A stretch of DNA of 64,000 nt from a virus. Taxonomy: Duplodnaviria; Caudoviricetes. The notes below the pieces were generated by a model. It did no database searches, had not been told where the DNA came from, and worked only from the letters and a program-made list of their open reading frames with translations. Location: IMG/VR virus record IMGVR_UViG_3300042673_001351, positions 18,597-82,596 of that record; one strand, written 5' to 3'. A program made the translations under genes and the position numbers. This document shows positions 1-64,000 of the stretch, piece after piece. How positions within the stretch are numbered: the stretch's first letter is position 1; every line of letters begins with the position of its first letter.

Positions 1-1085
1 GAGGAGTCTGTTGAAGAAACTACTATTTTTAAATGAAAAAATCTTTGTTGGTTAAAATCTGAATACTTGTACTGAGGTATTGAATATCCGTTTTCGCATT
101 GTTCATAAGACACTCCGTCTAGACTTGTATAAACAGAAATTCCAGAGCTACCGTCCCATTGAATTTTTGAAGAATCCATTGATATACCAGAAGGCATAGA
201 TATAATATCTTTTAAAATAACTTCTTTTGTTTCTAATAAATCTGTCTTAGATAATTGAATATATTCTTCTGACCTACCTAGCGTAAGATCCTCTGTTAAA
301 AAATATTGCCAAGATTTATCTTTTGGATAATTATAGGTAAATGATGTTCTCATTCCATTGTCATAAATATTAAAAATTTCTCCATTGTCTGGATACGCAA
401 TCTGTATTGGTAAAGTATTTTGATTACTTAGGTAATGATCTTTAATTTGTTTTTCTGATAAAGAGTATCTATACACTGCTGGATTATCTATTAAAAACTC
501 GTCTGCGCTATTTTGTGTAGGCCCAGACTTTAGTAAGACCTGTGTATTTTCAAAGGGAACGCCAGTTATTGTTTTGCTAATAGCCAAGTTGCCGTCTAAA
601 TATATTGATGCTGAATTTACTGAATATTTGCATACAACATAAATAGACTTATTAGTTTCTGGAACTGTGTACTCTAAAGTTTCGGTGCCAATAACAAATA
701 TAATATTGTTGTTTTGCCAAGCAATTCCAAGATCATTAGACAAATCGATAAAAATTGGAGTAAGGTTTGTAGAAGATATTTTTGGTAAAATCCAACACTC
801 TATAGTAAATTCGTTGTCCGCTGTGTCTAGCGTTCCAAATCCGCCTCCTGCTGCCTGTGCGTAATAATCATTAATGATTTCAAACTCTATATTTGATAAG
901 GAGGTAATTTTTGCTGAGTACTGGCCTCCAGAAACCATTGGCATTATTTTAGTTTGGCTTGGAAGGCTTCCTGTATAAACTCCATTATTACCGCATCCAG
1001 AAATGTCTATTGCTGTGGTAGTGGAATCATCTAGCTCCCAGAATCCAATTGGATGGTCTTTTAGTATTTTATAAGAGTATGACAT
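1..1085 (-). CDS. LamG/concanavalin-A-like virion (tail) protein, runs off window start
   Basis: Hand translation from ATG at 1085: MSYSYKILKDHPIGFWELDDSTTTAIDISGCGNNG..., a typical LamG N-terminus. The same frame reads cleanly where spot-checked at the window start. Confidence 0.7.
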   Translation of the reverse strand, partial: MSYSYKILKDHPIGFWELDDSTTTAIDISGCGNNGVYTGSLPSQTKIMPMVSGGQYSAKITSLSNIEFEIINDYYAQAAGGGFGTLDTADNEFTIECWILPKISSTNLTPIFIDLSNDLGIAWQNNNIIFVIGTETLEYTVPETNKSIYVVCKYSVNSASIYLDGNLAISKTITGVPFENTQVLLKSGPTQNSADEFLIDNPAVYRYSLSEKQIKDHYLSNQNTLPIQIAYPDNGEIFNIYDNGMRTSFTYNYPKDKSWQYFLTEDLTLGRSEEYIQLSKTDLLETKEVILKDIISMPSGISMDSSKIQWDGSSGISVYTSLDGVSYEQCENGYSIPQYKYSDFNQQRFFHLKIVVSSTDS

Positions 1086-1110
1086 TTAAAAATTATACCA
1101 TTGATGTGGT

Positions 1111-1800
1111 TTAGTATCCACCAATGTGGAATGCCTGTCCAGTTAAACTACTTGATCTTGGGTCAAGCAAAAGCTCTACAACATTACATATATCATCAGA
1201 TGTAAAAACTGTGCGGTTAATAATTTGTGGGCCAGCAAATAGCTTAAAAGCCATGTCTGGTATGCCCTCTGTCATTGTTGATTTTATTGGGCCTGGTGAT
1301 ATACAATTTGGTCTAATAGATGTATTTTGTAATTTTTTTGCTAAAGATTTTGTAAATCCATATACTGCATGCTTACTTGCCCCATATATTGAAAAATCAG
1401 TTATTGCATGTGCTGATAGGCTTGCCATATTTATTATTGGAGTATGCTGTTTTTTGTCCATTAATGGCAAAAACGTTTGACAAGAATTCATTGTTCCTAT
1501 TACGTTTGTAGAAAATATTGATTCCATTTCGCTCTGTTCTATTGTTAGCCAGTCTACAAATGGGGTTTCTAGTATTCCAGCACAATTTATTAAAGCTTGT
1601 ACTGTAATATTTTTTTCTTTTAAATCTTCAAATATTGGAGTTAGGGTATTTTTTTGGCTTACGTCTGCTTGATAAGTTTTAAAGGATACATCGTTTTGAG
1701 GCATACCTCTTGATATGCCAATGACATCATATCCATTTTTAGAAAGCCTATTTGCTATTACATTCCCAATTCCCCTGCTTGATCCAGTTACTATAATCAT
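1111..1800 (-). CDS. Short-chain dehydrogenase/reductase (FabG-like)
   Basis: TGSSRGIG Rossmann motif, NCAG, catalytic YGASK, ISPG. Confidence 0.9.
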   Translation of the reverse strand: MIIVTGSSRGIGNVIANRLSKNGYDVIGISRGMPQNDVSFKTYQADVSQKNTLTPIFEDLKEKNITVQALINCAGILETPFVDWLTIEQSEMESIFSTNVIGTMNSCQTFLPLMDKKQHTPIINMASLSAHAITDFSIYGASKHAVYGFTKSLAKKLQNTSIRPNCISPGPIKSTMTEGIPDMAFKLFAGPQIINRTVFTSDDICNVVELLLDPRSSSLTGQAFHIGGY

Positions 1801-2462
1801 TATTCTGTCCCGTCTGAGTAGTATGCGTTTTTTCTATTGTGATACCAGTTTGGCAAGGAATATCTTGTTCCACTTGTTACCGCATCAACTTCGTGAACAT
1901 AAACAAAATTTGATGGGAAAAACAGTAGGCTTCCAGCTTCTGGCTTCATGTCTATTCCGCAATGCGGAAATCTTATGTTGCCACCTTCATAATCGTCATT
2001 TAAATAAAGAAGTGCCGATAAAACTCTGCTGCTTATTCCATGGTCTGAGTGTGCTGGCAGGAATCCGCTTTCTTTATATTTTAGTAGGTGCATTGTTTTT
2101 TCTCTAGATTTAATATTTTTTTCAGCGTATGGATATAATGAAAAATAATGTTTTAGCCCATATTCTAGCCCATTAAAAAGCTGTGAAGATATATCGTGCT
2201 GGTCTTTATAGAAATAATCATTAACATCTATATCTTCTGGCTTTGGTAAAAATTTTTGCCAACAGAATATTGTTTTTTCTTTATTGCCGTGATCATAATC
2301 CCATGCTTGCCAAGGCTTTATTGATTGTGACCTATAGTCTTTTTGTAAGCTTCTTTTTTCTTCTAAAGACTCTATTTTATTAATTAATTCATTAGGCTCT
2401 TTTATAATATTTTTATAATAAACAACCCCCAAAGCCAATTCTTCATATTGCATTATTAGCAC
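1800..2462 (-). CDS. 2OG-Fe(II) oxygenase, prolyl-4-hydroxylase-like
   Basis: HSD...YLNDDYEGG...HEV...RYS facial triad and 2OG-binding Arg. Confidence 0.85.
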   Translation of the reverse strand: MLIMQYEELALGVVYYKNIIKEPNELINKIESLEEKRSLQKDYRSQSIKPWQAWDYDHGNKEKTIFCWQKFLPKPEDIDVNDYFYKDQHDISSQLFNGLEYGLKHYFSLYPYAEKNIKSREKTMHLLKYKESGFLPAHSDHGISSRVLSALLYLNDDYEGGNIRFPHCGIDMKPEAGSLLFFPSNFVYVHEVDAVTSGTRYSLPNWYHNRKNAYYSDGTE

Positions 2463-2998
2463 TCCTTAAAATCTGGGTCTACGAACTCTTGCTTGGTTGA
2501 TTGCATATAGAGGGCTGTATACCTACTACCAGAAGTAATTTCTTTAACCCCATGAATATATTGATAATCATTTCCTGGGAAAAATATAGCAGAATACTTT
2601 TTGGCCTTTAAAGAAAATGCTTGTTTAGGGAAATATATCTCTCCGCCCTCGTACTCGTCATTTAAATAAATTACGGTGCTATATTCTATGAATGGTTCTT
2701 TTTCAATTGCGTCTATGTGAGGACTTCCACTTTGTCCTGGCTGCCACCACGAGCCAAAAGCCTTAGTAACAATTACTTTGTCTTTTAAGTTAAAAAATTC
2801 TTTCTGAATGTGGTTTGCTCTTACTGAATATTTTTTAAGTATATCCATCACCCTATTGTTATATGGGAAAGCAGTTCCGCCGTTTCTATCTTTATAGTAT
2901 TCTGGATATGGGTTTATTTTTGACGGCGATTGCATCTCTTCCATAAGAGAAAATGCATCTTGTTCTGATATAAAATCTTCTACTATTTTTATTAACAT
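2456..2998 (-). CDS. 2OG-Fe(II) oxygenase, prolyl-4-hydroxylase-like
   Basis: HID...YLNDEYEGGE...HGV...RYT. Confidence 0.85.
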   Translation of the reverse strand: MLIKIVEDFISEQDAFSLMEEMQSPSKINPYPEYYKDRNGGTAFPYNNRVMDILKKYSVRANHIQKEFFNLKDKVIVTKAFGSWWQPGQSGSPHIDAIEKEPFIEYSTVIYLNDEYEGGEIYFPKQAFSLKAKKYSAIFFPGNDYQYIHGVKEITSGSRYTALYMQSTKQEFVDPDFKEC

Positions 2999-3813
2999 TA
3001 CCTGATCTCCTTAATCCTATCAAGATATCTTAATCCGCCCATTCTATCTATTTGAGACTGGCCAGTGTCGTAAACAACATCGTTATCTTCAAACGGTAGC
3101 TGAATTAAATTTATATTAAAGTTTTTTTGAATTTCATTTGAATATTTTTCAATAAATTGATTATAGTTATGGGTTAAAGAAAATGGGGTATATTTATCCT
3201 CTACTGAATTTTTATTAATTGATATGTATTCGTCTGGGAAATTATAAATATCTACGCCACTATTAATTAAATCTATTGAAATACTTTCTTCTTCTCCGCA
3301 GTATTTTAAGTGAGTTGGTTGATTTATTATTGCAAAATCTTCAGACAATGCAAATATAAAATTTCTGTCTATATAATTTATTTTATTAAAATTTGCAGAT
3401 GGTACTCTTTCTGGCTCTAGCATGAACCAATTTTTATTTTTTAAGGTAACTGTAGAATTTCCAGATAAAATTGAGTTTTTGTTATTCTTTAAAAATTCAA
3501 CTGCATGGATGTCCCAATCTTTAGCTAATGAAACATCGTCTCCAATTTGCATATAATATTTTTTATTCAGTGACTTAAATGCATCCCGCTTATATTCAAT
3601 TGGGCTTTTAATAGAGTCCCACGTAACATATTTATAAACAATTGATGCATAAAAATCTGGTTGGTCTAGGGATCTAGTTCTGTCTACACTATTTTGATCA
3701 ATAATGTAAAAATATAACATATTTTTTTGACTAGATTTGTCTATAATTTCAGATACAGTTTTAAATAAATTTTTATTTTGATAGCTGTAAATGCATATAC
3801 CAATATTTTCCAT
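2998..3813 (-). CDS. GT-A glycosyltransferase resembling Skp1 hydroxyproline GlcNAc-transferase (Gnt1/GT60-like)
   Basis: IGICIYSYQN...KT...IIDQ, YYMQIGDD...DWD and GEEESIS...GVDIY parallel the family motifs IASYRD, YYLQIDSH...WD and GEE...GYDIY. The DSH motif is altered to GDD. Start refined to MENIG. Confidence 0.65.
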   Translation of the reverse strand: MENIGICIYSYQNKNLFKTVSEIIDKSSQKNMLYFYIIDQNSVDRTRSLDQPDFYASIVYKYVTWDSIKSPIEYKRDAFKSLNKKYYMQIGDDVSLAKDWDIHAVEFLKNNKNSILSGNSTVTLKNKNWFMLEPERVPSANFNKINYIDRNFIFALSEDFAIINQPTHLKYCGEEESISIDLINSGVDIYNFPDEYISINKNSVEDKYTPFSLTHNYNQFIEKYSNEIQKNFNINLIQLPFEDNDVVYDTGQSQIDRMGGLRYLDRIKEIR

Positions 3814-4463
3814 TATTTGAATGGTATCCATTTCATAGATTTACTATTTCTAATCTCTCTAAACGGAATAATATCGTATGCAATTGTTACTCTTGCTTGG
3901 TCTTGTTGCCAATCTCCTCTAGCATGGGGGTAGCCAGTTTCGGAAATAATTGCTCTATTATTTTTATTAACATTTTCAAATAAATCATTATTATTTTTAT
4001 CTAGCTTATAGTATGTTATGGATGGCTCGGCATCTACACAATAGTACCCGTGAAAATGTGGTATGCCAGTTCCTCCAAAATGATCATGAAGTTGCTCTGG
4101 ATTTTTTACTGGATCAACCTTATTCCCGATAGACTTATAGTCAAAATTAAACCAGCCATGTATTACATAGTTTTCAAAATTAAAATCTATTTCATAATAT
4201 TCACATGCTTTTTTTGTAAGATTTTTTAATTCACAATATAGGTTATATATCTCATTGATTGGAAACATAAAAATATTATAATGATTTATTCCAATTTTTG
4301 TTGCTGCGCCTGGTAAATTTTTATATTTATCTAAAACCTCATTAGATAAATTTAAAGAATTTTCTTTAATAATTTCATCGTTTATTTTATATAAATATTT
4401 TGATAGTTCTTGCGTATCATTATTTAAATATGATTCAAAAAATTTTTGTGGTTTATTTAACAT
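3813..4463 (-). CDS. 2OG-Fe(II) oxygenase-like protein
   Basis: GWFN...HDH...FHGYY...H...RVTIAYD; paralog of the adjacent gene. Confidence 0.7.
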   Translation of the reverse strand: MLNKPQKFFESYLNNDTQELSKYLYKINDEIIKENSLNLSNEVLDKYKNLPGAATKIGINHYNIFMFPINEIYNLYCELKNLTKKACEYYEIDFNFENYVIHGWFNFDYKSIGNKVDPVKNPEQLHDHFGGTGIPHFHGYYCVDAEPSITYYKLDKNNNDLFENVNKNNRAIISETGYPHARGDWQQDQARVTIAYDIIPFREIRNSKSMKWIPFK

Positions 4464-5104
4464 ATTGGCATCCAATGTTGTGGATGTGCATTGTTTGCTA
4501 TTAAACTTTTTAATGGAACTATATCGTATGCAATTGTTACTCTAGGGCCTTCCCAGTCCCAAGATCCCATTGCATGTGGATGTCCCATTTCTGATATGAT
4601 AAGCCTGTTGTCTTTATTGTGGTTATCAACTTCTTTACCAAAAACTTTATAATACGTTGTAGATGGCTCTGCTTTTACGCAATAGTATCCGTGAAAATAT
4701 GGAGCATACGGTCCACCGTGATCGTGCCAGTCCAGTTTTCCTTTGTCGTTATAATTAATATTAAACCAGCCTTGAATCATGTATTGTTGTTTTTCAAAAT
4801 CAACTTCATAATACTCACAAGCTTCTTTAACCATTTCTACAAGGTTTTTATATAGCTTATGTATTGATGGATGATAAAATTGAAAAACATTATACTCTCT
4901 CCATTTTATAGTAGATACGCTATCTGATGACAGCCAATGATCTTTTTCTGTAACCTCTGTTATTCCAGACAACTTTAAGTTTTCCATATTAGAATATTGA
5001 TTTTGTAAAAACTCTGCCAATTGACTAAGATCGTTATCTAAATATCTTTCAAAAAATTTATGCTCTTTGCCTGTTGGCTGGTTCATTTGCATATTATTAA
5101 TCAT
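4457..5104 (-). CDS. 2OG-Fe(II) oxygenase-like protein
   Basis: GWFN...WHDH...FHGYY...H...RVTIAYD. Confidence 0.7.
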   Translation of the reverse strand: MINNMQMNQPTGKEHKFFERYLDNDLSQLAEFLQNQYSNMENLKLSGITEVTEKDHWLSSDSVSTIKWREYNVFQFYHPSIHKLYKNLVEMVKEACEYYEVDFEKQQYMIQGWFNINYNDKGKLDWHDHGGPYAPYFHGYYCVKAEPSTTYYKVFGKEVDNHNKDNRLIISEMGHPHAMGSWDWEGPRVTIAYDIVPLKSLIANNAHPQHWMPIC

Positions 5105-5854
5105 TTATTTTCCCTTATACTGTTTACGTTGCCATACTATATTTTTATAATAGGCATAAATTGAAGACCTTCTTTTTTCATCTTTAATTTGATTCATTTC
5201 TTTCCCGTTAACCGAATAATCTATCTCCAAAGCCCAATCTTCTCTTTTAATTGGAATCATCTGAAATAGAGGTGTTCCTTTAGGTATTATACCAATAAAG
5301 TTCCTTTTTAGGAAGAAGGATGTAAATACTGGTGTGTGCCATAAATCGGAGTCTATTATTCCGCTAAGGGTGGTAAATGGCAAATCGTGTCTATTTAATG
5401 GGTGGGTTATTAATAAAGAATATCCTTTTGGTGTTTCCGAATACCAGTTTACTTTCCAACCAAAATGTAATGGGTGATGCTGTGTGGGGACTGGGACGTC
5501 TATCATTAATCTTTTGTCCACTATCATGTTGTGTCCTTCCCAGGAAAGTACTGGAAATCCGTTTTTATCTTGAGTTACATGTAAATCATATTCTAGGGTA
5601 TACATGTAACCAGAAGTTAATGCGTCAAAAAATGGCATGCATAATTTTGTTGAAGCAGCGCTTCCATCGGTTCCTCTATCATTAACTGGGTGCAGCTTGC
5701 TAATGTGATTAGATTTATAAAATCTAGAAAGCTTTTTATACCAATCTGGAAGATGAATTTTAGATTCTTCTGGCTCGACAATTAGTCCGTTGTTTAAGTC
5801 ATCGGGATTAATTGAAAATCCTGGTGTAAATTTAACTATTAATTCTTTTTTCAT
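5105..5854 (-). CDS. Conserved phage protein (DUF6065-like, possible dUTPase-like beta fold)
   Basis: PDWYK...KLCMPFFDA...GY...TPKGYS...HPLN...SGIIDSD...IPKGTPLFQMIPIKREDW. Confidence 0.5.
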   Translation of the reverse strand: MKKELIVKFTPGFSINPDDLNNGLIVEPEESKIHLPDWYKKLSRFYKSNHISKLHPVNDRGTDGSAASTKLCMPFFDALTSGYMYTLEYDLHVTQDKNGFPVLSWEGHNMIVDKRLMIDVPVPTQHHPLHFGWKVNWYSETPKGYSLLITHPLNRHDLPFTTLSGIIDSDLWHTPVFTSFFLKRNFIGIIPKGTPLFQMIPIKREDWALEIDYSVNGKEMNQIKDEKRRSSIYAYYKNIVWQRKQYKGK

Positions 5855-6560
5855 ATTCCCTTATTATTTTTTTAATAGTTTTTTTATCTGCATATACTTC
5901 TATATCAAATAAATACGAACCTCTTTTTATTAACCCGCAAATATTGTCTTCCATATGATTTTTAGAGTTTGTAAAATAAAAATCAACAAAGTTTGCTTCT
6001 TTTATTATAACATTTTCATCTGTTTTTGTAAAAGAATCTTTTTTTTCAATTATTTTTAGTGAAGGATTTTCTATATTGCATTTAATTAAATACTGTATGT
6101 CCATGTCTAAAAACCAAGGAATATAAATTTTAAAAATTCTTTTAGAAATTGCATTTTCATCTACAATATTATATTGATTTTCTGATGGGTAAAATTGACG
6201 TAGCCAGCATTTATCGGTTGCATAAAAAAAACTATTAATTGGATTTGATTTGAATACCCCCCTATGCCCTAGCAACGGATCAGCTGTTTGAATTAATATA
6301 TCCCCGTAGCTATAATATCTAATTGTTAAACTATTTTTAGAATTCTTTATTATCTCTGGCGGGTTAGAAAAATGATGGGCATACATGTTTACTGGTTTTA
6401 GAATTGATTGTTTATAGGCAGGATCAGATTTAACATATTCCCATTCTTTCCACTTTGGAAACAAATTAGAGGTATGACATATTTGTTCAAAAGTCATTGT
6501 TGACATTAGAGACCAAGATTCCGCTTCATAGGGCACTCTATTAACTGTCTTATTGGTCAT
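5832..6560 (-). CDS. Hypothetical protein
   Basis: 242-aa ORF overlapping both neighbours in the operon. Confidence 0.6.
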   Translation of the reverse strand: MTNKTVNRVPYEAESWSLMSTMTFEQICHTSNLFPKWKEWEYVKSDPAYKQSILKPVNMYAHHFSNPPEIIKNSKNSLTIRYYSYGDILIQTADPLLGHRGVFKSNPINSFFYATDKCWLRQFYPSENQYNIVDENAISKRIFKIYIPWFLDMDIQYLIKCNIENPSLKIIEKKDSFTKTDENVIIKEANFVDFYFTNSKNHMEDNICGLIKRGSYLFDIEVYADKKTIKKIIREYEKRINS

Positions 6561-7276
6561 TTATATGTTTTCTTTTTCCAAAATTTCAGTCTATATCCAT
6601 TTTGAAATACTGATCTAACCTGTAAAGTTTTTTCTTTTATTTTAGTATCTGACTGCCTGTCATCGCTTATTGAGCTCTCCCAGTCTTCTCTTTTAAATGG
6701 TATTACTTGAATGATTGGAGTACCTTGTTTAATTATTCCCTTAAATCCTTTTTTAACAAAAAAAGATAGATATCCGTCTGACATATATGCGTCTGTGTCT
6801 ATCACTCCAGGGATAGATCTAATGGGAGAGTCCTCTGCATGCATTGGAGAAGTAAATAAACAACTGTGCCCTTCCTCTGTTTTAACTAACCACATTGGGT
6901 GAATTCTAATAATTTCTTCGTGAAAATAATCTGGGATGGGATATTTAGCCATCTGCTCTTTTAAATGATGTGAAAGAATGTATTCTTTCCGCATTCCCAT
7001 TATCTCAGATGTTACCTGTACTTTTATTTTATCTTCTGTTGCGTCTATAAATATATCCGTTGGGCATCTTAAATAGTATCCAAATGTCATTGAATCAAAT
7101 ATAGATTGACATTTTTTAATTGTTAGCATCATTGTTCCGTTATGAATATTTTGATCGTTATTTAAATAGCTTTCTTGATGCTTCCACCACTCTGGTATGC
7201 TGGACGCAACACTAACTGGCTCTGGGAATGCTTTTTTATATAACCTATACTTTGGAATAAATTCTATTTTAATCAT
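6557..7276 (-). CDS. Conserved phage protein, paralog of 5105-5854
   Basis: PEWWK...KKCQSIFDS...GY...PGVIDTD...IKQGTPIIQVIPFKREDW; start refined to the ATGA overlap. Confidence 0.55.
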   Translation of the reverse strand: MIKIEFIPKYRLYKKAFPEPVSVASSIPEWWKHQESYLNNDQNIHNGTMMLTIKKCQSIFDSMTFGYYLRCPTDIFIDATEDKIKVQVTSEIMGMRKEYILSHHLKEQMAKYPIPDYFHEEIIRIHPMWLVKTEEGHSCLFTSPMHAEDSPIRSIPGVIDTDAYMSDGYLSFFVKKGFKGIIKQGTPIIQVIPFKREDWESSISDDRQSDTKIKEKTLQVRSVFQNGYRLKFWKKKTYK

Positions 7277-7836
7277 GCTAGTGGTATCCATTTTTGATAG
7301 TACTGCCTGTATAGATATTCTAGAGGAGAGATATTAAATGATAGTATTGTTAAACCATTACTTATTTTTTTAAACAATATCTTTGATGATGAATCTAAAA
7401 ATATTAATTGTCCAGGAATTAAATCAATTTTTTCATCATTTATAAAAATTTGATCTTTATTGCAATCTATAACATAAAATCCAACAAATGTAGTTTTATA
7501 ATTAGGGGCAAAATTTAGATATGTGTCTAATGTAATAGTTTCTTTTTTAACTATATTGCCAAGTAAATAAAAATAATTTCTTTCAAAATTAACTCCATTT
7601 TTAATGCAATATTCTTTTGTTAAATCAGATATTTCTTTATATAGAATATGAATGTTTTTGTTATACATTGCAAAAAAGTTAAATGTTTTATAATCAATTA
7701 AAGAAACTTTTTTAGGTTTAAACCCTAGCTTAATTCCTGGATTAAATTTATAAACATATTCGTGCATCTGAGAGATCATTTTATTATACTCGGAAAGCAT
7801 AGTTTTGTTATTAATTGAATTAATATTTTTTATCAT
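7273..7836 (-). CDS. Degenerate 2OG-oxygenase-like paralog lacking the HxD motif
   Basis: FNFF...IHILYKEI...EYC...FVGFY...FNISPL...W.P aligns by eye with 3813/4457, but without the metal ligands. Confidence 0.45.
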   Translation of the reverse strand: MIKNINSINNKTMLSEYNKMISQMHEYVYKFNPGIKLGFKPKKVSLIDYKTFNFFAMYNKNIHILYKEISDLTKEYCIKNGVNFERNYFYLLGNIVKKETITLDTYLNFAPNYKTTFVGFYVIDCNKDQIFINDEKIDLIPGQLIFLDSSSKILFKKISNGLTILSFNISPLEYLYRQYYQKWIPLA

Positions 7837-8467
7837 TTGGCTCCCAAATGCTCATAGAGTGAAATAATGCTGGAAATATCGGATCTTTGTATATGACTAA
7901 TTCTGCTGGCATATTTATTTCAGGAAGTTTCCCAGGTGTCATCCCAACCTTAACTATTTTTTCAATTTTATCTTTGTTTAAATTAAACCTTTTTTTAGTT
8001 GCTGATGCTATGAGGGAGGATCCGCTTAATGCTACGGCCTGTGTCCCTTGTGTATAGCCTGGGCCTAATCTTGGTAAAATGTTAAAAAATGTACACCATA
8101 TTGGATATCCAATTAAAGCTAATGATTCTATGTACTTTTTCTTTCGATGTATTGGGCTAGTATAGAACCTATCTGTTATTGCAGTATAGTGATCTTTATC
8201 ATATCCGTCTATAATTATTGTAGCCCAAGATGCTGGATAATCGTTGTTAATAAAATAAGACATAACAATTGTGCCAGACTCATTATCATCATTTTTATAA
8301 AGACATTCTATAGCTTGAGAATTCCATTTATCGGTAAGCACTGTATATTGTGCCCAAGTACCTTTTATGTATTGTGGATACCTTCTAAATTTAGGTACAG
8401 GTTTACCTTTAAAATACCTAACTCCAGAAATTCCCATTAAGCGTAATTTCTTTACTTTTTTAAACAA
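7820..8467 (-). CDS. Hypothetical protein (weak GNAT-like motif)
   Basis: FYTSPIHRKKK resembles GNAT motif A; otherwise unassigned. Confidence 0.45.
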   Translation of the reverse strand: MFKKVKKLRLMGISGVRYFKGKPVPKFRRYPQYIKGTWAQYTVLTDKWNSQAIECLYKNDDNESGTIVMSYFINNDYPASWATIIIDGYDKDHYTAITDRFYTSPIHRKKKYIESLALIGYPIWCTFFNILPRLGPGYTQGTQAVALSGSSLIASATKKRFNLNKDKIEKIVKVGMTPGKLPEINMPAELVIYKDPIFPALFHSMSIWEPNDKKY

Positions 8468-8482
8468 ATTAATTCCTGACTA

Positions 8483-9772
8483 CTAGGCTTGGTCTTGAGA
8501 ATCTCTCCATTGTTGATACATTGCATCTAGCTTATCGCTAAATGTTTCATCGCTAGAAGTTAATGCGTTTGCATCACTTTTTGCTCTATATGAATCGTGT
8601 ACTAGCGCATTGTCTGTAAAGAATAAGTCGTATGGCTCTACGTCAATTGATATTAGTAACTCTTTTTGTGTAGTTACTTTATAGTCTGTAATTTCTTTCC
8701 AGTCATTTTCGCTTGGTGAAAAAATTAAATCTGTTTCCAATACGCTTGATGATGGTTGGAATTGAATCTGTCCATCTCTTTTTATTAAAATAAAGTGTTG
8801 TAAAGAATATTTATTTCCATTAATAACAATAGCTCCTTCGTCAGAAATTCTTGCTGCCATTGCAACAATGGTAGTTTCGGCTGGGGATATGTTTGCGCTA
8901 TTAACAGACCAATTTTGTAAATATTCTAATATTGCTGTATTTGAAACATCTATTCCCTCGATATTAGCAGAGTATAAAACGTCGCCAACGCTTAGGTTGT
9001 GTGCAAGGATTAATCCTTCTGGCACCTTTGATTTAATAACTGTTTCTGCTCCAACCGATTTTGGAGTAAAGCCAAATGGAGTAAATCCAAACGGAGTAAA
9101 TCCAAACGGAGTAAATCCAAACGGTGTAAATCCAAATGGGGTAAATCCAAATGGGCTAAAACTAAATGGTGTTGTAGTAACTGAGTTTGAATTTCCGCTG
9201 TATGATGAAAAACCATTAGCGTTTTGAGCTCTTACCCTAACGGTTTGAGCTTCATTTCCGTTTTCTGATAGGTTAGCGCTAAATGTACTAGAGTTATATG
9301 ACGTAACATCATTTTCATGATCAATTAATCCATATCCAGTAATGTCTTTTCCACCATTATTTCCTGGGGCTGACCAAGAAACAGAGTTCGTTTCTGCTCC
9401 ATTATTTGAAAGACTTGGAGCGCTTGGTGTTTGTGGAACTGTTGTTGCTGTTATTGAATTACTTGCGTCTGACGGCACAGAATTACCAACTGCGTTTGTA
9501 GCTATAACTGTAAATGTATAACTAGTTCCAGATTGTAAACCTTCTACCGTAATAGGAGAAGAAGATCCAGAAGCAGTATAACTTCCTGGACTTGAGGTAA
9601 CTGTATATGAAGTAGCTGGTGGGGAATCTACGCTCATTGTAAATGGTACAGATGAGGCTCCATTATTAAATGCTCTATCTGTTCCTATATCTGTTGCTGT
9701 TCCGATAATTGGCTTAAATGGCTCTAAAAAGTCATTGGCCGATTGGCTCATTCTACCTGCTTGTTTTGACAT
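8483..9772 (-). CDS. Two FN3 domains + (FGFTP)n repeat + Hint domain + short C-terminal tail
   Basis: FN3 motifs (GLQSGTSYTFTVIATNAVG; VSWSAP...VRAQNANG). Hint: SVGAETVI...LSVGD...YSLQH...ISIDVEPYDLFFTDNALVHD (8594-9058). Confidence 0.8.
   Translation of the reverse strand: MSKQAGRMSQSANDFLEPFKPIIGTATDIGTDRAFNNGASSVPFTMSVDSPPATSYTVTSSPGSYTASGSSSPITVEGLQSGTSYTFTVIATNAVGNSVPSDASNSITATTVPQTPSAPSLSNNGAETNSVSWSAPGNNGGKDITGYGLIDHENDVTSYNSSTFSANLSENGNEAQTVRVRAQNANGFSSYSGNSNSVTTTPFSFSPFGFTPFGFTPFGFTPFGFTPFGFTPFGFTPKSVGAETVIKSKVPEGLILAHNLSVGDVLYSANIEGIDVSNTAILEYLQNWSVNSANISPAETTIVAMAARISDEGAIVINGNKYSLQHFILIKRDGQIQFQPSSSVLETDLIFSPSENDWKEITDYKVTTQKELLISIDVEPYDLFFTDNALVHDSYRAKSDANALTSSDETFSDKLDAMYQQWRDSQDQA
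9062..9166 (-). repeat. Seven 15-bp coding repeats: FSFSP + 6x FGFTP
   Basis: Tandem units that differ mostly at synonymous positions. Confidence 0.95.
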
Positions 9773-9796
9773 ATATAATCTCCTCTATTATTTTCT

Positions 9797-11980
9797 TTAA
9801 GCTAAAAGATCTCCGAAAACTAACCAACCGCTTGGAGTTTTCATTGCTGTTACAACCGAATTTGTAGTTCTAAACTTTAATCCTGGTGTACCAACAACAC
9901 TGTTTGTTGAAGCAAATGATGCTCCAGTTCCTGATGCTTGGTAGAAATCAATTGATTGACCAGTTGAGTATCCAGATGAAGGAAGAGTAATTTGTACTGC
10001 TCCATTTATTGGGATAAACTTGTCTTGCTCACCAGATGCGAGTGTTTCTGATGATGTTCTCTCTGTTCCAAATGTTGTGATAGATGGAACGCCAACTTTT
10101 GTCTGTGTTCCGTCTGAGAATGCAATTCCAGATGCTGAAACAGTTACTGTGCCAGTAAATGTTGGAGCATCAATTGGTGACTTGGTGTCTATTTGAGTCT
10201 GAATTGCTGATGTGACTCCATTTAGATATTGAAGTTCTGTATTTGATACATCTCCAATAGTTGCTGACGCTGCTTCAAATCCAGCAACCTGTAGGTTATC
10301 AAGTGATCCTTGAGTAAAGTTGACTGTGGTAGCTGGTTCGTCTGTTACGTCCTTGAACAACTTCCACTTAGCGTCTGATACGTCTCTTACTATACCAGCA
10401 TGCTTTCCTGAACCATCGTTATAAGCAACTACAAGACCAAGGTCTACTGTGTTACTTGCATTTTGGTGGGCAAGCTGAAGCATGTTATCTTCAATTGTAA
10501 TAGATGTTGCTGATGCGTTAAATGTTGTACCGTTAATTGTTAGGTCTCCATCAACTACAAGGTTCTGATCAATTTCAACTGAGCCTGTAAATACTGCTCC
10601 AGACAATGAAGCCTTTCCATCAATTTGTCCTTGAATTCCTGAAGTTACTCCGTTAACATATCCAATCTCAGTTGATGAAACATCTCCGATTGATGTTGTT
10701 GAAGGAAGGACTACTGTTCCAGTAAATGTTGGGCCTTCTAAGTTAGCCTTTAGGTCAAGTGCTGCTTGTGTAGCAGTTGAAACTGGCTTATTAGCATCTG
10801 TCGTGTTATCAACATTTCCAAGGCCTACTGAAGACTTTGTAAGCGCTGCTACTGCAGTTGAGATCTTTGTATCTGCTGCTGTTCCTGCTGCTGTAATTGC
10901 ATCTGATTCTGCTGTGTCTGCGTACTCTTTTGTTGCTAGAAGTGAAGTATCTGCAATTCCGTGTACGTTGGTTGTGTCTGCTGTGAGAGTACTGATAGCA
11001 TCATCTACATATTTTTTAGTAGATGCTTGTAAATCAAATGTAGGAGCACCGTTTAAAGTTAAAGCTCCAGTCATAGATGAACCAGATTTTAACATTAAAT
11101 CTGCTGTGTTAACAATGCCATGAACATCTGTTGAGTCAGTACTATGATTAGTCATTGCGGTTCCTATTGCTGAATCTGCATAAGTATTTGCGTCTGCCTC
11201 TGCTTGATCTACATAAGATTCAGTAGCAAGTTCTGCTGTATCTGCAATTCCGTGTACGTTTGTTGTAGATGATCCGTGTGCTATTCCTGCTGCAGACAAA
11301 TTTCCAAGTGATGTTGTGACTCCTGCAGCATAGTTTGCGTCATCTCCAATTGCTGCAGCAAGCTCGTTAAGTGTATCTAGTGCTCCTGGTGCCGCATCTA
11401 CTAAATTGTTAACTGCTGATGTAATATCAGATGTCAACGCTACAGTTCCTGAAGAATTTGGGAAAGTAATTGTTCTGTTTGCTGTAGGGTCTACTACTGT
11501 AAGAATAGTTTCATAAGCATTTGCAGTTGCGCCTTCTAAAACAATACTTGACTTAGGAACTAACAGGTTACCGTCAACATCTAGCTTTGCTGGTCCGCCT
11601 GCATTTCCGACGTCTGCTAGTAATACATAATCTGCGGCTGTTGAGTTTTCTAATCCAGTTACTTGACTGTCAACATAAGATTTAAGTGCTACAACTGATG
11701 AGTCAATATTAAGAGAAATTGTATTTGTGGCATCGTTGTAAGATTTTGTAAGACCTGATCCCATTGAAAGGGCTGTGTCAATTGCATCTTGTGCAATTTC
11801 TGTAATTCCTGGTGCATCTGATGCGATGTATGAAAGGCTAGTCCATGCTGTGCTTCCAGTTCCAACTTTAATTTTTCTGGTGTCTGTTTCAACACCCATT
11901 TCACCTGCAGCTAGTGTAGGATTTGCTGAGGTCCATTCTGATGCTGTTCCTCGTCTTACTTGAATTCTTACTGTTGACAT
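9797..11980 (-). CDS. Tail fibre-like protein with Mtd N-terminal-like domain
   Basis: IQVRRGTASEWTSANPTLAAGEMGVETDT; VHGIADT repeats; VGLGNVDNT; C-terminal WLVFGDL. Confidence 0.75.
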   Translation of the reverse strand: MSTVRIQVRRGTASEWTSANPTLAAGEMGVETDTRKIKVGTGSTAWTSLSYIASDAPGITEIAQDAIDTALSMGSGLTKSYNDATNTISLNIDSSVVALKSYVDSQVTGLENSTAADYVLLADVGNAGGPAKLDVDGNLLVPKSSIVLEGATANAYETILTVVDPTANRTITFPNSSGTVALTSDITSAVNNLVDAAPGALDTLNELAAAIGDDANYAAGVTTSLGNLSAAGIAHGSSTTNVHGIADTAELATESYVDQAEADANTYADSAIGTAMTNHSTDSTDVHGIVNTADLMLKSGSSMTGALTLNGAPTFDLQASTKKYVDDAISTLTADTTNVHGIADTSLLATKEYADTAESDAITAAGTAADTKISTAVAALTKSSVGLGNVDNTTDANKPVSTATQAALDLKANLEGPTFTGTVVLPSTTSIGDVSSTEIGYVNGVTSGIQGQIDGKASLSGAVFTGSVEIDQNLVVDGDLTINGTTFNASATSITIEDNMLQLAHQNASNTVDLGLVVAYNDGSGKHAGIVRDVSDAKWKLFKDVTDEPATTVNFTQGSLDNLQVAGFEAASATIGDVSNTELQYLNGVTSAIQTQIDTKSPIDAPTFTGTVTVSASGIAFSDGTQTKVGVPSITTFGTERTSSETLASGEQDKFIPINGAVQITLPSSGYSTGQSIDFYQASGTGASFASTNSVVGTPGLKFRTTNSVVTAMKTPSGWLVFGDLLA

Positions 11981-12021
11981 ATTTATTACCCCTTATTTGC
12001 TAATTATAGCATTTATTTTTG

Positions 12022-12378
12022 TTAAACTATAACTCCAGAATCAAATGTTATCCCATATAATGAAGTATCTGGGCCACCACCGTCTGCGAATTTAGTTGCT
12101 GTTGTACTTACTCCGTTTGCTTGAACTGTATAGACTGGAAGACCATTATAATCTATAGCTAGTCCAATGTCCATAAAGCCTATTTCTGTTTGACTATCTG
12201 GAATGTCCGACACAAATGCAATTGGGCTCCAGGTTCCATTTAACTGGATCTGTAGCTTATTTGTTGTTGTGTCAAATCTAAGGGGTGTATTGCCTAATAC
12301 AACGTTAGAGTCAAAGGTAGCGTTTCCTGCTACGTTTAACCCGTTTTTTACTCTAAAGTTTTTATCTGTTGTTGCCAT
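12022..12378 (-). CDS. Virion-associated protein
   Basis: KNFRVKNGL N-terminus shared with the neighbouring structural gene. Confidence 0.55.
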   Translation of the reverse strand: MATTDKNFRVKNGLNVAGNATFDSNVVLGNTPLRFDTTTNKLQIQLNGTWSPIAFVSDIPDSQTEIGFMDIGLAIDYNGLPVYTVQANGVSTTATKFADGGGPDTSLYGITFDSGVIV

Positions 12379-12410
12379 TTAAGTTCACATATCCCCTAAT
12401 TGTTTTTTGT

Positions 12411-12431
12411 GGGGAGATTCAGGCTCTCCCC
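12411..12431. terminator. GC-rich hairpin between structural genes
   Basis: ggggaga-ttcaggc-tctcccc. Confidence 0.45.
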
Positions 12432-12446
12432 TAGCCTTTTATTTAA

Positions 12447-14039
12447 TTATTTAATTAATGTTCCAACTACAACAACTTCAGTGTTATTGTTTGCTGGTGT
12501 TACTCGAATTCTTACATCTGAGCCAGAATAATCTGCAGTTATTGCAGCTAACTCTGTTCCGTTTGAATATGTAATTCCATATTCAGAAACTGCTACGTTG
12601 TTAGAAGTATCAAGTGTAACTACTAAGTCTGATACCTGGGTGTGGCTACCATTTTTTGCTTTAATTACAAGCTTAGCGCTTCGGTAATCTTCTGCTGCCC
12701 ATGAGATAGCAGTTGTTGCTGCAGCGGTTACAATATTTCCAGTTGTTGCTGCAACTTGCTTGGCAACAGAGTTGTAATTAATTGCTGTAAATGATGTAGT
12801 TCCGTTTTGCTGTGCTGTATTAGCTGCTGCTGCTGTGGCTTCTGCTGCTGCTTGAGCTGCGTTAGCCTTTGATGTTGCATCTGCTGATGCTGTTGAGATA
12901 GCGGCTGCTTGGGCTGCGTTGGCCTTTGATGTTGCATCTGCTGCTGCTGTTGCTTCTGCTGCAGATTGGGCTGCGTTGGCCTTTGATGTTGCGTCTGATG
13001 CTGCTGCTGATTGGGCTGCGTTGGCCTTTGATGTTGCATCTGCTGCTGCTGTGGCTTCTGCTGCTGCTTGAGCTGCGTTGGCCTTTGATGTTGCATCTGA
13101 TGCTGCTGCAGATTGGGCTGCGTCTGCTTCGCCCTTAGCAAATGCTGTGGTTGCAATCTGAGTTGTGTTAGTATCTGCTGCTGCTGTAGGAGCTGTTGGA
13201 ACTCCAGTAAGATCTGGAGAAGCAAGCGGTGCCTTTGTTCCCAAAGCTGTTGTAATAGTTGTTGTGTAATTAGCGTCATCATTAATTGCTGCTGCTAATT
13301 CATTTAATGTATTAAGAAGTGCTGGTGCACCATCTACTAATGAATCTACTGCAGTTGAAATTGCTGTATTACGGTTTGAAACCTCTGTTGAGATTGCAGT
13401 TGAAAGTGCTGATGCTGCAGTGGCTTCTGCTGCTGCTTGAGCTGCGTTGGCTTTAGTTGTAGCATCTGTTGCTGCTGCTGTAGTTGCTGCAGACTGTGCT
13501 GCGTTAGCCTTTGATGTTGCATCTGCTGATGCTGTTGCTTCTGCTGCTGCTTGAGCTGCGTTAGCCTTTGATGTTGCATCTGCTGATGCTGTTGAGATAG
13601 CGGCTGCTTGGGCGGCATCTGCCTTAGTGGTTGCATCTGCTGATGCGGTTGCTACTGAGGCTGCGTCGCCTGATACTCTAAGTGCTGCTTCTGCTGCTAC
13701 TTTTGTTGTAGCGTCTGTTCCTGCTGCTGTAATTGCTGCTGACTGTGCTGCGTTAGCCTTTGATGTTGCATCTGCTGATGCTGTTGCTTCTGCTGCTGAC
13801 TGTGCTGCGGCTGCTGCGCCTGATGTATCAAATACGCCAGATTTAATATTAAGCTCTCCAGCAATAACTTCCATCTGTGTTGATTCAACAGAGTTTATAA
13901 GATTGGTTCCACCAACAAGATTGAGAATGTAAGCATCTCCGCCTGTTTCTGTAAGTATGTTTTGGCCATTGATTGTTCCTGTTGATCCTTCAACTACAAG
14001 GCCTTGTTTGATTCTAAAGTTTTTTACTACCGTTGCCAT
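12447..14039 (-). CDS. Ala-rich coiled-coil tail fibre protein
   Basis: Many ADATSKANAAQ repeats; APALLNTLNELAAA and PTAPTA...NTTQIATTAF fibre motifs. Confidence 0.75.
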   Translation of the reverse strand: MATVVKNFRIKQGLVVEGSTGTINGQNILTETGGDAYILNLVGGTNLINSVESTQMEVIAGELNIKSGVFDTSGAAAAAQSAAEATASADATSKANAAQSAAITAAGTDATTKVAAEAALRVSGDAASVATASADATTKADAAQAAAISTASADATSKANAAQAAAEATASADATSKANAAQSAATTAAATDATTKANAAQAAAEATAASALSTAISTEVSNRNTAISTAVDSLVDGAPALLNTLNELAAAINDDANYTTTITTALGTKAPLASPDLTGVPTAPTAAADTNTTQIATTAFAKGEADAAQSAAASDATSKANAAQAAAEATAAADATSKANAAQSAAASDATSKANAAQSAAEATAAADATSKANAAQAAAISTASADATSKANAAQAAAEATAAAANTAQQNGTTSFTAINYNSVAKQVAATTGNIVTAAATTAISWAAEDYRSAKLVIKAKNGSHTQVSDLVVTLDTSNNVAVSEYGITYSNGTELAAITADYSGSDVRIRVTPANNNTEVVVVGTLIK

Positions 14040-14055
14040 TTTATCTCCTGCCGTC

Positions 14056-14613
14056 TTAAGACTTTAAAGACGTTCTGTAATATCTAGCGGTTACAGATCC
14101 ACTTATTGGTGCTACGTTTAAACTTATTATACCTGAATTTTCTTCAAAAGTAACATTAGCAAGAGTACTGCTTGTGTTAGATATAATATTTGATTCTACT
14201 ACATTTAAATTTGTTCCATCGTTTAATAATAAAATATCTGATGTTGCGTATTCGCTTCCTTTTGAAATCTGAAGCTTGTATGAAACTGTCCTGTATGCTG
14301 TTTTTGAAAACTCATCTACTTTTGTTTTGTTTTCAATTCCCGCAATTGTAAGGTCATTGTTTCCTTCTAGGCCTAAAAGAACTTCTGCCACTGAGGTTGA
14401 GTTTTCAATGTCTTGCAATTGAGCAATTACATCTGCTACCTTATAGTCTAAAGAGTTTACATCTTGAGAGCCATTGACTCCAACTTTTGCTTGTAATGCC
14501 TCTATCGCATCATTAGCGTTAGTATGTTGTTGCGAGTGAGATGGACTAGATAACGCATCCGTTGAGTTTGGATTTGTTAATGAGTCTATCGAACTTGGAA
14601 AATTTGTTGCCAT
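14056..14613 (-). CDS. Virion structural protein
   Basis: MATNFPSSIDSL...HSQQH...NDAIEALQAKVG, a phage structural N-terminus. Confidence 0.6.
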   Translation of the reverse strand: MATNFPSSIDSLTNPNSTDALSSPSHSQQHTNANDAIEALQAKVGVNGSQDVNSLDYKVADVIAQLQDIENSTSVAEVLLGLEGNNDLTIAGIENKTKVDEFSKTAYRTVSYKLQISKGSEYATSDILLLNDGTNLNVVESNIISNTSSTLANVTFEENSGIISLNVAPISGSVTARYYRTSLKS

Positions 14614-14679
14614 TGTTTTATTGCTCCAAAATTATGACTTGTAGGTATATTATATCCTATTTATTGTTATAGGACACAC

Positions 14680-15681
14680 CTATTTTTTTATTAAATTTTG
14701 CCATTCTGTATACATTACTATAAGCTTTTCTGAAAAATCCTCTTCTGATGAATTGATTGCATTTGGGTCTAGTGCTGCGTTGTAGGAATCATGGACTAAG
14801 GCGTTATCTGTAAAAAATACATCATATGGCTCTACGTTTATAGAAACTACTAGCTCTGTAGAGTTTATTGGCATCCACTGAGTGACTGGGTTCCAGTCTT
14901 GTGTCATTGGAGAAAATATGAAATCTGCTAATGTAACATCAGTAACATTTTTAAATTTTATTCCTTCATTATTTTTAATCAGAACCCAGTGCGCTTTAGA
15001 ATATTTGTTTTCATTGATAACAATAGCCCCATCTGTAATTCTTGCAGCCATTGCAACTACGGTAGTTTCTATGTCTGTATCTATTAATGTGTCTTGTGTT
15101 GACCAATTTTGTATGTAATTTGCAATTTGATCATTAGATGTATCAATTCCTTCAATTGCAGCAGAATAAAGTACGTCTCCAACTTTTAAGTTATATGCCA
15201 ATATTAATCCTTGTGGATTTTTACTTTTAACTAAAGTAGCTGCTCCTAAAGATTTACCTCCCTCGCCTGGGGTGGGTGCAAATGAAAAACCTGTAAAATT
15301 ATATGTTGTAAAATCATATGGAGGCACTACAACTGGTGTAAATGAAAATGGATTCAATTCTTCCCAGGTAAAGCCATATGGCGGGGGATCAACTGGAGGA
15401 TCTGGTGGTGCGGTAAATGAAAATGGTGTAAAGCCAAATGGAGTAAAGCTAAAAGATCCATATGTGTATTCTATTTGAGTTCCTACGGGAACAACTGAAT
15501 TTTCTGCAATAGACTGATCAATTATTTTTCCACCCAAAGATTCATTTGAAGTTCCTGTGTTATTTTCTATAACAGATAATCCTAAACTATTTAATAATGA
15601 TAAGGCTTCTGACCTAACCATTCCAACAGTATTTGGAATAGATACCCTTTTTTTAATTTTTGAAGATCTAAAGCGTCTCAC
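14680..15681 (-). CDS. PASTA domain + [F/Y]xFT/Pro-rich segment + Hint domain + C-terminal tail
   Basis: IPNTVGM...EA...L..LGL...IIDQS...VPVGT (PASTA). Hint: SLGAATLV...YSKAH...INVEPYDVFFTDNALVHD (14788-15252). GTG start overlaps the upstream TGA. Confidence 0.75.
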   Translation of the reverse strand: MRRFRSSKIKKRVSIPNTVGMVRSEALSLLNSLGLSVIENNTGTSNESLGGKIIDQSIAENSVVPVGTQIEYTYGSFSFTPFGFTPFSFTAPPDPPVDPPPYGFTWEELNPFSFTPVVVPPYDFTTYNFTGFSFAPTPGEGGKSLGAATLVKSKNPQGLILAYNLKVGDVLYSAAIEGIDTSNDQIANYIQNWSTQDTLIDTDIETTVVAMAARITDGAIVINENKYSKAHWVLIKNNEGIKFKNVTDVTLADFIFSPMTQDWNPVTQWMPINSTELVVSINVEPYDVFFTDNALVHDSYNAALDPNAINSSEEDFSEKLIVMYTEWQNLIKK

Positions 15682-17039
15682 GCCTTTAGGTCTCCTAAAA
15701 CTACCCAAGAATTTGCTGATCTTTTAATTAAACTTGCGCTTGACCATTGAGATCTTAATTTTAAACCTGGTGTTGCATTTGGGGTAAATCCGTCTCCAGC
15801 AATAGTAACTTGATTTGATGTAGTTTGTAATACTTCAATATATGTTCCAATAGGGAAATTATAGGTAGAGTCGTTTGGTATTGTCAAAGTGCTAACTTCT
15901 GTCATCTCTATCATTTTGTTTGCATCTGAACCTTGTAGTGTGTATGAAGAAGATTGAGAATTTGTTACAATTAAAAACTTTTCTATATCTGAGGTGTTAT
16001 CCACGTTTCCAAGCCCAACCATTGTTTTTGTAATGCCTGATACGGTGCCTGTAAATGTTGGTGAGGCTAATGGAGCTTTAAGATTAAGAGCGTTTAATGT
16101 GTCTGTTGATATTGGTTTAAGAGCGTCTGTTGTATTATCAGCATTTCCTAAGCCTACCATATCTTTAGTAATACCCGAAACCGTTCCAGTAAATGTTGGT
16201 GAGGCTAATGGAGCTTTTGCTGTTAATTCTGTGGTTATTGTTGCTGCGTACGATGCGTCGTCATTAATTGCTGCGGCTATTTCATTTAAAGTATTTAAAG
16301 CACCTGGTGCTGCATCTATTAAGTTTGAAATTGCAGTTCCAACGTATGTTTCAGTTGCATATCCAGTTAAATTTGGAATGGTTGGTTTGCCAGAAAGATC
16401 ATCATATGCTCCGCTAAACAAAGAAGGCTTACCAGTTAAATCTACATAAGAGCCGCTAAACAAAGAGGGCTTGTTAGTTAAATCGTTATAAGATCCACCA
16501 AATAGTGTTGGCTTATCAGTTAGGTCAATATAAGATCCGCTAAACAGTGTTGGTTTATCGGTTAAATTATTATAAGACCCAGGAAATAAAACAGGCTTGT
16601 TGCTTAAATCATTATAGCTAGTAGGAACTTGTGATAGCAACGCTATTGTTCCTGATGCGCTGGGAAGATTTACTGTTATGTCTGAGGCTACGTCTGGGGA
16701 TTGTAGTGTTAATTCATAATCGTTTGCAGTAGAGCCTTCTATAATAATTTTGTCTTTTGGAATTAGTAGGTTTCCGTCAATATCTAATTTTGCTGGGCCT
16801 CCTGCATTTCCAACATCTCCAACTTCCACATATGAAGACAAGGTGTTTTCTAAATCTTGAGTGGTAAGAGAGCTGTAGTATGAAGTGCTACTCCAACTAG
16901 ATCCGTTTCCAATTTTAAATTTATTTAAATCTGAGGATATAGCAATTTCTCCAGCAAGCAATATTGGATTATCTCTAACCCAGTCAGACTCTATGTCTCT
17001 TCTTAATTGAATTCTAACTACCACTTGAGCTTCCTCCAT
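15678..17039 (-). CDS. Tail fibre-like protein with Mtd N-terminal-like domain and 14-aa repeats
   Basis: IQLRRD...NPILLAGEI...FKIGNG; about six LFSGSYxDLTxKP repeats; WVVLGDL end. Confidence 0.75.
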   Translation of the reverse strand: MEEAQVVVRIQLRRDIESDWVRDNPILLAGEIAISSDLNKFKIGNGSSWSSTSYYSSLTTQDLENTLSSYVEVGDVGNAGGPAKLDIDGNLLIPKDKIIIEGSTANDYELTLQSPDVASDITVNLPSASGTIALLSQVPTSYNDLSNKPVLFPGSYNNLTDKPTLFSGSYIDLTDKPTLFGGSYNDLTNKPSLFSGSYVDLTGKPSLFSGAYDDLSGKPTIPNLTGYATETYVGTAISNLIDAAPGALNTLNEIAAAINDDASYAATITTELTAKAPLASPTFTGTVSGITKDMVGLGNADNTTDALKPISTDTLNALNLKAPLASPTFTGTVSGITKTMVGLGNVDNTSDIEKFLIVTNSQSSSYTLQGSDANKMIEMTEVSTLTIPNDSTYNFPIGTYIEVLQTTSNQVTIAGDGFTPNATPGLKLRSQWSSASLIKRSANSWVVLGDLKA

Positions 17040-17478
17040 TTATTATTAATGTATACTCATTAATAGAATCTCCACCGTTAAGAATTACACTATCTGATTC
17101 AGGGGAATACAGAGAATCTGAAAACCCTCCAGGAAGCAAAGACAGTCTTTCAAAACTAGGTGCGTCTACTATATCACTTGGGCCGCCACCATCAATACCT
17201 ACAACAACTGGAATACTTTCTGAAACACTTTGTGTAGTATTAACATCTTTAAATGTAATTGGATTTTCTACATCTATTGTGTGTACTGCTCCATCGTATG
17301 CGTGTGTATGCATATAAAATGGGGTTGGATCATCGCTTTGTGGGGTAATGTCTACCCAAAAATCTCCATTATATATTCTAATATTTTTTGTTAAAATATT
17401 AAAGTATACGTCACCCTCTAAAGCTGTAGATGGATTTTCTGCCAGCGTTAGAAGGTTTAATAAAGACTTAAGTTTCAT
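17014..17478 (-). CDS. Virion-associated protein
   Basis: PSTALEGDVYFN...IYNG motif typical of fibre proteins. Confidence 0.55.
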   Translation of the reverse strand: MKLKSLLNLLTLAENPSTALEGDVYFNILTKNIRIYNGDFWVDITPQSDDPTPFYMHTHAYDGAVHTIDVENPITFKDVNTTQSVSESIPVVVGIDGGGPSDIVDAPSFERLSLLPGGFSDSLYSPESDSVILNGGDSINEYTLIINGGSSSGS

Positions 17479-17485
17479 TTTTTAT

Positions 17486-18853
17486 TTAGCCTATTACTAC
17501 TACTTTGTATTCTCCTGATGCAGGTGCTACTGCAAATTTAATAGTTACGGCAGATGCAGATGTTAATTCTACGTCTGTCTCAACTTTAGCATATGGAGAA
17601 GCTGCTTGCGAAACCTGTACTAAAACATCAGTTGAACCCAAGTTATGAGTAACTGTGTATGATGTTGCTACTGAGTTTAATGTCTCGACATACTTTCTAG
17701 TTATTGCATGATAGTTAGTTCCATCATTTGTAACTGTCCATTTATCTGAGGACTCGTTCCATAGAATTTCAACATCTGTTTCGCTGCCTCGCTCTACACG
17801 AATTCCAGCGTCTGCTACTGGTGCTCCAGTAAAGTCAGTATTAAGATTAATCTTATTATCAACAATGTTTACCTGGGTCGTATTTACAGAGTTAACTGTT
17901 CCTGTAACATTTAAGTTGCCACCCACAAGAAGATTGCCAGTAATTGTTACGTCATCTGGAAGCCCAATTGTTACTGCTGAATTTTCTGATCCTGAACCAG
18001 AAACTGTAATTTCATTTGCTGTTCCAGCAATTGTTGCAATATAGTTACCAGTTGTTTGTGTTGCAAGATTAACATTTTTAATACTTACTGCGCCATCTGT
18101 GACGGTAAAGTCTGCGTCTGCAAATGAAGCAACACCACGATTTGTAGTTGTTGCAATTTCTGCATCTACTGTTAGGGTTCCTGCTGTATCATCGTATGAT
18201 ACATCAATGCCTTCTCCAGCAACAATTTGTGAAGAAACAATATCTTGTACACGCTCAGCATTTAATGTTACTGCGCCTGCTGCTACGGTAAAGTCTATGG
18301 CATCAAAACTTGCAACACCTTTATTAGATGAAGTTGCGTCTTCTGCTGATACTGTAATTGTGTTGTTTGTTACGGCAACGTCAATTCCTTCTCCACCTGC
18401 AACGGTTAATGTATCGGTTAATAAATCAACTGTGTCTGTTCCAGTGTCTCCAGCAATTGAAAGATTAGTTGCTACGTTTACTGTTCCTGCTGCAGTCAAA
18501 CGACCTTGTGCGTCTACTGTAAATGTAGGAATTGCTGTTGTAGATCCGTATGATCCAGCTGTTACTGATGTGTCATCTAAATCAATTACTGTTGTTCCTG
18601 TTGAGTCTGTATACGTTGCGGTTAAGCCAGTGCCACCAGAAACGTATGCACCAATAGCATCTTGAATTACTTCTAGGGAGCCAGATGTTGGGATCCAGGT
18701 TGTTCCGTCATAAAAGTATACAATTTTATCTACTGTGTTAAAATATATTTGACCTTCTACTGGGCTTGAAGGCGCAGTACTAAGGTTTTGAATTCGAGCA
18801 TTTTGTAATTCATTTTTGTTAAGGTCTAAGCTAACTAAAAATTTTCTTGCCAT
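17486..18853 (-). CDS. Tail fibre/structural protein
   Basis: PSSPVEGQIYFN, AGSYG...TVDAQGRLT, VTHNLG. Confidence 0.7.
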   Translation of the reverse strand: MARKFLVSLDLNKNELQNARIQNLSTAPSSPVEGQIYFNTVDKIVYFYDGTTWIPTSGSLEVIQDAIGAYVSGGTGLTATYTDSTGTTVIDLDDTSVTAGSYGSTTAIPTFTVDAQGRLTAAGTVNVATNLSIAGDTGTDTVDLLTDTLTVAGGEGIDVAVTNNTITVSAEDATSSNKGVASFDAIDFTVAAGAVTLNAERVQDIVSSQIVAGEGIDVSYDDTAGTLTVDAEIATTTNRGVASFADADFTVTDGAVSIKNVNLATQTTGNYIATIAGTANEITVSGSGSENSAVTIGLPDDVTITGNLLVGGNLNVTGTVNSVNTTQVNIVDNKINLNTDFTGAPVADAGIRVERGSETDVEILWNESSDKWTVTNDGTNYHAITRKYVETLNSVATSYTVTHNLGSTDVLVQVSQAASPYAKVETDVELTSASAVTIKFAVAPASGEYKVVVIG

Positions 18854-18865
18854 TTTGTTTCTCCT

Positions 18866-19321
18866 TTATGACAGGTATGCTGTCCCTGAAAATGGTTGAG
18901 CCATTGTCAGCCTTATTCTATCTATATCTAAATAGTCCAGTCCAGTTTCAACTGTTTCTCCAGAGCTATCTTTTGTTGTTACATTTGGGAAAAATCCAAG
19001 ATTATGTGTTAGGGTTACTGAATATACACCATCGGTTGGTCCAACAACTTGAGCAATTTCCCATGAAGATGAGTATGAATACTCTGAGCCTTCTTGAATA
19101 AATTTAATAACAGTTGCTCCAGACCAACTTAAATCTGTAATCTTTGGTCCGTAGAAATCTGTTGTAACTGTGTTGTAATAAAAATCTCCAGTAACCCCTA
19201 GGTTATTTGATGGTGCAGAGACTCCATTTAATATAGTTCTTCCAGCAGGGCCTTGTGGTCCTGGTGATTTTATAATTACTTTATTTTTTACTTCTTTTAC
19301 TATTACTTTTTCTGCTGACAT
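18866..19321 (-). CDS. Structural protein with short collagen-like stretch
   Basis: GPQGPAG, GDFYY...YGPK, THNLG. Confidence 0.6.
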   Translation of the reverse strand: MSAEKVIVKEVKNKVIIKSPGPQGPAGRTILNGVSAPSNNLGVTGDFYYNTVTTDFYGPKITDLSWSGATVIKFIQEGSEYSYSSSWEIAQVVGPTDGVYSVTLTHNLGFFPNVTTKDSSGETVETGLDYLDIDRIRLTMAQPFSGTAYLS

Positions 19322-19677
19322 TATATAGTTACCGATCTGCTGAGAGTTAAAAACCCTTCGAGGAGTTTTATTTTATTCCCGTTAGAATCGACAACCATAA
19401 CGTCATAAGAAGATTTTGGATAAAAGAGTTTATTTGTCTGGGTAGGTGTCATTTTAATGGTTAGTGTTCCAGTTGCACCATTAATTGTTATACCACCAGA
19501 GGGTGATGTTAGTGTAAATGCTAGTTTGGATCCACCTTTAGTATCACGTACTTGCATCTTTGCAGTTGCATTTACTAAACTTATTGGTGTGACTTCGTCC
19601 TCTAAGGTGTATTGAACCTCAAAGGTAAAAGTAGCATTTTGATCTACTTCAAAATTCTTTTGTACTGCCATTTTCAA
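19321..19677 (-). CDS. Baseplate/tail adaptor-like protein
   Basis: DQNATF...AKMQVR...YDV...LLEGFLT pattern of phage Ig-like adaptor proteins. Confidence 0.5.
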   Translation of the reverse strand: MKMAVQKNFEVDQNATFTFEVQYTLEDEVTPISLVNATAKMQVRDTKGGSKLAFTLTSPSGGITINGATGTLTIKMTPTQTNKLFYPKSSYDVMVVDSNGNKIKLLEGFLTLSRSVTI

Positions 19678-19749
19678 AATCTCCTAAAATAGGAAAACTC
19701 CTATGCTTATTTTAGCACAGGAGCTATCCTAATCGACTACTATTTTATT

Positions 19750-19944
19750 TTACTTTTTAAAGCCAAACTCTGTATTGCTTGGGCTTAGCGCCTTGAGAAT
19801 AACTGGGGCAACTGCTGCAACTCCTGCTGCAATTAAATCCTTTGGATTTGTATTTCCAGTCATGTATAAAGCTGTAGCTGCTGCTAGGAATGCTCTTCCG
19901 TAAGTTCCTAGGGCTGCTAGTATTTGTTCTGTATAGCTATTCAT
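19750..19944 (-). CDS. Putative holin (two hydrophobic segments)
   Basis: 64 aa, YGRAFLAA..., charged C-terminus, at the head of the structural block. Confidence 0.6.
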   Translation of the reverse strand: MNSYTEQILAALGTYGRAFLAAATALYMTGNTNPKDLIAAGVAAVAPVILKALSPSNTEFGFKK

Positions 19945-19983
19945 ATTATCTCCTTTTGGCTTTCGCCACTATATATTCTACCA

Positions 19984-21918
19984 CTATGCGGTTATATCTA
20001 CAATCTCACAGTTTCCGTCAGATGTGCATGCAAGGGTTTGATTTCCAGATGTTCCATCTTCCGTCTCGTAAAAAGAAAGATCAGCCCATCTAATTTCTTT
20101 AGGCATTTTGCCCAAAAGATCTAAATATTCTTCTTTAGATATCTCTTGATATGGAGCCTGCTTGTATGTATGCTCTGACATCGGTAAAAATGAGATTCCA
20201 GAAACATCGTCAAAATTCTTGTATACCCAAGCTCCTACTTCCATCCATTCGTCTTCTTTAACTGAAACGGTAATTGATGGCTTGTGCTCACACCAGGCAC
20301 GTTGGTAAACTAACCAAATGTTTAAATGTTCAATAGCGGTTAGGTCATTTCTAACAATTGCACCTTCTGGTGCTTTTACTGGAAATGAAAATACGTAAGT
20401 TTCATTTGGCTTCATTACGTCATCCTCTACTGGAATACCTACTTCTTTTAAGAAAGTAGAAATTGGATCTCCCTTGGAGCCACGAACTGTTCGAATATAG
20501 TATGGAGAATGCCATGCATGCATTCCTGAAGACACCCCGACCAATTGAGATACTGTTCCTGATGGTTTTACGCATGTAATAGCGGCAGACTCTGGAATCC
20601 CAATTTTCCCAGCCTCATCTTTATTTTTTGCTCTTGCTGATTCTCTAAGTAAATTTAAAAATTCTTCCAAAGATTCCAAATTTTCTTTTCCAGACATAAA
20701 CTTATGCCCAAATTGTCCAGTAAGAGATACTCCTAATAGTCGCTCTTCTTCTGTGTTGTCCTTCCAAATTTTACGAAGGTATTTAAAGTCTGTAAGAGTT
20801 GACTGCCATGTTCCAAGAATGGTTGCCAACTCAACTTTGCGTTCAATATCTTTCTTTGTATCATTTTCACGTAATACGACTTCTGAAAGATTACAAAACT
20901 GATAAGGACGTAAAATAATCTCTGAGCAAGGGTTAGTTCCATAGTGTATATCTGGATCTCTTCTTCCATATTTGGCTGCTTGGGCTTGAGCTGCGGCCAC
21001 ATTGTATATACCTCGTTCTCCAGACTTTGAATCATATAAAGATTTCCATTCTGCTATAAATTGTTCCATTTGTGGTTTTCTAGAATACGCCACTGAGTTG
21101 TTAGAGAGTGCACGTTGTGAATTGTGCTCCCACCAATTTCCAGTTTTTGCTTGTGCCATTTCAATATCATTAATATTAGAAAGAGAAATCAATGCAGATC
21201 TGCGTACTCCGCCAACCACTACAATTTCACCTATTTTACACATAATGTCGTGTGCTTCAATTGGCTTGAATTGTCTACCTGCTGCATTTTTAAATTTAGC
21301 AATTGTAAAATCAAAAAGATTAACTAAAGGCTGTGGGCCAGAAGATCTTCCACCCATAGTTTTAAGCCTTGCGCCTGCGGGACGAAGTTTGCTTACATCA
21401 ATTGATGGAATCTGTCCAGTCCAAAGAAGTGCAAGTAATTCACGAAATGCTTTCGCCCAACCAGACTTAGAATCTTCAACAACAATTACCGTTGTAGATT
21501 TTTCAAAAGATTCTGGAATTATTGGAAGTTTATTTACGTATTTATATTCGACAGAAAACCCAACTCCAGTTCCACACATTAAAATGTACATTGTTTCGTC
21601 AAATGAACGGGGATTATCTACTGGTACAAATGAACAATTGTATCCCGCAACATGATCTCTCTCTAGCGCTGGGCCAGCGGTCATTACGGATCTCATTGAT
21701 GGCATAACGTTTCTATCTAGCACCGCTTGTTTTAATTCTGTTATTAGTTTTGATGAAGGCTCATATGAATGCTCTTTAAATAAATGATCTAGCATAAAAG
21801 AAAAATAACGATCTACTGTTTCGCTCCAAGTTTCTCTACGATTTTCTTCTGGCATCCAACGTGCATATCGAGACAATGCAATAAAGTTTTCGTACGGGTT
21901 TTCAATAGATGTTGACAT
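19984..21918 (-). CDS. nrdJ: Class II (B12-dependent) ribonucleotide reductase
   Basis: PSMR, NCSF, GGVRRSA, TNPCSEI, CVKPSGT, C-terminal CxxxxxC; no small subunit nearby. Confidence 0.9.
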   Translation of the reverse strand: MSTSIENPYENFIALSRYARWMPEENRRETWSETVDRYFSFMLDHLFKEHSYEPSSKLITELKQAVLDRNVMPSMRSVMTAGPALERDHVAGYNCSFVPVDNPRSFDETMYILMCGTGVGFSVEYKYVNKLPIIPESFEKSTTVIVVEDSKSGWAKAFRELLALLWTGQIPSIDVSKLRPAGARLKTMGGRSSGPQPLVNLFDFTIAKFKNAAGRQFKPIEAHDIMCKIGEIVVVGGVRRSALISLSNINDIEMAQAKTGNWWEHNSQRALSNNSVAYSRKPQMEQFIAEWKSLYDSKSGERGIYNVAAAQAQAAKYGRRDPDIHYGTNPCSEIILRPYQFCNLSEVVLRENDTKKDIERKVELATILGTWQSTLTDFKYLRKIWKDNTEEERLLGVSLTGQFGHKFMSGKENLESLEEFLNLLRESARAKNKDEAGKIGIPESAAITCVKPSGTVSQLVGVSSGMHAWHSPYYIRTVRGSKGDPISTFLKEVGIPVEDDVMKPNETYVFSFPVKAPEGAIVRNDLTAIEHLNIWLVYQRAWCEHKPSITVSVKEDEWMEVGAWVYKNFDDVSGISFLPMSEHTYKQAPYQEISKEEYLDLLGKMPKEIRWADLSFYETEDGTSGNQTLACTSDGNCEIVDITA

Positions 21919-22001
21919 ATAGACCTTTTCTTCCGCCTGCGGATTAATTAAATTTTTTGATGAAGTCTAAGTGTATCAAACTTTTATTAAGGGGTCTAGC
22001 C

Positions 22002-22991
22002 CTAGGAAAATTTTTTAAAAATATCTTTAAAAGCGTTTTCAGTCAACTGATCCCAATTGTAATCTTTATGTATTTTAGTTGACTGGGCAAAATAATAATT
22101 TGAATATGCTTTAAAATTAATAGACACGTCTCTCATAAGTTCAAGTAGATGTTGACGGTTTGGCTCAAAAACTTTTCCTTTGTGTGGAAATGGCCATGGT
22201 GAATCTATAATTTTTGATTTTAATTTTAGTGGACCAAGATATTTTTCGTAATGAGCCCATCCGCTAGTACAAATAGTTGGCATGCCAGTTGCTAAAGCTT
22301 GAAATGGAATAAAACCAAACCCTTCTCCATAGCTTGGGTAAATTAAAACATCATGTGAGTTGTATAGTTCGACTAATTTCTCGTTTGTTAGAACGCTTGT
22401 TATTAAATTAATATTTGAGTAAAGTTTTTCTGGTGTGCCGATTATGTTTTTGTCTATAAAATTATTGTAAACTCTTGTAGTGTTAATCTGGTCTGCTTTA
22501 ATTGTTAAAGAGTATTGTGGATTATTACCAAATAAACTTATAAATGAATCTACAACCATTTGACCAGCTTTTCTTGGTGCTGGCTCGCCTACGTGTAAAA
22601 ATTTTATTATTCCGTCATCTGGCCTTTTATAAGGTTTCCATATTGGGTCAATCCCATGTGGATAAACTTTGTCTACCTTGTATCCGTTATCTTCAAAAAC
22701 ATTTGCACACCAATCTGAAGTGGTCCAAATTTCATCGCAGGCATCCATGTATTCTTTCCAGTCTTCTGGTATTACTGTAGACTCCCACGGAGTATAACTA
22801 ATTTGATATTGATTTTTATGTAATTTAAAATGCGATGGTTGTGAAAAATTAAACTGTACCTTAGACTTTGGGTCTTGAAATGGAACAAAGTGTCCCAGGT
22901 TATTTAGTGATTTAACTATATTCTCTCCCGCATATCCATACCCATTTTTGTTTTTTAGGTTAGCAATTACTGTGGAAAACGATATATTCAT
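22002..22991 (-). CDS. GT4 (group 1) glycosyltransferase
   Basis: RK...PSYGEGFGFIPFQALATGMP (EX7E-like with Q). Confidence 0.85.
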   Translation of the reverse strand: MNISFSTVIANLKNKNGYGYAGENIVKSLNNLGHFVPFQDPKSKVQFNFSQPSHFKLHKNQYQISYTPWESTVIPEDWKEYMDACDEIWTTSDWCANVFEDNGYKVDKVYPHGIDPIWKPYKRPDDGIIKFLHVGEPAPRKAGQMVVDSFISLFGNNPQYSLTIKADQINTTRVYNNFIDKNIIGTPEKLYSNINLITSVLTNEKLVELYNSHDVLIYPSYGEGFGFIPFQALATGMPTICTSGWAHYEKYLGPLKLKSKIIDSPWPFPHKGKVFEPNRQHLLELMRDVSINFKAYSNYYFAQSTKIHKDYNWDQLTENAFKDIFKKFS

Positions 22992-23013
22992 ACACTCTTT
23001 CTGGTCAACTGGC

Positions 23014-23043
23014 TTGACACTCTTTAAAGCACAATGGTACTAT
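23014..23043 (+). promoter_or_regulatory. SigA-type promoter
   Basis: TTGACA-N18-TACTAT with extended TG. Confidence 0.6.
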
Positions 23044-23076
23044 TATAGTTCGTTATCTCTAAAGGAGGAAATGCCA

Positions 23077-23628
23077 ATGGAGAAAGTAAAACAAAGACTT
23101 AGTGATGTTGTACATAACTGGGCCGCAATAGCAATAATAACATTATTCCTATTTTCCGTCCAGCCTGGACCAACTGCTACTCAGGCTTTAGAAGTAAAAG
23201 AAGAAAAAACCGAAATACAACTAAAAAGAGAAATACTAAGTAAGTTCAGCAATGATACTTATGAGCACTCCGAAATGCTTGCACCTGATGATCTAAAAGA
23301 TCTACTATGGGCTGTGGGTTTTGAAGGAACTGCTTTAAAAACAGCTTGGGCTGTTGCTAGGGTAGAGTCTAACGGGAGACCGCTTGCTCTAAACGACAAC
23401 AAATCAACTGGAGATAAATCTTACGGAATTTTCCAAATAAATATGCTAGGGCAACTTGGCATAGATAGGAAAGAAAAATTCGACTTAGTTTCAAATAAGG
23501 AATTATTTGATCCAGTAACAAACGCAGAGATAACGTATTATATGACTAAAGGCGGAAAAGATTGGTCATCGTGGCCTAACTCAATAGGAAAGGCCAAGGA
23601 GTTGATTCCTCAATTCCCTAAAGCTTAA
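23077..23628 (+). CDS. Secreted lysozyme-like/lytic transglycosylase
   Basis: N-terminal hydrophobic segment; ESNG catalytic Glu; YGIFQIN; WSSW; AGGAGG RBS. Confidence 0.75.
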   Translation: MEKVKQRLSDVVHNWAAIAIITLFLFSVQPGPTATQALEVKEEKTEIQLKREILSKFSNDTYEHSEMLAPDDLKDLLWAVGFEGTALKTAWAVARVESNGRPLALNDNKSTGDKSYGIFQINMLGQLGIDRKEKFDLVSNKELFDPVTNAEITYYMTKGGKDWSSWPNSIGKAKELIPQFPKA

Positions 23629-23637
23629 GGAGCATTT

Positions 23638-23856
23638 TTGCGACAGATACAATATGTATCTCAGTATATAGCTTTATCAGAGGAGAGCCTTGTTCCAAAA
23701 TTGGAATGTCCAATGGATCAGGGCTCTCTTTTCTGCAATTTAGATTTAGATGATAACATATTCTTGTATTGTATTTCTTGTGATTATAAAAACTTCATAG
23801 GAAGCTCTTTTTATGATAAAATTGTATTATTAGTAGATGGAGTTAAAAATGTCTGA
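23638..23856 (+). CDS. Small zinc-finger protein
   Basis: CPMD...CISC. Confidence 0.5.
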   Translation: MRQIQYVSQYIALSEESLVPKLECPMDQGSLFCNLDLDDNIFLYCISCDYKNFIGSSFYDKIVLLVDGVKNV

Positions 23857-24049
23857 AGCGCCAGTAAATCAAAATTTAGAAGATAACCTTCCAATGGTTG
23901 ATTATATTATGCTACATAGAATATATGATTTGTTAACCCTTATAGCAAATGAGGTTGCTGGTTCTGAGAAGACTTCTAAGATGATTGAATACCATGAGCA
24001 AGGATATTTATTAGGTCCAGCCCCTTCTTATACTCCTGAAGGAGAATAA
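23849..24049 (+). CDS. Hypothetical protein
   Basis: Operon-coupled ORF. Confidence 0.5.
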   Translation: MSEAPVNQNLEDNLPMVDYIMLHRIYDLLTLIANEVAGSEKTSKMIEYHEQGYLLGPAPSYTPEGE

Positions 24050-25036
24050 GTGGCAAATTTTGTTAACGACGTACAGTATAGCGATGATTTTTTATTTGAA
24101 ATATTAGAAACTGTAAACAATGATCCCGCTACAAGTGGACTTTATGATAAAAATCATATTGCATTGTTGCCATTTTATGAGTTAGAGCATGGAATGCGTT
24201 TAAAGGATAATACCCTTATAAAAAAAATCTCAACAGATAACAAAGTAAATAGTAAAAGTTTTTATTTTATGCATATTCCAAAAAATTCTGGGCTGTCTCT
24301 TCAACAAGAATTAAAACAAAATTTTAAAGGACATCAAACTTTTATAAATCAAATATCATATATTAATGATGAAGATATGTTGAGATCTAAATTGATTTCT
24401 GGACATTTTGCATCATATCCTTTTTCTTTATACAAAAAAAATAATTTAAATTTATCTGGAATTACAATGCTTAGGGATCCAGTAGATAGGTGCATTAGTT
24501 ATTTTATGCATACCTATAATATTTTTAATATTATGTTAAATAGAAAACCTGATTTCCCAACACAAAAAAGCTTTGATAGGTTTTTGTCTGAGCCCAGCAA
24601 TTTAGATTTTATAACCAACTTTCAATGTAGAAGTATGACATCATCAATAAATTTTGAAGATTCTAACAAGTGGAGCACAGATTATTTATCTAATAAAATA
24701 AATAAATTTTCTTTATTCGCTAAAGGTAGTACAACTTCTCATTTTATTGAAAATAATAATAATGGTTCTTTGTGGAAAGAAAAATTAAATAATTTTGCTA
24801 TAATAGGAACTACAGAAAATAGAACTTTGTTTTTAGACAGACTTTCTAAAATTTTACAAAAATCAAATTATAATGGTAATTTTTTAAATATCAAAAAAAA
24901 TAAATCTTTATATAGCACGGGAGATATAAAAAAAATGTTAAGCCAAAATCAAATTAAACAGATTATAGATTTAAATAACTATGATTTTGAAATGTATGAT
25001 TTTTTAATGACGAACAAAGGAGTCTGGGAATGTTAA
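24050..25036 (+). CDS. Sulfotransferase family protein
   Basis: FMHIPKNSG (5'-PSB loop), LRDPVDRCISYF (3'-PB), N.YD..MY. Confidence 0.75.
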   Translation: MANFVNDVQYSDDFLFEILETVNNDPATSGLYDKNHIALLPFYELEHGMRLKDNTLIKKISTDNKVNSKSFYFMHIPKNSGLSLQQELKQNFKGHQTFINQISYINDEDMLRSKLISGHFASYPFSLYKKNNLNLSGITMLRDPVDRCISYFMHTYNIFNIMLNRKPDFPTQKSFDRFLSEPSNLDFITNFQCRSMTSSINFEDSNKWSTDYLSNKINKFSLFAKGSTTSHFIENNNNGSLWKEKLNNFAIIGTTENRTLFLDRLSKILQKSNYNGNFLNIKKNKSLYSTGDIKKMLSQNQIKQIIDLNNYDFEMYDFLMTNKGVWEC

Positions 25037-26460
25037 AAAAAAATTTATACCCATTTTTTAGATTAAGCGCTAGATGGGTCGACCCTAGACATATTCCTAT
25101 TACAAAAAGAGATGTTAAATCAAAAAATTTAGAAAATAAAATTCCAAAATTATATTTTCCATTAAATAGACATTATGGATTTTTTTTAAATACAGCAAAA
25201 GTATATGTAAAAGATATGTTGCGTTATGGAAAATCTTATTCTACCTACAGGGGAAGATATTTAGTAATTTATATTTTTTCTCCACAGGGGGCTTGGGAAA
25301 TTTTAGCTGCTAAGCAAAAATCTTTTATTAAAGGTCCTTTGTGGGGCAGGGCACGTAGACTTCTTGGCAATGGATTGCTGGTTAGTGAGAATCCAGATCA
25401 TTTTGTTTTTAGAAGAATGACAATGTCTAGCTTTGATCATAAAAAATTATTAAGCATGTCTAATATAATGTTTAACATAACTAAAAGTAAAATTGATGAA
25501 TTAAAAAATAACAAAAAAGAAATTGAAATTCGTTCTGAGATAAACTCTTTGGCTTTAGATATTGTTAGTAGGTGCGTCTTTGGAGTTGATGTTCAGCATA
25601 ACTCTGAGTTAATAAAAGACGAGTTAACTGTGTCGGTAAATGCTATGGATCGAACACAGAATCCATCCTTAACAAGGTTTGAAAATATGAATATCCCTTA
25701 CTTTAAAAACTTTGTAAACTCAACTGTATTTATGTATGAATTTGTAGAAAAAGTGTATGAAGATAAAATCAAAAGCAATTTAGATGGAGACGACCTGCTA
25801 TCTATATATATAAACAGCACAGATGAAGATGGTAATAAAATGTCTAAGCATCAAATTTTAGATGAAATGCTTACTGTAATCCTTGCTGGATTTGAATCTA
25901 CATCAAACACTCTGGTATGGGCTTTGGCTTATCTAAACAGGCATCCAGAAGAATATAATAAATTAATTGAAGAATCTAAGAGTATTTTTAACTCTGGTCT
26001 ATCCGAAGAAGAGGTGCTACAAAAAATTATTAGCGCCCCCGTTTGTTCTAGTATTTTAAAAGAAACATTAAGACTTTGCCCTCCTATTTGGAATTTGCCT
26101 AGAATGGCAAAAGAGGATGTTGAGGTAGATGGAAACTTTATTCCAAAGGGTTCGTTTGTAATTGTAAACCCATATGTTACTCATAGAATACCAGAAATAT
26201 ACCCAAACCCTGAAAAGTTTATACCTTCTAGGTGGGATGGGGATTTTGAAAAAAACTTGCCTTTAGGTGCATATTTCCCGTTTAGTGAAGGTAATAGAAA
26301 ATGCATTGGGGACCAATTTGCAATGATAGAAATGAAAATAATTCTTTTGGCAATGTCTAACTCATTTAAAATAAAAACTTATGGGAAATTCCCCAGAGGT
26401 ATAGATAGGGTGACTTATCGTGTTGCAAAACCATTAAGGGCTAAAATAAAAAATCATTGA
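25030..26460 (+). CDS. Cytochrome P450
   Basis: I-helix AGFEST, ETLR, PSRW, heme loop FSEGNRKCIG. Confidence 0.95.
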   Translation: MLKKNLYPFFRLSARWVDPRHIPITKRDVKSKNLENKIPKLYFPLNRHYGFFLNTAKVYVKDMLRYGKSYSTYRGRYLVIYIFSPQGAWEILAAKQKSFIKGPLWGRARRLLGNGLLVSENPDHFVFRRMTMSSFDHKKLLSMSNIMFNITKSKIDELKNNKKEIEIRSEINSLALDIVSRCVFGVDVQHNSELIKDELTVSVNAMDRTQNPSLTRFENMNIPYFKNFVNSTVFMYEFVEKVYEDKIKSNLDGDDLLSIYINSTDEDGNKMSKHQILDEMLTVILAGFESTSNTLVWALAYLNRHPEEYNKLIEESKSIFNSGLSEEEVLQKIISAPVCSSILKETLRLCPPIWNLPRMAKEDVEVDGNFIPKGSFVIVNPYVTHRIPEIYPNPEKFIPSRWDGDFEKNLPLGAYFPFSEGNRKCIGDQFAMIEMKIILLAMSNSFKIKTYGKFPRGIDRVTYRVAKPLRAKIKNH

Positions 26461-26485
26461 CTTTGGAAAATAATAATTATACAAT
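26457..26485 (+). promoter_or_regulatory. SigA-type promoter
   Basis: TTGACT-N17-TACAAT. Confidence 0.65.
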
Positions 26486-26491
26486 TGTTTT

Positions 26492-26567
26492 GTAAGTCGA
26501 GCTTAGGCTCCTTACTTAGCTACAATAAGTAGCAAAACCCAATCGGATCCGCCTCTGATTGGGTTTT
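26492..26567 (+). ncRNA. Candidate three-hairpin small RNA
   Basis: Begins at the expected start site of the promoter above; three abutting stems, the last a 14-bp stem ending in UUUU. Confidence 0.55.
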
Positions 26568-26594
26568 CTATTTAAATAGGTGTATAATTAATTC

Positions 26595-26759
26595 ATGAGT
26601 CCAAGATACTTTGCTAAATTTAGTAACAACCCTGGTGCTGAAAGCAATTGGTATCATTTTGCTGGCGAACATTTTCAGCCAGGCGACCCTGAATATAAAA
26701 TGTATTTAAAATATAAAATATTCAAATATAGATTAAGAAAACTATTTCGACTTAAATAA
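26595..26759 (+). CDS. Small basic protein (54 aa), leaderless
   Basis: TATAAT-N6-ATG; MSPRYFAKF...KLFRLK. Confidence 0.5.
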   Translation: MSPRYFAKFSNNPGAESNWYHFAGEHFQPGDPEYKMYLKYKIFKYRLRKLFRLK

Positions 26760-26971
26760 GTGCAATTGCAAAAATTGAAGTGCTCGGCGGCGGTAGAGAA
26801 GAACATATAATTTTACCCATATAGCCAATGTAAGAGATATACCTCTAAATTGCTCTATAGGGCTTCTGAGAAGGTTTTAGCTATATACCCATACCCATAC
26901 ATGCATAGGGCCTTAAAATGGCTTTAAATCAATTTCTGGAATATATCCTATTATTCTAGTTGACTAAGATA

Positions 26972-27253
26972 TTATATAGACTTATTAATTTTTCTCTGGT
27001 GAGTTCTGACCCTATGACAATTAGAACATACTATCTCACATTTAGCTATTTCTAGATCTATTCTTTTCTTAGATAGGGTCACAATGAGTTCTGATACGTT
27101 TGCTTGCTTCCGCCCACGCACATGATCAAAATCCATTACGTAATAGGGAAAACTTTCTTTACAATCCATACATGGAGTATTAGATTTTAGGTCCTGAATA
27201 TATCTGGCTAGATAAGCTTTTTGTTTAGCTATGCTAGTCTTTTCAGACTTCAT
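26972..27253 (-). CDS. HNH endonuclease-like protein
   Basis: CMDC...DFDHV...CEIVCSNCHR. Confidence 0.75.
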   Translation of the reverse strand: MKSEKTSIAKQKAYLARYIQDLKSNTPCMDCKESFPYYVMDFDHVRGRKQANVSELIVTLSKKRIDLEIAKCEIVCSNCHRVRTHQRKINKSI

Positions 27254-27443
27254 AGTCTTATTATATATTATGTTCTTTTAATGTATATCTGGGTATTTAG
27301 ATTTTTTAGCAAACCCCCCCTCCCCCCTAAGTTTAAAAAATCTTCTTAGAAAGACAGGGAGGGCGATTACATCTGGTATATCTGAGTTCCTTAGTGTAAC
27401 CCCCCAAAACCTTGCCTAGTATAACATTATAAAAATTTTTCTG

Positions 27444-28133
27444 TCAAATCTGGATCCCTAAGTCTTTTTGCCTATTTTTAATAATTTTAATAAGCGCCTC
27501 ATATTTGTCATTTACAATAGATAAATCAACCGCCTTTTCAAATTCACTTAATATAATATTATAATTTTTTTCTGTTTTAGAGCTTGGCAAAAATAATTCA
27601 ACTTTATCCATCCTGTAATTGAATACAATGTTTCTAGATGGAATTTGATTTAAAAAATTAAAATTTTCTACTAGACCCAAAGAATATATTTTATTTATGC
27701 TTTCAAAGACTTTTTTTGGATTATTTTCTAGTTGATCAAAAGTATATGTTGTTCTATTATCTATATCTAGCATTAGTGAATCAAGAAACATATTGTATTC
27801 ATTAGTTTGTCCAATAAAACCTCTTAAAATAGCATCGCTATCTTCGCCCCTTAATGGGGACATTACTATGTTAGAAACAATACAGTCTTTTGGGTTTCTT
27901 AAAACAGTAACTGGATTAGGCTGGTTAATATTTTTTTCAACGTTCCAATTTTTTTTAACAACCAAAAAATTGTTTATTGTTAAATTTTGCCTTAAATAAG
28001 TAGTTCCAGACCTAGGAAAATTTTTTATGCAAACTAAGGGTTTCGGCCAAAACCCATTTTCCATAAAGTCTACATCATCGTATAAACTTAACTTAGACTT
28101 TATCTCTTCTACTTGGCTATTTTTTCCCATCAT
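27444..28133 (-). CDS. Sulfotransferase-like protein
   Basis: FPRSGTTYL; LRNPKDCIVS. Confidence 0.65.
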   Translation of the reverse strand: MMGKNSQVEEIKSKLSLYDDVDFMENGFWPKPLVCIKNFPRSGTTYLRQNLTINNFLVVKKNWNVEKNINQPNPVTVLRNPKDCIVSNIVMSPLRGEDSDAILRGFIGQTNEYNMFLDSLMLDIDNRTTYTFDQLENNPKKVFESINKIYSLGLVENFNFLNQIPSRNIVFNYRMDKVELFLPSSKTEKNYNIILSEFEKAVDLSIVNDKYEALIKIIKNRQKDLGIQI

Positions 28134-28744
28134 ATCATTTTTATATAAATGTCTGAATGCATGACTTCACCAATGACAAATGCGCTGATAGCCCATTGAG
28201 GATTTTCTGATAAAAATTCATTCACAGCAGCAACGACCCCAGTATATTCATTAGTAAAATGATCATATACTATATAATCATTAAATCCTATAACTCCACC
28301 TTTATTTAAATGAGCTACGGCAAAACTTAAACAATATTTTACAAAATCAAAATCATGGTTTGCGTCTATGTAAATATAATCATATTTTTTTTTGCTTGCA
28401 ATTAAATTACTTTCTTTTATGTGAATTGTTTTTTGAATAATTTCAATATTTTTATTATTTTTATATTTATCTTTAATATAAGAATAATGCGTTTTTCTTG
28501 TAAATCTTTCCGAGTCTGGGTTGTCATAGTCGTCTGACATGAAATGATCAACTAGTGTGATTTTTTTGGGAAAAAGTGTTTTTATAACCATGTCAGTATA
28601 TCTCCCCGCCAATACGCCAATTTCTAAATAGGAATCTATTGGATTTTGATCTTTAAGATAGTCTATTTTGTCTGCATATATTTTTGCATTTTTTAGCATG
28701 TTGTTAGACAAAGGCACAAATTCTATATATTCTTTATTAGACAT
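28130..28744 (-). CDS. Class I SAM-dependent methyltransferase
   Basis: LEIGVLAG, YIYIDANH, GGVIGFNDY. Confidence 0.8.
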   Translation of the reverse strand: MSNKEYIEFVPLSNNMLKNAKIYADKIDYLKDQNPIDSYLEIGVLAGRYTDMVIKTLFPKKITLVDHFMSDDYDNPDSERFTRKTHYSYIKDKYKNNKNIEIIQKTIHIKESNLIASKKKYDYIYIDANHDFDFVKYCLSFAVAHLNKGGVIGFNDYIVYDHFTNEYTGVVAAVNEFLSENPQWAISAFVIGEVMHSDIYIKMI

Positions 28745-28779
28745 TATTACATTATATCAAATAATGATACAATATAACA
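28745..28779. promoter_or_regulatory. Back-to-back divergent leaderless promoters
   Basis: Minus strand TGA-TATAAT-N6-ATG(28744); plus strand TGA-TACAAT-N6-ATG(28780). Confidence 0.65.
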
Positions 28780-29445
28780 ATGCACCCACTAACACCAAAA
28801 GACTATATGCCCAGAAAAGATCTGTTAAAAATAGATAATATAACAGAAATTATAGGAACTGGGACTGATAATATTAAAATAATAGAAAATTTTTTATCCG
28901 AAAAAGAAATTTCTACTGCATTAACCTTTTTAAAAAAACACCCAGTTAATGAAAATGCTACCCACTCGTATTCTTTGCAGCAGATACAGGGACACTCATC
29001 ATCATTAGATGAATTATTTTTTGGAGAAATGATGGGAAGAAAAATGGTCGAGTTAGGACAAAACCTTTATGGGCAACCATTAATAAAAGATAGACCGTTT
29101 TTATATGTAACACATCCAACTGGAACATACATCGATCCACATACAGATATACTAGACGTAGACGATCCAGATTACGATACCCCCAGTTTTGATGAACAGG
29201 TAAAAGAATTTCCCTATTTATGGAGCGGACACCTATCAATACTTGGCTATCTTAATGACGATTTTGAAGGCGGAGAACTTTATTTTCCAGAACTAGATTA
29301 TGGTTTTAAGCCAAAAAGGGGTTCAGTTGTGCTATTCCCTGGAAACTTACATTACGTACACGGCGTAGCTCCAATAACAAGTGGAGTTAGATATACAATA
29401 TCTCAGTGGTGTATATTTAAAAACTTTATATCTAAACCATCCTAA
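28780..29445 (+). CDS. 2OG-Fe(II) oxygenase, prolyl-4-hydroxylase-like
   Basis: HTD...YLNDDFEGGE...HGV...RYT. Confidence 0.85.
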   Translation: MHPLTPKDYMPRKDLLKIDNITEIIGTGTDNIKIIENFLSEKEISTALTFLKKHPVNENATHSYSLQQIQGHSSSLDELFFGEMMGRKMVELGQNLYGQPLIKDRPFLYVTHPTGTYIDPHTDILDVDDPDYDTPSFDEQVKEFPYLWSGHLSILGYLNDDFEGGELYFPELDYGFKPKRGSVVLFPGNLHYVHGVAPITSGVRYTISQWCIFKNFISKPS

Positions 29446-29452
29446 ATAAGTG

Positions 29453-30400
29453 CTAAAAAAGTGCGGCGGAAGTAGAAGACATGTTTGAATCATGTTCTTG
29501 CTTAATCTGTATAAATCTATTTGCAGATTTCCTTGTTTGATTTAAAAAGGCATATAAAGCATTTCTATAGTGATCCCCAGTGCCAGATAAAATTAAATTT
29601 TCAACATCCCAATATTTTAGTACTGGGTATATAACTTCATCTAAATGAATACTGGGGTCATATATTCCCGCAAAAGCTAAAGCGTTACCCATTTCTCTAT
29701 ATCCTGGAATTTGATGCTGAGGGTAGTCAAATCCTGTAATAACATTGGATATGGCTTCCATGCCAACATCTGGATTTATTTCAAGTGCAGCTTTTACAAG
29801 ATTTCTATATACCATAAAGTGCAAGTTTTCATCCATTGCAATTCTTGCCATTAAGGCTTCACCAATAGGCTCATTAGTAATTTTTGCGGTATGTTTATGA
29901 ATAACCCTGGTTCCAAGTTCCTGAATAGTGGTGTATACAATAGTGTGTATCATATCATTTTTATAAGATGGGATTTTAAACCTTTTCCTCATGTGCTCTA
30001 GTCTTAAATTTTCTAATTTCTTTGGGTCCAGAACACGAGTCGTAACTATATAATCTCTTAGTGCAATTGAGTGACGATTTTCGTCGGCAGACCACAGATC
30101 AACCCATGTTCTCCAAGGCCCATCTTTATCAAATGCATAAGTAAGCTCAGTATGATATGCAGGCAAATTATCTTCTCCCAATAAAGACATCAATAGAGAG
30201 TCTTGTACAACTTTACTTAATTTTGACTGAGATTCGTCAAAATCTTTCCCACCCATTCTGGAGAAATTGCTTCCGAGATCCCAAGGAATATACTCATGTG
30301 GATACCACATTTTAGAAACAGAGTTATGCCTATTCATTTCATTTTCAACAACTGGTTCTAGTTGCCTTGTAATATCAAGAATTAATTTAGCACTATTCAT
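29453..30400 (-). CDS. Soluble diiron acyl-ACP desaturase (actinobacterial DesA1-like)
   Basis: W.PHEYIPW, EDNLPAY, WSADENRH, QELGT, DENLH. Confidence 0.85.
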   Translation of the reverse strand: MNSAKLILDITRQLEPVVENEMNRHNSVSKMWYPHEYIPWDLGSNFSRMGGKDFDESQSKLSKVVQDSLLMSLLGEDNLPAYHTELTYAFDKDGPWRTWVDLWSADENRHSIALRDYIVTTRVLDPKKLENLRLEHMRKRFKIPSYKNDMIHTIVYTTIQELGTRVIHKHTAKITNEPIGEALMARIAMDENLHFMVYRNLVKAALEINPDVGMEAISNVITGFDYPQHQIPGYREMGNALAFAGIYDPSIHLDEVIYPVLKYWDVENLILSGTGDHYRNALYAFLNQTRKSANRFIQIKQEHDSNMSSTSAALF

Positions 30401-30935
30401 TAATTTCAGTCACCTTAAAATTATCCCAAACAACAAATGAAGTTAGAGGTCTTACCTTTTTGTCTTTACTAGGCTGATGATGGTTCCAATAAGAAATTTC
30501 TTGTTTATTGGCAGTTTCTATGGCTTCCTCTTCACTGTTTGCCATAACATCTATTTCAAAATATTCTTCTACCTTATGAAAGACTTTATACGCCTTGCTA
30601 CCTTTTCCAAATTTTTTATTAGGCTCCACTAAAAATGTATATTCCCAAAATTCTCCATTTAAAACCTTAAATCTAACGCCCCGTTTAAAAATTATAGACG
30701 CACCAGCGCATAAGTCATGAACTGGACCATACTCCTCTGGGAAATCCACCGTAAAAAAATTTTTTCTGGCAACCAAAGCTTTTACGTAAAAAGGATCTTT
30801 ACTATCACTCCCATACATAAACTTACTTAATACAGTTTGATGTATTTTTTTTTCAATATCTAAATAATTTTCCAAGTTTAATGCGCCAAATGTATTAATA
30901 TTTGTTACTATAACTGAGGGCTTTTTATCATCCAT
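30393..30935 (-). CDS. Hypothetical protein
   Basis: Leaderless TATACT-N6-ATG; overlaps the desaturase start. Confidence 0.55.
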   Translation of the reverse strand: MDDKKPSVIVTNINTFGALNLENYLDIEKKIHQTVLSKFMYGSDSKDPFYVKALVARKNFFTVDFPEEYGPVHDLCAGASIIFKRGVRFKVLNGEFWEYTFLVEPNKKFGKGSKAYKVFHKVEEYFEIDVMANSEEEAIETANKQEISYWNHHQPSKDKKVRPLTSFVVWDNFKVTEINE

Positions 30936-31063
30936 TAATAAAGTATATCATTATATAATCCTAGTCGACTAATATATTCATATTTACCAAAATGTTAATA
31001 ATATTTTATTATGTATGATACACACATTTAAAATGTCCGATTTGTCCAGATAGAGCGACCATA

Positions 31064-31079
31064 TGTGAGGAGTATCACA
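31064..31079. promoter_or_regulatory. Perfect CRP/GlxR-type box
   Basis: TGTGA-GGAGTA-TCACA. Confidence 0.55.
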
Positions 31080-31183
31080 CGATTATTGAAAATATCTTCA
31101 TGATTTTTGCGACACGCCGAGCCATAACCCCTAAAATGTCAGTCCCCCATGTTAGGATTATAGTATAACAAAATAAAGAATTA

Positions 31184-31237
31184 GAGCGTGAGCCTAGCAA
31201 ATAATCCCGAAAGGGTGAGCCTAGCAAATAACCGCTC
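31184..31237 (+). repeat. 17-bp direct repeat inside a symmetric stem structure
   Basis: GTGAGCCTAGCAAATAA at 31188 and 31215, flanking CCC-GAAA-GGG and enclosed by GAGCG/CGCTC. Confidence 0.75.
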
Positions 31238-31258
31238 AACCTAACGAAAGGAAATAAA

Positions 31259-32326
31259 ATGAACGATTACCTAGATTACCTAGATGATATCTACGAGGAA
31301 TTAGTAGATGAGTTTGGACATGAGGCAGAAGCCGAGTGTGTCCATAATCACACCGCTAAATAAAGCGTGTCGTGTTGATAATGTCAGTCAGTAATGATAG
31401 TCTTACCTTAATGAACAACCTAACGAAAGAAGGACAGAAAATGGATAAACTAAACGAGGCACTAGAAGCCTTACAACAAGCAAACAAAGTGTTTGCTGAA
31501 ATGTTCGACATAGACGAGAGCGAGGCTAACTAATGTTATTTTTTGATTGGGTAGAGGATTATCCTCACATTGTTTTGCCTATCGTGTTAGGCACGATAAC
31601 TATAATTGCTATTGTCGGTGCTATTGTTAGTGGAGGTAATAACTAATGAAACTAACCTACTCAATTTGGCAAGGCTCTTTACAAAAGGGCACACTAACCG
31701 CTAAGAGCATTAAAGAAATTACTGCTCTAGTTAATGAATTAAACGAGGCAAACCCTCCGTTAAAATTCGAATACCTAATACACAAGATAGAGCAGGTGAA
31801 TAACTAATGATGACTAAATGGGACACTATCCAAGCGGACATAGCAGACGCTTACACCTACTTAGACGAGGCGGAGGTATTGGATAAACACAATACAGAAG
31901 CCCTATTTGATGAGGACATGATTAGCATGGACGAGGTAATTGAAAATGAATTAACACTAGATTGGGAGGCATACGAATAATGAACTTAGAATTATTTATA
32001 GATAGCGAATACTTTTCTCTATATATTAACGGGCTATGGCCTAATGGTGTCGGTATAGATATCCCGACATGGCTACTAGTTGGCTCTATTGCTTTTATTT
32101 ATTCTATCGTATTACTTAGGAGAGATAAATGAAATCACAATTCGAAAAGGATTTAGAATTAAAGGAAAGCTTCTGCCAGATGTTAGATGAGATTTATCCT
32201 ACTTATAAAATCGGAGTATCAACATTCACCGCCAGCGAAATCTTAGAGTGTTGCGATCCGATTGCGTTCTCTATTGGTTTAATTGAGCATGAGGAATATA
32301 TGCGTGAGGAAGGTCACATAGACTAG
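31259..32326 (+). CDS. Chain of seven micro-ORFs (31259-31363, 31441-31533, 31533-31646, 31646-31807, 31807-31980, 31980-32132, 32129-32326)
   Basis: Hand translation; TAATG/ATGA stop-start coupling; AACGAAAG RBS; several are very acidic and two are hydrophobic. Confidence 0.65.
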
Positions 32327-32562
32327 ACGGCGTGTCGCCTTGACAAAAGGCGGAAGCGCCCACAAAAGCTGTGGGGGCAAAATGTGATTTAAGACACATT
32401 TTAAAAAAACCCTGAAATTTGCGGCGTGTCGATTTGACACGATTTTTGTGATTAAGAACACATGACTTGAGCGTCTCAAAATGTGGAATTACTGGCTAGT
32501 AGGTAGAGAATTGTCGGTGGCTTCCGCTATAATTGCGGTATAACGAAAGGAAGTGGCTAACA

Positions 32563-32877
32563 ATGGCTAACTTATACACAATACAAGATTTACTAATTGG
32601 TAAAATCTATAACTCAAAAACTCTGCGTGGAGAAATTATCTCAGCAGATAAATCAGATATTTTTTATGAAAATGCTGAAGGATATTTGGTTCAGGTTAAA
32701 TCTGATACTGGTAAATATACTTACCGAAATATAGCAGTTAAGGTTGGTGAGTAAATGGGATACATAGAAATTTTTAGATTAGATGAGCAGGGTGCTGGCT
32801 GGGTAGATTTATCTCAAGCCACCCCGCAAGAATTACTAGATTTAGAAATCGGATTATTTCAGGAAGGTGCGCTCTAG
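32563..32877 (+). CDS. Two small hypothetical proteins (32563-32754, 32755-32877)
   Basis: Follow a TGTC promoter and an AACGAAAGGA RBS. Confidence 0.6.
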
Positions 32878-32948
32878 GGCGTGTCTATCCCGAAATTGTC
32901 GGTGGCTTAGGCTATAATTACATTAACAACAACGAAAGGAAAACTAAA

Positions 32949-33468
32949 GTGGGAAATATACTAGAAATACTTGCCGTATCTTGTGATGAGTGTGGCGGTG
33001 CTGGCTTCATATTTTGGGGCGATGAAAACAATTACGATGTAGAGAGTTGCGATTGCGCTCTAGAAATATGGGGTATCTAATGTATAGACTAGATACTTAC
33101 TATGATGGCGAATTAGAATATACATTTCAATTCGCTGACGCATTACAAGCCTTTGAGGCTTTCGCAAAATGTTATGATGTTGGATTTGCTAATGAATTCG
33201 CAACATATAATTTATCTATGCCAAATGGCAAAATGTATACTAAAAACTTTAATCGGATTGGATTGGTGTCGCAGAAATGATGACCCGTAAAGATTATATT
33301 GCTACTGCTGAAATTATGAAATATGTTTCAGATAAAACTCACCCTGCTTTATTTTCTAAAGTAGTTGTGGATTTTGCTTTAATGTTTGCGAAAGATAATC
33401 CTAAGTTTGACGCTAACAAATTTTATAGCGCAAGCGGTTATCGTATTCCGCAATTTAATTCTAAATAA
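32949..33468 (+). CDS. Three small proteins (32949-33080 CxxCxGxG zinc finger; 33080-33280; 33277-33468)
   Basis: Coupled ORFs after promoter and RBS; CDECGGAG. Confidence 0.6.
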
Positions 33469-33634
33469 ACGGCGTGGCGTCTTGACAAAGGCGCCAGCTG
33501 CGCCCACAAACCCTGTGGGGGCGTTTTGTGATTTAAGACACATGCACAAAATCCCCTGGATTTTGTGGCGTGTCGATTAGGTAATGTCGTAGGCCTCTGT
33601 TATAATTCTTATCCAACCAACGAAAGGTCAACTC

Positions 33635-33790
33635 ATGAACGATATTAACTCATGCTACTGTACTAACTATTCTATTTGCACAATTTGTGCCCGTGGCTAT
33701 TCTAGCGAAGGCATGGCCGTGTATGATCGTGATCTAGCGCAAGATTGGGCCATGTCAAGAATGGCTGATGCAGAAATGGGGGACCTATGA
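33635..33790 (+). CDS. Small Cys-rich protein (51 aa)
   Basis: MNDINSCYCTNYSICTICARG...; RBS; overlaps the next start. Confidence 0.55.
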   Translation: MNDINSCYCTNYSICTICARGYSSEGMAVYDRDLAQDWAMSRMADAEMGDL

Positions 33791-34539
33791 TGTCAGACGT
33801 AGCTGATACAATTCCACTTATGTTAAAAAGATCTAATGATCGCAAGGTTACTAACCTTGTATCTAAAAATGGCAAGACTTCTGCCATTGCTAATACTTTC
33901 GGCCTGCCTGCGGGTAAGGAATTCTCATGCCCTGGCGCTACTAGCATATGCGAAAGCGTATGCTATGCGGGTAAGTTAGAAAAAGTATATAAAGGCGTTA
34001 GAGACGTGCTCATTCACAATTGGAATTTACTTAAGGACGCCGACGAGCCTACTATGGTGGACCTAATAGAAAATATGATTAATGATTTTAGAAAAGATTG
34101 TGAAAAGAAAAATGCTAAGTTATTATTCCGTATTCATTGGGACGGAGATTTCTTTAATGATACCTATGCACGTGCATGGCAATATGTTATTTTAAACAAT
34201 ACCGATATTCAATTTTGGGTGTATACACGAGTTAAGTCTGCAGCGCTCATCCTAGACGGTATTGAAAACTTATCTCTTTATTATTCAACGGATGATGAGA
34301 ATAAAGATATAGCGCATGATCTACGCAAGACTGGTACTAAAATTAGATTGGCCTACTTAGGTAAAACCTTTGCCGTTACCGAAAATACTATGAAAGAATT
34401 AATTGGTAAGCCTGGCGCCAAATGTCCTGAAAATAATAAAAGCATTCCGTTAATTTCCACTAGTGGCAGCGCATGCGTGTCGTGTGGATTGTGTGTTTAT
34501 GGAAAAGCTGATATAAGATTTTCTGCAAGTAAAAAATAA
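33787..34539 (+). CDS. Phage Gp88-like protein with Cys cluster
   Basis: FGLPAG...SCPGATSICESVCYA...RIHWDGDF...FWVYTR...CP...CVSCGLC. Confidence 0.7.
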   Translation: MMSDVADTIPLMLKRSNDRKVTNLVSKNGKTSAIANTFGLPAGKEFSCPGATSICESVCYAGKLEKVYKGVRDVLIHNWNLLKDADEPTMVDLIENMINDFRKDCEKKNAKLLFRIHWDGDFFNDTYARAWQYVILNNTDIQFWVYTRVKSAALILDGIENLSLYYSTDDENKDIAHDLRKTGTKIRLAYLGKTFAVTENTMKELIGKPGAKCPENNKSIPLISTSGSACVSCGLCVYGKADIRFSASKK

Positions 34540-34799
34540 ATGGCAGCAACTTTAGGACAAATTTTTGGGGCCCTAATAGGGTTGGTATTAGTGGCCCCAT
34601 TCATAATTTTTATGTATATATCTCTTAGAAGATTTGATGTTGATCGAGACGGGACTAATGATTACTAAAAGGCGCCCACAAAGCTGCGGGGTCGGGCGTG
34701 TCGTTAAGGGTGTGATACAAATCACCCTGGAAAATACAGGCGTGTCTTAAAAAATGTCAGTTAAGTCTGCTATAATTCCAATCTAACGAAAGGAAAACA

Positions 34800-35069
34800 A
34801 TGGGATATAACACAGCGTCAGACTTAGCAGAGAGTTTTGACTTAGACCAAGCAATTCTACTTCATCTAAGAGGTAATCATTACCCACCCGTTCCATCATC
34901 TATGGTAGCACCATGTATTGATGCTATTGATGCTTATTATGCTGATGAACTTAATCAGTTAATTAAACTGCCTGAAGGAGTATTGTGGAAAGGCAAGCCT
35001 GAAGCCCCTGCCTATGCGATTATAGAGGCTCATCATCTACAAGCGTTTTTACCTGAAACCGACTTCTAA
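34800..35069 (+). CDS. Hypothetical phage protein
   Basis: HLRGNHYPPVP; promoter and RBS. Confidence 0.65.
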   Translation: MGYNTASDLAESFDLDQAILLHLRGNHYPPVPSSMVAPCIDAIDAYYADELNQLIKLPEGVLWKGKPEAPAYAIIEAHHLQAFLPETDF

Positions 35070-35115
35070 TTGTCGGTGGCTGGTGCTATAATAAACCCCT
35101 AACGAAAGGAAACAA

Positions 35116-35256
35116 ATGGAAATCGGAACAACATACACAACCACCACAAGTGGTATTACTGGAGTTATCAAAGCAATAGATAACCACCCAAGCGGAGTTA
35201 ATCGTATTCTGCTTGATGTAAATGGAACAGACCGCTGGACAAGCGTTAAAGCATAA
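35116..35256 (+). CDS. Small hypothetical protein (46 aa)
   Basis: Promoter and AACGAAAGGA RBS; MEIGTTYTTTTSGITG... Confidence 0.6.
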   Translation: MEIGTTYTTTTSGITGVIKAIDNHPSGVNRILLDVNGTDRWTSVKA

Positions 35257-35288
35257 CAAACCAACCCACCTAACGAAAGGAAACACAA

Positions 35289-35711
35289 ATGGCAAGAGGC
35301 AAAGCAATACAGGTAAAAATCGCAACAACTAAGGTTATCAAAGCCTTAGAAGTAAGATTAGCCAAACTAGAGGCTGATTACACAAAGCAAGACGAAAACG
35401 AAGCCAAATACCAAAAGGCTTTAGAGAAGTGGCGTAAGGAAATTGGCAAGTGGGCTATTGCTAATTTTACTAAATCAGAAAACCTACGCACCAACTATCG
35501 TCAATGGAACAAAACTCTCAATGTTGATTTTGATATAATTATTGACGAGAAAGATTTTCCTGCTGAACCAACTAAGGACTACGAGCAACTACATCAGCAC
35601 TCTTATCGTGAGATGAAAGATGAGATGGAAAATGCTATTCGTATTCTTAAAATGACCGATGAGGAAACTGTAAATGCTTCCACATACAACGCTATTGCTC
35701 GTTATCTTTAA
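35289..35711 (+). CDS. Hypothetical coiled-coil protein
   Basis: AACGAAAGGA RBS. Confidence 0.65.
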   Translation: MARGKAIQVKIATTKVIKALEVRLAKLEADYTKQDENEAKYQKALEKWRKEIGKWAIANFTKSENLRTNYRQWNKTLNVDFDIIIDEKDFPAEPTKDYEQLHQHSYREMKDEMENAIRILKMTDEETVNASTYNAIARYL

Positions 35712-35720
35712 TTAGATAAT

Positions 35721-35765
35721 CATAAGGGTGGGTGCGTGGGCGATAGACAACACCCACCCCTTATG
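35721..35765. terminator. Long hairpin
   Basis: cataagggtgggtg ... cacccaccccttatg. Confidence 0.5.
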
Positions 35766-35799
35766 GTATAATTTTTATCCCTACTAACAAAGGAACACA

Positions 35800-36012
35800 A
35801 TGCGGTATCGTGTAGAAATCTATGATGCTAATAAAGCTCATGATCTAACAATTTATTCTGCAAACAGTTACAACCGTGAATCATTAACTAAACTGGTTAA
35901 ACCTAATTTAAGCAAATTTGAAGGCAACGTTAAAGCATATGTTGTTGATACACAAGACAACAAAAAAGTATTTGCTGCATTCTTTCCAGAAGAGATACAA
36001 AACTCAATCTAA
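35800..36012 (+). CDS. Hypothetical protein
   Basis: TGG-TATAAT and AAAGGA RBS. Confidence 0.6.
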   Translation: MRYRVEIYDANKAHDLTIYSANSYNRESLTKLVKPNLSKFEGNVKAYVVDTQDNKKVFAAFFPEEIQNSI

Positions 36013-36189
36013 TAATCTTGGGCCAGGCTTTTATGTTCTCCTGGCCCATCTTCCCCTGCGCCCAAGCTTGAAGGCTTATCCACAACGTTACGGCAGCCTG
36101 TGGAAAACCCCCAAAATTTATGTCAAATAAGATAGACAATGTCAGTGCCCCCTGTTATAATAAACCTAACAAACAAACGAAAGGATAAA

Positions 36190-37197
36190 ATGGCTCATAA
36201 TCTCGAAGAGCAAGATGGTCAAGTAGCATTTGCGCTGCGTGGCGCTCCTGCTTGGCATAATCTTGCAAATCGCATTTTCGCTCAAGATGAAAATGTAACT
36301 ACCGCAACAATGCTTGAAGAAGCAAAGTTAAATAACTGGAATGTCCGCTTGTCGGATGTTGCAGATCATATCCCAAGCACATGGAGAAATACATCAGATA
36401 ATTTCTATGTGATTCGTGATAACCCGTTTGATCAAGGCACTGATGTTTTATCAGTTGTTGGCAAGCGTTACAAAACCGTTCAGAATGAAGAGTTATTTGC
36501 ATTTGCTGATAACGTTCTGGACAATGATGCTGCAAAATGGGAATCTGCTGGCTCAATTAAAAAGGGCAAAGTTGTATTCGGCTCATTAGATATTCCACGT
36601 GAAATCGTATTAGACCCACAAGGTATTAACGATAAAACTAAGTTATATCTAATTGTATGGACATCTCACGACGGTTCAGTTGCAGTTCAAGCAGCAATCA
36701 CACCCGTTCGTGTTGTATGCCAAAACACTCTTAATCTTGCAATGAAGGGCGCTAAGCAATCATTCAAGATTCGTCATACACAAACTGCTGAAGGCAGAAT
36801 TGTGCAAGCCCGTCAAGCATTGGGATTAACATTTGCATATGCAGATGCATTCCAAAAGGAAGCGGAAGAATTATTCAAGCAATCAGTTACCGATAAGCAA
36901 TTTTCGGATTTGATTCGCAATCTATATCCAAAGCCTGAAGCAGATGTTAAGGGCGCTTTAAAGAAGTGGGAGAATAAGGTTGTTCTAATTGATGACCTTT
37001 ATCATAACTCACCTACCAATAACACAATTAAAGGTACTGCTTGGGGTGCGTTTAATGCATTGACTGAGCGTTTAGATTATTACCGTACCGCCCGTACTGG
37101 TAATACTGAATCGCTAAATGCTGGTGCAAGTGGATTCGATCCAATACTAACTGCAGAGAAGAATAAAATTCTTAAAGCAGTTAAAGCGTTAGCCTAA
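36190..37197 (+). CDS. DUF932-family phage/plasmid protein
   Basis: MAHNL...PAWH...VVGKRY..VQN...ESAGS...SHDGS...TPVRVVCQNTL...IRHT...GTAWGAFNA. Confidence 0.8.
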   Translation: MAHNLEEQDGQVAFALRGAPAWHNLANRIFAQDENVTTATMLEEAKLNNWNVRLSDVADHIPSTWRNTSDNFYVIRDNPFDQGTDVLSVVGKRYKTVQNEELFAFADNVLDNDAAKWESAGSIKKGKVVFGSLDIPREIVLDPQGINDKTKLYLIVWTSHDGSVAVQAAITPVRVVCQNTLNLAMKGAKQSFKIRHTQTAEGRIVQARQALGLTFAYADAFQKEAEELFKQSVTDKQFSDLIRNLYPKPEADVKGALKKWENKVVLIDDLYHNSPTNNTIKGTAWGAFNALTERLDYYRTARTGNTESLNAGASGFDPILTAEKNKILKAVKALA

Positions 37198-37202
37198 ATA
37201 AA

Positions 37203-37222
37203 TGGGGCCCGAAAGGGCCCCA
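37203..37222 (+). other. GNRA-capped hairpin immediately 5' of the tRNA
   Basis: tggggccc-gaaa-gggcccca. Confidence 0.6.
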
Positions 37223-37227
37223 CCATT

Positions 37228-37301
37228 GGCCCATTAGCTCAGTTGGTTAGAGCGCTACCCTGTCACGGTAGAGGTCGACGGTTCAAGTCCGTTATGGGTC
37301 G
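37228..37301 (+). tRNA. tRNA-Asp(GTC), CCA not encoded
   Basis: Acceptor GGCCCAT/ATGGGTC, D arm, anticodon stem CTACC/GGTAG with loop CTGTCAC, GTTCAAG T-loop. Confidence 0.92.
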
Positions 37302-37421
37302 CAACGCCCCCAAAGCTAAAGGCAGGATTTTTTTCTTACGACAGGCATAATATTTTCCCCGAAATCCTTGTAATTGTCAGTTGGCACTGATACAATTGCG
37401 CTATTCAACGAAAGGAATAAT

Positions 37422-38180
37422 ATGCCTAACTGGGTGTATAACACATTAACAATACAAGGTCCAAAGTCTGAGATAGATTTTATCAAAGATAAACTTAACG
37501 AGCCATTTATGGTATGGCACGATAGTTGGAATTCTGAAACTATGCAAATGGAAGTAACTGAATCTACCTATTCTAATCCTGTCTTTGCATTTTGGAATAT
37601 ACATTCTCCATTACAAGACGGTATTACAATGCAAGAATATATTCAACAACCTACACGACTAGGAACAGACACGAGTGCACCTGACTGGTTTGCTAAAGAA
37701 GTAGCACATGCCATGACACAAAAAGATTGGTATTCATGGAATACAACTAACTGGGGAACTAAATGGGATGTTGCAATATCAGACGGAGAGAAGTATCCTG
37801 ATACTGAGTTGCTTGAATATAAATCAGAGGGTGATGATAACTGGTTGGTATATAAATATAATACTGCTTGGTCACCTGCTGTAACTATCTTAACTAAACT
37901 AAGTAATCTTATTCCTAACTCTCTACTAACCCTTGAATTTGAGGAGGAGACAGGTTGGGGTGGCGAATATGAGATTGTCCGTGGTGAAGTTAAAGAAAAT
38001 CTAGAATATACCAATATGTGCTATGCCTGCCAATCCCATGACACAATAGATTATTGTGAAGAGGGATGTGGGGAATTCTGTTCATCTTGCAAAGAAGGCT
38101 CTTGGATAGACGAAGAGGCTATGGCGCAATGTCAGACCCATAAGGTATACTTAACCACTACCAAAACGAAAGGAATATAA
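37422..38180 (+). CDS. DUF1281/YubB ferredoxin-like family protein
   Basis: MPNW...WYSWN..NWGTKWD...YNTAWSP; C-terminal Cys cluster. Confidence 0.7.
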   Translation: MPNWVYNTLTIQGPKSEIDFIKDKLNEPFMVWHDSWNSETMQMEVTESTYSNPVFAFWNIHSPLQDGITMQEYIQQPTRLGTDTSAPDWFAKEVAHAMTQKDWYSWNTTNWGTKWDVAISDGEKYPDTELLEYKSEGDDNWLVYKYNTAWSPAVTILTKLSNLIPNSLLTLEFEEETGWGGEYEIVRGEVKENLEYTNMCYACQSHDTIDYCEEGCGEFCSSCKEGSWIDEEAMAQCQTHKVYLTTTKTKGI

Positions 38181-39615
38181 TGTTAGACAACTTAGAAACA
38201 TCAATGTCAGTACCTCACGAGTATAACTCTAATCTACTTGTAACCTACAAGAAGATTGCAGGAACTTATGCAGCACCTGAAGCACCTGAATATATTACTC
38301 AGAAAGTAGTTGACTTAGAGTGGGCCCTTGAACAAGGTCGCCGTGCTGATGATTTATACAATGGCCTTAGACTTAAGGTTAATGAGTTAGAAGAACTTCT
38401 AGTTGAATTGTATAATCCTAATTATACAAAAGAGGAAGCGCTTCAACAAATAGCAGAACTGTTTGACTTTGAATTATCAAAGACAGTTACAGTAACTGGA
38501 ACTATTAACTTTGAAGTAACAGTTCAAGTACCACTTGATGAGATTGATAACTTTGATGCTCATTACAAACTCGGAGATGAACTTTCATTAACATCGTATG
38601 GCAGCGAAGTTGAAGTAAATGATTGGTCAATCGAAGATACAAATGTGGATTGGGACTAATGTACTTTGAACTTACTGCTCCGAACCAGGTAGCCTTTAAG
38701 CGGGCTATCTGGGAAGCGGACATAACTGGATTAGATCCACAAGAAATGGATTCATTGACTTTCAACATTGGAACTGGTAGTATTGAGAAGGTAAGTCGCA
38801 TTCGTGATAAATATAATTTAAAAGAAACTTATTTATCTCAATTCGAACCAACTGGATACTCAAGGAGAATATAATGTCAGATTACAGAGATGGATTTCAA
38901 GACGGGTATAAATTTGCTCGTGAAGAGATCATTGATAAACTAAGAGAAATTGATATCTCTGACATTGACGGGTTCTTATTAGATAAACTATCTGACATGA
39001 TTGAAGGTAACAAGATATGAGCGAATGGATTAAATGTGATGTTTGTCCAGCTCAGGCAATGCACCTTGTTAGAGGAACCACTGGCGAGCTGACATTTTGT
39101 GGCCACCATTACAATAAAGACAAAGAGGCCCTAGACAAATGGGGCTATGAGATGATAGAATTAAATAAAAAGGAAGAAACACCTCAACTAGAAAAGGCGG
39201 AAATATAATGGGAGACAGAGCAAACTTTGGATTCGTCCAACCTAACGGAAACACAATTGTGTTATACGGCCACTGGGCTGGACACAATATGCTTGGAAAA
39301 CTAGCAGACGCTGTCATTAAGGCACGTCCTCGCTGGAATGATGGTTCATATGCAACACGTATCGCAATCAGTCAAATGGTTGCAGATGAATGGAATATGG
39401 AAACTGGATGGGGACTATACGTAAATGAGATTGGCGATAATGAGCACAAGATTGCTATCGTTGATTTTAAGCAACAGACATTTAGTCTTCACGAGTGGGC
39501 CCCACACAATGACTTAGACAACAAAGTCCTAGGGATGAATAACAATCCAATATTTACAATGGATTTATCAGTCTTCTGCGAGAAGTATGCAATGGAAAAC
39601 ATCCTAGTCGTCTAG
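38180..39615 (+). CDS. Five coupled hypothetical ORFs (38180-38659, 38659-38874, 38874-39020, 39017-39208 CxxC/CxxH finger, 39208-39615)
   Basis: TAATG/ATGA coupling; CDVC...FCGHH. Confidence 0.6.
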
Positions 39616-39918
39616 CATGATATAATATTAATAGGCCATGGTGCCTATTATATGAAGGGTGCATCTACTCTAGGTGCTAAGTAAAGCAGGTTTTTCCTTT
39701 CGTTGAGGTCCTAGCAGCCCTTCTCTTAACCCCCGTGACTCTAAGCATGGGGGTTTAGCTTTGCCCCCAAAAGCGGAGGGTAGCATATGTTGTTTACGGA
39801 AGTCAAATATATTTCCCTGAAATCTCAAGCTTTGGACATGTGGTGTGAAACACACCTATATTCTATATACAATGTCGGTGGTCTGTTATATAATTAAGGT
39901 CCTAGCGAAAGGAATATA

Positions 39919-41063
39919 ATGCCTGAACTATTTATAGATACTGTAGCAGAGCACATTACAGGTGCAATGCAACAGGAAATAGCAGAACAATTGTTTGAAG
40001 ATTGGTCTAATAAGAATCTAGATGAAGGTGCTGAATATGCTGAATATGAATTCATGCAATATGCCTCACCTGAATTAAAGCAAGAATATAATAAGTTCTA
40101 TTCTTACATTGAGGGAAATGAGTATTATCTATGTTAGGTTATACATATAAAGATATACAGAACTTTGGTAATAGTTTAACTGTTGCTATTGATTCCGCTT
40201 CCGACCCTGATGTTAAGCAAGGTCTATTAACCATATGGGATTTTTTCGAGGGCCTACTAGCAGAAGGGTATATAGATGAGAACACTTACTACGGATAAGT
40301 TAATAGAATATATGAATATTCATTTAATTAGTCTTAACCAGGATATGGATAAAGATTTGAATGTTGAATCTAAGATCAATATCCAAGGACAAATTATGGC
40401 TATAGAACATCTACTGGAGTATGCTAATGAGTTATAAGGATACTCTATTGGAACCCCACCTACAAAAATTAGTTGACCTGGGAGAATCAGGTACTGATAT
40501 CATGCATGGTCACATGAAGAATCTAATGTATGAATGTGAAACAAAACTATTAGACATATCTGAATTACAGGATATGCCTGAATATAAATATCTTTCAGGA
40601 CGTATGGACGCATTGACAGAAATATACATTATGACGTATAATTTAGCCTTCGCCATAAACGAAAGGACTGTATCTCGTGGATGATTTGCAATATGACAGA
40701 GGCCAAAAAGTTAAAATGCAATTGGACCAAATTGTCAATACCTTAAATAGCGTTGATGTAGCCATGTCATTAATATGGGTATGGGCATGGGATTTAATTA
40801 GAGATAAGTATCAGTCTCATGAATTTATTACTGAGGGTTCTGAGTATGTAGTTAGTACTGGAGTTACCTTAGATGTTATATGGAATAAACTTTGGGAAAG
40901 CCCGCCCTCCGATTTTACCCTGGAGTACGGGGCAGACCAAATGGACGAGGCTGTAATGGATTGGATGATTGATAACAACTTCCTTACCCTCCTAGATGAT
41001 GATGATTGGTTAAACGAGAGTTCTGACGTGGAGTCAGATGATGTACAACTTAATATGGAATGA
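39919..41063 (+). CDS. Cluster of small acidic hypothetical proteins (incl. 39919-40137, 40421-40684, 40677-41063)
   Basis: ORF track; promoter at 39873; RBS motifs. Confidence 0.55.
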
Positions 41064-41114
41064 AGGAACTAGGCTTCAAGGCGGAGCTCAGGGCAATTAG
41101 AAAGAGGATCTACA

Positions 41115-41255
41115 ATGGCAACAAAGCGTGAATATCTAAAGTCAAAAGGCATTACAGTGGGCGTCCGTGGACGTTTCTCAGGTGCCGCTAAGCAAGCTCT
41201 GTCAGAGGCAGAGAAGAACGGCGTAAAGTTTACAGCTGAGGTAAAGACTAAGTAA
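41115..41255 (+). CDS. 46-aa Lsr2-like DNA-binding peptide
   Basis: MATKREYLKSKGITVGVRGRFSGAA resembles the Lsr2 C-terminal REWAxxNGxxVSxRGRI motif; AGAGGA RBS. Confidence 0.55.
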   Translation: MATKREYLKSKGITVGVRGRFSGAAKQALSEAEKNGVKFTAEVKTK

Positions 41256-41349
41256 ACTAACTAACATTGGGTAGGGTCTGTACTGTCCTAACGCTATTGA
41301 CCTTACCCAACCTAGTATGATAAAATGACGGAGATTAGAAAAGGCGGAT

Positions 41350-41813
41350 ATGGCAAAAAGAATACAAGAAGAAAAGATAGCAGAAGCATTAGCAGAGGCA
41401 GTAGATAACAATTGGTTTAATCCTACATTGTGCGCTGACCTAATTGTTAATCACATGCCGCTATATACTCAAGACCGACTAATGATTTTAATATCAGAGG
41501 TCATAAGGCAACAAGCCTTGAGGTTTGAAACTGAGTGGGAGCATGGCTATACATCTGACGGCTTAATGCTATCAAGTCATTTGGCTGAAGTAATAGAGGC
41601 TCATCAACGAGGTCTGGATATCTAATGACCAAGCCTGTAGGAGCCAAGCAGCGCAAGCCTAGATCAGGTGGACGGGACAGGAATCATGCCCTTGCAGCTT
41701 TTAGAAAAGTAAAGCGGGCAGAGAAAAGAAAGAAGTCCCAATTCCAAGAGTACTATGAATCAATGTGTGGTCCAGTAACTATAACATATAAAGAAGTAAA
41801 TTTAAATAAGTAA
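41350..41813 (+). CDS. Two hypothetical proteins (41350-41625; 41625-41813, basic)
   Basis: ORF track; TAATG coupling. Confidence 0.55.
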
Positions 41814-42337
41814 ACATCTGGGACATGTGATCGATTTGTACATGTATGTACATTTTGATATACATTGTCCCATTTGTTATATCTGAGTAAGGGCAGAATT
41901 TCTTCTTTACGACAAGCTATAAAAAATCCCTGAAAATCTAGGATAATCTAATATAAATGTATATTAATCTTATTAAACATATATAGAATCTATTAAAATA
42001 TATATAAAATGTGGGCAAATTTTCCTATTTACGAGACATGTTTCTATATCCTGGAATACATTATATGATCACATTTGGATAACATTTGGCTCAAAGCTCT
42101 TGACAATATGGCTATTATATGCCATGTGGGTCAAAGTGGAGCATTACGGGGAGTTGTGGGGGATCGCTCAATTACATGTATATCTATCTGAGTATATATC
42201 GATAACATTTACGTTATAATTAATAGTATTTACTTTGGTAGATATGATGTAGATATGGCTCTAAAAAGGCTTTAAAGGGGGTTTATAGAGATGTATATGA
42301 GAGGGGGGAAGCTAGGATATGGAGCATATTTTAGCCA

Positions 42338-42511
42338 TTAGTATGGAGTTTCTCCAGACTCTTTGGCTATGGCTATTTGCTCTCTTTGCCATGTATGTAG
42401 TATATCGATCTGATTCTGAGTATATAGACATTGAGTACATAGTGAATATACGAGATCACCTTTAGTATATAGATATAGATCCTTATTGAGATTACATACG
42501 TTACAGGTCAC
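42338..42511 (-). CDS. Small CxxC...CxxC protein (57 aa)
   Basis: GTG start overlapping the upstream TGA; MTCNVC...LCTQC. Confidence 0.5.
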   Translation of the reverse strand: MTCNVCNLNKDLYLYTKGDLVYSLCTQCLYTQNQIDILHTWQREQIAIAKESGETPY

Positions 42512-42729
42512 TTCAGCTTCCGCCTTTTATTTGATTTCTTCTTAGGATATATAAAGTCTATGTAATCATTTCCTTTGGCCCAAGCTTTCTTCCTACTTAC
42601 AAATATAGCTTGTGATCTAGCTCCCAAAGAATTTTCATAATACCATAATCCAGTATTCTCATCTTTACCTACCTTGACCCATTTTTTTATAGGCTCTTTA
42701 CTTATAAAGTCTGTTCCCACACTAGTCAT
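42508..42729 (-). CDS. Hypothetical protein
   Basis: ORF track; AGGCGG RBS. Confidence 0.5.
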   Translation of the reverse strand: MTSVGTDFISKEPIKKWVKVGKDENTGLWYYENSLGARSQAIFVSRKKAWAKGNDYIDFIYPKKKSNKRRKLK

Positions 42730-43138
42730 TTCAACTTTCCCGCCTCAAGCTCATCAATACGCTTTTTAATAGGCTTAAGCATGTGTATTACCAAAACAAA
42801 ATCTAATGCTAATCCCAATCCTAATCCAAAGAAAAACCAAAGTAGTGAATTCATGGTTTACGCCTTTTATTGATCAAAAATACAGCTAAGGTTATAGCTG
42901 CAGAAACTGCAAGAATTAACAACATTCTGTTTGAGTGATCATATGGATCTGTATGTGTAAGTAGGTTCATATATTAATTATACTATATGAATGTAATCCT
43001 AGTCAACTGCTTTATCTATGTGGATCTAATTGCATAATATGAGTAAATATTTCTGTGCCTGCAATAAGTATAGATATATGAATGTATAAACAGATTAACT
43101 TAGGTATTAATCCTATTGGTCTATTTATAGTAACTGTA

Positions 43139-43342
43139 TCAATCCTTGCCATCTATATCCTTAATTCGTATCCAGCATCCATATTTATTTGGCTCTGCCG
43201 ACCCTATATATTCTTGTCCAGTTTCCATATCAATTATCTTCCATTTTCCTGGAGCCTTGGTATGAATTATGAGGTCTATTGGAGCCTGTAGCTCCCAAGC
43301 TGACCCGCCATTAATTAATTTTCTATGTGCCATGTTGACCAA
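43139..43342 (-). CDS. Hypothetical phage protein
   Basis: HTKAPGKWKIIDMETGQEY. Confidence 0.55.
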   Translation of the reverse strand: MVNMAHRKLINGGSAWELQAPIDLIIHTKAPGKWKIIDMETGQEYIGSAEPNKYGCWIRIKDIDGKD

Positions 43343-43431
43343 TTATACTATATTAAGCCAGGTACTGGCAAGATGAGCTTCTATTTTCCGCTTCACTTTT
43401 TGCGCCCATATAATGTAATATATAAATATAT

Positions 43432-43755
43432 TTATATAATGCTATTAGTCTCTCTTAGTCTTTGATCTTCCCATAATCCCGTAATAGATTCATTACCTAT
43501 GTCATCAAAATAGTATCTATTCTGTTCTGGATTAAATGTCCACCCGTACCACATATCACCCTCAGACCATGTTAGATTGGTTGGGACTTCTTCTTTTTCA
43601 TATTCAGCCAATGCATCTAACAATTCTGCATTTCCCCACTCTACCGCCATTATTGCTTGTTTAAGTAGCCTCTGGCGCAACAATAACTTTAGTGCATACA
43701 TCAAATTTGACATCCTTTTTGTCTTTCTTTTTTTGTGGCCTGCTTGTATCCCCAT
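43432..43755 (-). CDS. Hypothetical protein(s)
   Basis: ORF track. Confidence 0.4.
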   Translation of the reverse strand: MGIQAGHKKRKTKRMSNLMYALKLLLRQRLLKQAIMAVEWGNAELLDALAEYEKEEVPTNLTWSEGDMWYGWTFNPEQNRYYFDDIGNESITGLWEDQRLRETNSII

Positions 43756-43813
43756 CCGTATGATCCCAGCATTAATAAAGCAATTGCTGATGAGTGTAAT
43801 AAATCAAACATGT

Positions 43814-44230
43814 TTACTCTTTTCCCGTATCGATAGGTTTAGGATTGTACCCAGCCCTATTTCTTTCTAATACATTAAATCCAGTTGCTCTTTCAAGTAC
43901 CATATAATGATAATTTACAAGTCCTAGATCATCTTCAAGCTTTTTTAAAATTTTATCTATTGGTAAGTCTCCGCAAGTGTATAGATCAAACTGAATTTCT
44001 GCTGGATTTGGTTCATCCCATATATGTAATGCTATATGGCTGGTCTCTATCATTACTATGCATGTGAGGCCCATATTGCCTTCTTTGGTCACATATGATG
44101 AATATGGACCCTGTATGGTCTTCATGTCGATGGAGTCGACTAATGACTGCATCCACTCTATTGCTGACGATTCACTTTTTATTGCACTATTTGTGTACCC
44201 ATTTACCAGTAATTGATTATGTAGTGGCAT
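43814..44230 (-). CDS. speD: S-adenosylmethionine decarboxylase proenzyme
   Basis: GLTC.VMIETSHIALHIW...FDLYTCG (pyruvoyl self-cleavage Ser-His site). Confidence 0.8.
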   Translation of the reverse strand: MPLHNQLLVNGYTNSAIKSESSAIEWMQSLVDSIDMKTIQGPYSSYVTKEGNMGLTCIVMIETSHIALHIWDEPNPAEIQFDLYTCGDLPIDKILKKLEDDLGLVNYHYMVLERATGFNVLERNRAGYNPKPIDTGKE

Positions 44231-44964
44231 ATTATTATTTCCCCCTTTATTCCTTTTCTATAGTTATTTTAGCTTTAGTAACAATTCTTCTAATCTCGTA
44301 TAGGCACAATGAACACTCACCTATATATAAATAGTTGCCAGATTCTAATTCTGATACTGCGGTTATTTTACCTTTAGATACTTTGCTGCAATACCTACAA
44401 TATGCATCTATTTCTTTCATCTAGATCTTCCTAAAAATGGTGTTATTCTGCTTCTTCTATTGTCTTTGTATCCCATATCAAAGTCCTTTAATTCATCGTA
44501 TCCGTATCCTGTTATCGGTTCTGTGTTCGGAATGTTGTTTTCCATGTTAATCTAAACTTTTAGTTATTATTGTATATACCCCGTGAGCAAAAATAGCCGA
44601 TAAGGTAATTATCATTAATATATTGATAATATTGTTTTTCATAGCAGAAAGTATAGCATAAACATGGGCGAAATGGCTAGTATGAATAAGGTAGTTTCTT
44701 TAAGTATTTTCCTTGGCTTCCTTTTTTTCTTTTTATTATTTATATCAAAACCAAGATTCTTTATTAAAAAGTTTAAATAAACAAAGAAAGATAAATATAG
44801 ATTAATTGACAAGTGCCTAATAAATACCCATAATGGATCAAATACCCATGCCCTAAGCAATAGCATATGTGTGTCCACACCTAATGCAGGAGCTGTAGGT
44901 AAGTCCAGTAAATGGGCACGATGACTGTAAAAAATTATGTTTAAATATTTTACATTTAATTGTA

Positions 44965-46233
44965 TTAAACATTTATTTTACCTAATTCTTTTAATACTCC
45001 TTTTCCATATCTTGGATCTATTCTCATTAATCTGTTAATAATTTTATCTATTGTAGACTTATCTGCTCTTGATAAAGCTTTTGCAATATTTTTATGTAAT
45101 CTTGATTTTTGATTTTTGTCAAATAAATTCCATAAAGCCCTTGGCTGACTATAGTAATATTCTTCGTCTTGCCTATTTTGACACTCTAGCCAGATTATAT
45201 TATTTTTATATAGGTCCATATCTTTTCTAATATGAGTGGGCAGCTCATTTACTTTTTTACCCAACCTTATTTGTTGAAGTTTTGGATATGAATCCACCCT
45301 AGCAGTTAAGCTAAAGTCTGGAGATAGTCCCATTCCTTTTGGTATATTACCAGGAGCAAGAGCCATTTTTTCAAACTCTTCCATTTGATCATTTGGTAAT
45401 TGATTTAATTCAAATTCCCCGATTTCTATTAAAGGGAAATCTGCATGTGGCCATATATTTGTAGATGAGAATACGTTATAATTTAAATCTTTATACTTAT
45501 CCTCTTCCATCATTTGAATATAAACTTTCCATTTTGGGAAGTTTTTAGAGTTAATTAAATTTATCATGTCTACTGTCATTTTATCTGGATAATCGAAAGA
45601 TATTTTGGCAGCTTCTTCTTCGGAATACCAATCGTGTCCCTGTTGTGTCTTAAAATGAAATTTAATCCAAGTTCTATTTCCATCTTTGTCTATTAAAGAT
45701 GTCGTATTACATCCATATCCATTCATATGTTGCCAACCTTTTGGTATACCACGATCTGAAAATATCATAGTCATAACGTGCAGCCCAGATAAAGTTTTAT
45801 TAATAAAATTCCATTTATCTGTGTGGTCCAATGAATTTTTATAAGGATTTTTTATCATTGCATCATGGAATAGCATAGTGTCATCAATCATGTCTATCCA
45901 TTGAATTGGAGTACTTAAACCAACTATATCCCAAATTTCCTCTTCACCATAAAATCTTACGCTAAACCCTCTATTATCACGTAATAGCTCTGAGGTTCCG
46001 TGTTCAGACAATGTATTAGAAAATCTTATTGCTATCTTAAACTTTTTATTTAATTGTGATAAAAATTGAGATGTTGTATATTTAGATAAATCTTTTGTTA
46101 AAGTAAAATCTCCGTAAAATCCACTACCATTGCCATGAAAAATTCTTTCTTTAGTTTTATTTTTGTTTACAAAATTTATGGCAAATGATGCAATTTCATA
46201 CATATTGCCAGCATGTCTTAATATTCTTTTCAA
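44965..46233 (-). CDS. Heme catalase-family protein (divergent, N-terminally short)
   Basis: ERIFHGNG, RFS, RDNRGFSVRFY, RGIP..W.HMNGYG, WPH.DFPLIEIG, ARVDSY...RLG. Confidence 0.85.
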   Translation of the reverse strand: MKRILRHAGNMYEIASFAINFVNKNKTKERIFHGNGSGFYGDFTLTKDLSKYTTSQFLSQLNKKFKIAIRFSNTLSEHGTSELLRDNRGFSVRFYGEEEIWDIVGLSTPIQWIDMIDDTMLFHDAMIKNPYKNSLDHTDKWNFINKTLSGLHVMTMIFSDRGIPKGWQHMNGYGCNTTSLIDKDGNRTWIKFHFKTQQGHDWYSEEEAAKISFDYPDKMTVDMINLINSKNFPKWKVYIQMMEEDKYKDLNYNVFSSTNIWPHADFPLIEIGEFELNQLPNDQMEEFEKMALAPGNIPKGMGLSPDFSLTARVDSYPKLQQIRLGKKVNELPTHIRKDMDLYKNNIIWLECQNRQDEEYYYSQPRALWNLFDKNQKSRLHKNIAKALSRADKSTIDKIINRLMRIDPRYGKGVLKELGKINV

Positions 46234-46451
46234 TTAACTCTTCCCCACTGTATATAGTTCCATCCACGCTCATGTGCGTAATAGATAAATACTTTAACAA
46301 CAGTTTCCCAAAACGCAATTGTCACAGAAAGAGTAGCGTTTCTTGTTATAGCATAAGCCACTGCAACAGAAGAAAGGGTTCCCCATATTCGATAACTTAA
46401 CGCTTTAACAAATGATCTAGACCTAGTTACTTTCATTTTCGTCCTGTTCAA
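46230..46451 (-). CDS. DUF2061 membrane protein
   Basis: RSFVKALSYRI...YYAHERGW. Confidence 0.75.
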   Translation of the reverse strand: MNRTKMKVTRSRSFVKALSYRIWGTLSSVAVAYAITRNATLSVTIAFWETVVKVFIYYAHERGWNYIQWGRVN

Positions 46452-46498
46452 AATAAATCATTGCTTCTTTATCTGACCAACTACTGTCAAAAAATGAA

Positions 46499-47254
46499 TC
46501 AGATACCCATCTGCCTACGCTTTTCAGTAGCTGATATAGCATGAATGTCTGCCCCCAAATCTACCTGTTCGATATTATACCCTACATCACGACCATAAAC
46601 AATGTTGGTTATATTAGGAAGTCTTACAACCATTGATCCGTCCATAAATTCATCTTTAGCAATATATTCTTTTACCTGATCAAATGTGAGAGGATCTTTT
46701 TCGCTAGTCTTGTATGTATTTCTAACGCCAAGCATTACCTGGTCTGTTCTTTGTCCTGCTTCTTTATATAAAGCATGATGACCCTCGTGCCATGGCTGAT
46801 ACCTTCCCAACATTAATGTTGTAGGAAGTCTCCAGTCATGTATTTGAAAGTCTATGCAAGCAATTCTTGCGGCATCATTATATTCATATAAATCATCAAA
46901 CATTAAGTCTACATTATGTGGGGGTTCCCACATTGCTGTAGTATCAGAAAAATCTCTAATTGGCTTACGATTCATCCAAACAACTTTGTCTGGCTTGCCA
47001 AATTCTTTCCTAGTATCTTCTGTTGGGTTTACAAAATCTGCAACTACGTGATATCCCTGTTTAGATAGCAATCGTGATAGCGCACCCATCCTACGTGCTT
47101 GTTCAATTCTGTCTTCTGGTGTGAATCCCAGATCTTTATTTAATTCAGCTCTTACTTCATCAGCATTTAAATGTATGCCATTAATTCTGTCCGCTAATTC
47201 TTTTGAAAATGTAGACTTACCAGCTCCTGGTAATCCAATTACTTGAATAATCAT
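46499..47254 (-). CDS. Adenylylsulfate kinase-like domain fused to HxGH nucleotidyltransferase domain
   Basis: GLPGAGKST, NADEVR...DLGFT.EDR..QARR; C-terminal GRYQPWHEGH. Confidence 0.75.
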   Translation of the reverse strand: MIIQVIGLPGAGKSTFSKELADRINGIHLNADEVRAELNKDLGFTPEDRIEQARRMGALSRLLSKQGYHVVADFVNPTEDTRKEFGKPDKVVWMNRKPIRDFSDTTAMWEPPHNVDLMFDDLYEYNDAARIACIDFQIHDWRLPTTLMLGRYQPWHEGHHALYKEAGQRTDQVMLGVRNTYKTSEKDPLTFDQVKEYIAKDEFMDGSMVVRLPNITNIVYGRDVGYNIEQVDLGADIHAISATEKRRQMGI

Positions 47255-47372
47255 TAAAACTCTTTCTGCTAAATAATTCCTGTTTCTTCTGCATCATCTA
47301 TTTGATCATCTATTGTTCTTAAAATATCAATATCTAGCTCCGAAGAACTAGATACTGATCTTATGCACATTA

Positions 47373-47853
47373 TTAAACCTTCTTTGGTCTACCAGTTTTT
47401 TTAGGGCCAAGATTTGTTTCTCTGCGGATACCGTGTTTATTAGTATCTACTTTTGTTGCTGGCCTTGGACCATTAATTCCCGATCTAAACTTTCCTTGAT
47501 TTGGTTTTTTACGACCAACTTCTTGGGAAGTTACCGCACCTGATGGTTCATTGTTTGGTGGGGTTACCATACCAGTTCCGTTATCACTCATTGTGTTAAG
47601 CCTGAGTCACCATCTCTTGAAGTGTCTGTAATTGTAACTGGAACAATTCCAGTTGTACTTCCTACTGATTCACATCCGCATTCAAAACACATTATTACTT
47701 ACCGCCGTTGTTTACGCCTGCGCCATCTTGTGATGACTTATCAGTTGATGGGAATGCAGCTTTTGGTGCCTCTGTGTATGATTCTGTTGGCCATGGTGAT
47801 GATCCTACTGGCTTTGTTTCGTTAAATCCTTTTAAATCTTTTCCGTCTGACAT
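47373..47853 (-). CDS. Three small disordered proteins (47373-47591, 47588-47692 MCFECGC, 47695-47853)
   Basis: Hand translation; AGGAG RBS; coupled. Confidence 0.5.
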
Positions 47854-48048
47854 TTTATTTCTCCTATAGGTTGTTGTATTTAGATGGGTCTAGAAATCCA
47901 TCTATGGTTATATTATAGCATTTAGTTGATTAAGATTTATACTGTATATTGTAGCAATCTACGCATACAGAGATTATTTTTGAGGGAGAATTGGCTATTC
48001 TGGTTGCTTTATTTAAGCAGCCTTCTATTTCACACATATTTGAAAGCA

Positions 48049-48249
48049 CTATTTTATTTTATTTCCAAACCTAGACCACACTCTTTCATGTAAATAGTAT
48101 CCAAGGGCTTCCCATCCTATATATATAAGGGCCCCAAGACTTGCATATTCCCATTCGCCAGTAAACAAATATATCACGCCAGCCACGCCTACAAGATGAA
48201 ATGTTTCCCAACTTGCTGTCTTTAATAATGTTCTTTTATTGCTATCCAT
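48049..48249 (-). CDS. DUF2061-like membrane protein
   Basis: RTLLKTASW...YYLHERVW; leaderless. Confidence 0.65.
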   Translation of the reverse strand: MDSNKRTLLKTASWETFHLVGVAGVIYLFTGEWEYASLGALIYIGWEALGYYLHERVWSRFGNKIK

Positions 48250-48274
48250 TACCTAATTCTATCATTTATATGAT

Positions 48275-48305
48275 AAAGGGGCAAGGCCTGAGCCCTGCCC
48301 CTTTT
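48275..48305. terminator. Intrinsic terminator (bidirectional)
   Basis: aaaggggca...tgcccctttt. Confidence 0.6.
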
Positions 48306-48316
48306 AATTAAATTAA

Positions 48317-49327
48317 TTACTTAATCCAATTTATCTTTAATTTAGGAAACTTTGCGTTCCACTTTTTAGCCAAAGCATTAAACTTTGTCTTTAGATCTGC
48401 AATAGTCTTCTTTAGGGCTTCGTTCTCTGCCTTTAAAGTTGCTGTTGCTGAATCTACTGCTGCTTTATCTGCTGCACGACCAGCTTTTTCTGCTGCAAGT
48501 GCTGAGTTGGCTGCTGCTAACTCTGCATTCTTTGCTGCTAGTTCTGATAGAACATCACGTACTACAATTGTAGCGCTTACAGACCCTACTGGTGCTGCTA
48601 AGCCTGTTACGGCTGTTGCTACTGTTGCGTATGCAACTACTGTTACTGAACCAGTGGCAGGCATTGTTACTGTCTGCTCTTTTGTTCCAAGTGTTGCTGT
48701 TGCTGAGTCAGTTGTTAGCGCTGTTGACAGTGCTGTTCCAGAGCTTGAAACCAAAGTATTAATTGTGGCTCCACTCTTTAGATTTCCAAATACATCGTAT
48801 CCAGATACCTTAAGAACTTGTGACGTACCTGCTGCTGCTGATGCTGGGGCAGACAAAGTAATTGAGTTCAAAGCACCTGCGGTACCTTGTACATAATAAA
48901 CTGTTGTTGTTCCTGCACGAGTAATAGATACTGATCCTACTGCTGTACTTTTAGTATATACATAAAAGTCTGCCGATGTTCCAGTTCCCGTTGCAATTGA
49001 TAGCGTTGATGTTCCAGATGATGCTGTTACTGCTGAACCAGTTGCTGCAAGAGCAGGTACAAGAGTTGCATTTACTGCAACTGCCGTTACTACTGTTCCT
49101 GTGTCTACTGATGTTACAGCAATCTTTAATGCATCTGCTGCATCTACACTGTTATCTGCTGGCACTGGTAGTGATACAGGAGTTGTTACTGCTGTTCCAC
49201 CCGTTGCTGCAGATCCCGCCACTGTTAATGTGACAGTTCCAGCGTTAGCGTTAGCTGCTGGCGTTACAAGCATTGTGCTAGTCAGGGCTGCAGCGATGAT
49301 TAGCGATACTTTCTTGAATGAGTTCAT
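48317..49327 (-). CDS. Secreted Ala/Thr-rich beta protein with C-terminal coiled coil (surface-protein-like)
   Basis: Signal peptide MNSFKK...ANA; DVFGN Ig-like motif; basic amphipathic tail. Confidence 0.65.
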   Translation of the reverse strand: MNSFKKVSLIIAAALTSTMLVTPAANANAGTVTLTVAGSAATGGTAVTTPVSLPVPADNSVDAADALKIAVTSVDTGTVVTAVAVNATLVPALAATGSAVTASSGTSTLSIATGTGTSADFYVYTKSTAVGSVSITRAGTTTVYYVQGTAGALNSITLSAPASAAAGTSQVLKVSGYDVFGNLKSGATINTLVSSSGTALSTALTTDSATATLGTKEQTVTMPATGSVTVVAYATVATAVTGLAAPVGSVSATIVVRDVLSELAAKNAELAAANSALAAEKAGRAADKAAVDSATATLKAENEALKKTIADLKTKFNALAKKWNAKFPKLKINWIK

Positions 49328-49586
49328 TCTATTTATTTCTCCTTATGTTAATCTGCCTCTTAACGAGACAGAAATCTGTGACATGCTCACACTATGTTAA
49401 ACGTTTAAGTCGGTAAAATGTCGCTTTAATACAACTCGTTTACCTTAACATGAAATGAGCATGGGTCTCCGCCGTCTTCCCATTCTTGCATTTCTTCATC
49501 ATCCATTGGTGGGGCATCGTGTGTGCCGCAAAAAACTTCAGAAATCCAACCACGATCAACTCCATTTTTAAACCAAATTTCAAATT

Positions 49587-49889
49587 CTAAATCCATTGAT
49601 CTAATTCCTTTAACATCATATGTTTAGATTTTGCACCCAAAATTCTTTTAACTTCTTTTCCATTTTCAAAAACAATTGTAGTTGGCAAAGATACAATATT
49701 ATATTCTAAAGACTTTTCTTTATTTTCATCTACATTAATTTTGCCTATCCATATAGAATATTCTTTTGATATTTCATCTAAAATTGGTGAAAACATTTTG
49801 CATGGCCTACACCATTCTGCCCAGAAATCAACTAAGATAACCTTATGAGCCGTTATGGATTCTTCAAAATTATTATTATCTATGATCAC
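49587..49889 (-). CDS. trxA: Thioredoxin
   Basis: VDFWAEWCRPCK. Confidence 0.9.
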   Translation of the reverse strand: MIIDNNNFEESITAHKVILVDFWAEWCRPCKMFSPILDEISKEYSIWIGKINVDENKEKSLEYNIVSLPTTIVFENGKEVKRILGAKSKHMMLKELDQWI

Positions 49890-49920
49890 TGGTTAAGTAT
49901 ATATAATGATTCCAGTATTG

Positions 49921-50508
49921 TCAATATAGATTAACATCGTTTGGGGTCATTTTTAACCTCATGGATTGCTGAACATCTTTTGGCAAACTTTTAAATCTTT
50001 TGCTTTTTTTAATAATCTCACTGTCTTCTGGGGCAAAATTAACAAAAATAGCTATAACGTAATCATTTTCATTTAAGGATGGATACTTGGGCCTATTATG
50101 AAAGTCTTCATCTCCTTTTAAAAAGACTGCCGAGTTTGTTAAGCTTGGAAAATCTATGCCCTCAACTGTCAATGGCCAGTCTAGAGTTGAATCTATAATT
50201 ATGTTAAGTGTATGTGTAGCATAGAAGTCATCGATATGGTTTCCTAAAGAAGGAATAACCCCATCTTTTATCTGATATTTTACGCATTGGGTATAAACTA
50301 TTTCTAAATTATCAACATCAAATCCAGATCTAGCGGTTTTAATTAATAGGCTATTAATATCCTCATTGAATTCTATTGTGTTCCAATATCTTCCATAAAT
50401 TTTTGTATAATTAAAATCATCAGATGACTGTATGTGGTTTAAAACATAGTTTTTAATATTAACAAAATCTGTACTATCAAATATATTTTCTTTATAAAAT
50501 GATTTCAT
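49921..50508 (-). CDS. 2OG-Fe(II) oxygenase-like protein
   Basis: LGNHID...DWPL...H.R; paralog of 56880-57461. Confidence 0.6.
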   Translation of the reverse strand: MKSFYKENIFDSTDFVNIKNYVLNHIQSSDDFNYTKIYGRYWNTIEFNEDINSLLIKTARSGFDVDNLEIVYTQCVKYQIKDGVIPSLGNHIDDFYATHTLNIIIDSTLDWPLTVEGIDFPSLTNSAVFLKGDEDFHNRPKYPSLNENDYVIAIFVNFAPEDSEIIKKSKRFKSLPKDVQQSMRLKMTPNDVNLY

Positions 50509-50589
50509 TTTGCTCCCTAATAAATAAATCTTTGTTTTTTACTTAGCTGTTTTTTAATTTTTCTTTTTCTGTATATCAATATTATTTTT

Positions 50590-51543
50590 TTAATCATTAA
50601 ATAGTCCCCTTAGCTCTATTTCTTTCATAAAAGCTGATTTCCAATATTCATGAATAATGCTACCAGAATGACCATCTCTTTTATTTAACATTTTTTTAGA
50701 GACATTCATATCTGGGTATACATTATATATATATTCAAAGGCATCTTTTTTGCTTAAAGGGATAAACACATTGCTTTGATGATCAAGTCTAGATAAGTTA
50801 TTATTTTCATCGTACCACCAAGTAGAATATAAAAATCTAATATTATTTGATTTACAATAAGCAGTAAGCATTTTCCAGCCAACTGCAAACTCAATGTATT
50901 GCCTTTTGTGCTCATCTAAATCAAAAAGATTTTCATCTGGAATCGGATTGTGGATCTTGTTGGGATCCTTACCTTGACTGAATAAACGTGGATAGATTCT
51001 TTTTACATATTTTTGTGTATACTCCCACCTTTTATTTTTTTTATCCCAATAAAAATTTCTTCCAATATTTGGAAGCATTACAAAAAAATGAGTAGGTTTA
51101 CCGTATTTTTCTACATAAGTCATTAAGCTTAAAGCCACCTTGTGCCACCCATTACCAGATCTGGCTAATGAGTAATAGCCGCCTATATCATATTTTTCTT
51201 TTAATTCCGAATACAGATTGTACGCCCATAACTCATTTAAATTCCCGCCAACACCTTCAGTTTCAGAACATCCTCCAAACACTACGTGATATTTTTCTTC
51301 ATGCATAGTAGTAAAATCATCGCATCTAAAAAAATCTGAGTTGTATTCGTAGGATACAAGACCGTCGTCTTCGCCACGTTCCGTATTGAATGGGAGTTGA
51401 GTAAACTTTCTTGGCCGCTCTTCACCTGGAGGGAATTCATTAAAAAATGTTATGTCAAAGCTATTAGAAAAAACATCAATAACTCCTGAGCTATTTAAAA
51501 TATTTTCTTTGGTTATTTCAAAACCATCTCCATTGTCAGTCAA
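50590..51543 (-). CDS. SGNH-like hypothetical protein
   Basis: N...FRC, GCSETEGVG, C-terminal RDGH. Confidence 0.45.
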   Translation of the reverse strand: MTDNGDGFEITKENILNSSGVIDVFSNSFDITFFNEFPPGEERPRKFTQLPFNTERGEDDGLVSYEYNSDFFRCDDFTTMHEEKYHVVFGGCSETEGVGGNLNELWAYNLYSELKEKYDIGGYYSLARSGNGWHKVALSLMTYVEKYGKPTHFFVMLPNIGRNFYWDKKNKRWEYTQKYVKRIYPRLFSQGKDPNKIHNPIPDENLFDLDEHKRQYIEFAVGWKMLTAYCKSNNIRFLYSTWWYDENNNLSRLDHQSNVFIPLSKKDAFEYIYNVYPDMNVSKKMLNKRDGHSGSIIHEYWKSAFMKEIELRGLFND

Positions 51544-52234
51544 TTGCGCTCCTTAAATATATATCATAAAAGCCTAGCGGATGTAATGCTATTGCATCTA
51601 CGCTCCAATTTTTATTAAAAAACAAAAATTCATTTACCGATTGATAGGTACCATAAGGCACATCTTCAATTATACCATCATATATTAGGTAATCGTTTAA
51701 GCCTATAATTCCACCTGGCTTAACCATATTTTTTAGTTTATTTAAAGTCTCTCTAATAATTTTTCTTTCATTTGTAATGTCTACATATATATAGTCGTAT
51801 TTTTTACTTATATTTTCAAGTATTTGAGGAACATTTCCTTTTATTACATTGACATTGTTATATACACTAAATTTATTAATGATGTATTCTTGATGTGTTT
51901 CGGGAGTATATAATAGTTCATGTTTTGGTTCACATTGACATGATCCGAATTTTCTCCAAGACCAGCATTTTAAATCTTGGTTATACCAGTCTACTAAATC
52001 TATTGATGATGGGTTCTTTAAATTAGCAACAATATCTGAATAGTATCCCCAGGCAACACCAAGCTCCATATAATCACAATTTAATGGTAGTGTTTTTATA
52101 TATTCTTCTCTATTTGTGTATACCTTAGTTTTAGACAACTGCGACTGATCTATGTTATAAGAGCTTTCAATTTCATCATTTGCTAAATGTGTTATTTTAT
52201 CGAAATCAAATTGTCTAACTGGCTTTTTTGACAC
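51536..52234 (-). CDS. Class I SAM-dependent methyltransferase
   Basis: MELGVAWG, YDYIYVD, PGGIIGLNDY; paralog of 28130-28744. Confidence 0.75.
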   Translation of the reverse strand: MSKKPVRQFDFDKITHLANDEIESSYNIDQSQLSKTKVYTNREEYIKTLPLNCDYMELGVAWGYYSDIVANLKNPSSIDLVDWYNQDLKCWSWRKFGSCQCEPKHELLYTPETHQEYIINKFSVYNNVNVIKGNVPQILENISKKYDYIYVDITNERKIIRETLNKLKNMVKPGGIIGLNDYLIYDGIIEDVPYGTYQSVNEFLFFNKNWSVDAIALHPLGFYDIYLRSAID

Positions 52235-52240
52235 TGCTTA

Positions 52241-52930
52241 TTACCACTTGGTTTGTTCATCAAGAATTAAGCTTTTAGAATCCTCATATATTTTTTGTAT
52301 TTCATCAAACTCTGTATTATTTAAAATCATATCTTTTACTTTGTAGTATACATCTGGTTTTTTATCAATTGGTACTGCGTTATTAAATGACTCTTCCTCT
52401 TTTTTATGTGTCCAAATTCTTTCTTTAGCAGACTCTTTTAAACGGTCAATATCTTTATTATCTGCTTTAGTATTTAGTAAATGTTTAATTACATACTCTA
52501 TATCTGTAGTTACCTGTTCAAAAGTAAATGGCTTTAAATTTTTAATATTTTTTTCTATGCCATATGAATAATTTTTATAAACGTTAAACTGCTCAATAAT
52601 CAAACGCTCTAAGCTTACATAATTATATTCATGGGGCTGGGGGACTCCGCCTATTATGCTATTCCCTAGCCCAGACATAGATTTAGTAATTATCGATGGC
52701 ATTAAGTCTAATGGATCTCTTAGTATTGTTGTTTGGGTGACATTATCAAATTTTGCCAATAAAGTTACTGGGATATGCGACCTTATAATGAATGATGGAG
52801 AGTATATATTTGGGCCATACTTTATTTTATTAGTATGAAGATAATCTACATTATAGATATATAAAATAAATTGCAGCCAAGCAGTCCCACTTCTCGGAGC
52901 AGAATTTATTAATATTTTATCCTTTATCAA
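52241..52930 (-). CDS. Sulfotransferase-like protein
   Basis: APRSGTAWL; LRDPLD; paralog of 27444-28133. Confidence 0.6.
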   Translation of the reverse strand: MIKDKILINSAPRSGTAWLQFILYIYNVDYLHTNKIKYGPNIYSPSFIIRSHIPVTLLAKFDNVTQTTILRDPLDLMPSIITKSMSGLGNSIIGGVPQPHEYNYVSLERLIIEQFNVYKNYSYGIEKNIKNLKPFTFEQVTTDIEYVIKHLLNTKADNKDIDRLKESAKERIWTHKKEEESFNNAVPIDKKPDVYYKVKDMILNNTEFDEIQKIYEDSKSLILDEQTKW

Positions 52931-52933
52931 TGT

Positions 52934-53140
52934 TTACCTATCCTTTAATTCTTCTGCTGCCTCGTTAAATTTAGTCATAAATGTTTGAATTACCCAAAAA
53001 GTAGTCTCTCCCGCATTTTGTGCCATTGCTTTAGAGGACTCTTCTGTTCTATCTTCAATAGCAAGGGCGTTGTACCATTTCTGGTACAACTCCTCACCGA
53101 TTTCTTTAATTATTTCTTCTAGCACTGTCATGTTAGCCAT
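52934..53140 (-). CDS. Hypothetical protein
   Basis: ORF track. Confidence 0.5.
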   Translation of the reverse strand: MANMTVLEEIIKEIGEELYQKWYNALAIEDRTEESSKAMAQNAGETTFWVIQTFMTKFNEAAEELKDR

Positions 53141-54266
53141 TTATTTTTTTAGCCCACTCCAATTTAATTGCAGCCAGTTTATCTGCAGCCAGTTTAACTT
53201 CAGCTTGGTATCTTGCTTCCGCCTCTGAAATTGCTTTGTTAGCCTCAATTGTAAGAGCAGCCTTTGCTTCGGCAGCCAATTGCTCTGCAGTTTTAGTTAC
53301 TGGAGTAACTGGCTTTGCTACTGCTGGTGTACTTGGCTGAATTACGCTTGGATTGCTAGAAATAAGTTTACCATATTGCCCTCTAGCACCACGTATTGGC
53401 TTTGAATTATTATTAAATATATCTAAAACCTGTTGATAGGTTAAAGAAGGATTTGAATATTTAATGCCAGCCCATGTAGCAGCAGCAACTTGTGTTGAAA
53501 TTGATGAGCCTGTTGCATTTTTTACTGATCCGCCTGGAACTGCAACCTTCATGTTGCCGAGAGCATAGAAGTCTAATCTATCTTTATCAAAATTAGAATA
53601 GTTATCTATTTGCTCATATTGATCAGCCATGCCAATTGACATTGAATCATTAATGCAGGCTGGCCAAGATAACCTTGAAAGGTCTCTCATGTTTCCTGCT
53701 GCAAAAAATACTGGAGTTCCAGAAGAAACTAATGATGATATCGCTCCACGAAGCATTGGTGTTGCTGGGCAATAGTCCGTAAGACTTGTTAGTATAGAGT
53801 GGTTTGCTTGAGACATTGCAACGCTTTGAATGTTAAAACGAGATTTATTATCTAATACCCATTTTAATGCTAAAGATACACCAGTCTCACCAGTAACTTG
53901 ACGAGTACCAGAGGGGGTATTTCCAATTATTCTTATAAAAACAATTTTAACATTTGGATTAGTTGCTACTGCAACTGATGCCATTTGTGTTCCGTGATCA
54001 AAACCACTTGAAGAAATAATGTTTGATGGCAGTACAGAAGATCCTGGACCCTCCATAAACTTTTGACCATTTGGACATGAGGCCCATTCCAAAATACATA
54101 CTTCGTAAACAATTTTATCTTTAAAAATTGGCAAAGAAGTATCTAGTGCTGTATCTAAAACAGCTACTGTAGGTGCTTGTGTTTCCGCCTTAGCTTCTAC
54201 AGTAATTAACATGGTGGATAGCATTATCGCTACCGCTGTACTTGCAGTTATTAGTTTTTTATTCAT
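53133..54266 (-). CDS. Secreted subtilisin-like (S8) peptidase
   Basis: Signal peptide; VAVLDT, HGTQM, AAGN, TGSSIS; start refined by TAGAAT-N6-ATG. Confidence 0.8.
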   Translation of the reverse strand: MNKKLITASTAVAIMLSTMLITVEAKAETQAPTVAVLDTALDTSLPIFKDKIVYEVCILEWASCPNGQKFMEGPGSSVLPSNIISSSGFDHGTQMASVAVATNPNVKIVFIRIIGNTPSGTRQVTGETGVSLALKWVLDNKSRFNIQSVAMSQANHSILTSLTDYCPATPMLRGAISSLVSSGTPVFFAAGNMRDLSRLSWPACINDSMSIGMADQYEQIDNYSNFDKDRLDFYALGNMKVAVPGGSVKNATGSSISTQVAAATWAGIKYSNPSLTYQQVLDIFNNNSKPIRGARGQYGKLISSNPSVIQPSTPAVAKPVTPVTKTAEQLAAEAKAALTIEANKAISEAEARYQAEVKLAADKLAAIKLEWAKKING

Positions 54267-54465
54267 ATGCATATTCTACTAAATTAGTAGCATATATGTC
54301 AAGAGTTCTTGTCTAACCTTCTTTGATACCATTTGCCAGCGTCTAATTGTGGTTGAGCTAAGCTGTTTGCTTCCAAAAGAGTTGCAAGCATGTTATTTAA
54401 CAAATCTATCTCAAACTCTAGTTTGATTATTTGCATTTCTAATAGCCTTAATCTTTCTGACTTTC

Positions 54466-54675
54466 TCATTCTGGTCTATCCTTTGGTGTAGGGGCGGTTG
54501 CTAAGCTTCCGCAGTTGGCGCATTCCATGTCTAAAAAGTATGTTGAGATATCAAAATCTTCAAACACCACTTTAAGATTCCAAACAAAGCATCCGCATGG
54601 GCATACGTGAGTTGGAGTTCCTCTAAGATCCATTGACATATTGTTGTTTTCTGGTCTTAGATCATTAATGTCCAT
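54466..54675 (-). CDS. Small zinc-finger protein
   Basis: CPCG...CANCG. Confidence 0.6.
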   Translation of the reverse strand: MDINDLRPENNNMSMDLRGTPTHVCPCGCFVWNLKVVFEDFDISTYFLDMECANCGSLATAPTPKDRPE

Positions 54676-54690
54676 ATAGTTTATTATACT

Positions 54691-55260
54691 CTAAACTTCA
54701 ATTATTGTAAATGGTGGTCTAACAGACATGTTAAACTTAGAGGCAGCCTCTAGGGCCATCCTAACACGTTTACGAGGTGTTTTAATAGCAGTTGTAGAAA
54801 ACAGTGACCCTAAAGCCAACTCTTGTCCAGCACCCTCTGCCATATAAGCAACATCTGCTTCACCAATATGAAAATCGGTATCCATTACAAATATTCTACC
54901 TGAGCCTTGAACTGTGATGATAAAAACTCCACCTTCATCTCCGTCTTCCGTAGATCCTGCAGTTTGATTACCATAGCCTTGTTCTTTAAATGCCTCTTTA
55001 ATTGATTCTATAAACTTAGTACGCAAAAACTTATCTAAATTTTTGTAGCCAGCCGTAGGCTTATAAATTGGAGGTGTCCAGTTATATTGTAATATTTGAC
55101 CCATTCTAAAACTATCTACAAATCCTATACCGTATTGACCAACTTTAAAAACTTTTGGATCCACTCTGGAAAAAATTAAACCGCTCTTGTCGTCAGATGC
55201 GGCTGCATCGCCCCCTAATAGGACTTTGTTTTCATGGATTAAGGCTACTACGGCTGTCAT
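54691..55260 (-). CDS. Ntn-hydrolase (HslV/proteasome-beta-like) protein
   Basis: N-terminal MT-AVVA, GGD, KVFK, AEGAG..LALG. Confidence 0.65.
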   Translation of the reverse strand: MTAVVALIHENKVLLGGDAAASDDKSGLIFSRVDPKVFKVGQYGIGFVDSFRMGQILQYNWTPPIYKPTAGYKNLDKFLRTKFIESIKEAFKEQGYGNQTAGSTEDGDEGGVFIITVQGSGRIFVMDTDFHIGEADVAYMAEGAGQELALGSLFSTTAIKTPRKRVRMALEAASKFNMSVRPPFTIIEV

Positions 55261-55292
55261 GCTACTAGTATACTATTTATAAATTCGAAGGG

Positions 55293-55601
55293 CTAGCTCT
55301 CTTTTTCTGGAAAATCTAGGTCTGTGAGCTCTCTCAAGGCATTTTCAAGCTCGGATTTGACCATAATAAGGTCTTGAAGGGTGCTATAGTATTTATCTTT
55401 CCACTCAGTCAATTCTTTTTCTAACTGGTAGAGCTCTATTTTAAGATCTTTTAATTCTATTTTTAAATGGTCTTGCTCACGCTCTATTTGTCTATTTTTT
55501 TCTTTTTTATTATCGCTAACTCCAGCAATAATTGCCGTGCCCATGCCAGACAATATCGCTGCAGATATTGCAATAATTATAGTTGTCAGATCCAGATTCA
55601 T
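55293..55601 (-). CDS. Membrane-anchored coiled-coil protein
   Basis: N-terminal hydrophobic helix followed by heptad repeats. Confidence 0.55.
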   Translation of the reverse strand: MNLDLTTIIIAISAAILSGMGTAIIAGVSDNKKEKNRQIEREQDHLKIELKDLKIELYQLEKELTEWKDKYYSTLQDLIMVKSELENALRELTDLDFPEKES

Positions 55602-55631
55602 TATATATCATATTATACCGTATAATGTATA

Positions 55632-56365
55632 TTAAATTAATAACTCAGAAGCTGTAATTTCTTGTCCAACATACTTCCTTTTTAAAACAAATTCTCTAAC
55701 TACTTCTGCGCCTTGCTGGCGACCAGTTAATATAATTAGCCATCTTGGTTCAAATTTAGAAAGTATGCAAGACTCGCACATAAGTAAATTAATTGAAACA
55801 AGTGTTGACTTTTTCATAGTTAACTTGTTTTTTGTTTTATTGCATGAATAGCAAAGAACTTTATCCATTTTCACCCTCTTCTATGTGTGTAAACACTATC
55901 TCATCCATTATAATAAACTCCTCATTCCCTAGTAGCTCTTCATGCTCTATTTCATCTTTTGTATATTTAACATTAGACGCAAAAGCACCTAATTTTTCAA
56001 CGGTTCCATGCATATCATCTTCTGGGATATAAACGATTAATATCCTATCGTAATATTCTTTCACTAGGAACCCCTTCCAGTTCGCATCTTACCCCATATG
56101 ACTCTATCAATTTTTTTACTTTTGATACGTAGTCTATGACCATTTCTTTTTTAGTACCCTCAAATTGTATAAAGTTGTCTTCATACAATCTTAATGCTAA
56201 AAATTCTGGATATTTTACAACATCCATTTGTAAGTTGTTTGCTGGTTTAGATATTCCTCTTAAAGCTTTAGCCATTTCTGGTGTGTAAAATACTGGCTTG
56301 TTAGGCTCGCCAGTCCATTGATTTATTCCATGCTTAAAATGATTTTTGTTTTTATCAATGTACAT
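55632..56365 (-). CDS. Three small hypothetical proteins (55632-55868 CxxC, 55861-56064, 56045-56365)
   Basis: Overlapping ORFs. Confidence 0.55.
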
Positions 56366-56666
56366 TTTTTGCCTTCAATCTTTTCCATACTTCTGGTGAT
56401 TTATGAATATTCCTTGGCTTATCTATAGAACCAGAATTTAAATAAACTCCGCCCCAAACGCCATGCTCATTATTTTCAACACCAGTTTTGTAACACATTT
56501 TTATAACAGGGCAAGCCAAGCATGCCTCATCAATATTTTTTGCAATTTTATCATCTACTTCATATTTTTCATAAAATAGATTAGTGTCCATTCCCCTGCA
56601 TATAGAAAGATGCCACCAGTCTAAATCTTCTTCATCAATACCAATACTATTTAAAATATTTGACAT
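56355..56666 (-). CDS. whiB: WhiB-family Fe-S transcription factor
   Basis: W...ICRGMD..LFY...ACLACPVIKMC...GVWGG. Confidence 0.88.
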   Translation of the reverse strand: MSNILNSIGIDEEDLDWWHLSICRGMDTNLFYEKYEVDDKIAKNIDEACLACPVIKMCYKTGVENNEHGVWGGVYLNSGSIDKPRNIHKSPEVWKRLKAKNVH

Positions 56667-56880
56667 ATTGTTTTGGCAACCCCCATGATCCATTTTTGCT
56701 TACAATAAATTTTTTATGTGTACCCCAATTATTTTTATGATACATTCCATTAGCATTGTAGTATCCAGAACTATCCTGTTCCCACAAAACTAAATCATAA
56801 TTGTTCCAAAATGAATCTTGTAATTTATGATTGTATCTTTTAATAAACACATTAACCCCAAGCTCATTTAAATATAACAT
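56647..56880 (-). CDS. Hypothetical protein
   Basis: ORF track. Confidence 0.5.
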   Translation of the reverse strand: MLYLNELGVNVFIKRYNHKLQDSFWNNYDLVLWEQDSSGYYNANGMYHKNNWGTHKKFIVSKNGSWGLPKQYVKYFK

Positions 56881-57461
56881 TATTTTCTACTTGCCTTTTT
56901 TACTAAATCCATAATATTTTTTCTAAATTCTCTATCAATATCTTCCATATCTGCGTGTTCTAAGTGGCAAAATATCATATCGCATACATCATTAGAAGAA
57001 AATTCTACTTTTTTTCTAGAGTGAACCTGGTGGGTTCCAGAGAATGTTAATGCCTGATTATCTTTAAGGCTGTACTCTTTTCCATTTACAATAATTGGCC
57101 AATCTATTGTTGATTTAACCTGTATATCAAATGTTAACATTGGCTTTTTAAATACTGAATCTATATGAAAGTCTAAGTTTGGCATTATGTGTGAGGTTGT
57201 ATCATACCTAGCAAATTGTATTCCCAATATAGACATTCTTTTTCCATATGCCTGCTCAACCCTGTCTTCAATAGCATTAAATATATCTTCCGCACCATCA
57301 AATCTTGAATCAAATTCTTTTATATAAAAAACTGTTTGTCCCCATGGGTTATCGTTTTTAATTTTATCTTTTGGACAAACTTCCACAGCCTTATATATTC
57401 TATCAATTTGATCTTGAGTCAAAATGTTGTCTAAAATTTTATTTTCTATATCTGGATTCAT
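56880..57461 (-). CDS. 2OG-Fe(II) oxygenase-like protein
   Basis: LDFHID...DWPI...HSR. Confidence 0.6.
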   Translation of the reverse strand: MNPDIENKILDNILTQDQIDRIYKAVEVCPKDKIKNDNPWGQTVFYIKEFDSRFDGAEDIFNAIEDRVEQAYGKRMSILGIQFARYDTTSHIMPNLDFHIDSVFKKPMLTFDIQVKSTIDWPIIVNGKEYSLKDNQALTFSGTHQVHSRKKVEFSSNDVCDMIFCHLEHADMEDIDREFRKNIMDLVKKASRK

Positions 57462-58162
57462 TAGTATTGACTCAAATGTGAAGAGTCTTCTCCTTCGTTT
57501 ACCCATAAGTTTTTAGAAGCTTCGGGTATATACTCTTCAATTGGAATTTCCACCCCAACATCAAATGTATACCAAGTAGGCATTGTAAATCTCAATCCAG
57601 ACTCTACGTTTTTAACATAATGTAAATAATAATTATTGGCTGGAAATATGACGAGATCCCCTGCTTTTGGCTTTATTTCTAAATCGTAATCTGGCCATCC
57701 GATTTCTCCTCCAGTATAGTTATCATTTGGATATATTAATGCAGTAATGTTTAATTTATAATAATTAGACTTCATTAGTGGACTTCCGTCTGGGTACTGG
57801 CAATCAGAATGTAGCCCACTAGACATTTCAGGTTTCCATTTTACTATATGAAAAGGATTCCATGGCATATATTTTAGTTTTATGTCATATTTGTCACAGT
57901 ATTCTTTTTTCATTATTGAAAAAACTTTACTTCCGTATTCCATAATTAGTTCAAATAGCTCTTTATTTTCGTTTTTTATTTTATCTAAAGTCAATGTCTT
58001 GCCACCAGAAAACTCTGGGTCATCTTTGTATTTATCTATATAATTCATTACTAAATCTATTTCATCGTTTGTCATAAAGCCAGGTACGTGAATTATATTT
58101 TCTTTTGATTTACCAATCTTATCAAAATATTCTTGATAGTAGTCCCAAATATGCTTTGTCAT
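57461..58162 (-). CDS. 2OG-Fe(II) oxygenase, prolyl-4-hydroxylase-like
   Basis: HSD...YPNDNYTGGE...HYV...RFT. Confidence 0.8.
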   Translation of the reverse strand: MTKHIWDYYQEYFDKIGKSKENIIHVPGFMTNDEIDLVMNYIDKYKDDPEFSGGKTLTLDKIKNENKELFELIMEYGSKVFSIMKKEYCDKYDIKLKYMPWNPFHIVKWKPEMSSGLHSDCQYPDGSPLMKSNYYKLNITALIYPNDNYTGGEIGWPDYDLEIKPKAGDLVIFPANNYYLHYVKNVESGLRFTMPTWYTFDVGVEIPIEEYIPEASKNLWVNEGEDSSHLSQY

Positions 58163-58896
58163 ATCTTTTCCTCTATTTTTTTCTTAAATGATTCATATAC
58201 GTAATTTTGATCAAAGTCTTTGTGTGAGTCTATCTTAAAAAAACCGTTAAAATTATATTGTTCTAAAAATTCATTTGTTTGAGAGTCCCATGAGGTCCAT
58301 ATTAGATCTATCCCCGTATCTTTACAGTATTGATTTAAAAATGTAATTGATTGAATATACTTTAATGCAAGTAGTTGAAGTGGTAGATTATGAGGTTCTG
58401 CCATTAGGTTGTGCTCTTCGCCACCTGAATGCTGCCTATACATTTTGGGCTTGAATCCTTTTGCTTCTGGCCACCAACCGTATGCTCTTATTAGCTCTGG
58501 CATTAAAATAAAAAGTTTAGAGGGCTTTCCGTATAAATTAATATATTTTAAAATATTATAAATAAGTCTATCTGAATCTACACCAGGGTATGATATATTA
58601 ATAAAATTACATTTATCTTTAAAAAATTCATTATGTATTTTATAAGCCCAACCATCTTCATATTTAACGTCCATTGGTATTGTAAATTCACAACCAGCAA
58701 AAACTACGTGTGATTCTGAATCTTCAATTTTATTAAAATTATCACACCTTAATCCAACATTATTAAGCTTATAGTTTATGTCTTCTGTTTCTTCCCATGG
58801 ATTATGGTAATCAAATAGGGGCTCAACACGATATGAAAACCATGGGTAATAAGAGGGGCTAATCTCTTTAAGTATATCTAAATATTTTATTTGCAT
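58159..58896 (-). CDS. SGNH-like hypothetical protein, paralog of 50590-51543
   Basis: N..GLRCDNF...HVVFAGC...WAY...YGKP. Confidence 0.5.
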   Translation of the reverse strand: MQIKYLDILKEISPSYYPWFSYRVEPLFDYHNPWEETEDINYKLNNVGLRCDNFNKIEDSESHVVFAGCEFTIPMDVKYEDGWAYKIHNEFFKDKCNFINISYPGVDSDRLIYNILKYINLYGKPSKLFILMPELIRAYGWWPEAKGFKPKMYRQHSGGEEHNLMAEPHNLPLQLLALKYIQSITFLNQYCKDTGIDLIWTSWDSQTNEFLEQYNFNGFFKIDSHKDFDQNYVYESFKKKIEEKI

Positions 58897-58982
58897 TTTA
58901 CCTAATCTATGAAAGGATTGATCCTAGTACATAATTATACAGCAGTTTAAAATAGATTGTCAACTGATTTTATTATTTATTT

Positions 58983-59567
58983 TTAACCTTTAATTTCTTG
59001 TCCACATGATGAACATTTTTTTGAATTTTTTGCTTTAGAAGGAGATGCTACTTTTGTATTTGAAGCTGCACCAAACTTAGGTCTTCCAAAACCTACTATA
59101 GAAATTAGGACTCCTGCTTTATTCTTTTTGTAAGCACGAAGCTGTTTGCAAACTTCTCCGCCATTTCTTTGGCTTCCCTTTTTCTTTGAAGTAGTATTCC
59201 CTTCAATACACCAAACAGTTCCGTCTTCATTGTCTTCTACAACAATTCCTACGTGACTAATCCTATCTACACCATCTGATGGGAAATCAAAATAAACTAT
59301 ATCTCCTGGCTCTGGATCTGCAATGTCTCCATCGATCCATGATCCAGCTTTTTTAAATGCTTGTGCTCCACCTGGAGTGTAAACAGTATTAGGAATTTTT
59401 ACTCCAGCCTCGTTTGCACACCAGTTAACAAAACTTCCACACCATGGTTGAAAATCTGCTTTAGTAAATTTACCATATTTTGTTTCATTATCTTTTGGAC
59501 CTTCAATGGTTCCAACTTCTGCTGTAGCAACTTCAATAAGACGTGCTGCTGTGCCCTGATCTGCCAC
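58983..59567 (-). CDS. CHAP-domain peptidoglycan hydrolase (endolysin candidate)
   Basis: PWCGSFV, PGDIVYF, SHVGIV, IEGNT. Confidence 0.85.
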   Translation of the reverse strand: MADQGTAARLIEVATAEVGTIEGPKDNETKYGKFTKADFQPWCGSFVNWCANEAGVKIPNTVYTPGGAQAFKKAGSWIDGDIADPEPGDIVYFDFPSDGVDRISHVGIVVEDNEDGTVWCIEGNTTSKKKGSQRNGGEVCKQLRAYKKNKAGVLISIVGFGRPKFGAASNTKVASPSKAKNSKKCSSCGQEIKG

Positions 59568-59569
59568 TT

Positions 59570-59977
59570 TTATTTATTCCAATCAGTATCTACTGGTTGT
59601 TCTGCTGGCATAGCTCCGTCTGGCTTTGCTGCTAAACGTGCAGCGGTTGCATCAATTTCTGCTTCAAGTGTTTTATCTGCTGCAGTATTTTTAGCATCCA
59701 TCTCTTTATTAGCCAACTGTGCTGCCATCACATCTTTAGCTCCAGATGATCCAATTAGTAAGCCAGCAAGTGTTCCTGTAATAAATGTTGCAACGCTACC
59801 TAGAACGTTGAAGAACATCTTGTCGTTTTCTGATTGACCAGTAACTGGCTGTGTAACAAATATTAACGCATACATGATTCCTGTTGCTGTAATAAATAGA
59901 ATTGATCCTAGAGTTATACCTAAAATAAATTTAAGTCTTGCGTCTAAGTCTTGTGGGGATAATCTTTCTTTAGCCAT
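59570..59977 (-). CDS. Two-TM membrane protein (holin candidate)
   Basis: Two hydrophobic helices, directly upstream of the CHAP gene. Confidence 0.55.
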   Translation of the reverse strand: MAKERLSPQDLDARLKFILGITLGSILFITATGIMYALIFVTQPVTGQSENDKMFFNVLGSVATFITGTLAGLLIGSSGAKDVMAAQLANKEMDAKNTAADKTLEAEIDATAARLAAKPDGAMPAEQPVDTDWNK

Positions 59978-60167
59978 TTGTTGGCTCCTTCATCTCTACT
60001 AAGTCTTCTGGACAAGCCCCGTTAGCTGTACAGATTGGTGGTTTGCACTCTGCTGATTCCCAATTTGTTGGATCTTGGCATGGATAACGATAATGACCGT
60101 CATAGCCGCATCCACTTAAGGATAGCATTAGTATGCCTGATAAAGCAATAGGGATTAATTTCTTCAT
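59970..60167 (-). CDS. Small Cys-rich lipoprotein
   Basis: Lipobox LSGC; YPCQDP...CKPPIC...C; leaderless. Confidence 0.65.
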   Translation of the reverse strand: MKKLIPIALSGILMLSLSGCGYDGHYRYPCQDPTNWESAECKPPICTANGACPEDLVEMKEPTNG

Positions 60168-60186
60168 AACCCTATTATAGCATTTA

Positions 60187-60375
60187 TTACTCTTTGTCGG
60201 ATCTCTCTCTTATTCCGATAGTTAAAAACCATAGGGCTACTGAGGCTAAAGTTACATAGCCTACTACTGTCTTTGCGCTGCCCTCAAGTACCACCCAGGC
60301 TACGAAAAATCCTAGGAATGTAAAGTTTTCATTTAGGGCCGCAAAGCCCCATTTTTTTAACCAGTTCATATTCAT
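60187..60375 (-). CDS. Small membrane protein
   Basis: Two hydrophobic segments. Confidence 0.55.
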   Translation of the reverse strand: MNMNWLKKWGFAALNENFTFLGFFVAWVVLEGSAKTVVGYVTLASVALWFLTIGIRERSDKE

Positions 60376-60376
60376 A

Positions 60377-63046
60377 TTATACCTTCCTTCTATATGCTGT
60401 GCCAAGAACTATCTGGCCAGCTATTATTGTTACAACTACTATATCTTCTGCTTTTTCACGTTCTGGGATAGACATGTCGGCACCTATGTTAATCAGTGCC
60501 TTGCCTAATTCACATTTTTGCTCTTCCGTCAAACCTTCAATTGCTTCATCTGGATTGAAACAGCTGGCTATTGCATTTGCTAAAGCTGCTGGGCTTTCTA
60601 GAACAAGCAACGCTGAGGCTACCTCTGCTTGAATTACTACTGGGTTACCATTATCATCTTCTCTTACCTCTACTGGAATTGTAGGAGGAAGATCACGATA
60701 TTCTAGCCCCGCTGATTCTATGTTTGCTGCAGTTACTGGGGCTCCCTCTGCTGATGAAACTAATACATCTGCAACTAAATCTTTTTCTGCTAAAGTAAAT
60801 TTGCCGTCTTCAGATAAGGCTTCAGATAAATTAACAACTTCTGCAGTTGTTATTTCTCCATCTGCAGAAAGCATTTCTGTAATAAATTCTGCTTCTGCTT
60901 CTGTAAGTCCGCCTTCTGATAAAGATTCAGACACTTCAGCAGCAATCTCTGCAGAAACCTCTCCACCTTCAGCAATTGCTTCTAGTACTGCAGAAACCTC
61001 AGATGCATCTAAACTACTATCGCTAATTAAATCAGTAACAACTTCTTGAATATCTTCTACAGAAAGGTTTGCACCACTTTCTGATATTTCTTCAATAGAA
61101 ACTTCACTTTCTTCAAATACAACCTCTGCTTCTTCTGCAGGAGTATCAACAGGCTCTGTGTCTATTGGTTCTGTATCTACAGGTTCTGTATCAACTGGTT
61201 CTGTATCTACAGGTTCTGTATCAACTGGTTCTGTATCTACAGGCTCTGTGTCTATTGGCTCTGTATCTACAGGTTCTGTGTCTATTGGCTCTGTATCTAC
61301 AGGTTCTGTGTCTACAGGAGTTGTGTCAACTGGAGTTGTGTCTACAGGGGTTGTATTAACTGGAGTTGTATCTACAGGACCACCACCATTTAAATTTGCA
61401 CCTTGTGGTGCTGGTACAGAAATAACAGTATCAGTATATTGACTTACAGGTCCAGACCAGTTAGCAACTCTAACAGTATAGGTAGCGCCTTCTGTCAAAC
61501 CACTTAACTGAATAGATGCAGGAGCACCATCTGTATTATATGTTCCACCTTCGTATGGATTTTCTGCATCTGGATCATCTGTTATTACTTGATAGAACCA
61601 AGTGTTTGCTGTATATCCTTCAGGTAGAGATGGTGTAATAGTTGCGGTAGTTCCTGCAACAATTGGAGTTGAAATTATTGGGGCAGGGGTTGGAATGTTG
61701 TTACTAATTGCAGTAACTAGTTGACTTGATTTAGTGTTTAATGATGACTCAAGAGATGTCTTTGTTGATACCGCTGAGTTTACCGTATTGGTTAAAGATG
61801 TAGTATTAATAGCATTTATATTAGATGTGTTTGTAGTATTTTGAGCAACTACTGGGGTAAGGCTTGAGTTTAATTGTGCAATCGTTGCATTTGCTGCGTC
61901 AACCGATGCCTGAACTGTTTCTGTGTTTGAATCTACATATGGAGTGAATGCTGCACCTTGACTTATTTGTCCAGCAAAACCTGCTCCAACATTAGTATCT
62001 GTAATTGGAATGAGTGCACCGTTAGTTGTTTCTCTATAATTAAACCTTGCTTGATTTGGTATTGGTCCATTAGCAGTTACACTTGCCATCCATGCACCAT
62101 TATTTGGATTTACATCAGCATTAAATCTTACTTGAACCATTTGCGTAGAGGCATCTTGTTGTGGGTATGGACGAAGGTCCCAAGCAATATCTAAACTTGT
62201 ACCAGTTGTTGCATAGGTAATACCTGTTCCTGTGCTCCAAGTAGTCCAGTCCCATCCCGCTATAGATACGGATGGGGCACTTGGAGTTGTATGGTATACG
62301 CCACCCTCATTTACACCAAATGTTATTGTTGCATTAGACCCAACATAAACGTTATTATAAACAGTTCCACCCATTTGCATTCCGAACGGAAGATTCATTT
62401 GAACCCCAGCATCATCTACTCCAGCCAAAACATTTGTGCTAGTTCCAATAGTGGCTTGTAAATTGTTGACTGCTGTTTGGGCAGCATCAATAGCAAGGTT
62501 TGCTTGAGTTAATTCGGTTTGAGCAGTTGCCTGTGCTGTAGAGGCTTCTGTTTTTGCAGCGACTACTTCAGATATTGCTGTCTGAGCCTCTGTTATTTGT
62601 GTTGTTATATTATTTATAGCGGTAGTTGCAACAGTTACTGTAGCCTTTGCATCTTGAACTACCTGAGAACCTTGATCTATTGGGGTAACAGATAAATCAA
62701 CACTACTAATAGTATTAATAGCGGTTTGAACATTACTTATTTCTGTATTAGCTAAAGATATTTTTGATGCTACCTCTGCCACGATAGGTTGAGCTTGAGA
62801 ATATTCGGTTTGTGCTTCTGTTACCTCCACTAAGGCTGTTTCAGTGGCTGTAATGGCTTGCTGAACCTCTGTAGTGGCGGTTGCAAGTGCTTCATTAACT
62901 GCCTGTTGTGCAGGACTTACAACAACTTGTTCTTGTCCGCCTTGATCTGTAGCCCAAGCATAACTTGGTCCAATAAAAAATAGCCAACCTGTAACAAAAA
63001 GGCTAGCTAAAAAGTATTTTAACTTTCTACTCAATTGGATCTCCAA
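60377..63046 (-). CDS. Large surface-anchored protein (signal peptide, coiled coil, beta domain, FN3, Pro/Thr repeats, acidic stalk, C-terminal TM)
   Basis: LSGLTEGATYTVRVAN (FN3); C-terminal IVVVTIIAGQIVLG-RRK. Confidence 0.7.
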   Translation of the reverse strand: MEIQLSRKLKYFLASLFVTGWLFFIGPSYAWATDQGGQEQVVVSPAQQAVNEALATATTEVQQAITATETALVEVTEAQTEYSQAQPIVAEVASKISLANTEISNVQTAINTISSVDLSVTPIDQGSQVVQDAKATVTVATTAINNITTQITEAQTAISEVVAAKTEASTAQATAQTELTQANLAIDAAQTAVNNLQATIGTSTNVLAGVDDAGVQMNLPFGMQMGGTVYNNVYVGSNATITFGVNEGGVYHTTPSAPSVSIAGWDWTTWSTGTGITYATTGTSLDIAWDLRPYPQQDASTQMVQVRFNADVNPNNGAWMASVTANGPIPNQARFNYRETTNGALIPITDTNVGAGFAGQISQGAAFTPYVDSNTETVQASVDAANATIAQLNSSLTPVVAQNTTNTSNINAINTTSLTNTVNSAVSTKTSLESSLNTKSSQLVTAISNNIPTPAPIISTPIVAGTTATITPSLPEGYTANTWFYQVITDDPDAENPYEGGTYNTDGAPASIQLSGLTEGATYTVRVANWSGPVSQYTDTVISVPAPQGANLNGGGPVDTTPVNTTPVDTTPVDTTPVDTEPVDTEPIDTEPVDTEPIDTEPVDTEPVDTEPVDTEPVDTEPVDTEPIDTEPVDTPAEEAEVVFEESEVSIEEISESGANLSVEDIQEVVTDLISDSSLDASEVSAVLEAIAEGGEVSAEIAAEVSESLSEGGLTEAEAEFITEMLSADGEITTAEVVNLSEALSEDGKFTLAEKDLVADVLVSSAEGAPVTAANIESAGLEYRDLPPTIPVEVREDDNGNPVVIQAEVASALLVLESPAALANAIASCFNPDEAIEGLTEEQKCELGKALINIGADMSIPEREKAEDIVVVTIIAGQIVLGTAYRRKV
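61139..61378 (-). repeat. Sixteen 15-bp coding repeats P(V/I)DT(T/E)
   Basis: Seen in both DNA and translation. Confidence 0.9.
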
Positions 63047-63105
63047 GTAACAAAATTTTTGTTACATGAAGATTATATCATGTATACCTATTTAAATAGT
63101 CTTAG

Positions 63106-63288
63106 TTACTTGGGATTATCTGTTTTATAAAAACCAGTTCCTTTAAACTGTATACCAAAAGATCCGTACACCTTAGTCATTGGACACCCGCACTTTTCAC
63201 AGATTTCCGTAGAATCTGCTTCAGAAAAAGACTTTACTACTTCTTTATCTAAGTCGCACCTTACACATGCATACTCATACGTTGGCAT
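63106..63288 (-). CDS. FmdB-family zinc ribbon protein
   Basis: MPTYEYAC..C...C..CG...FKGTGFYKTD. Confidence 0.85.
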   Translation of the reverse strand: MPTYEYACVRCDLDKEVVKSFSEADSTEICEKCGCPMTKVYGSFGIQFKGTGFYKTDNPK

Positions 63289-63693
63289 CTACTTATTCCT
63301 TGCTCTTTGTTTTGCTAAAGCATCAAAATCTTTTACTTTAGTCTCCCCCATGTATCCCCAAGCGTATCCATCTTCAATCATCTGTTCGTTAACAGACTTT
63401 GTGTTGCCGTCAATGTAAATCCATCCAAGTATGCGACCATACTTTTCTGTGCTGTCTGGTTTTTCTGTTTTTACAACTATAACCTTTGCGTCTTTAAACT
63501 TAGACTTAAGATATTCTTTTGATTCGAGGCCTAATGCTTTTTCAAGCTTATCGGTAGTTCTAGACTCTGGCGTATCGATACCTGCCAGTCTAAGTCTTTG
63601 AGCATATGAAATGCTAAATCCTAGATCTATGTCGACATCTACTGTGTCTCCATCTACAATTTTTGTTACTTGCTTAATTCTGTACTCAAACAT
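63289..63693 (-). CDS. Thermonuclease (SNase-like)
   Basis: VDGDT, RLAGIDTPE, EKYGRILG. Confidence 0.85.
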   Translation of the reverse strand: MFEYRIKQVTKIVDGDTVDVDIDLGFSISYAQRLRLAGIDTPESRTTDKLEKALGLESKEYLKSKFKDAKVIVVKTEKPDSTEKYGRILGWIYIDGNTKSVNEQMIEDGYAWGYMGETKVKDFDALAKQRARNK

Positions 63694-63713
63694 TATTCTC
63701 CTAAAATATTAAA

Positions 63714-63797
63714 GAGCAGTTTGCGGACGTGCTCAGGTCCATCCTTCGGGTAGCGACCCGAATAACCTGCGACTCCCCGATGAAGGGGTGCAGGTTC
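63714..63797 (-). ncRNA. Candidate structured RNA: two hairpins plus H-type pseudoknot
   Basis: AACCUGC/GCAGGUU enclosing CCCC/GGGG; UUCGGGU/ACCCGAA; GGAC/GUCC with loop GAGCA pairing to 3' UGCUC. Confidence 0.6.
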
Positions 63798-63809
63798 TTA
63801 TTATACTAT

Positions 63810-64000
63810 TTATTTGATCTTGATGACTTTTGGTTTTTTCTCTTCAGGGACATTTTTACTAATGTGTATATGGAGCATGCCATCTTTCATTTCGGCAAGA
63901 TCAACTTCCATATATTCTCCTAATGAAAATGACCTTTCAAAATTTCTTTTGGCAATTCCTTCGTGGATATATTCTCCATCCCAGTGTTCTCCGTGTAATT
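63810..64000 (-). CDS. Hsp20 small heat-shock protein, 3' part only
   Basis: YIHEGIAKRNFERSFSL...AEMKDGMLHI...VPEEKKPKVIKI. Confidence 0.85.
   Translation of the reverse strand, partial: LHGEHWDGEYIHEGIAKRNFERSFSLGEYMEVDLAEMKDGMLHIHISKNVPEEKKPKVIKIK

What the first reader, a model, noticed from the sequence alone, without database searches (positions are those of the whole stretch)
1111..9772. Tailoring-enzyme operon behind the repeat-Hint gene resembles a prolyl hydroxylation plus hydroxyproline O-GlcNAc pathway
Seen: 11 co-oriented genes follow the FGFTP-Hint gene, nearly all with overlapping or abutting stop/start codons. They include two P4H-like and two other 2OG-Fe(II) oxygenases, a degenerate fifth, a Gnt1-like glycosyltransferase, two DUF6065-like paralogs and an SDR. 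The block sits between tail genes. Known: in protists, a P4H (PhyA) and Gnt1 hydroxylate and then GlcNAc-modify a proline of Skp1; RiPP clusters place a repetitive precursor ahead of its maturases. Inference: Pro, Phe and Thr of the repeat are the substrates, giving a hydroxylated or glycosylated virion appendage or peptide. The altered GT motif (GDD for DSH) may mean a changed donor or loss of activity.
Basis: partly seen in the sequence, partly recalled or inferred. Interest (0 to 1): 0.85.

Follow-up and report, generated by a model that had tools for sequence, protein, structure and literature searches.

The report
Phage tail-module protein-tailoring enzyme cassette
An uncultured freshwater phage carries, inside its tail-fibre genes, a tight block of oxygenases, a sugar transferase and other enzymes right behind a protein with a Phe-Gly-Phe-Thr-Pro repeat and a self-cleaving domain, which probably decorate phage proteins, though this is not yet shown.

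Summary
Eleven co-oriented, overlapping or abutting genes (1111-8467, minus strand) follow a gene for FN3 domains, seven FGFTP repeats and a Hint domain (8483-9772). They lie between an Mtd-type tail fibre gene and a LamG gene.

The genes are:
- two P4H-type 2OG oxygenases with intact HxD...H...RxS/T motifs;
- two members of an unnamed family with a 2OG-oxygenase fold, plus a catalytically dead third;
- a GT-A glycosyltransferase whose best structural matches are polypeptide GalNAc-transferases;
- two DUF6065-like paralogs and a possible third;
- a classical SDR;
- a possible GNAT.

Linkage of a repeat gene to enzymes is common but not universal.
- 38 of 43 FGFTP-gene clusters have a cassette gene within two genes downstream.
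- 19 of 26 lineages of the unnamed oxygenase family have an aromatic-repeat gene upstream.
- In 7 of those 26 the cassette sits beside a lysin instead.
- DUF6065-like genes also occur beside RNR in haloarchaeal viruses.
- This phage holds two more P4H-type genes elsewhere.

Best reading (about 0.42): a late-expressed cassette that hydroxylates and glycosylates phage proteins, with the repeat linkers as prime substrate. The specific Skp1-like Hyp-O-GlcNAc reading is only partly supported. No modification has been shown. None of the three parts searched has a full-length match in cultured phages.

The parts
8483..9772 (-). g12: FN3 domains, (FGFTP)x7, then a C-terminal Hint (bacterial intein-like) domain with a ~35-aa tail. 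The proposed nucleophile is Ser after Lys238, and the domain ends in His-Asp-Ser rather than His-Asn.
   Evidence: fn3 1.2e-9. The Hint profile A6 matches PDB 2lwy, a bacterial intein-like domain, at 3.5e-10. 10 of 19 aligned relatives match PF14890.
9062..9169 (-). 15-nt tandem repeat encoding FGFTP x7
   Evidence: Tandem Repeats Finder: period 15, 7.2 copies, 91% matches. A contig from an RNA library carries one unit fewer.
7820..8467 (-). g11: unknown protein, possibly a GNAT-fold acyltransferase
   Evidence: No Pfam or PHROG hit for the window copy. PF00583 is hit by 2 of 9 orthologues, best E 0.014. The ESM Atlas feature search gives N-acetyltransferase clusters at 0.93 and 0.92. This is a lead only.
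7273..7836 (-). g10: catalytically dead paralogue of g05/g06
   Evidence: tblastn E 3.5e-8 to g06. The His, His, His, Arg and Thr positions are absent in 8 of 8 orthologues.
6557..7291 (-). g09: DUF6065-like protein (phrog_7084), fold and activity unknown
   Evidence: phrog_7084 9.3e-42. PF19541 gives 19.9 bits, below the cut-off of 26.6. Alignment A3 shows no conserved His pair.
5832..6560 (-). g08: unknown protein, possibly a very divergent DUF6065-like paralogue
   Evidence: No Pfam, PHROG or PDB hit. hhalign against the DUF6065-like alignment gives probability 17.5% and E 0.0014 over the C-terminal core.
5105..5854 (-). g07: DUF6065-like paralogue of g09 (about 30% identity)
   Evidence: phrog_7084 6.3e-36. 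tblastn to g09 gives 9e-25.
4457..5104 (-). g06: Fe(II)/2OG-oxygenase-fold protein of an unnamed family. H127, H129, H177, R188 and T190 are invariant.
   Evidence: 944 homologues, none with a Pfam domain. Alignment A1. Model pLDDT 91.2. Foldseek top hits are 3bvc and 2rg4, then prolyl hydroxylases, at E 6e-5 to 1e-3 and TMq 0.5-0.62.
3813..4475 (-). g05: paralogue of g06 (44% identity), present or absent among close relatives
   Evidence: It is absent from L006, L007, L009-L013, L015 and L016. A DNA contig skips 3821->4466.
2998..3831 (-). g04: single-domain GT-A glycosyltransferase
   Evidence: Only 34 homologues. Model pLDDT 83.1. All of the listed Foldseek hits down to rank 37 are polypeptide GalNAc-transferases at E about 1e-10. 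VIA-align top hit is mGalNAc-T1, Z 16.9 over 238 residues, with other GT-A enzymes at Z 14-16.
2456..2998 (-). g03: P4H-type 2OG oxygenase (H-I-D ... H ... R-Y-T)
   Evidence: phrog_61 1.1e-19. PDB Bacillus anthracis P4H 7.7e-4. Motifs read from the sequence.
1800..2462 (-). g02: P4H-type 2OG oxygenase (H-S-D ... H ... R-Y-S)
   Evidence: PF13640 4.5e-16. PDB prolyl 3-hydroxylase 1 at 3.2e-4 and bacterial P4H at 4.5e-4.
1111..1800 (-). g01: classical short-chain dehydrogenase/reductase (TGxxxGIG, YxxxK)
   Evidence: PF13561 1.6e-38. The nearest solved relatives are FabG-type reductases at about 1e-20.
14680..15708 (-). g17: second repeat-Hint gene (PASTA domain, F-x-F-T-P-type repeats, Hint). 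It follows the second Mtd-type fibre gene and has no enzyme gene behind it in this window.
   Evidence: PASTA 2.5e-9. 52-56% identity to the Hint half of g12.
9797..11980 (-). g13: Mtd_N-type tail fibre (upstream flank)
   Evidence: PF18454 9.5e-17
3..1085 (-). g00: start of a large LamG/ConA-like protein (downstream flank, cut by the window end)
   Evidence: PF13385 9.8e-11. Homologues in relatives are 1187-1245 aa long. In halovirus HF2 a ConA-like protein in the equivalent place is annotated as minor virion protein VP1.

Best explanation
The block is a modular protein-tailoring cassette. It appears to be transcribed as part of the late tail-fibre operon of an uncultured freshwater phage.

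Four apparently active Fe(II)/2OG oxygenases would hydroxylate side chains of phage-encoded proteins. Two are P4H-type and two belong to an unnamed family. A GT-A transferase of polypeptide-GalNAc-T-like fold would then add sugar, either to Thr directly or to a newly made hydroxyl. The SDR, the possible GNAT and the DUF6065-like proteins would add or assist further steps. The dead oxygenase paralogue may act as a non-catalytic partner.

The most likely substrate is the aromatic/Gly/Thr/Pro repeat linker of g12, and in trans that of g17. The C-terminal Hint domain of each protein then cuts at the Lys-Ser junction. This would free the modified FN3-repeat or PASTA-repeat piece, or pass it to another nucleophile, as a tail appendage.

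Shown here: the gene content, the folds, the catalytic motifs, the operon structure and the recurrent linkage. Inferred: that the substrates are proteins, that the repeat is the substrate, the order of the steps, and that the Hint domain cleaves.
For: 1. Enzyme kinds. The best solved relatives of g02 and g03 are all peptidyl prolyl or lysyl hydroxylases. The g06 model matches prolyl hydroxylases after two uncharacterised proteins. The GT's top matches by two aligners are polypeptide GalNAc-transferases. Thr-Pro is the kind of site such enzymes use (recalled knowledge).

2. Operon structure. There are overlapping starts and stops from the fibre genes through the cassette to the LamG gene, with no internal minus-strand terminator-like site.

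3. Linkage in relatives of g09. Of 27 loci, 19 have upstream sequence and show a repeat gene ahead of the cassette. Two with room show none, and six have no room.

4. Linkage starting from the repeat. An (FGFTP)2 DNA scan gave 89 stretches, 95 repeat ORFs and 51 clusters at 90% identity. Of the 43 clusters with 900 bp or more downstream, 30 have a cassette gene as the next gene. Eight more have one within two genes or after a gap. Five do not.

5. A second, separate site. Behind the g17-type gene, several lineages carry a Hint-like ORF followed by a P4H-like oxygenase, or a DUF6171 or 2OG gene.

6. The enzyme set changes with lineage while the position stays. YSFTP-repeat phages carry DUF6171, DUF6065, an Asp/Asn beta-hydroxylase, a sulfotransferase-like gene and a P4H-like gene. 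Reduced versions keep only a DUF6065-like gene plus two g06-type genes.

7. Of 26 lineages of the g06 family with 4.5 kb or more upstream, 19 have an aromatic-repeat ORF 88-3859 bp upstream on the same strand.

8. In unit-like matches of 82 distinct repeat proteins, Thr holds position 4 in 601 of 714. The set was selected by an FGFTP pattern, and Pro at position 5 was fixed by the search pattern.

9. The Hint assignment is solid at family level, and relatives carry the canonical Cys...His-Asn ends.

10. Contigs from two RNA libraries cover pieces of g04, g06 and the g12/g11 junction. This is a weak hint, because DNA carry-over is not excluded.
Against: - No modified residue has been observed.
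- In 7 of 26 g06-family lineages the same cassette (g08-like, DUF6065-like, g06-like, GT, two P4H-like) lies next to a CHAP lysin, an Ntn-hydrolase-like gene and a subtilase, not a repeat gene. In three of those phages the repeat-Hint gene is tens of kilobases away (about 45-65 kb). Its repeat is FGA, with no Thr or Pro.
- The DUF6065-like family is far wider than the repeat proteins, at 3593 clusters. It occurs in a replication module. In haloarchaeal virus HF2 it lies between RNR and a ConA-like virion protein. Its adjacency here may therefore be inherited position.
- In relatives an RNR gene sits inside the same interval, so the site also takes non-tailoring genes.
- The phage has many other accessory enzymes, including two more P4H-type genes, and the block is AT-richer than its neighbours.
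- g17 has no enzyme behind it in this window.
- A 1018-aa repeat-Hint gene in another phage type has no cassette gene within 6.7 kb. None was found in its incomplete records either.
- Much of the linkage may reflect shared ancestry of one phage group.
Confidence: 0.42

Rival explanations
1. The block is an accessory-gene island at a permissive site between the fibre genes and the LamG/baseplate genes. Its enzymes act on host metabolites or host envelope components, or have unrelated roles. Their position next to the repeat gene is history, not function.
For: - The block has lower GC than its flanks.
- RNR sits in the same interval in relatives.
- In halovirus HF2 the DUF6065-like gene neighbours RNR and a ConA-like virion protein.
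- In 7 of 26 lineages the cassette lies beside a lysin.
- The phage also carries a P450, sulfotransferase-like genes, a catalase, a desaturase-like gene, a methyltransferase, a GT4 and two more P4H-type genes.
- Content varies among close relatives, for example g05 present or absent.
- The SDR is FabG-like, a type that usually acts on small molecules.
Against: - Oxygenase genes recur directly behind repeat genes at two different sites and with different enzyme sets.
- The closest solved relatives of three enzyme types act on polypeptides.
- The genes overlap tightly within the late structural operon.
- The g06 family and the GT family have no match in 50,697 deposited phage records. The 944 and 34 homologues found carry no Pfam domain or informative source name, and their longest contigs are mostly of phage size, with one of about 216 kb. 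This is not what a gene captured from host metabolism would show.
Confidence: 0.3
2. The cassette does tailor proteins, but its main substrates are other phage proteins. Candidates are the Ala/Thr/Ser-rich fibres (g13, g15, g18), the LamG protein, or the secreted 889-aa protein with a (PVDTE)n repeat at 60377-63046. The repeat-Hint proteins would be bystanders.
For: - In the lineages where the cassette is not beside a repeat-Hint gene, it lies a few genes from a homologue of the 889-aa protein and from a subtilase.
- In this window a P4H-type gene (57461-58162) lies in that region, next to the CHAP lysin.
- The 889-aa protein carries about 19 Pro/Thr-containing pentapeptide units.
- The FGA-type repeats of some relatives offer no Pro or Thr.
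Against: - In the L169 homologue of the 889-aa protein, the C-terminal 230 residues that were printed show Lys/Glu/Ala-rich sequence and no Pro/Thr repeat.
- The 889-aa protein has an N-terminal hydrophobic signal-like segment. It would leave the cytoplasm, whereas no such segment is apparent by eye at the N-termini of the cassette proteins (read; no predictor was run).
- Linkage to FGFTP-type genes is the commoner state, 19 of 26 lineages.
Confidence: 0.18
3. The oxygenases and the GT hypermodify phage DNA, by base hydroxylation followed by glycosylation, as TET/JBP-type phage systems do.
For: - There are weak Tet_JBP matches for g02 (E 0.0054) and for the P4H-type gene at 28780-29445 (2.2e-4), both far below the cut-off of 34.9 bits.
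- PHROGs 2297 and 274, hit by g02 and g03, are labelled as DNA endonucleases.
- One DUF6065-like gene lies in a replication module.
Against: - The best family is PF13640 (P4H-type) and the best solved relatives are peptidyl hydroxylases.
- None of the 11 genes matches a DNA methyltransferase or a nucleotide-metabolism family.
- The block lies in the tail module.
- The top fold matches of the GT are polypeptide transferases.
Confidence: 0.05

Closest known systems
Viral prolyl 4-hydroxylase of Paramecium bursaria Chlorella virus 1 and its proline-rich repeat substrates (Eriksson et al. 1999). I saw this only as a citation and one sentence in PMC9301287. The PBCV-1 P4H structure 5c5t appears weakly.
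   Same: A virus encodes a P4H-type 2OG oxygenase together with proteins that carry short Pro-containing tandem repeats.
   Different: That case is a eukaryotic giant virus with one enzyme and in vitro proof. Here a bacteriophage carries four to five oxygenases plus a GT, an SDR and others in one operon, different repeat chemistry (FGFTP) and no biochemical proof. Sequence similarity to 5c5t is negligible (E 0.32, g03 only).
Skp1 prolyl hydroxylation and glycosylation pathway of protists (PhyA, then Gnt1 of family GT60). I saw the abstracts of PMC3515798 and PMC11570480 in the listing.
   Same: A P4H-type oxygenase is paired with a GT-A polypeptide glycosyltransferase. The g06 model matches the Dictyostelium prolyl hydroxylase 6t8m at rank 3.
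   Different: The GT fails the PF11397 threshold (18.9 against 21 bits, N-terminal 46 residues only). No Skp1-like target was looked for. The target here would be a repeat, not a single Pro. There are many more enzymes. The context is a cytoplasmic oxygen-sensing pathway there and a phage structural module here.
Mucin-type O-glycosylation by polypeptide GalNAc-transferases (GT27)
   Same: This is the best structural match of g04 by Foldseek (E about 1e-10, TMq about 0.6) and by VIA-align (Z 16.9). The acceptor-like Thr-Pro sits in a tandem repeat.
   Different: g04 is 277 aa with a single domain and no lectin domain. Sequence identity is 9-12%. Other GT-A families score within 1-2 Z. The donor sugar is unknown.
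Collagen lysyl hydroxylase/glycosyltransferase LH3, and the Mimivirus collagen-modifying enzyme (the latter recalled, not seen in any call)
   Same: Hydroxylation of a repeat protein by a 2OG oxygenase is followed by glycosylation of the new hydroxyl. LH3 appears among the matches of g02 (E 0.01) and of the GT model (Z 14.6).
   Different: The genes are separate rather than fused. There is no Gly-X-Y collagen repeat in g12.
Virion glycosylation of mycobacteriophages by phage-encoded glycosyltransferases (recalled). The phrase occurs in papers listed, which I did not read.
   Same: Actinobacteriophage-type structural proteins are glycosylated by GTs encoded beside structural genes.
   Different: No oxygenases, repeat-Hint proteins or SDR are involved there. 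The GT families are different. In that case the modification has been shown experimentally.
Bacterial intein-like (BIL) and Hedgehog-type Hint autoprocessing domains
   Same: The C-terminal domain of g12 and g17 belongs to this superfamily (2lwy 3.5e-10). It sits at the end of the protein, so cleavage would free the N-terminal part.
   Different: The window copies have Ser in place of Cys at the first position and His-Asp in place of His-Asn, followed by a ~35-aa tail. Cleavage has not been tested.
RiPP biosynthetic clusters
   Same: A gene with a repetitive segment stands directly ahead of its presumed tailoring enzymes. 2OG hydroxylases and SDRs occur in RiPP pathways. The RiPP reductase ElxO is among the SDR matches at 2e-15, although far behind the FabG enzymes.
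   Different: The 'precursor' is a 429-aa multidomain FN3 protein in a tail module. There is no leader/core layout, recognition element, transporter or dedicated protease, and release would be by the Hint domain.

Membership tests
P4H-type Fe(II)/2OG oxygenase (Pfam PF13640), g02 and g03 | Match to the family model above the curated cut-off | tested here: met
   g02 scores 60 bits against a cut-off of 27. g03 has no Pfam hit but matches phrog_61 at 1.1e-19 and bacterial P4H structures at 7.7e-4. The feature is met for g02 and only indirectly for g03.
P4H-type Fe(II)/2OG oxygenase (Pfam PF13640), g02 and g03 | HxD...H iron triad and RxS/T 2OG-binding motif | tested here: met
   Read from the translations. 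g02 has H-S-D, a distal H in VYVHEV, and R-Y-S. g03 has H-I-D, a distal H in YIHGV, and R-Y-T. Placement is by motif order, not by a structural superposition.
P4H-type Fe(II)/2OG oxygenase (Pfam PF13640), g02 and g03 | Hydroxylates peptidyl proline | not testable with these tools
   Needs an enzyme assay or mass spectrometry.
2OG-FeII_Oxy_5 (PF13759)-like oxygenases, g05 and g06 | Match to the Pfam model | tested here: not met
   No Pfam family at E<=10. None of the listed 120 of 944 homologues carries a Pfam domain. My belief that the top fold hits 3bvc and 2rg4 belong to PF13759 is recalled and was not tested.
Fe(II)/2OG oxygenase superfamily (double-stranded beta-helix fold), g05 and g06 | Double-stranded beta-helix fold like solved 2OG oxygenases | tested here: met
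   Model pLDDT 91.2. 13 Foldseek matches have E<=0.001. The matches listed up to E 2.7e-3 are 2OG oxygenases, apart from the two uncharacterised proteins at the top, one quercetin dioxygenase and one isopenicillin N synthase. TMq is 0.4-0.62.
Fe(II)/2OG oxygenase superfamily (double-stranded beta-helix fold), g05 and g06 | Metal triad and 2OG-binding Arg | tested here: inconclusive
   H127, H129, H177, R188 and T190 are invariant in 31 sequences. The pattern is H-x-H...H...R-x-T, with His where the acidic ligand is expected. No residue-level superposition was available.
Gnt1 / GT60 (Pfam PF11397), g04 | Match to the family model above the cut-off | tested here: not met
   18.9 bits against 21, over residues 12-57 only.
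Gnt1 / GT60 (Pfam PF11397), g04 | Transfers GlcNAc to hydroxyproline | not testable with these tools
   Neither the donor nor the acceptor can be read from the sequence.
GT-A fold glycosyltransferases, g04 | GT-A Rossmann-like fold with acidic metal and nucleotide motifs | tested here: met
   143 chains at Z>=8, top Z 16.9 over 238 residues. D45, D72, E180-E182 and H221 are invariant, and D98 is kept in at least 90% of sequences.
Polypeptide GalNAc-transferases (GT27), g04 | Closest fold match, standing clear of other GT-A families | tested here: inconclusive
   Top by Foldseek and by VIA-align (Z 16.9). However, a fucosyltransferase, chondroitin polymerase, BcsA and SpsA follow at Z 14.9-15.8.
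Polypeptide GalNAc-transferases (GT27), g04 | C-terminal ricin-type lectin domain (typical of the animal enzymes; recalled) | tested here: not met
   g04 is 277 aa and the model is a single domain.
DUF6065 (Pfam PF19541) / phrog_7084, g07 and g09 | Match to the family models | tested here: inconclusive
   Pfam gives 19.9 and 14.7 bits against a cut-off of 26.6, so the Pfam threshold is not met. phrog_7084 gives 9.3e-42 and 6.3e-36. A neighbour gene in L024 reaches 101 bits and aligns with them, though it shares only 18% identity with g09.
Classical SDR, g01 | Family match, TGxxxGxG cofactor motif and YxxxK catalytic motif | tested here: met
   PF13561 1.6e-38 and PF00106 5e-38. VTGSSRGIG and YGASK are read.
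Hint / bacterial intein-like domain, C-terminus of g12 and g17 | Homology to Hint modules | tested here: met
   The family profile matches 2lwy at 3.5e-10 and several inteins. 10 of 19 members match PF14890. The window copy alone gives no Hint hit.
Hint / bacterial intein-like domain, C-terminus of g12 and g17 | N-terminal Cys/Ser/Thr nucleophile and block-B (T/S)xxH | tested here: met
   Ser aligns with the Cys of canonical relatives. S-L-Q-H and S-K-A-H align with block B.
Hint / bacterial intein-like domain, C-terminus of g12 and g17 | C-terminal His-Asn, needed for C-terminal cleavage or splicing | tested here: not met
   The window copies have His-Asp-Ser. Relatives such as L031, L043 and L064 end in His-Asn-Lys. 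The window copies could therefore carry out at most N-terminal processing (inference).
RiPP biosynthetic cluster | Short precursor with leader and core, a recognition element, and a protease or exporter | tested here: not met
   The repeat gene encodes a 429-aa FN3 protein. No protease or transporter family was found among the 11 genes.

The most novel reading that the evidence does not exclude
A bacteriophage makes its own hydroxylated and O-glycosylated, mucin- or extensin-like 'FG-repeat' appendage. A multidomain precursor (FN3 or PASTA domain, then an aromatic/Gly/Thr/Pro repeat, then a Hint domain) is tailored in the host cytoplasm by a dedicated multi-oxygenase, glycosyltransferase, acyltransferase and reductase cassette. 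It is then matured by Hedgehog-like self-cleavage, which frees the modified piece or ligates it onto the tail or the host wall. This would give the abundant and so far unexplained viral P4H/2OG oxygenase genes a concrete substrate.
Probability: 0.22. Interest if true: 0.85.

Novelty: new variant of a known kind. Interest (0 to 1): 0.62.

Why it matters
P4H-type and other 2OG oxygenase genes are among the commonest 'auxiliary' genes in aquatic viruses, and their role is unknown. One survey states that how viruses use prolyl 4-hydroxylase 'remains cryptic' (PMC9301287, passage seen).

This locus offers a candidate substrate next to the enzymes, in a compact operon that could be co-expressed and read out by mass spectrometry. 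The open question therefore becomes directly testable.

If the reading is right, it would show oxidative tailoring and glycosylation of phage tail appendages. It would define functions for two orphan families, the g06 family (944 homologues) and the small GT family (34). It would also describe a new use of Hint domains in phages.

If the reading is wrong, the locus is still a well-mapped example of an accessory-gene hot spot in the tail module.

The three parts searched against the 50,697 deposited phage records gave no usable match. The g06-type oxygenase and the GT have none, and g12 matches only over its FN3 part.

Tried and rejected
- Complex prediction, g06 family (A1) against the repeat plus Hint half of g12 (A7): score 0.00 in two runs, no verdict. 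This is no evidence either way.
- Profile searches of solved-structure sequences with the g06 family, the DUF6065-like family, g08 and g11 gave nothing meaningful.
- hhalign of the DUF6065-like alignment against the g06 family gave no relation, probability 0.15%.
- The ESM Atlas holds no structural model for g09 or g11.
- The whole-library profile search with the DUF6065-like alignment returned only close, single-domain relatives and no functional clue.
- Megablast of the block against deposited phages gave no match.
- Literature. 'DUF6065' returned 0 papers. Searches combining prolyl 4-hydroxylase, phage, tail fiber, glycosyltransferase and hydroxyproline gave no listed title describing such a system. 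The same was true for 2OG-Fe, oxygenase, cyanophage and tail fiber, for bacterial intein-like, bacteriophage and tail fiber, and for actinophage, freshwater, Nanopelagicales, tail fiber and oxygenase. I read only the listings, plus passages of PMC9301287. Supplementary files were not consulted.
- Searching the incomplete records (8-43% complete) of the 1018-aa repeat-Hint phages for the g06 family and for PF13640 found nothing. The fragments are too small for this to count.
- Parts of the block without cover in the RNA-library contigs are not evidence of silence.
- The idea that a Tyr-containing repeat (YSFTP) goes with a sulfotransferase was considered. It was dropped as evidence because this window, which has no Tyr in its repeat, also holds a homologous sulfotransferase-like gene.

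Full report
**Where the window lies**

The window is bases 18597-82596 of an 82.6-kb IMG/VR virus record, estimated 76% complete. The DNA of the block occurs in lake-water and freshwater metagenomes from many studies. Every ORF from 3 to 17039 is on the minus strand.

**The observation**

The gene at 8483-9772 (g12, 429 aa) has an FN3 domain (1.2e-9). It carries seven exact FGFTP units, encoded by a 15-nt tandem repeat with 7.2 copies, followed by a C-terminal domain. Behind it lie exactly 11 ORFs, down to 1111.

Their junctions are a 15-nt gap, nine overlaps of 1-23 nt and one abutting pair (coordinates). No minus-strand terminator-like site lies inside the block. Promoter-like sites are no more frequent than in shuffled sequence.

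Upstream is an Mtd_N-type tail fibre gene. Downstream is a Laminin_G_3 protein, which in relatives is 1187-1245 aa long.

A second pair, an Mtd-type fibre gene followed by a PASTA-repeat-Hint gene (g18 and g17), lies at 14680-17039.

**What each gene is**

| Gene | Coordinates | Assignment | Evidence |
|---|---|---|---|
| g01 | 1111-1800 | Classical SDR; nearest solved relatives are FabG-type reductases | 1.6e-38; |
| g02 | 1800-2462 | P4H-type 2OG oxygenase | PF13640, 60 bits against cut-off 27 |
| g03 | 2456-2998 | P4H-type 2OG oxygenase | No Pfam hit; phrog_61 1.1e-19 |
| g04 | 2998-3831 | Single-domain GT-A glycosyltransferase | |
| g05, g06 | 3813-5104 | 2OG-oxygenase fold, unnamed family | |
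| g07, g09 | 5105-5854, 6557-7291 | DUF6065-like, function unknown | phrog_7084 6.3e-36 and 9.3e-42 |
| g08 | 5832-6560 | Unknown; faint likeness to the DUF6065-like core | hhalign probability 17.5%, E 0.0014 |
| g10 | 7273-7836 | Dead paralogue of g05/g06 | |
| g11 | 7820-8467 | Unknown; possible GNAT | |

*g02 and g03.* Both keep HxD...H and RxS/T (read). Their best solved relatives are prolyl 3-hydroxylase 1, Bacillus anthracis P4H, a Pseudomonas P4H, LH3 and PHD2. The E-values are weak, 3e-4 to 0.05.

*g05 and g06.* These are 44% identical paralogues with no Pfam match even at E<=10. Their family has 944 homologues, and none of the 120 listed carries a Pfam domain or an informative name.
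- In 31 aligned sequences H127, H129, H177, R188 and T190 are invariant.
- The AlphaFold2 model (pLDDT 91.2) matches two uncharacterised Roseobacter proteins first.
- After those come the Dictyostelium prolyl hydroxylase, PHD1 and PHD2, a Pseudomonas P4H and several natural-product 2OG oxygenases (E 6e-5 to 3e-3, TMq 0.4-0.62).

*g10.* It is related to g05/g06 (E 3.5e-8). It lacks all five conserved positions in 8 of 8 orthologues, so the 'degenerate fifth' is right too.

*g04.* Its family has only 34 members.
- D45, D72, E180-E182 and H221 are invariant, and D98 is kept in at least 90% of sequences.
- Its model (pLDDT 83.1) gives polypeptide GalNAc-transferases for all of the listed Foldseek hits down to rank 37, at E about 1e-10.
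- With VIA-align, mGalNAc-T1 is first (Z 16.9, 238 residues). Unrelated GT-A enzymes follow at Z 14-16.
- The Pfam GT60 match is below threshold and covers only 46 residues.

*g07 and g09.* Their Pfam DUF6065 matches are sub-threshold. An alignment of 22 family members shows no conserved His pair, and no solved relative was found. Their fold and activity stay unknown.

*g11.* Two weak lines point to a GNAT fold. PF00583 is hit by 2 of 9 orthologues, best E 0.014. The Atlas feature search places it nearest to N-acetyltransferase clusters, at 0.93 and 0.92.

**The Hint domain**

The window's own domain matches no Hint model alone. A profile of 19 relatives matches the solved bacterial intein-like domain 2lwy at 3.5e-10, along with several inteins. 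Ten of the 19 match PF14890.

Many relatives have the canonical first Cys and end in His-Asn-Lys. The window copies have Ser (Lys-Ser-Val-Gly-Ala-Glu-Thr) and end the domain with His-Asp-Ser, followed by a tail of about 35 residues. At most N-terminal processing is therefore expected, which is an inference.

**Linkage to repeat genes: evidence for it**

- *From g09.* Of the 27 loci found with g09, 19 have upstream sequence and show a repeat gene ahead of the enzymes.
  - Twelve have the full cassette.
  - Four have a reduced one: a DUF6065-like gene plus two g06-type genes.
  - Three have a (Y/F)(S/A)FTP repeat of roughly 25-40 units, no Hint domain and a different enzyme set. That set is DUF6171, DUF6065 at 8e-29, an Asp/Asn beta-hydroxylase at 5e-16, a sulfotransferase-like gene, in one locus a P4H-like gene, and a g09 homologue.
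  - Two loci with room show none, and six have no room.
- *From the repeat.* A scan for (FGFTP)2 gave 89 stretches, 95 repeat ORFs and 51 clusters at 90% identity.
  - 43 clusters have 900 bp or more downstream.
  - In 30 the next gene is a cassette gene.
  - In 8 more a cassette-type gene follows within two genes or after a gap. Typically this is a Hint-like ORF followed by a P4H-like oxygenase, behind the g17-type gene.
  - Five have none.
  - The g17-type position is a second, separate site of association.
- *From the g06 family.* There are 417 stretches in IMG/VR, and the best 80 were kept. They form 29 clusters, of which 26 have 4.5 kb or more upstream. In 19 an aromatic-repeat ORF lies 88-3859 bp upstream on the same strand.
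- *Repeat flavours* among relatives include FGFTP, FGVFGFSP, YSFTP, FGA and GVFGFGPF.

**Linkage to repeat genes: evidence against a strict link**

- In 7 of the 26 g06-family lineages the cassette lies elsewhere. There the order is g08-like, DUF6065-like, g06-like, GT and two P4H-like genes.
  - Its neighbours are a CHAP lysin, an Ntn-hydrolase-like gene, a holin-like gene, a subtilase and a homologue of the window's 889-aa protein.
  - In three of five such records a repeat-Hint gene exists tens of kilobases away (about 45-65 kb), with an FGA repeat. In one of them it is still followed by a g09 homologue.
- The DUF6065-like family has 3593 clusters at 50% identity.
  - One member sits in a replication module.
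  - Among deposited viruses it is found in 49 haloarchaeal tailed-virus and halophage records and three cyanophages.
  - In HF2 it lies between RNR and a ConA-like minor virion protein and baseplate J. That is the same neighbourhood as in relatives of this phage, where RNR sits between the enzymes and the LamG gene.
  - Its position may therefore be ancestral rather than functional.
- The window holds two further P4H-type genes, at 28780-29445 and 57461-58162.
- It also holds a P450, sulfotransferase-like genes, a methyltransferase, a desaturase-like gene, a catalase, a GT4 and a subtilase.
- The block is AT-richer than its flanks.

**Other data**

- Contigs from two RNA libraries cover parts of g04, g06 and the g12/g11 junction. 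DNA carry-over cannot be excluded.
- Population variants include loss of g05 and one repeat unit fewer.
- The complex prediction gave no verdict.

**Reading**

The enzyme kinds, the operon structure and the recurrent linkage at two sites, with enzyme sets that change by lineage, make a protein-tailoring role the best-supported explanation. The repeat linkers of g12 and g17 are the prime substrate candidates. I put this at about 0.42.

The accessory-island reading (about 0.30) and tailoring of other phage proteins (about 0.18) remain serious rivals. DNA modification is unlikely (about 0.05).

The specific Skp1-like route, Pro hydroxylation followed by Hyp-O-GlcNAc, is one possibility. The fold data fit direct Thr-O-glycosylation equally well.

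**Novelty**

Against the 50,697 deposited phage records, the g06-type oxygenase and the GT have no match, and g12 matches only over its FN3 part, with no repeat-Hint counterpart. My literature searches turned up no listed title describing such a system. I read listings only, plus passages of one paper, and no supplements.

As a kind of system, it extends known viral protein tailoring. The known cases are the chlorovirus P4H, collagen-type hydroxylation and glycosylation, and mycobacteriophage virion glycosylation (the last recalled). It is a new variant, not yet a demonstrated new mechanism.

Noticed in passing
window 60377-63046 (-): An 889-aa protein with an N-terminal hydrophobic signal-like segment and a C-terminal hydrophobic anchor. 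It carries about 19 units of a second pentapeptide repeat, P-V/I-D-T-E/T. A homologue of its C-terminal part lies a few genes from the same enzyme cassette in other phages (L169).
   Followed up: partly
window 19984-30400 and 44965-46233: An unusual load of accessory enzymes for a phage. It comprises a class II RNR, a GT4, a sulfotransferase-like gene, a cytochrome P450 (4.8e-68) and a weak sulfotransferase-like hit. It also includes a methyltransferase, a P4H-type oxygenase, an acyl-ACP desaturase-like protein (8.9e-58) and a catalase (3.2e-93).
   Followed up: no
window 53133-59567 (-): A subtilase (1.8e-17), a third P4H-type oxygenase (57461-58162, 5.2e-8) and a CHAP lysin (58983-59567, 8e-12) lie together. 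This mirrors the place where the whole cassette sits in 7 of 26 lineages of the g06 family.
   Followed up: partly
L205 (Halorubrum phage HF2, record 43218-53916): A DUF6065-like gene lies between RNR and a ConA-like minor virion protein VP1 and baseplate J in a haloarchaeal myovirus. This is the same neighbourhood as in the freshwater phages, which suggests an old shared gene order.
   Followed up: partly
L024 5247-6302; L025 5511-6686: FN3 proteins with roughly 25-40 units of (Y/F)(S/A)FTP end in a Cys-rich tail instead of a Hint domain. They are followed by DUF6171, DUF6065, an Asp/Asn beta-hydroxylase and a sulfotransferase-like gene.
   Followed up: partly
L064 7048-7659; L043 4281-4961; L056 8685-9314: A free-standing Hint-like ORF of about 200 aa, without the first Cys, sits between a canonical repeat-Hint gene (Cys...His-Asn-Lys) and a P4H-like oxygenase.
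   Followed up: no
L197 1492-3270: A g12 relative has three Cys-rich modules separated by Pro/Thr/Ala linkers, then (FGA)x~16, then a Hint domain.
   Followed up: no
window 3821-4466 and 9122: Population variants: one DNA contig skips 644 nt, which amounts to loss of g05. One contig from an RNA library lacks 15 nt, which is one FGFTP unit.
   Followed up: no
window 37228-37302 (+): A single tRNA-Asp (GTC) gene.
   Followed up: no

Follow-up and report, generated by a model that had tools for sequence, protein, structure and literature searches.

A fixed C-terminal BIL-like Hint cassette behind an aromatic repeat in tail-fibre-module proteins of an uncultured phage, with a proposed role in self-processing

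Known Hint domains include selfish inteins, the processors of Hedgehog proteins and the BIL domains of bacterial surface proteins. BIL domains are described in sections of PMC7664689 and PMC7765530 as giving their products chiefly by N- and C-cleavage, and the passages of PMC7765530 that define the A type give it a His-Asn end, usually no +1 nucleophile and a place in variable, non-conserved bacterial proteins. In BIL2 of the Tetrahymena thermophila BUBL1 locus, the Hint hands its upstream domain to an acceptor, which part of PMC8616854 describes as isopeptide conjugation. Hedgehog Hog uses the N-terminal acyl shift only and releases or transfers the module before it. For C-terminal cyclisation in inteins, Asp may stand in for Asn, and Gln cyclisation is documented as well (sections of PMC4031507).

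The window analysed here is a stretch of 64,000 nucleotides from an uncultured phage, probably an actinophage. Two genes on its minus strand encode proteins with one and the same cassette: [F/Y]xFTP repeats, a Lys-Ser junction, a domain of 155 aa and a tail of 35 aa. The cassettes of the ORFs at 8483-9772 and 14680-15681 were 52% identical over 254 columns (E 3e-81), and the N-termini were unrelated in pairwise alignment. The original prediction of one cassette on unrelated N-termini, two FN3 modules in one protein and PASTA in the other, agrees with the sequence at the positions given below, where all features of the two genes are on the minus strand.

The first protein, P0001 (8483..9772; 429 aa; 127 homologs), occupies slot B of the fibre module. 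Two FN3 beta-sandwich modules lie at about residues 20-200 (9173..9715; Pfam fn3 in two stretches, E 1.2e-9). The top PDB sequence matches of this region were titin and FN3 chains, and its AF2 pLDDT was mostly 83-97, with 67-76 around residues 121-130 and 161-170. The repeat PFSFS(PFGFT)6P follows at residues 202-237 (9062..9169), for which Tandem Repeats Finder gave a period of 15, 7.2 copies, 91% matches and a score of 146. As pLDDT was below 50 (33-50) over residues 204-237, this tether is predicted to be disordered, and a pentapeptide-repeat beta-helix considered for (PFGFT)n was dropped on the same values. An antisense ORF at 8868-9227 with GVNPN repeats is a mere mirror image of the PFGFT repeat. 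Lys238-Ser239 (9056..9061) is the predicted N-terminal scissile or acyl-shift junction, as judged from conservation and from alignment to 2lwy and gp108 (see below). The Hint domain extends from S239 to D393 (8594..9058; 155 aa), with block B at S323-L-Q-H326 and block G at H392-D393. Ser394 (+1) and the conserved 35-aa tail (8486..8593) end in an amphipathic helix, which AF2 placed with high confidence at residues 411-428 of the full-length model and 174-191 of the domain model.

The second protein, P0002 (14680..15681), occupies slot A and has a PASTA domain (Pfam E 2.5e-9). Its aromatic and Pro-rich repeat region (15256..15456) is loose, with eight [FYW]x[FYW][STA]x units by regular-expression count, and PASTA-type homologs show the same pattern. 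The 155-aa Hint domain lies at 14788..15252 (family profile E 3.1e-49), followed by Ser(+1) and the 35-aa tail (14683..14787), as aligned with the tail of P0001. In the ORF list the frame extends further, to a TTG at 15708. Numbered from this TTG, the Hint domain is S153-D307, with the junction K152-S153 before it, S-K-A-H as block B and H306-D307 at its end, followed by S308. All of the PASTA-type homologs listed (16/16) begin at the position equivalent to the GTG at 15681, and this GTG overlaps the stop of the upstream fibre gene as GTGA; GTG 15681 is therefore preferred as the start.

The six PFGFT units of P0001 differ solely at synonymous third positions (CCA/CCG, GGA/GGC, ACC/ACA/ACT). 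Across 17 related loci, 111 of 128 units were exactly PFGFT, with every Gly and Thr codon used. The peptide had been predicted to be under selection, and the free synonymous variation beside 111/128 identical units indicates purifying selection on PFGFT. Such strict conservation suggests a role of the repeat beyond tethering. Copy number varies from 2 to 12 among close homologs, and distant members have other low-complexity units in place of the repeat, e.g. PPPP, PPYDN, FFPP, GAFGAF and FSPFGV. Of the 94 representatives whose upstream part is 40 aa or longer, 58 had at least 50% P/F/Y/W/G in the 40 aa before the Hint. A comparison of homologs had been proposed to see whether such repeats always abut the Hint; this count supports such a position, and among 35 further N-terminal homologs none of the complete Hint-less proteins had the repeat.

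No Pfam Hint model matched P0001 or P0002, even at E<=1, and no Hint or intein model of NCBIfam matched them at E<=0.1, so the identification had to rest on profile and fold searches. The AF2 model of the P0001 Hint domain has a pLDDT of 95 and a pTM of 0.90. With this model, Foldseek gave 38 PDB matches at E<=1e-3, and 35 of the 35 listed were BILs, inteins or the Hedgehog autoprocessing domain. The top matches, led by BIL2 (6y75, E 2.6e-6), also comprised a fused split intein, Aes123 PolB1 (9hth, E 3.1e-6), the mini-inteins DnaB and gp41-1, and BIL 2lwy (TM 0.81 on the target). Hedgehog structures matched more weakly (1at0, E 1.6e-3; 6tyy, E 6.3e-4). Matches in BFVD include proteins named 'Hint domain containing protein', and the family profile detected 2lwy (E 7.7e-12) and 6tmm (E 1.6e-10) among PDB sequences. 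By these models and matches to BILs and mini-inteins, which support the original assignment, the 155-aa domains of P0001 and P0002 are Hint folds.

All catalytic positions listed in the original prediction (Ser1, block-B SxxH, the His-Asp end and Ser+1) are present, and with them every class-1 catalytic position, the end being His-Asp in place of His-Asn. The block-B [TS]xxH of the Hint superfamily reads SLQH in P0001 and SKAH in P0002. In alignments, the counterparts of S239 are position 1 of 2lwy (Cys1, mutated to Ala there) and Cys1 in gp108 of Dickeya phage AD1, and the block-B His of P0001 falls on the His in the 'FDH' motif of 2lwy. K-1, S1, the block-B His, His-Asp and S+1 are kept without exception among the close homologs (122/122 for each). 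Among the representatives, the block-B His was found in 120/131 and a terminal D or N in 123/131. Uniform C-terminal chemistry throughout the family is excluded, because the penultimate His is replaced by Y or F in 43/131. A subgroup with Cys1 and a His-Asn end exists, and through it the family grades into textbook Hints.

Compared with described systems, the domains resemble BIL domains such as that of Clostridium thermocellum (2lwy; the best sequence-profile match and a top fold match) in being Hints with a position-1 nucleophile and a block-B xxH. Like BIL domains, they are non-mobile and are hosted by non-conserved, modular, surface-type proteins and not by housekeeping genes. They differ in having Ser1 instead of Cys1 and His-Asp instead of His-Asn, and in their phage tail-fibre context, extreme C-terminal position and obligatory Pro/aromatic repeat before the Hint. 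They also have a conserved Ser+1, whereas BILs are described in part of PMC7765530 as usually without a +1 nucleophile. The window's copies thus fall outside the A type as defined there, which is better fitted by the family's Cys1/His-Asn subgroup and AD1 gp108. BIL2 of BUBL1 (6y75, 6tmm) was the top Foldseek match and the second-best profile match, but it belongs to a eukaryotic polyubiquitin-like locus, has Cys1, a terminal Asn and ubiquitin-like flanks, and is only 14-15% identical to the window's domain. Hedgehog Hog shares the layout of an N-terminal functional module and a C-terminal Hint; it is metazoan, with a Cys nucleophile, a sterol-recognition region and a cholesterol acceptor, and in place of its Gly-Cys-Phe junction and sterol-recognition region the window's copies have a Lys-Ser junction and a 35-aa, one-helix tail. 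Class-1 mini-inteins with a C-terminal Asp or Gln have in common with them Ser1, the block-B His, the penultimate His, a cyclisable last residue and Ser+1, the window's copies ending in His-Asp rather than His-Asn with Ser at +1. Unlike such inteins, the family has no intein-less alleles, no conserved host protein and only tiny or absent C-exteins. Pretoxin-HINT (PF07591) matches some members weakly in Pfam and likewise lies near the C-terminus of long modular proteins, but no toxin domain follows the Hint here and neither P0001 nor P0002 matches PT-HINT. The peptidase S74 chaperones of tail spikes and fibres are C-terminal, single-turnover and self-removing, and act by Ser-Lys dyad hydrolysis. 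They are alike in the idea of self-removal and unrelated in fold and chemistry, and no sequence or fold match to them was detected in domain scans or by Foldseek.

The Hint family comprises 135 representative clusters at 50% identity. Atlas look-alike clusters with recorded taxa were viral for the most part, and the arrangement is widespread among uncultured phages. A typical member has the Hint at the extreme C-terminus, a Pro/aromatic low-complexity stretch before it and FN3, PASTA or Ig-like modules upstream. The cassette is portable, as originally proposed, since it was found behind fn3 (27/81), PASTA (21/81) and also Ig, PKD, collagen and other domains. At most 15 aa follow the terminal D/N in 88 of 97 representatives, and most members have a C-extein of only 1-7 aa and no 35-aa tail. 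Because the Hint is so C-terminal, the N-terminal junction is the site common to the whole family. In Pfam, Intein_splicing matched 11/45 and PT-HINT 6/45 of the distant members, as did other Hint models, and PT-HINT matched 7/81 representatives weakly.

A search with the N-terminal 237 aa of P0001 yielded 35 further homologs, 25 with and 10 without Hint. These 10 include no Hint-less allele: the repeat is missing from eight, another is truncated where its 1,158-nt contig ends, and the last is apparently frameshifted. The intein-less alleles and two real exteins of an inserted class-1 intein were thus not seen (0/10 alleles; 88/97 with at most 15 aa after the domain), and the Hint is judged non-mobile because no Hint-less allele occurs among the N-terminal homologs. 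Full-length P0001 had no tblastn match at 1e-5 in 50,697 phage records, and cultured phages were reached only when more distant family members served as queries. Gp108 of Dickeya phage AD1, a cultured relative, is itself a family member (99.5% probability in hhalign, E 6e-23); its annotation is virion structural protein, and it is located inside a tail gene cluster. The main-text sections of the AD1 paper considered here (PMC6143709) contain no mass spectrometry and no mention of inteins. A related-locus search with P0141 in viral contigs gave no match. In CC-licensed PMC and bioRxiv literature, searches for Hint/intein-like domains in phage tail or virion proteins or for the PFGFT motif returned ordinary terminase inteins and unrelated peptides only.

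A tail-fibre-like gene lies directly upstream of each Hint gene on the minus strand. The one before the FN3-Hint gene encodes 727 aa (9797..11980; PHROG tail-fibre and structural-protein families) and the one before the PASTA-Hint gene 453 aa (15678..17039; PHROG tail-fibre families). The two are paralogs (33% identity over 435 aa), and the pair of fibre and Hint genes is duplicated as slot A and slot B. In every IMG/VR locus reaching far enough upstream, the slot-B Hint ortholog came immediately after the ortholog of 9797-11980. The 15678-17039 ortholog and the slot-A Hint gene are jointly absent in loci L006 and L007; the fibre gene and the Hint gene are gained or lost together, and their order is kept in more distant phages as well. 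In a tree of 18 cassettes, drawn for exchange between the slots, the backbone was unresolved, 7 of 15 inner branches were open and the branch of L009 slot A was very long. A complex prediction of the C-terminal 168 aa of the fibre with Hint plus tail scored 0.00 twice, without controls, and has no bearing either way.

Two genes follow the slot-B Hint gene on the minus strand (7273..8467), 7820-8467 (215 aa) and 7273-7836 (187 aa). Their position is conserved in loci L001-L017, and they are conserved at 24-27% identity in the distant phages L023, L024, L026 and L027. Neither matched a Pfam or NCBIfam family, and a PHROG scan of 7820-8467 gave none. A weak GNAT look-alike of 7820-8467 in the atlas had merely 135-148 of 256 features in common with it. 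Further downstream, a conserved array contains the 2OG-Fe(II) oxygenase paralogs 1800-2462 (PF13640, E 4.5e-16) and 2456-2998, together with weak glycosyltransferase-like matches. The oxygenase array is missing from the 8 kb downstream in distant loci that retain the Hint cassette. Pfam detected no RiPP maturase family among the ten genes downstream, nor did NCBIfam among the eight closest of these.

We consider it fairly probable that P0001 and P0002 are tail-fibre-module accessory proteins with a fixed, non-mobile, BIL-like Hint that activates the Lys-Ser junction and then either cleaves there or splices the repeat to the tail. The grounds for this processing model are fold, conserved catalytic positions, architecture and gene context, while we infer the chemistry and the prevailing outcome. 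Each protein would consist of a surface-binding beta-sandwich module (FN3 x2 or PASTA), a disordered aromatic and proline-rich repeat as a tether, and a BIL/intein-like Hint acting a single time on its own polypeptide. Ser1 (S239 or S153) would attack the carbonyl of the preceding Lys with the assistance of the block-B His, and by this N-to-O acyl shift the C-terminus of the repeat would become an ester. The original idea that the Hint acts on the end of the repeat fits, the carbonyl to be activated being that of the repeat-ending Lys. Resolution of the ester would be intramolecular. It might be hydrolysed, freeing binding module and tether from the Hint. A second route is open because Ser+1 and the terminal His-Asp are invariant too: the ester may be passed on to Ser+1 by transesterification, after which Asp cyclises, so that the Hint is excised and the tether joined to the 35-aa helical tail. 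As judged from sequence, the terminal Asp/Asn and Ser/Thr+1 retained in members with a C-extein of 3-5 aa count against N-cleavage alone, and against splicing as the purpose counts that a non-mobile Hint kept merely for its own removal is hard to explain. A point against the processing model as a whole is that Ser1 oxyesters are less reactive than Cys thioesters. Processing probably matures or attaches these proteins.

It is also possible, though rather unlikely, that the Lys-Ser ester is resolved as in Hedgehog or BUBL by an outside nucleophile and not by water or Ser+1. On the phage side, candidate acceptors would be a Lys or the N-terminal amine in the paired fibre or in some other virion protein; on the host side, they would be amines or hydroxyls in the cell wall. 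Either way, a covalent bond would attach the FN3/PASTA module via its aromatic tether. According to section 2.4 of PMC8616854, BIL2 of Tetrahymena BUBL1, the top structural match, reportedly links its upstream ubiquitin-like domain to a substrate Lys by an isopeptide bond, and Hedgehog transfers its N-domain using the first acyl shift alone, as part of PMC7664689 describes. The small members have no recognised virion-anchor domain apart from FN3/PASTA, Hint genes and fibre paralogs come in pairs with joint gain and loss, and the two downstream genes of unknown function are conserved. However, most members have nothing after the Hint to recruit an acceptor, the large members P0123 and P0168 have long N-terminal regions that could anchor without ligation, and the conserved Ser+1 and Asp favour intramolecular chemistry. 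That the Hint is a built-in, enzyme-free ligase, moving the module on its PFGFT tether from a latent Lys-Ser ester to an outside nucleophile, seems doubtful.

An intact protein, in which the Hint is only a structural or docking module that binds, for example, the fibre or virion, is unlikely. In the AF2 model the tail helix packs against the domain with high confidence, which could also suit a stable unit of domain and helix that is never cleaved; the annotation of AD1 gp108 is virion structural protein, and the penultimate His is often replaced. On the other hand, conservation in the family is highest at Ser/Cys1, the block-B His and the terminal D/N, which is unexpected for a purely structural role, and Ser1 is invariant in the 122 close homologs.

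As an addition to the processing model, the repeat may be an extensin-like tether whose Pro is hydroxylated or whose Thr is glycosylated by phage enzymes, the Hint serving only for maturation. Each unit has one Pro and one Thr, one representative matches Pfam Extensin_1, and the downstream array holds the P4H-type oxygenase family PF13640 besides the glycosyltransferase-like matches. We regard this as quite improbable: 2OG-Fe(II) oxygenases are common in aquatic phages, those near the cassette are absent in distant loci, and the repeats of several lineages have no Thr or Ser.

The original reading of the cassette as a RiPP-like tag, in which enzymes modify the repeat as a core peptide and the Hint then releases, cyclises or ligates it as a small product, is not upheld and appears highly improbable. 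Purifying selection on PFGFT, a Hint that would activate the repeat's C-terminal carbonyl, and the oxygenase paralogs with other unknown genes in the conserved array speak for it. The repeat is instead the C-terminal tether, predicted to be disordered, of a folded FN3/PASTA module of about 200 aa with which it is continuous, not a leader-core peptide. Its release or cyclisation would need a second cleavage, for which no cleavage site or protease is evident. The repeat lies embedded behind folded domains, the Pfam and NCBIfam scans detected no maturase family in the downstream neighbours, copy number ranges from 2 to 12, the low-complexity units of distant members are unrelated to it and in some cases plain poly-Pro, and distant cassette-keeping loci have no oxygenase array within 8 kb downstream. 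Finally, an ordinary selfish mini-intein having invaded these genes is extremely improbable, for although Ser1, the block-B His, the penultimate His, the cyclisable terminal residue and Ser+1 form the full class-1 splicing set described in part of PMC4031507, there are no Hint-less alleles among N-terminal homologs and no homing endonuclease in a domain of merely 155 aa, the host proteins are modular and non-conserved, the C-extein is 1-7 aa in most members, and all related phages have this cassette as a fixed part of both paralogous slots.

In the large family found here, the Hint with its conserved catalytic residues forms a fixed cassette at the C-terminus of tail-fibre-module proteins, an arrangement without earlier study, and hundreds of 'hypothetical proteins' missed by the Pfam and NCBIfam models gain a name. 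The Ser1...His-Asp/Ser+1 chemistry, with the conserved tether, could yield new oxyester-based protein-ligation tools. If the acceptor were the paired tail fibre, the virion would be decorated covalently without a dedicated anchor domain; if it were an amine of host peptidoglycan, brought close by PASTA, part of irreversible adsorption would be literally covalent. If the Hint is active, phage accessory fibres or adhesins would self-mature in the manner of Hedgehog and possibly self-ligate, a step missing from current models of virion assembly and adsorption.

The record that holds the window comprises 82,596 bases and is estimated to be 76% complete. The FN3-type gene P0001 is located at 8483-9772(-) and encodes 429 aa. 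The ORF of the PASTA-type gene P0002 extends over 14680-15681(-) from a GTG codon, or over 14680-15708 from a TTG codon in the ORF listing. GTG at 15681, the start used in the original prediction, is most likely the true one, because all 16 PASTA-type homologs listed (16/16) begin there and because the codon shares bases with the TGA that ends the preceding fibre gene, as GTGA (15678-15684). The overlap suggests that the PASTA-Hint gene is translationally coupled to that fibre gene.

Pfam searches detected two fn3 stretches in P0001 (E 1.2e-9) and PASTA in P0002 (E 2.5e-9), and the BLASTP alignment of P0001 with P0002 was confined to their C-terminal cassettes (52% identity, 254 columns, E 3e-81). 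The proposed order of repeats, Lys-Ser, 155-aa domain, and Ser with a tail was present in both. The PFSFS(PFGFT)6P repeat of P0001 (9062-9169(-); Tandem Repeats Finder, period 15, 7.2 copies) is directly followed by the junction Lys238-Ser239, a 155-aa domain at 8594-9058(-) that ends in H392-D393, and Ser394 with a 35-aa tail. In P0002(-), eight looser aromatic units amid prolines precede the Lys-Ser junction; its 155-aa domain (14788-15252(-)) has His-Asp at the end and is likewise followed by Ser with a 35-aa tail. A 119-aa ORF at 8868-9227(+) was rejected as a gene: its GVNPN repeats are simply the PFGFT-coding DNA read on the opposite strand.

Neither protein matched the Pfam Hint families, even at E<=1, or the Hint/intein models of NCBIfam. 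To collect the family, the 192-aa C-terminal part was searched against 1.84 billion cluster representatives (E<=1e-3), which gave 135 proteins, and 45 of these were aligned (alignment A1). The 45 members form a gradation from the window's type, starting with 'KS[IVL]G..T[LM]V.T..G' and ending with 'EP.D.FFT...LVHDS', to textbook Hints with a Cys start ('GGGC[LIF]') and the end 'LVHN'. Pfam matches among them were Intein_splicing (11), PT-HINT (6), Hom_end_hint (4), Hint_2 (3), Hint (2) and Vint (1). [quoted passage not shown] The window's Ser occupies position 1 in these alignments, and its block-B His coincides with the intein block-B His. AlphaFold2 on A1 gave a model with pLDDT 95.0 and pTM 0.90. 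Foldseek matched it in the PDB to BIL2 6y75, the fused Aes123 PolB1 split intein 9hth, BIL 2lwy (TM 0.81 on target) and the Ssp DnaB and gp41-1 mini-inteins, with Hedgehog domains ranking lower. Matches in BFVD came from uncultured phages and bear the automatic names 'PASTA_pknB domain containing', 'Fibronectin type III' or 'Hint domain containing protein', and ESM-Atlas look-alikes were mostly Uroviricota clusters, mostly 'hypothetical protein'. As modelled, the 155-aa domain has the Hint fold that had been predicted for it, on the joint strength of the profile matches, the AlphaFold2 model and Foldseek.

The fold has residues at all class-1 catalytic positions, with His-Asp in the place of His-Asn. 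K(-1), S1, block-B His326, H392, D393 and S394 were each conserved in 122/122 close homologs, a set made up of the two window proteins and 120 listed homologs. In 131 representatives of the family, the block-B His was kept in 120 and the residue three before it was Ser or Thr in 125; the last Hint residue was D (72) or N (51) and the penultimate one H (82), Y (25) or F (18). The commonest class among the 97 representatives with the N-terminal junction present was Ser1/His-Asp with Ser or Thr at +1 (27/97), and the Cys1/His-Asn class usually had no +1 nucleophile. Both types can occur in one genome: the related locus L009 has a Cys1...His-Asn Hint in slot A (5952-6827), the place of P0002, and a Ser1...His-Asp Hint in slot B (9296-10582), the place of P0001. 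The Hint is essentially C-terminal across the family, with no more than 15 residues beyond the last D/N in 88/97 representatives (median ~5). Tail variants comprise the 35 aa of the window's clade, a helical tail of ~98 aa (P0149, P0305 and relatives) and the Listeria-Bacteroides repeat domain PF09479 after the Hint (P0308, P0338); the member P0168 has two Hints in tandem.

The repeat peptide had been proposed to be under selection, and the codon data bear this out. The six PFGFT units of the window differ at synonymous third positions only. Exactly PFGFT was found in 111/128 units of 17 related IMG/VR loci, in which all four Gly codons (GGA 55, GGG 24, GGT 18, GGC 16), all four Thr, both Phe and three Pro codons are in use, and variant units are mainly the first or last of an array. 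Retention of PFGFT despite free codon choice indicates purifying selection on the peptide, beyond DNA homogenisation alone. The 122 close homologs carry between 2 and 12 copies. AlphaFold2 of the full-length protein showed two well-folded FN3 modules and the Hint, and residues 204-237 scored pLDDT <50, so that the prediction for the repeat is a disordered tether.

The view that the repeat abuts the Hint was supported. With residues 1-237 of P0001 as query, 35 new proteins were obtained, of which 25 had the Hint, 23 of them with at least four aromatic units. Among the 10 without the Hint, 8 had no aromatic unit at all; of the other two, one ends with its 1,158-nt contig and one appears frameshifted. 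On this count, neither a repeat without a Hint nor a Hint-less allele was found among these 35 homologs. In the wider family, P/F/Y/W/G made up at least 50% of the 40 residues before the Hint in 58/94 representatives (those with at least 40 aa upstream), with a median of 0.55 vs 0.27 elsewhere in the protein. Lineages vary in their units (PFGFT, PPYDN, poly-Pro, FFPP, GAFGAF, FSPFGV), and in the Cys1 group linkers rich in Gly or in Pro/Thr frequently replace the aromatic repeat.

The cassette is portable, as had been claimed: among 81 full-length representatives it stands behind fn3 (27/81), PASTA (21/81), Ig, PKD, TIG, Calx-beta, collagen and DUF5977 modules. Both window genes lie within a run of tail-fibre-like genes identified by PHROG matches. 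The fibre genes directly before P0001 (9797-11980) and P0002 (15678-17039) are paralogous (33% identity, 435 aa) and have a common C-terminal domain; the module of fibre gene and Hint-cassette gene is duplicated in the window. In the 17 related loci, the slot-B pair was present at every covered region; L001, L009 and L012-L017 have the slot-A pair, of which neither gene occurs in L006 or L007. No lone member of a pair was detected in these loci. Slot A of the L012 group encodes a 914-944-aa protein with the PFGFT-Hint-tail cassette. Between the two modules, at 12447-14039, a 530-aa fibre-like protein has long Ala-rich tandem repeats (DNA period 57 or 114 nt; peptide roughly 'ADATSKANAAQAAAEATA') that flank a conserved tail-fibre motif.

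P0001 is followed by genes at 7820-8467 (215 aa) and 7273-7836 (187 aa). Their place is kept even at ~40% Hint identity, in a distant phage group (L023, L024, L026, L027) whose Hint lacks the tail and in which the Hint protein comes after the fibre paralog and before the homologs of 7820-8467 and 7273-7836, in that order. Neither product matched a Pfam or NCBIfam family, and 7820-8467 had no PHROG match either. The atlas look-alike of the 215-aa protein is weakly GNAT-like, and the 187-aa protein is paralogous to the products of 4457-5104 and 3813-4475. On the downstream side of the fibre module, the window's clade has a conserved array of small genes (1111-7291) with 2OG-Fe(II) oxygenase paralogs at 1800-2462 (PF13640, E 4.5e-16) and 2456-2998, two DUF6065-like genes (5105-5854, 6557-7291), weak glycosyltransferase-like matches (2998-3831, 5832-6560) and further paralog sets. 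The array might modify virion proteins. No oxygenase array was detected within 8 kb downstream of the cassette in the distant loci.

PASTA is typically a peptidoglycan-binding module of Gram-positive bacteria, and GP88 and DUF932 are common in actinophages. The window encodes Pfam GP88 and DUF932 proteins and one tRNA-Asp (33787-34539, 36139-37197, 37228-37302), and its ribonucleotide reductase (19984-21918) is 66% identical to Streptomyces phage enzymes. From the reductase match and these associations we infer an actinobacterial host, i.e. an actinophage, despite a GC content of ~35%. P0001 itself as tblastn query had no match in cultured phages (50,697 phage records, E 1e-5); more distant family members match Dickeya phage vB_DsoM_AD1 and Erwinia jumbo phages, and the Erwinia homologs include those of pEa_SNUABM. 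Gp108 of AD1 (L020:3002-4441; 479 aa), annotated 'virion structural protein' and located inside the tail gene cluster, has collagen-like repeats and then '...SSTSG|C...FTHEH...LAHN|T' at its extreme C-terminus, with the Gly-Cys junction at residue 328/329; it matched the family profile with probability 99.5% (E 6e-23). In the cultured 'hairy' jumbo phages, L020:3002-4441 and L021:3020-4453 each encode such a collagen-like protein, annotated as virion or tail fibre, with a C-terminal Cys1...His-Asn Hint. According to the accessible text of the AD1 paper (PMC6143709), AD1 belongs to the 'hairy Myoviridae' and the proteins that form its tail 'hairs' are unknown; that text reports neither virion mass spectrometry nor inteins.

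Ser1 would perform an N-to-O acyl shift at the Lys-Ser bond, and hydrolysis of the resulting ester would give N-cleavage, the usual BIL outcome (PMC7664689, PMC7765530). The C-terminal position of the Hint throughout the family points to the N-terminal junction as the site that all members share. Alternatively, the ester would pass to Ser+1 and Asp cyclisation would follow, by which the tether would be spliced to the tail; Asp is a known substitute for Asn in cyclisation (PMC4031507). That members with a C-extein of just 3-5 aa still keep the terminal D/N and Ser/Thr at +1 speaks for a role of C-terminal chemistry. Thirdly, the ester might be transferred to an outside nucleophile, with precedents in Hedgehog and in BIL2/BUBL isopeptide conjugation (PMC8616854); such a transfer would account for the fibre pairing and for small members without an anchor domain, the acceptor being hypothetical. 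Of the original interpretation, the Hint, the portability of the cassette and selection on the repeat hold up. RiPP-like processing is unsupported, as the repeat is an AlphaFold2-disordered tether of a folded module, variable in copy number and replaced by unrelated units in distant members, and no maturase family was detected in the neighbours (ten downstream genes in Pfam, the eight nearest in NCBIfam).

'Hint domain containing protein' is already the automatic name of some relatives in UniProt, and no description of the Hint-cassette architecture was found in CC-licensed PMC papers and bioRxiv, main texts being covered. BIL domains are the closest known relatives of the window's copies, which differ from the reviewed definition of A-type BILs in having His-Asp for His-Asn and a conserved +1 nucleophile. 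They also differ from inteins, in that no intein-less alleles were found among the N-terminal homologs and most family members have no real C-extein, and they fall outside the Hedgehog and PT-HINT definitions. The Hint here is fixed, non-mobile and C-terminal behind a selected aromatic tether, in proteins of the fibre module. Within the Hint superfamily, we regard this C-terminal Ser1...His-Asp cassette of phage fibre modules, with its obligatory aromatic/proline-rich tether, as a new form.

Follow-up and report, generated by a model that had tools for sequence, protein, structure and literature searches.

The early-gene island of this phage is punctuated by a three-block DNA signal, TGNGGG(C/G), (T)TTACG(A) and AAAAnCCCTGAAA, which spans about 48 bp and keeps its spacing and its orientation in related phages. 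We read it, at a probability of roughly 0.4, as a second class of promoter with -35/-10 geometry, recognized by a putative form of RNA polymerase. The window, meaning the whole stretch of 64,000 nt that was analyzed, covers positions 18,597 to 82,596 of the 82,596-bp IMG/VR record IMGVR_UViG_3300042673_001351 (Caudoviricetes). The genome has a G+C content of 35.6%, with G alone at roughly 18%, and the phage belongs to a lytic, lake-dwelling actinobacterial siphovirus lineage. A literature search found no published description of the three-block signal.

A spaced and oriented element

An earlier note had described eight copies, with TTAMG at the positions listed below, and all eight are present on the + strand. 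Its geometry was reproduced in full: every one of the eight has GGG or AGG beginning 16 nt ahead of TTAMG, the first six have a GCCC block that begins 30-31 nt upstream, and the gap to CCC is 16 in seven copies and 15 in the last, whose right block, TCCTGGAA, has one mismatch. As the note had said, the six internal copies each lie between the end of a gene and a TGTC...TATAAT promoter; the last two lie in a non-coding stretch beyond the last + strand gene. Searching the window for TTAMG-N16-CCCYGRAA with at most one mismatch gave 7 matches, all on the + strand, while dinucleotide shuffles gave a mean of 0.49 and none of 100 reached 7. Across the 82,596-bp record the exact core occurs six times, always on the + strand and always inside the window at 32389-41935. 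A weight matrix derived only from relatives (71 distinct instances, window copies excluded) recovered exactly the same eight from the 82.6-kb record, with scores of 23.4-46.3 bits. Three shuffled genomes reached at most 14.1 bits, and the record holds no ninth copy, the next real scores being 13.9 and 11.2 bits. The element is confined to the early-gene block, an island of ~10 kb, and is absent from the island's start.

32358..32417, + strand: copy 1; hairpin GCCCACA..TGTGGGGGC (-13.6 kcal/mol), TTAAG at 32389 spanned by a TGTGATTTAAGACACA palindrome, CCCTGAAA at 32410; 45.8 bits
33502..33561, + strand: copy 2; hairpin with a T-rich tail after it (listed as terminator-like, 33503-33519), TTAAG at 33533, CCCTGGAT at 33554; 42.9 bits
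34674..34732, + strand: copy 3; hairpin, GGCGTGTCG abutting TTAAG at 34704, TGTGATACAAATCACC within the right spacer, then CCCTGGAA; 35.0 bits
36058..36116, + strand: copy 4, in the slot ahead of the DUF932 gene; TTACG at 36088 between a perfect DnaA box (36076-36084, +) and a near-box (36099-36107, -), right block CCCCAAAA (one mismatch); 29.1 bits
37306..37364, + strand: copy 5, immediately 3' of tRNA-Asp (37228-37302); TTACG at 37336, CCCCGAAA at 37357, TTGTAA of the next promoter 3 nt downstream; 27.6 bits
39763..39822, + strand: copy 6; hairpin GCCCCCAAAAGCGGAGGG (-9.5 kcal/mol), TTACG at 39794, CCCTGAAA at 39815; 32.4 bits
41888..41935, + strand: copy 7, first of the closing copies; TAAGGGC block lacking a 5' hairpin arm, TTACG at 41907, CCCTGAAA at 41928; 46.3 bits, the best in the genome
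42010..42056, + strand: copy 8, second of the closing copies; TGTGGGC block, TTACG at 42029, gap 15, TCCTGGAA; 23.4 bits with a gap shift of -1
32512..32533, + strand: example of a companion promoter, an aaTGTC(A/G)GT box exactly 16 nt before a TATAAT-like hexamer
31137, 31382, 32897, 33585, 34755, 35071, 36140, 37375, 38130, 39873: other companion promoters; each companion promoter is followed by ACGAAAGGA and a start codon
41814..42337, no strand: AT-rich non-coding stretch between converging gene blocks, containing copies 7 and 8

The spacing is conserved in related phages. In 80 related phage loci (1.29 Mb), the core was found on the gene strand 238 times with a gap of 16 and 104 times with a gap of 15, and these 342 matches stand against 0 on the other strand. 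Expressed as the distance from TTACGA to CTGAAA, the spacing is 17 bp in 238 cases and 16 bp in 104, with 4 cases of 18 bp and 1 of 19 bp. Beyond these, core gaps of 8 and 24 gave 2 matches each, and all others from 8 to 25 gave none. Blocks outside the pattern used for selection are also conserved among 128 instances, with GGG at -16 to -14 in 108-120, AAA at +16 to +18 in 100-119 and A at +28 in 106. At 79 loci selected by a protein alone, the element precedes the DUF932 gene in 75 and its reverse complement in none, and DnaA boxes flank TTACG in 74. Five complete relatives, also scanned for the core, contain 26 matches compared with 1 control match, and the 26 share a single orientation, those of each genome clustering in a single block of 4.4-10.3 kb. 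The 401 Actinomycetia genomes searched showed no enrichment (10 matches, 10 control matches), and the one match inspected there lies inside an ORF.

The proposal that the blocks form a multi-contact protein site on duplex DNA rather than an RNA fold gained support from fold tests. RNAalifold on 134 diverse copies returned 0 consensus pairs, no Rfam family matches the element, and the duplex energy of left and right spacers was -9.1 kcal/mol within a copy and -8.2 kcal/mol between copies (p=0.26). Because no common fold was found, the element is probably read by a protein on duplex DNA. That it instead acts as an RNA signal in the 3' untranslated tail of a module, serving processing, stability or antitermination, seems to us hardly credible. 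It does sit downstream of co-directional genes and may be transcribed, and in some copies TTACG sits in the loop of a strong hairpin (down to -19 kcal/mol); but these tests yield neither a consensus structure, nor a family match, nor complementarity within copies above that between copies, and exact spacing over unpaired, unconserved spacers would be unexpected for single-stranded RNA.

Gene context and spacer content

A co-directional gene, usually a GC hairpin, the element and then a TATAAT promoter make up the typical order. Of 191 distinct copies in relatives, 165 come after a co-directional ORF and 7 after another copy; 14 of the 19 remaining copies were looked at, and most of these lie downstream of a short ORF, tRNA genes or a degenerate copy. 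In one of the 14, at 3008 in locus L023, the upstream DNA is AT-rich and non-coding and the GGG block is missing. In about two thirds of copies RGG forms the 3' arm of a GC hairpin (of 173 upstream segments, 114 have a folding energy below -5 kcal/mol), with the phase of that arm fixed at -19 to -13 relative to the element, and a T-rich tail follows only one of six window hairpins. Downstream, 173 of 251 instances have a TGTC-box promoter ahead of the next ribosome-binding site; in 64 no such site occurs within 400 nt, and 14 are "direct" cases. The three gene-proximal direct cases that were inspected overlap a housekeeping-type promoter. The element is missing from the first promoters of the island (31137 and 31382), and the boundary at 35712-35772 has a hairpin and a promoter without it. 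The island is closed by two to three copies that no gene follows, in tandem at spacings of 48-56 bp or 122-170 bp beside AT-rich non-coding DNA. Some closing copies overlap a canonical TTGACA-17/18-TA(C/T)AAT promoter in fixed register, as do the relatives' copies that precede a small RGR-motif gene; even where no gene lies downstream, promoters are therefore tolerated at these positions. The lock to transcription direction, the one-base tolerance in spacing, the -35/-10 geometry and the identity of RGG as a hairpin 3' arm had been overlooked in the earlier note.

The spacers had been called freely varying, which does not hold: they are slot-specific, often with recognizable sites, namely DnaA boxes, TGTG..CACA palindromes or GGCGTGTC, and relatives keep this slot-specific content. 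In a set of 134 diverse copies, 33 have DnaA-like boxes in both spacers, TGTG..CACA spans TTAMG in 23, the right spacer contains TTGACA in 12, and a TGTGA-N6-YCAC palindrome directly follows the motif in 41. A separate count over relatives and window found the palindrome in 61 copies, with 59 starting 2-5 nt after the motif; TGTGA-N6-NCACA palindromes occur in the window at 32383, 33527 and 34711. DnaA boxes are not enriched in the window overall (23 found, 22.5 expected), and its closing region has only one near-box; the counterpart of the 41814..42337 stretch in locus L043 carries four just upstream of the closing copies. Where no palindrome lies downstream (89 copies), positions +29 to +33 are pyrimidine-rich and G follows at +35 in 52%.

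A candidate second promoter class

According to the promoter reading, the element would be the core of a cassette reiterated through the early-gene island, in which a GC hairpin closing the previous unit would be followed by the three-block signal, host-type regulator sites, the TGTC-box/TATAAT promoter and a ribosome-binding site. TTACGA would act as a -35 element, followed by a 17-bp spacer (16 bp in about 30% of copies), and CTGAAA, after CC and a run of A, as an extended -10 element. The start point would fall about 7 nt further on, at the enriched G, and TGNGGG(C/G), at about -54 to -48, would provide an upstream contact. The reader may be RNA polymerase with a putative specificity factor, either a host alternative sigma or a phage early protein redirecting the host enzyme, and each module would be re-expressed at a time or host state other than that of the TATAAT promoters. 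The two spacers and the start region could be sockets into which DnaA boxes, TGTGA-N6-TCACA palindromes and GGCGTGTC sites are fitted, which could place each module under a gate of its own. From the closing tandem copies, transcription would run into the AT-rich non-coding stretch, where it might prime or activate replication, a role that middle promoters play at T4 origins.

The 17/16-bp spacing, the strand lock, the conserved extra blocks, the G-enriched start region, the operator-like placing of other sites and the absence of a fold all favor this promoter reading, and a one-base tolerance in spacing is typical of sigma-70-family promoters. Against it, the element is never the sole promoter among instances, is missing from the island's first promoters, and keeps a fixed phase to the hairpin 3' arm that a promoter would not need. 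TTACGA agrees with TTGACA at 3 of 6 positions and CTGAAA with TATAAT at 2 of 6, and this poor match therefore makes the housekeeping sigma factor an unlikely reader. A six-frame search of the five complete relatives did not find Sigma70_r2, no sigma family appeared among phage ORFs scanned with Pfam and NCBIfam, and neither a phage sigma factor nor a host regulon for the signal was found. Among the nearest known systems are the MotA-dependent middle promoters of T4 and the gp28 promoters of SPO1, which also present an oriented, conserved two-block signal of fixed spacing in early-region intergenic gaps, in tandem with housekeeping-type promoters; the placing of element copies beside a putative unwinding region is reminiscent of the T4 origins, at which middle promoters are used. 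In contrast to those systems, the element has no cognate sigma factor or appropriator that we could find, its -10-like block (CCCTGAAA) is G+C-rich on the 5' side, and it has a third, upstream block and always another promoter alongside.

Possible stops, binding arrays or module boundaries

The main rival, somewhat unlikely in our estimate, is a polar stop or insulator. A sequence-specific DNA-binding protein of phage or host would occupy the three blocks, back the hairpin and stall RNA polymerase arriving from the upstream module, and the hairpin, mostly lacking a U-tract, would then release the transcript. Expression of each module would then rest on the module's own TGTC/TATAAT promoter, and the tandem closing copies would keep early transcription from the converging gene block, a stoperator-like working in a lytic program. 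A position after co-directional ORFs fits a stop signal at least as well as a start signal, and the placing after another copy, the absence from the island start, the phased hairpin arm with its rarely T-rich tail, the frequent restart promoter and the gene-less closing copies all agree; two RNA contigs of one run that end inside elements (37325 and 39802) are a weak hint in the same direction. The orientation lock is matched by the stoperators of cluster A mycobacteriophages, all copies of which are described as oriented with transcription (PMC9283540). A stop leaves the regulator sites in the spacers unexplained, the element-free boundary at 35712-35772 does not fit it, and a search for a candidate protein found none. 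We also know of no roadblock protein that reads two different half-sites about 22 bp apart with a one-base tolerance. Since no integrase or resolvase was found, a version with an immunity repressor is unlikely. Stoperators resemble the element in being asymmetric sites, present in many copies in short intergenic gaps of actinobacterial phages; they are single blocks of ~13 bp, genome-wide and bound by the immunity repressor of temperate phages, whereas the element has three blocks over about 48 bp and is limited to a 10-kb island, and no integrase was found.

An array bound by a replication initiator or by a DNA-entry or organizing protein, iteron-like or similar to the T5 injection stop, is improbable. 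The closing copies by the AT-rich, DnaA-box region would be its working site and the internal copies auxiliary, in keeping with their tandem arrangement, the DnaA boxes of locus L043 and those of the DUF932 slot. Relatives also encode Pol III alpha, DnaB, DnaG and RecA but no recognizable initiator, as judged by Pfam matches in roughly 32 kb of relatives that are absent from the record. The T5 injection-stop region, described in bioRxiv 10.1101/866236, offers a parallel in that 8 ordered DnaA boxes are interleaved with untranslated repeats in the first-expressed region; those repeats form one large untranslated region within a long terminal repeat, whereas the element copies are dispersed, one per module, and the phage here is not T5-like in its genes. 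Unlike origin iterons, six of eight copies are scattered along 10 kb, with one in each intergenic gap; DnaA boxes in the window stay at the expected number, with a single near-box in the closing region, and the lock to gene direction is left unexplained. The "terminal repeat" of one complete relative, G001, is a 127-bp assembler overlap and therefore gives no genome end.

That the element marks module boundaries for recombination, its blocks persisting by mediating PeSL-like shuffling of early modules, is very improbable. Ends of BLAST homology blocks within 60 nt of elements numbered 209, where 104 were expected under uniformity (seven element positions, 42029 being left out), a twofold enrichment in line with the earlier note's suggestion, but element-free boundaries at 35200, 38100, 38600 and 41100 are equally rich in such ends, which leaves the association weak. 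Gene content between elements does differ, the loci covering a given stretch ranging from about 10 to 80 of 80, and the cassette joins a stem-loop to an early promoter; yet copies share only blocks of 5-8 bp between diverged spacers, a poor substrate for homologous exchange, and the conserved slot-specific spacers point to vertical descent per slot with functional selection rather than to frequent exchange. The PeSL (promoter-early stem-loop) cassettes of T4-type phages are reiterated units of stem-loop and early promoter that likewise punctuate a gene-variable early region of small ORFs. Here, in contrast, the stem-loop comes first and the promoter after, the three-block signal lies between them, and only short blocks are common to the copies, with slot-specific spacers and a weak link to breakpoints. 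Cluster O mycobacteriophages carry a 17-bp palindromic repeat (PMC4351075) that is likewise short, often intergenic and present in tens of copies in genomes of actinobacterial phages; that repeat is symmetric, genome-wide and without meaningful orientation, whereas the element is asymmetric, gapped, oriented and confined to its island.

Conservation and anatomy of the three-block element

The coordinates and geometry that an earlier note gave for eight copies of an intergenic element, built around TTAMG-N16-CCCYGRAA, held for all eight. The pattern matched seven times against 0.49 times in shuffles. A weight matrix made from 71 distinct copies, all taken from relatives, recovered exactly the eight copies when both strands of the whole record were scanned, scoring them at 23.4 to 46.3 bits, while the next real score was 13.9 and the best of three shuffled genomes reached 14.1. 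Together they span about 9.7 kb (32358-42056) of a record of 82.6 kb:

32389, 33533, 34704, 36088, 37336, 39794, 41907 and 42029, plus strand: start of TTAMG in copies 1 to 8, copies 7 and 8 being the closing copies

A search with the DUF932 protein, whose gene follows copy 4, returned 164 related stretches in IMG/VR, and the best 80 of the 164 (71-100% identity, 1.29 Mb) were kept. Spacing proved to be conserved in these relatives, in keeping with the earlier note's view of short blocks at a fixed distance. In the best 80 of 164 loci, the gene strand holds TTAMG-N16-CCCYGRA 238 times and the opposite strand never; a gap of 15 occurs 104 times, gaps of 17 and 18 four times and once, and gaps of 8 and 24 twice each, with zero matches at the remaining gaps between 8 and 25. 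Gaps 16 and 15 together give 342 gene-strand hits versus 0 on the other strand in these loci, where CCCTGAAA by itself has 273 gene-strand and 7 opposite-strand occurrences. Five complete relatives yielded 26 hits versus 1 for a backwards control, and within each of them every hit fell on one strand, in a single block of 4.4-10.3 kb.

These instances were selected by the pattern, and hence a pattern-independent test was made at the DUF932 slot, the intergenic gap before the DUF932 gene. When the 330 nt before DUF932 were searched in loci chosen by protein alone, the motif was present with at most one substitution in 75 of 79 loci and exactly in 47 of 79, compared with 0/79 for both the reverse complement and shuffled controls; among distinct upstream regions, 48 of 51 contained it. 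A regular expression allowing two substitutions matched 79/79 loci, was judged too loose, and was dropped for the one-substitution test with controls. Scanning the DNA of viral_contigs gave at least 121 stretches, in which chance and true matches are mixed. Our literature search found no description of the motif.

Columns outside the search pattern were examined in an alignment of 128 dereplicated copies (positions counted from the start of TTAMG). GGG stands at -16 to -14 in 108-120 of the 128, preceded by T/G at -19/-18 and followed by C or G at -13; CCC at -29 to -27 is present in 79-92, AAA at +16 to +18 in 100-119, and A at +28 in 106. Because these columns are conserved, the blocks are better written as TGNGGG(C/G), (T)TTACG(A) and AAAAnCCCTGAAA, spanning about 48 bp. 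The pair GCCCNC..GNGGG forms a GC hairpin, with 114 of 173 upstream segments folding below -5 kcal/mol and the hairpin's variable base changing on both arms. Closing copies retain TGNGGGC without the 5' arm.

The phage lineage and its early-gene island

The record (82,596 bp, 35.6% G+C, CheckV completeness 76%) has the gene set of a tailed phage of Actinobacteria, according to Pfam, PHROGs and NCBIfam scans of the submitted ORFs. Genes of actinobacterial phages (WhiB, the mycobacteriophage GP88 family, DUF932, DUF7455) accompany those for virion and lysis proteins (portal, prohead protease, a tape-measure-like protein of 2126 aa, collagen-like fibres, endolysin) and many metabolic genes (P450, catalase, acyl-ACP desaturase, ribonucleotide reductase, thioredoxin, AdoMet decarboxylase). 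Complete relatives measure 111-120 kb. About 32 kb is missing from the record, which in the complete relative G001 encodes Pol III alpha, DnaB, DnaG, RecA, RuvC and large proteins of no assigned function; no replication initiator was recognisable among the Pfam hits of that segment. Neither Phage_integrase nor Resolvase was found in the five records searched (this one and four complete relatives), nor Sigma70_r2 in five complete relatives. Judged by these absences, the lineage is apparently lytic and relies on the RNA polymerase of its host.

The stretch is present in DNA runs of 11 studies of lake and freshwater metagenomes. Host searches through ribonucleotide reductase found relatives in genome_contigs only as phage-like contigs binned into unrelated MAGs, and through catalase found none. 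Two isolated Planktophila phages (PMC10202952) belong to a different lineage: they are 39 kb long, with about 44.8% G+C (44.8 and 44.7), and have genes for a sigma-70 factor as well as WhiB.

Nearly all genes lie on the minus strand; the exception is an island of about 30 small plus-strand genes at 31137-41813. Its 11 promoters share one design, in which an aaTGTC(A/G)GT(GG) box stands exactly 16 nt upstream of a TATAAT-like hexamer, followed by ACGAAAGGA and then the start codon:

31137, 31382, 32512, 32897, 33585, 34755, 35071, 36140, 37375, 38130 and 39873 (span 31137-39894), plus strand: TGTC boxes with the shared box and hexamer

The -35 hexamers of these promoters are weak to fair (TAGACA, TTGTAA, TTGATA). 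Lying at about -28, the TGTC box is too close for a -35 element and looks like an operator or activator box within the promoter spacer. We take its layout to be reminiscent of T4 MotA boxes and its letters of the L5 stoperator. The first promoters of the island (31137 and 31382) carry a palindrome and a GGCGTGTC site and are without the element.

Sites within the spacers and genes around the element

The spacers had been described as freely varying, a view that did not survive comparison, as their content is specific to each slot. Among 134 diverse copies, DnaA-box-like 9-mers (at most one mismatch) occupy both spacers in 33, TGTG..CACA lies across TTAMG in 23, GGCGTGTC abuts TTAMG in 17, and TTGACA stands in the right spacer in 12. 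Directly after the motif comes a TGTGA-N6-YCAC palindrome in 41 of the 134 and GGCGTGTC in 21. In a separate count that joined relatives and window, the palindrome was present in 61 copies and began 2-5 nt past the motif in 59 (modal distance 4 nt, 34 copies); of the 55 copies for which the next -10 hexamer could be identified, 44 have it 65-71 nt further downstream. Relatives carry a near-perfect CRP-type palindrome after the element at a fixed distance. In the window, CRP-type palindromes (TGTGA-N6-TCACA, at most one mismatch) are enriched, at 9 versus 2.56 expected, and 7 of the 9 fall at 31064-34726, the start of the island. Sites for GGCGTGTC, whose complement contains GACAC, which we take to be the WhiA motif, recur around the first three elements and before promoters, and in the related locus L002 (about 6240-6280) three copies stand in tandem with a period of about 10-11 bp:

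31117, minus strand; 31365, 32330, 32424, 32879, 33472, 33568, 34696 and 34740, plus strand: GGCGTGTC(G) sites around elements and before promoters

At the DUF932 slot, 74 of 79 loci have a perfect DnaA box and two or more boxes, which flank the motif; within the window, DnaA boxes occur among the elements at copy 4 only, and overall they show no enrichment (23 versus 22.5 expected).

The element keeps a regular place among genes. A TGTC-box promoter separates it from the next ribosome-binding site in 173 of 251 instances, no ribosome-binding site follows within 400 nt in 64 (for the closing copies, any gene downstream is more than 400 nt away), and one follows directly in 14. The three gene-proximal cases inspected among these 14 precede a small gene, with TTGACA in the spacer and then TATAAT or GATAAAAT. 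Upstream, 165 of 191 distinct copies follow a plus-strand ORF of at least 50 aa ending no more than 220 nt away, and 7 follow another copy. Most of the 14 looked at among the 19 others come after short ORFs, tRNA genes or a degenerate copy; the copy at 3008 of the related locus L023 has AT-rich non-coding DNA upstream and no GGG block. The closing copies lie in a distinct region:

41814-42337: AT-rich non-coding DNA, about 500 bp, where the gene blocks converge; holds the closing copies

Its counterpart in the related locus L043 (16150-16660) shares the block GGGGGA..CTAGGATATGGAGC, and four DnaA boxes cluster there just upstream of the closing copies. The stretch may act as an origin or harbor a non-coding RNA.

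Readings of the element and known systems

We favor, at a probability of about 0.4, the reading of the element as a promoter recognised by a holoenzyme of the sigma-70-family type. A spacing tolerance of one base, unlike half-sites about 22 bp apart and a lock to gene direction fit recognition by such a holoenzyme. Promoters of this family have two blocks separated by 16-18 bp, tolerate a one-base change in spacing and start transcripts 5-9 nt past the -10 block. Under the promoter reading, TTACGA would be the -35 block, followed by a spacer of 17 or 16 bp, and CTGAAA would occupy -12 to -7, with CC at -14/-13. The transcript would start at a G after the pyrimidine-rich stretch downstream of CTGAAA, and the embedded regulator sites would sit as operators do in known promoters. 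The TTACGA/CTGAAA spacer measures 17 bp in 238 instances and 16 bp in 104, lengths of 18 and 19 bp being rare (4 instances and 1) and other gaps giving 0-2, a bipartite arrangement with the 16-18 bp spacing of the family; the element is codirectional with downstream genes (342 versus 0), and G is enriched at +35, standing there in 52% of the 89 copies without the palindrome. Housekeeping hexamers are matched at 3 of 6 positions of TTGACA and 2 of 6 of TATAAT, and none of the eight copies turned up in a consensus scan. The lack of conservation at +32 led us to reject an extended -10 reading (TGn plus AATTTn). A leftward promoter on the opposite strand (TTTCAG-18-CGTAAA) would run into the hairpin and against the genes.

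Several observations count against the promoter reading: the element is never the sole promoter, is missing where the island begins, holds a constant phase to the hairpin and closes the island in tandem, and searches found no reader for it. Scans of submitted phage ORFs found no sigma family in Pfam or NCBIfam and no other candidate reader in Pfam, PHROGs or NCBIfam. A host regulon was likewise not seen among 401 Actinomycetia genomes, a sample other than the host itself (10 hits versus 10 control hits, the one hit inspected lying inside an ORF). The first four of these observations also fit a polar stop site, aiding termination at a U-poor hairpin, which is the main rival reading and somewhat less probable. 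Four metatranscriptome runs over 31000-42600 gave little or no cover in the element bins, which carries no evidential weight; the RNA is available as contigs only, so no molecule starts or ends can be read from it. In one run, X18, one RNA contig ends inside element 5 (37325, 11 nt short of the T of TTACG) and another inside element 6 (39802, 8 nt past it), a weak hint, from a single run of contigs, that transcripts may stop in elements.

An array for a replication initiator or for staged DNA entry is unlikely. The injection-stop region of T5 is large and lies in a terminal repeat; its untranslated repeats hold DnaA boxes in ordered array (bioRxiv 10.1101/866236). DnaA boxes are present here at DUF932 slots (74/79) and near the closing copies of L043; the window as a whole shows no enrichment, and the sole "terminal repeat" seen, the annotated direct terminal repeat of G001, is an exact 127-bp overlap and an assembly artefact. 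One idea of the earlier note, boundaries for recombinational shuffling, fared unevenly and is now improbable. Ends of homology blocks do accumulate near elements (209 versus 104 expected) and gene content between elements varies among relatives, but element-free boundaries are equally rich and copies share only 5-8-bp blocks, and therefore any shuffling role is secondary. Least probable is an RNA element. The note had argued against an RNA fold, and we agree: pairing between the spacers is no stronger within a copy than between copies (MFE -8.55 versus -8.03, p=0.84; duplex energy -9.13 versus -8.24, p=0.26), RNAalifold found 0 consensus pairs in 134 diverse copies, and in Rfam only a tRNA-Asp passes, two weak hits near elements scoring far below gathering scores. 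Strong hairpins are confined to copies whose two spacers are filled by inverted sites, and a hairpin spanning the whole element was rejected on the spacer-pairing and RNAalifold results. A small share of the probability belongs to some reading not named here.

PeSL cassettes, middle promoters and origins of T4 offer points of comparison. A PeSL cassette combines an early promoter with a stem-loop between small ORFs of a variable early region, and all of this is found here, with hairpins in 114/173 segments, downstream TGTC/TATAAT promoters in 173/251 instances and variable gene content. The L5 stoperator, in contrast, is asymmetric too but consists of one block of about 13 bp, repeated genome-wide, whereas the present element has three blocks over about 48 bp and is clustered; stoperators also belong to temperate phages with an immunity repressor, and no integrase or resolvase was found in the five records searched here.

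We also suggest, with considerable reservation, that the three blocks may be a portable scaffold read by a noncanonical specificity subunit for the host's RNA polymerase or by a polar stop protein. Spacers and downstream edge would have become docking sites, or sockets, for global regulators of the host (DnaA, a CRP-like protein and a GGCGTGTC binder), a lytic phage of abundant lake Actinobacteria would gate each early module separately on host replication and energy state, and the same scaffold would serve at the origin-like region. These phages recur in lake metagenomes and, by their genes, infect Actinobacteria, and so strongly conserved a signal is a concrete handle on their transcription program. 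Identifying its reader would reveal either a promoter specificity not seen before or a novel type of factor-assisted terminator, and the DnaA and CRP-like sites within the spacers suggest that early expression of the phage is tied directly to host physiology. In uncultured actinobacterial phages, the early regions could be annotated with the cassette as a marker. The analysis contributes spacing statistics, a protein-anchored slot test, tests against a fold, the fixed phase of the hairpin and the rule that copies come after genes, together with searches that found neither a sigma factor nor a host regulon.

Three other features of the island deserve description:

35289-35711, plus strand: gene for a 140-aa coiled-coil-like protein
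35712-35772: hairpin with a 13-bp stem (ATAAGGGTGGGTG..CACCCACCCCTTAT)
41115-41255, plus strand: gene for a 46-aa protein with a ..GVRGRFS.. motif

The 140-aa protein is present in 76-78 of 80 related loci, gave no family hit, and in an Atlas search matched only hypothetical viral clusters; its gene has the highest contig depth (about 30) in three of the four metatranscriptome runs. The hairpin that follows encloses the -35 hexamer of a TAGACA-17-TATAAT promoter, so that terminator and promoter are fused in one structure at a boundary without the three-block element. Family scans gave no hit for the 46-aa protein, which presumably resembles the DNA-binding end of Lsr2. In three relatives the element stands directly before the gene for this protein, overlapping a TTGACA/TATAAT promoter.
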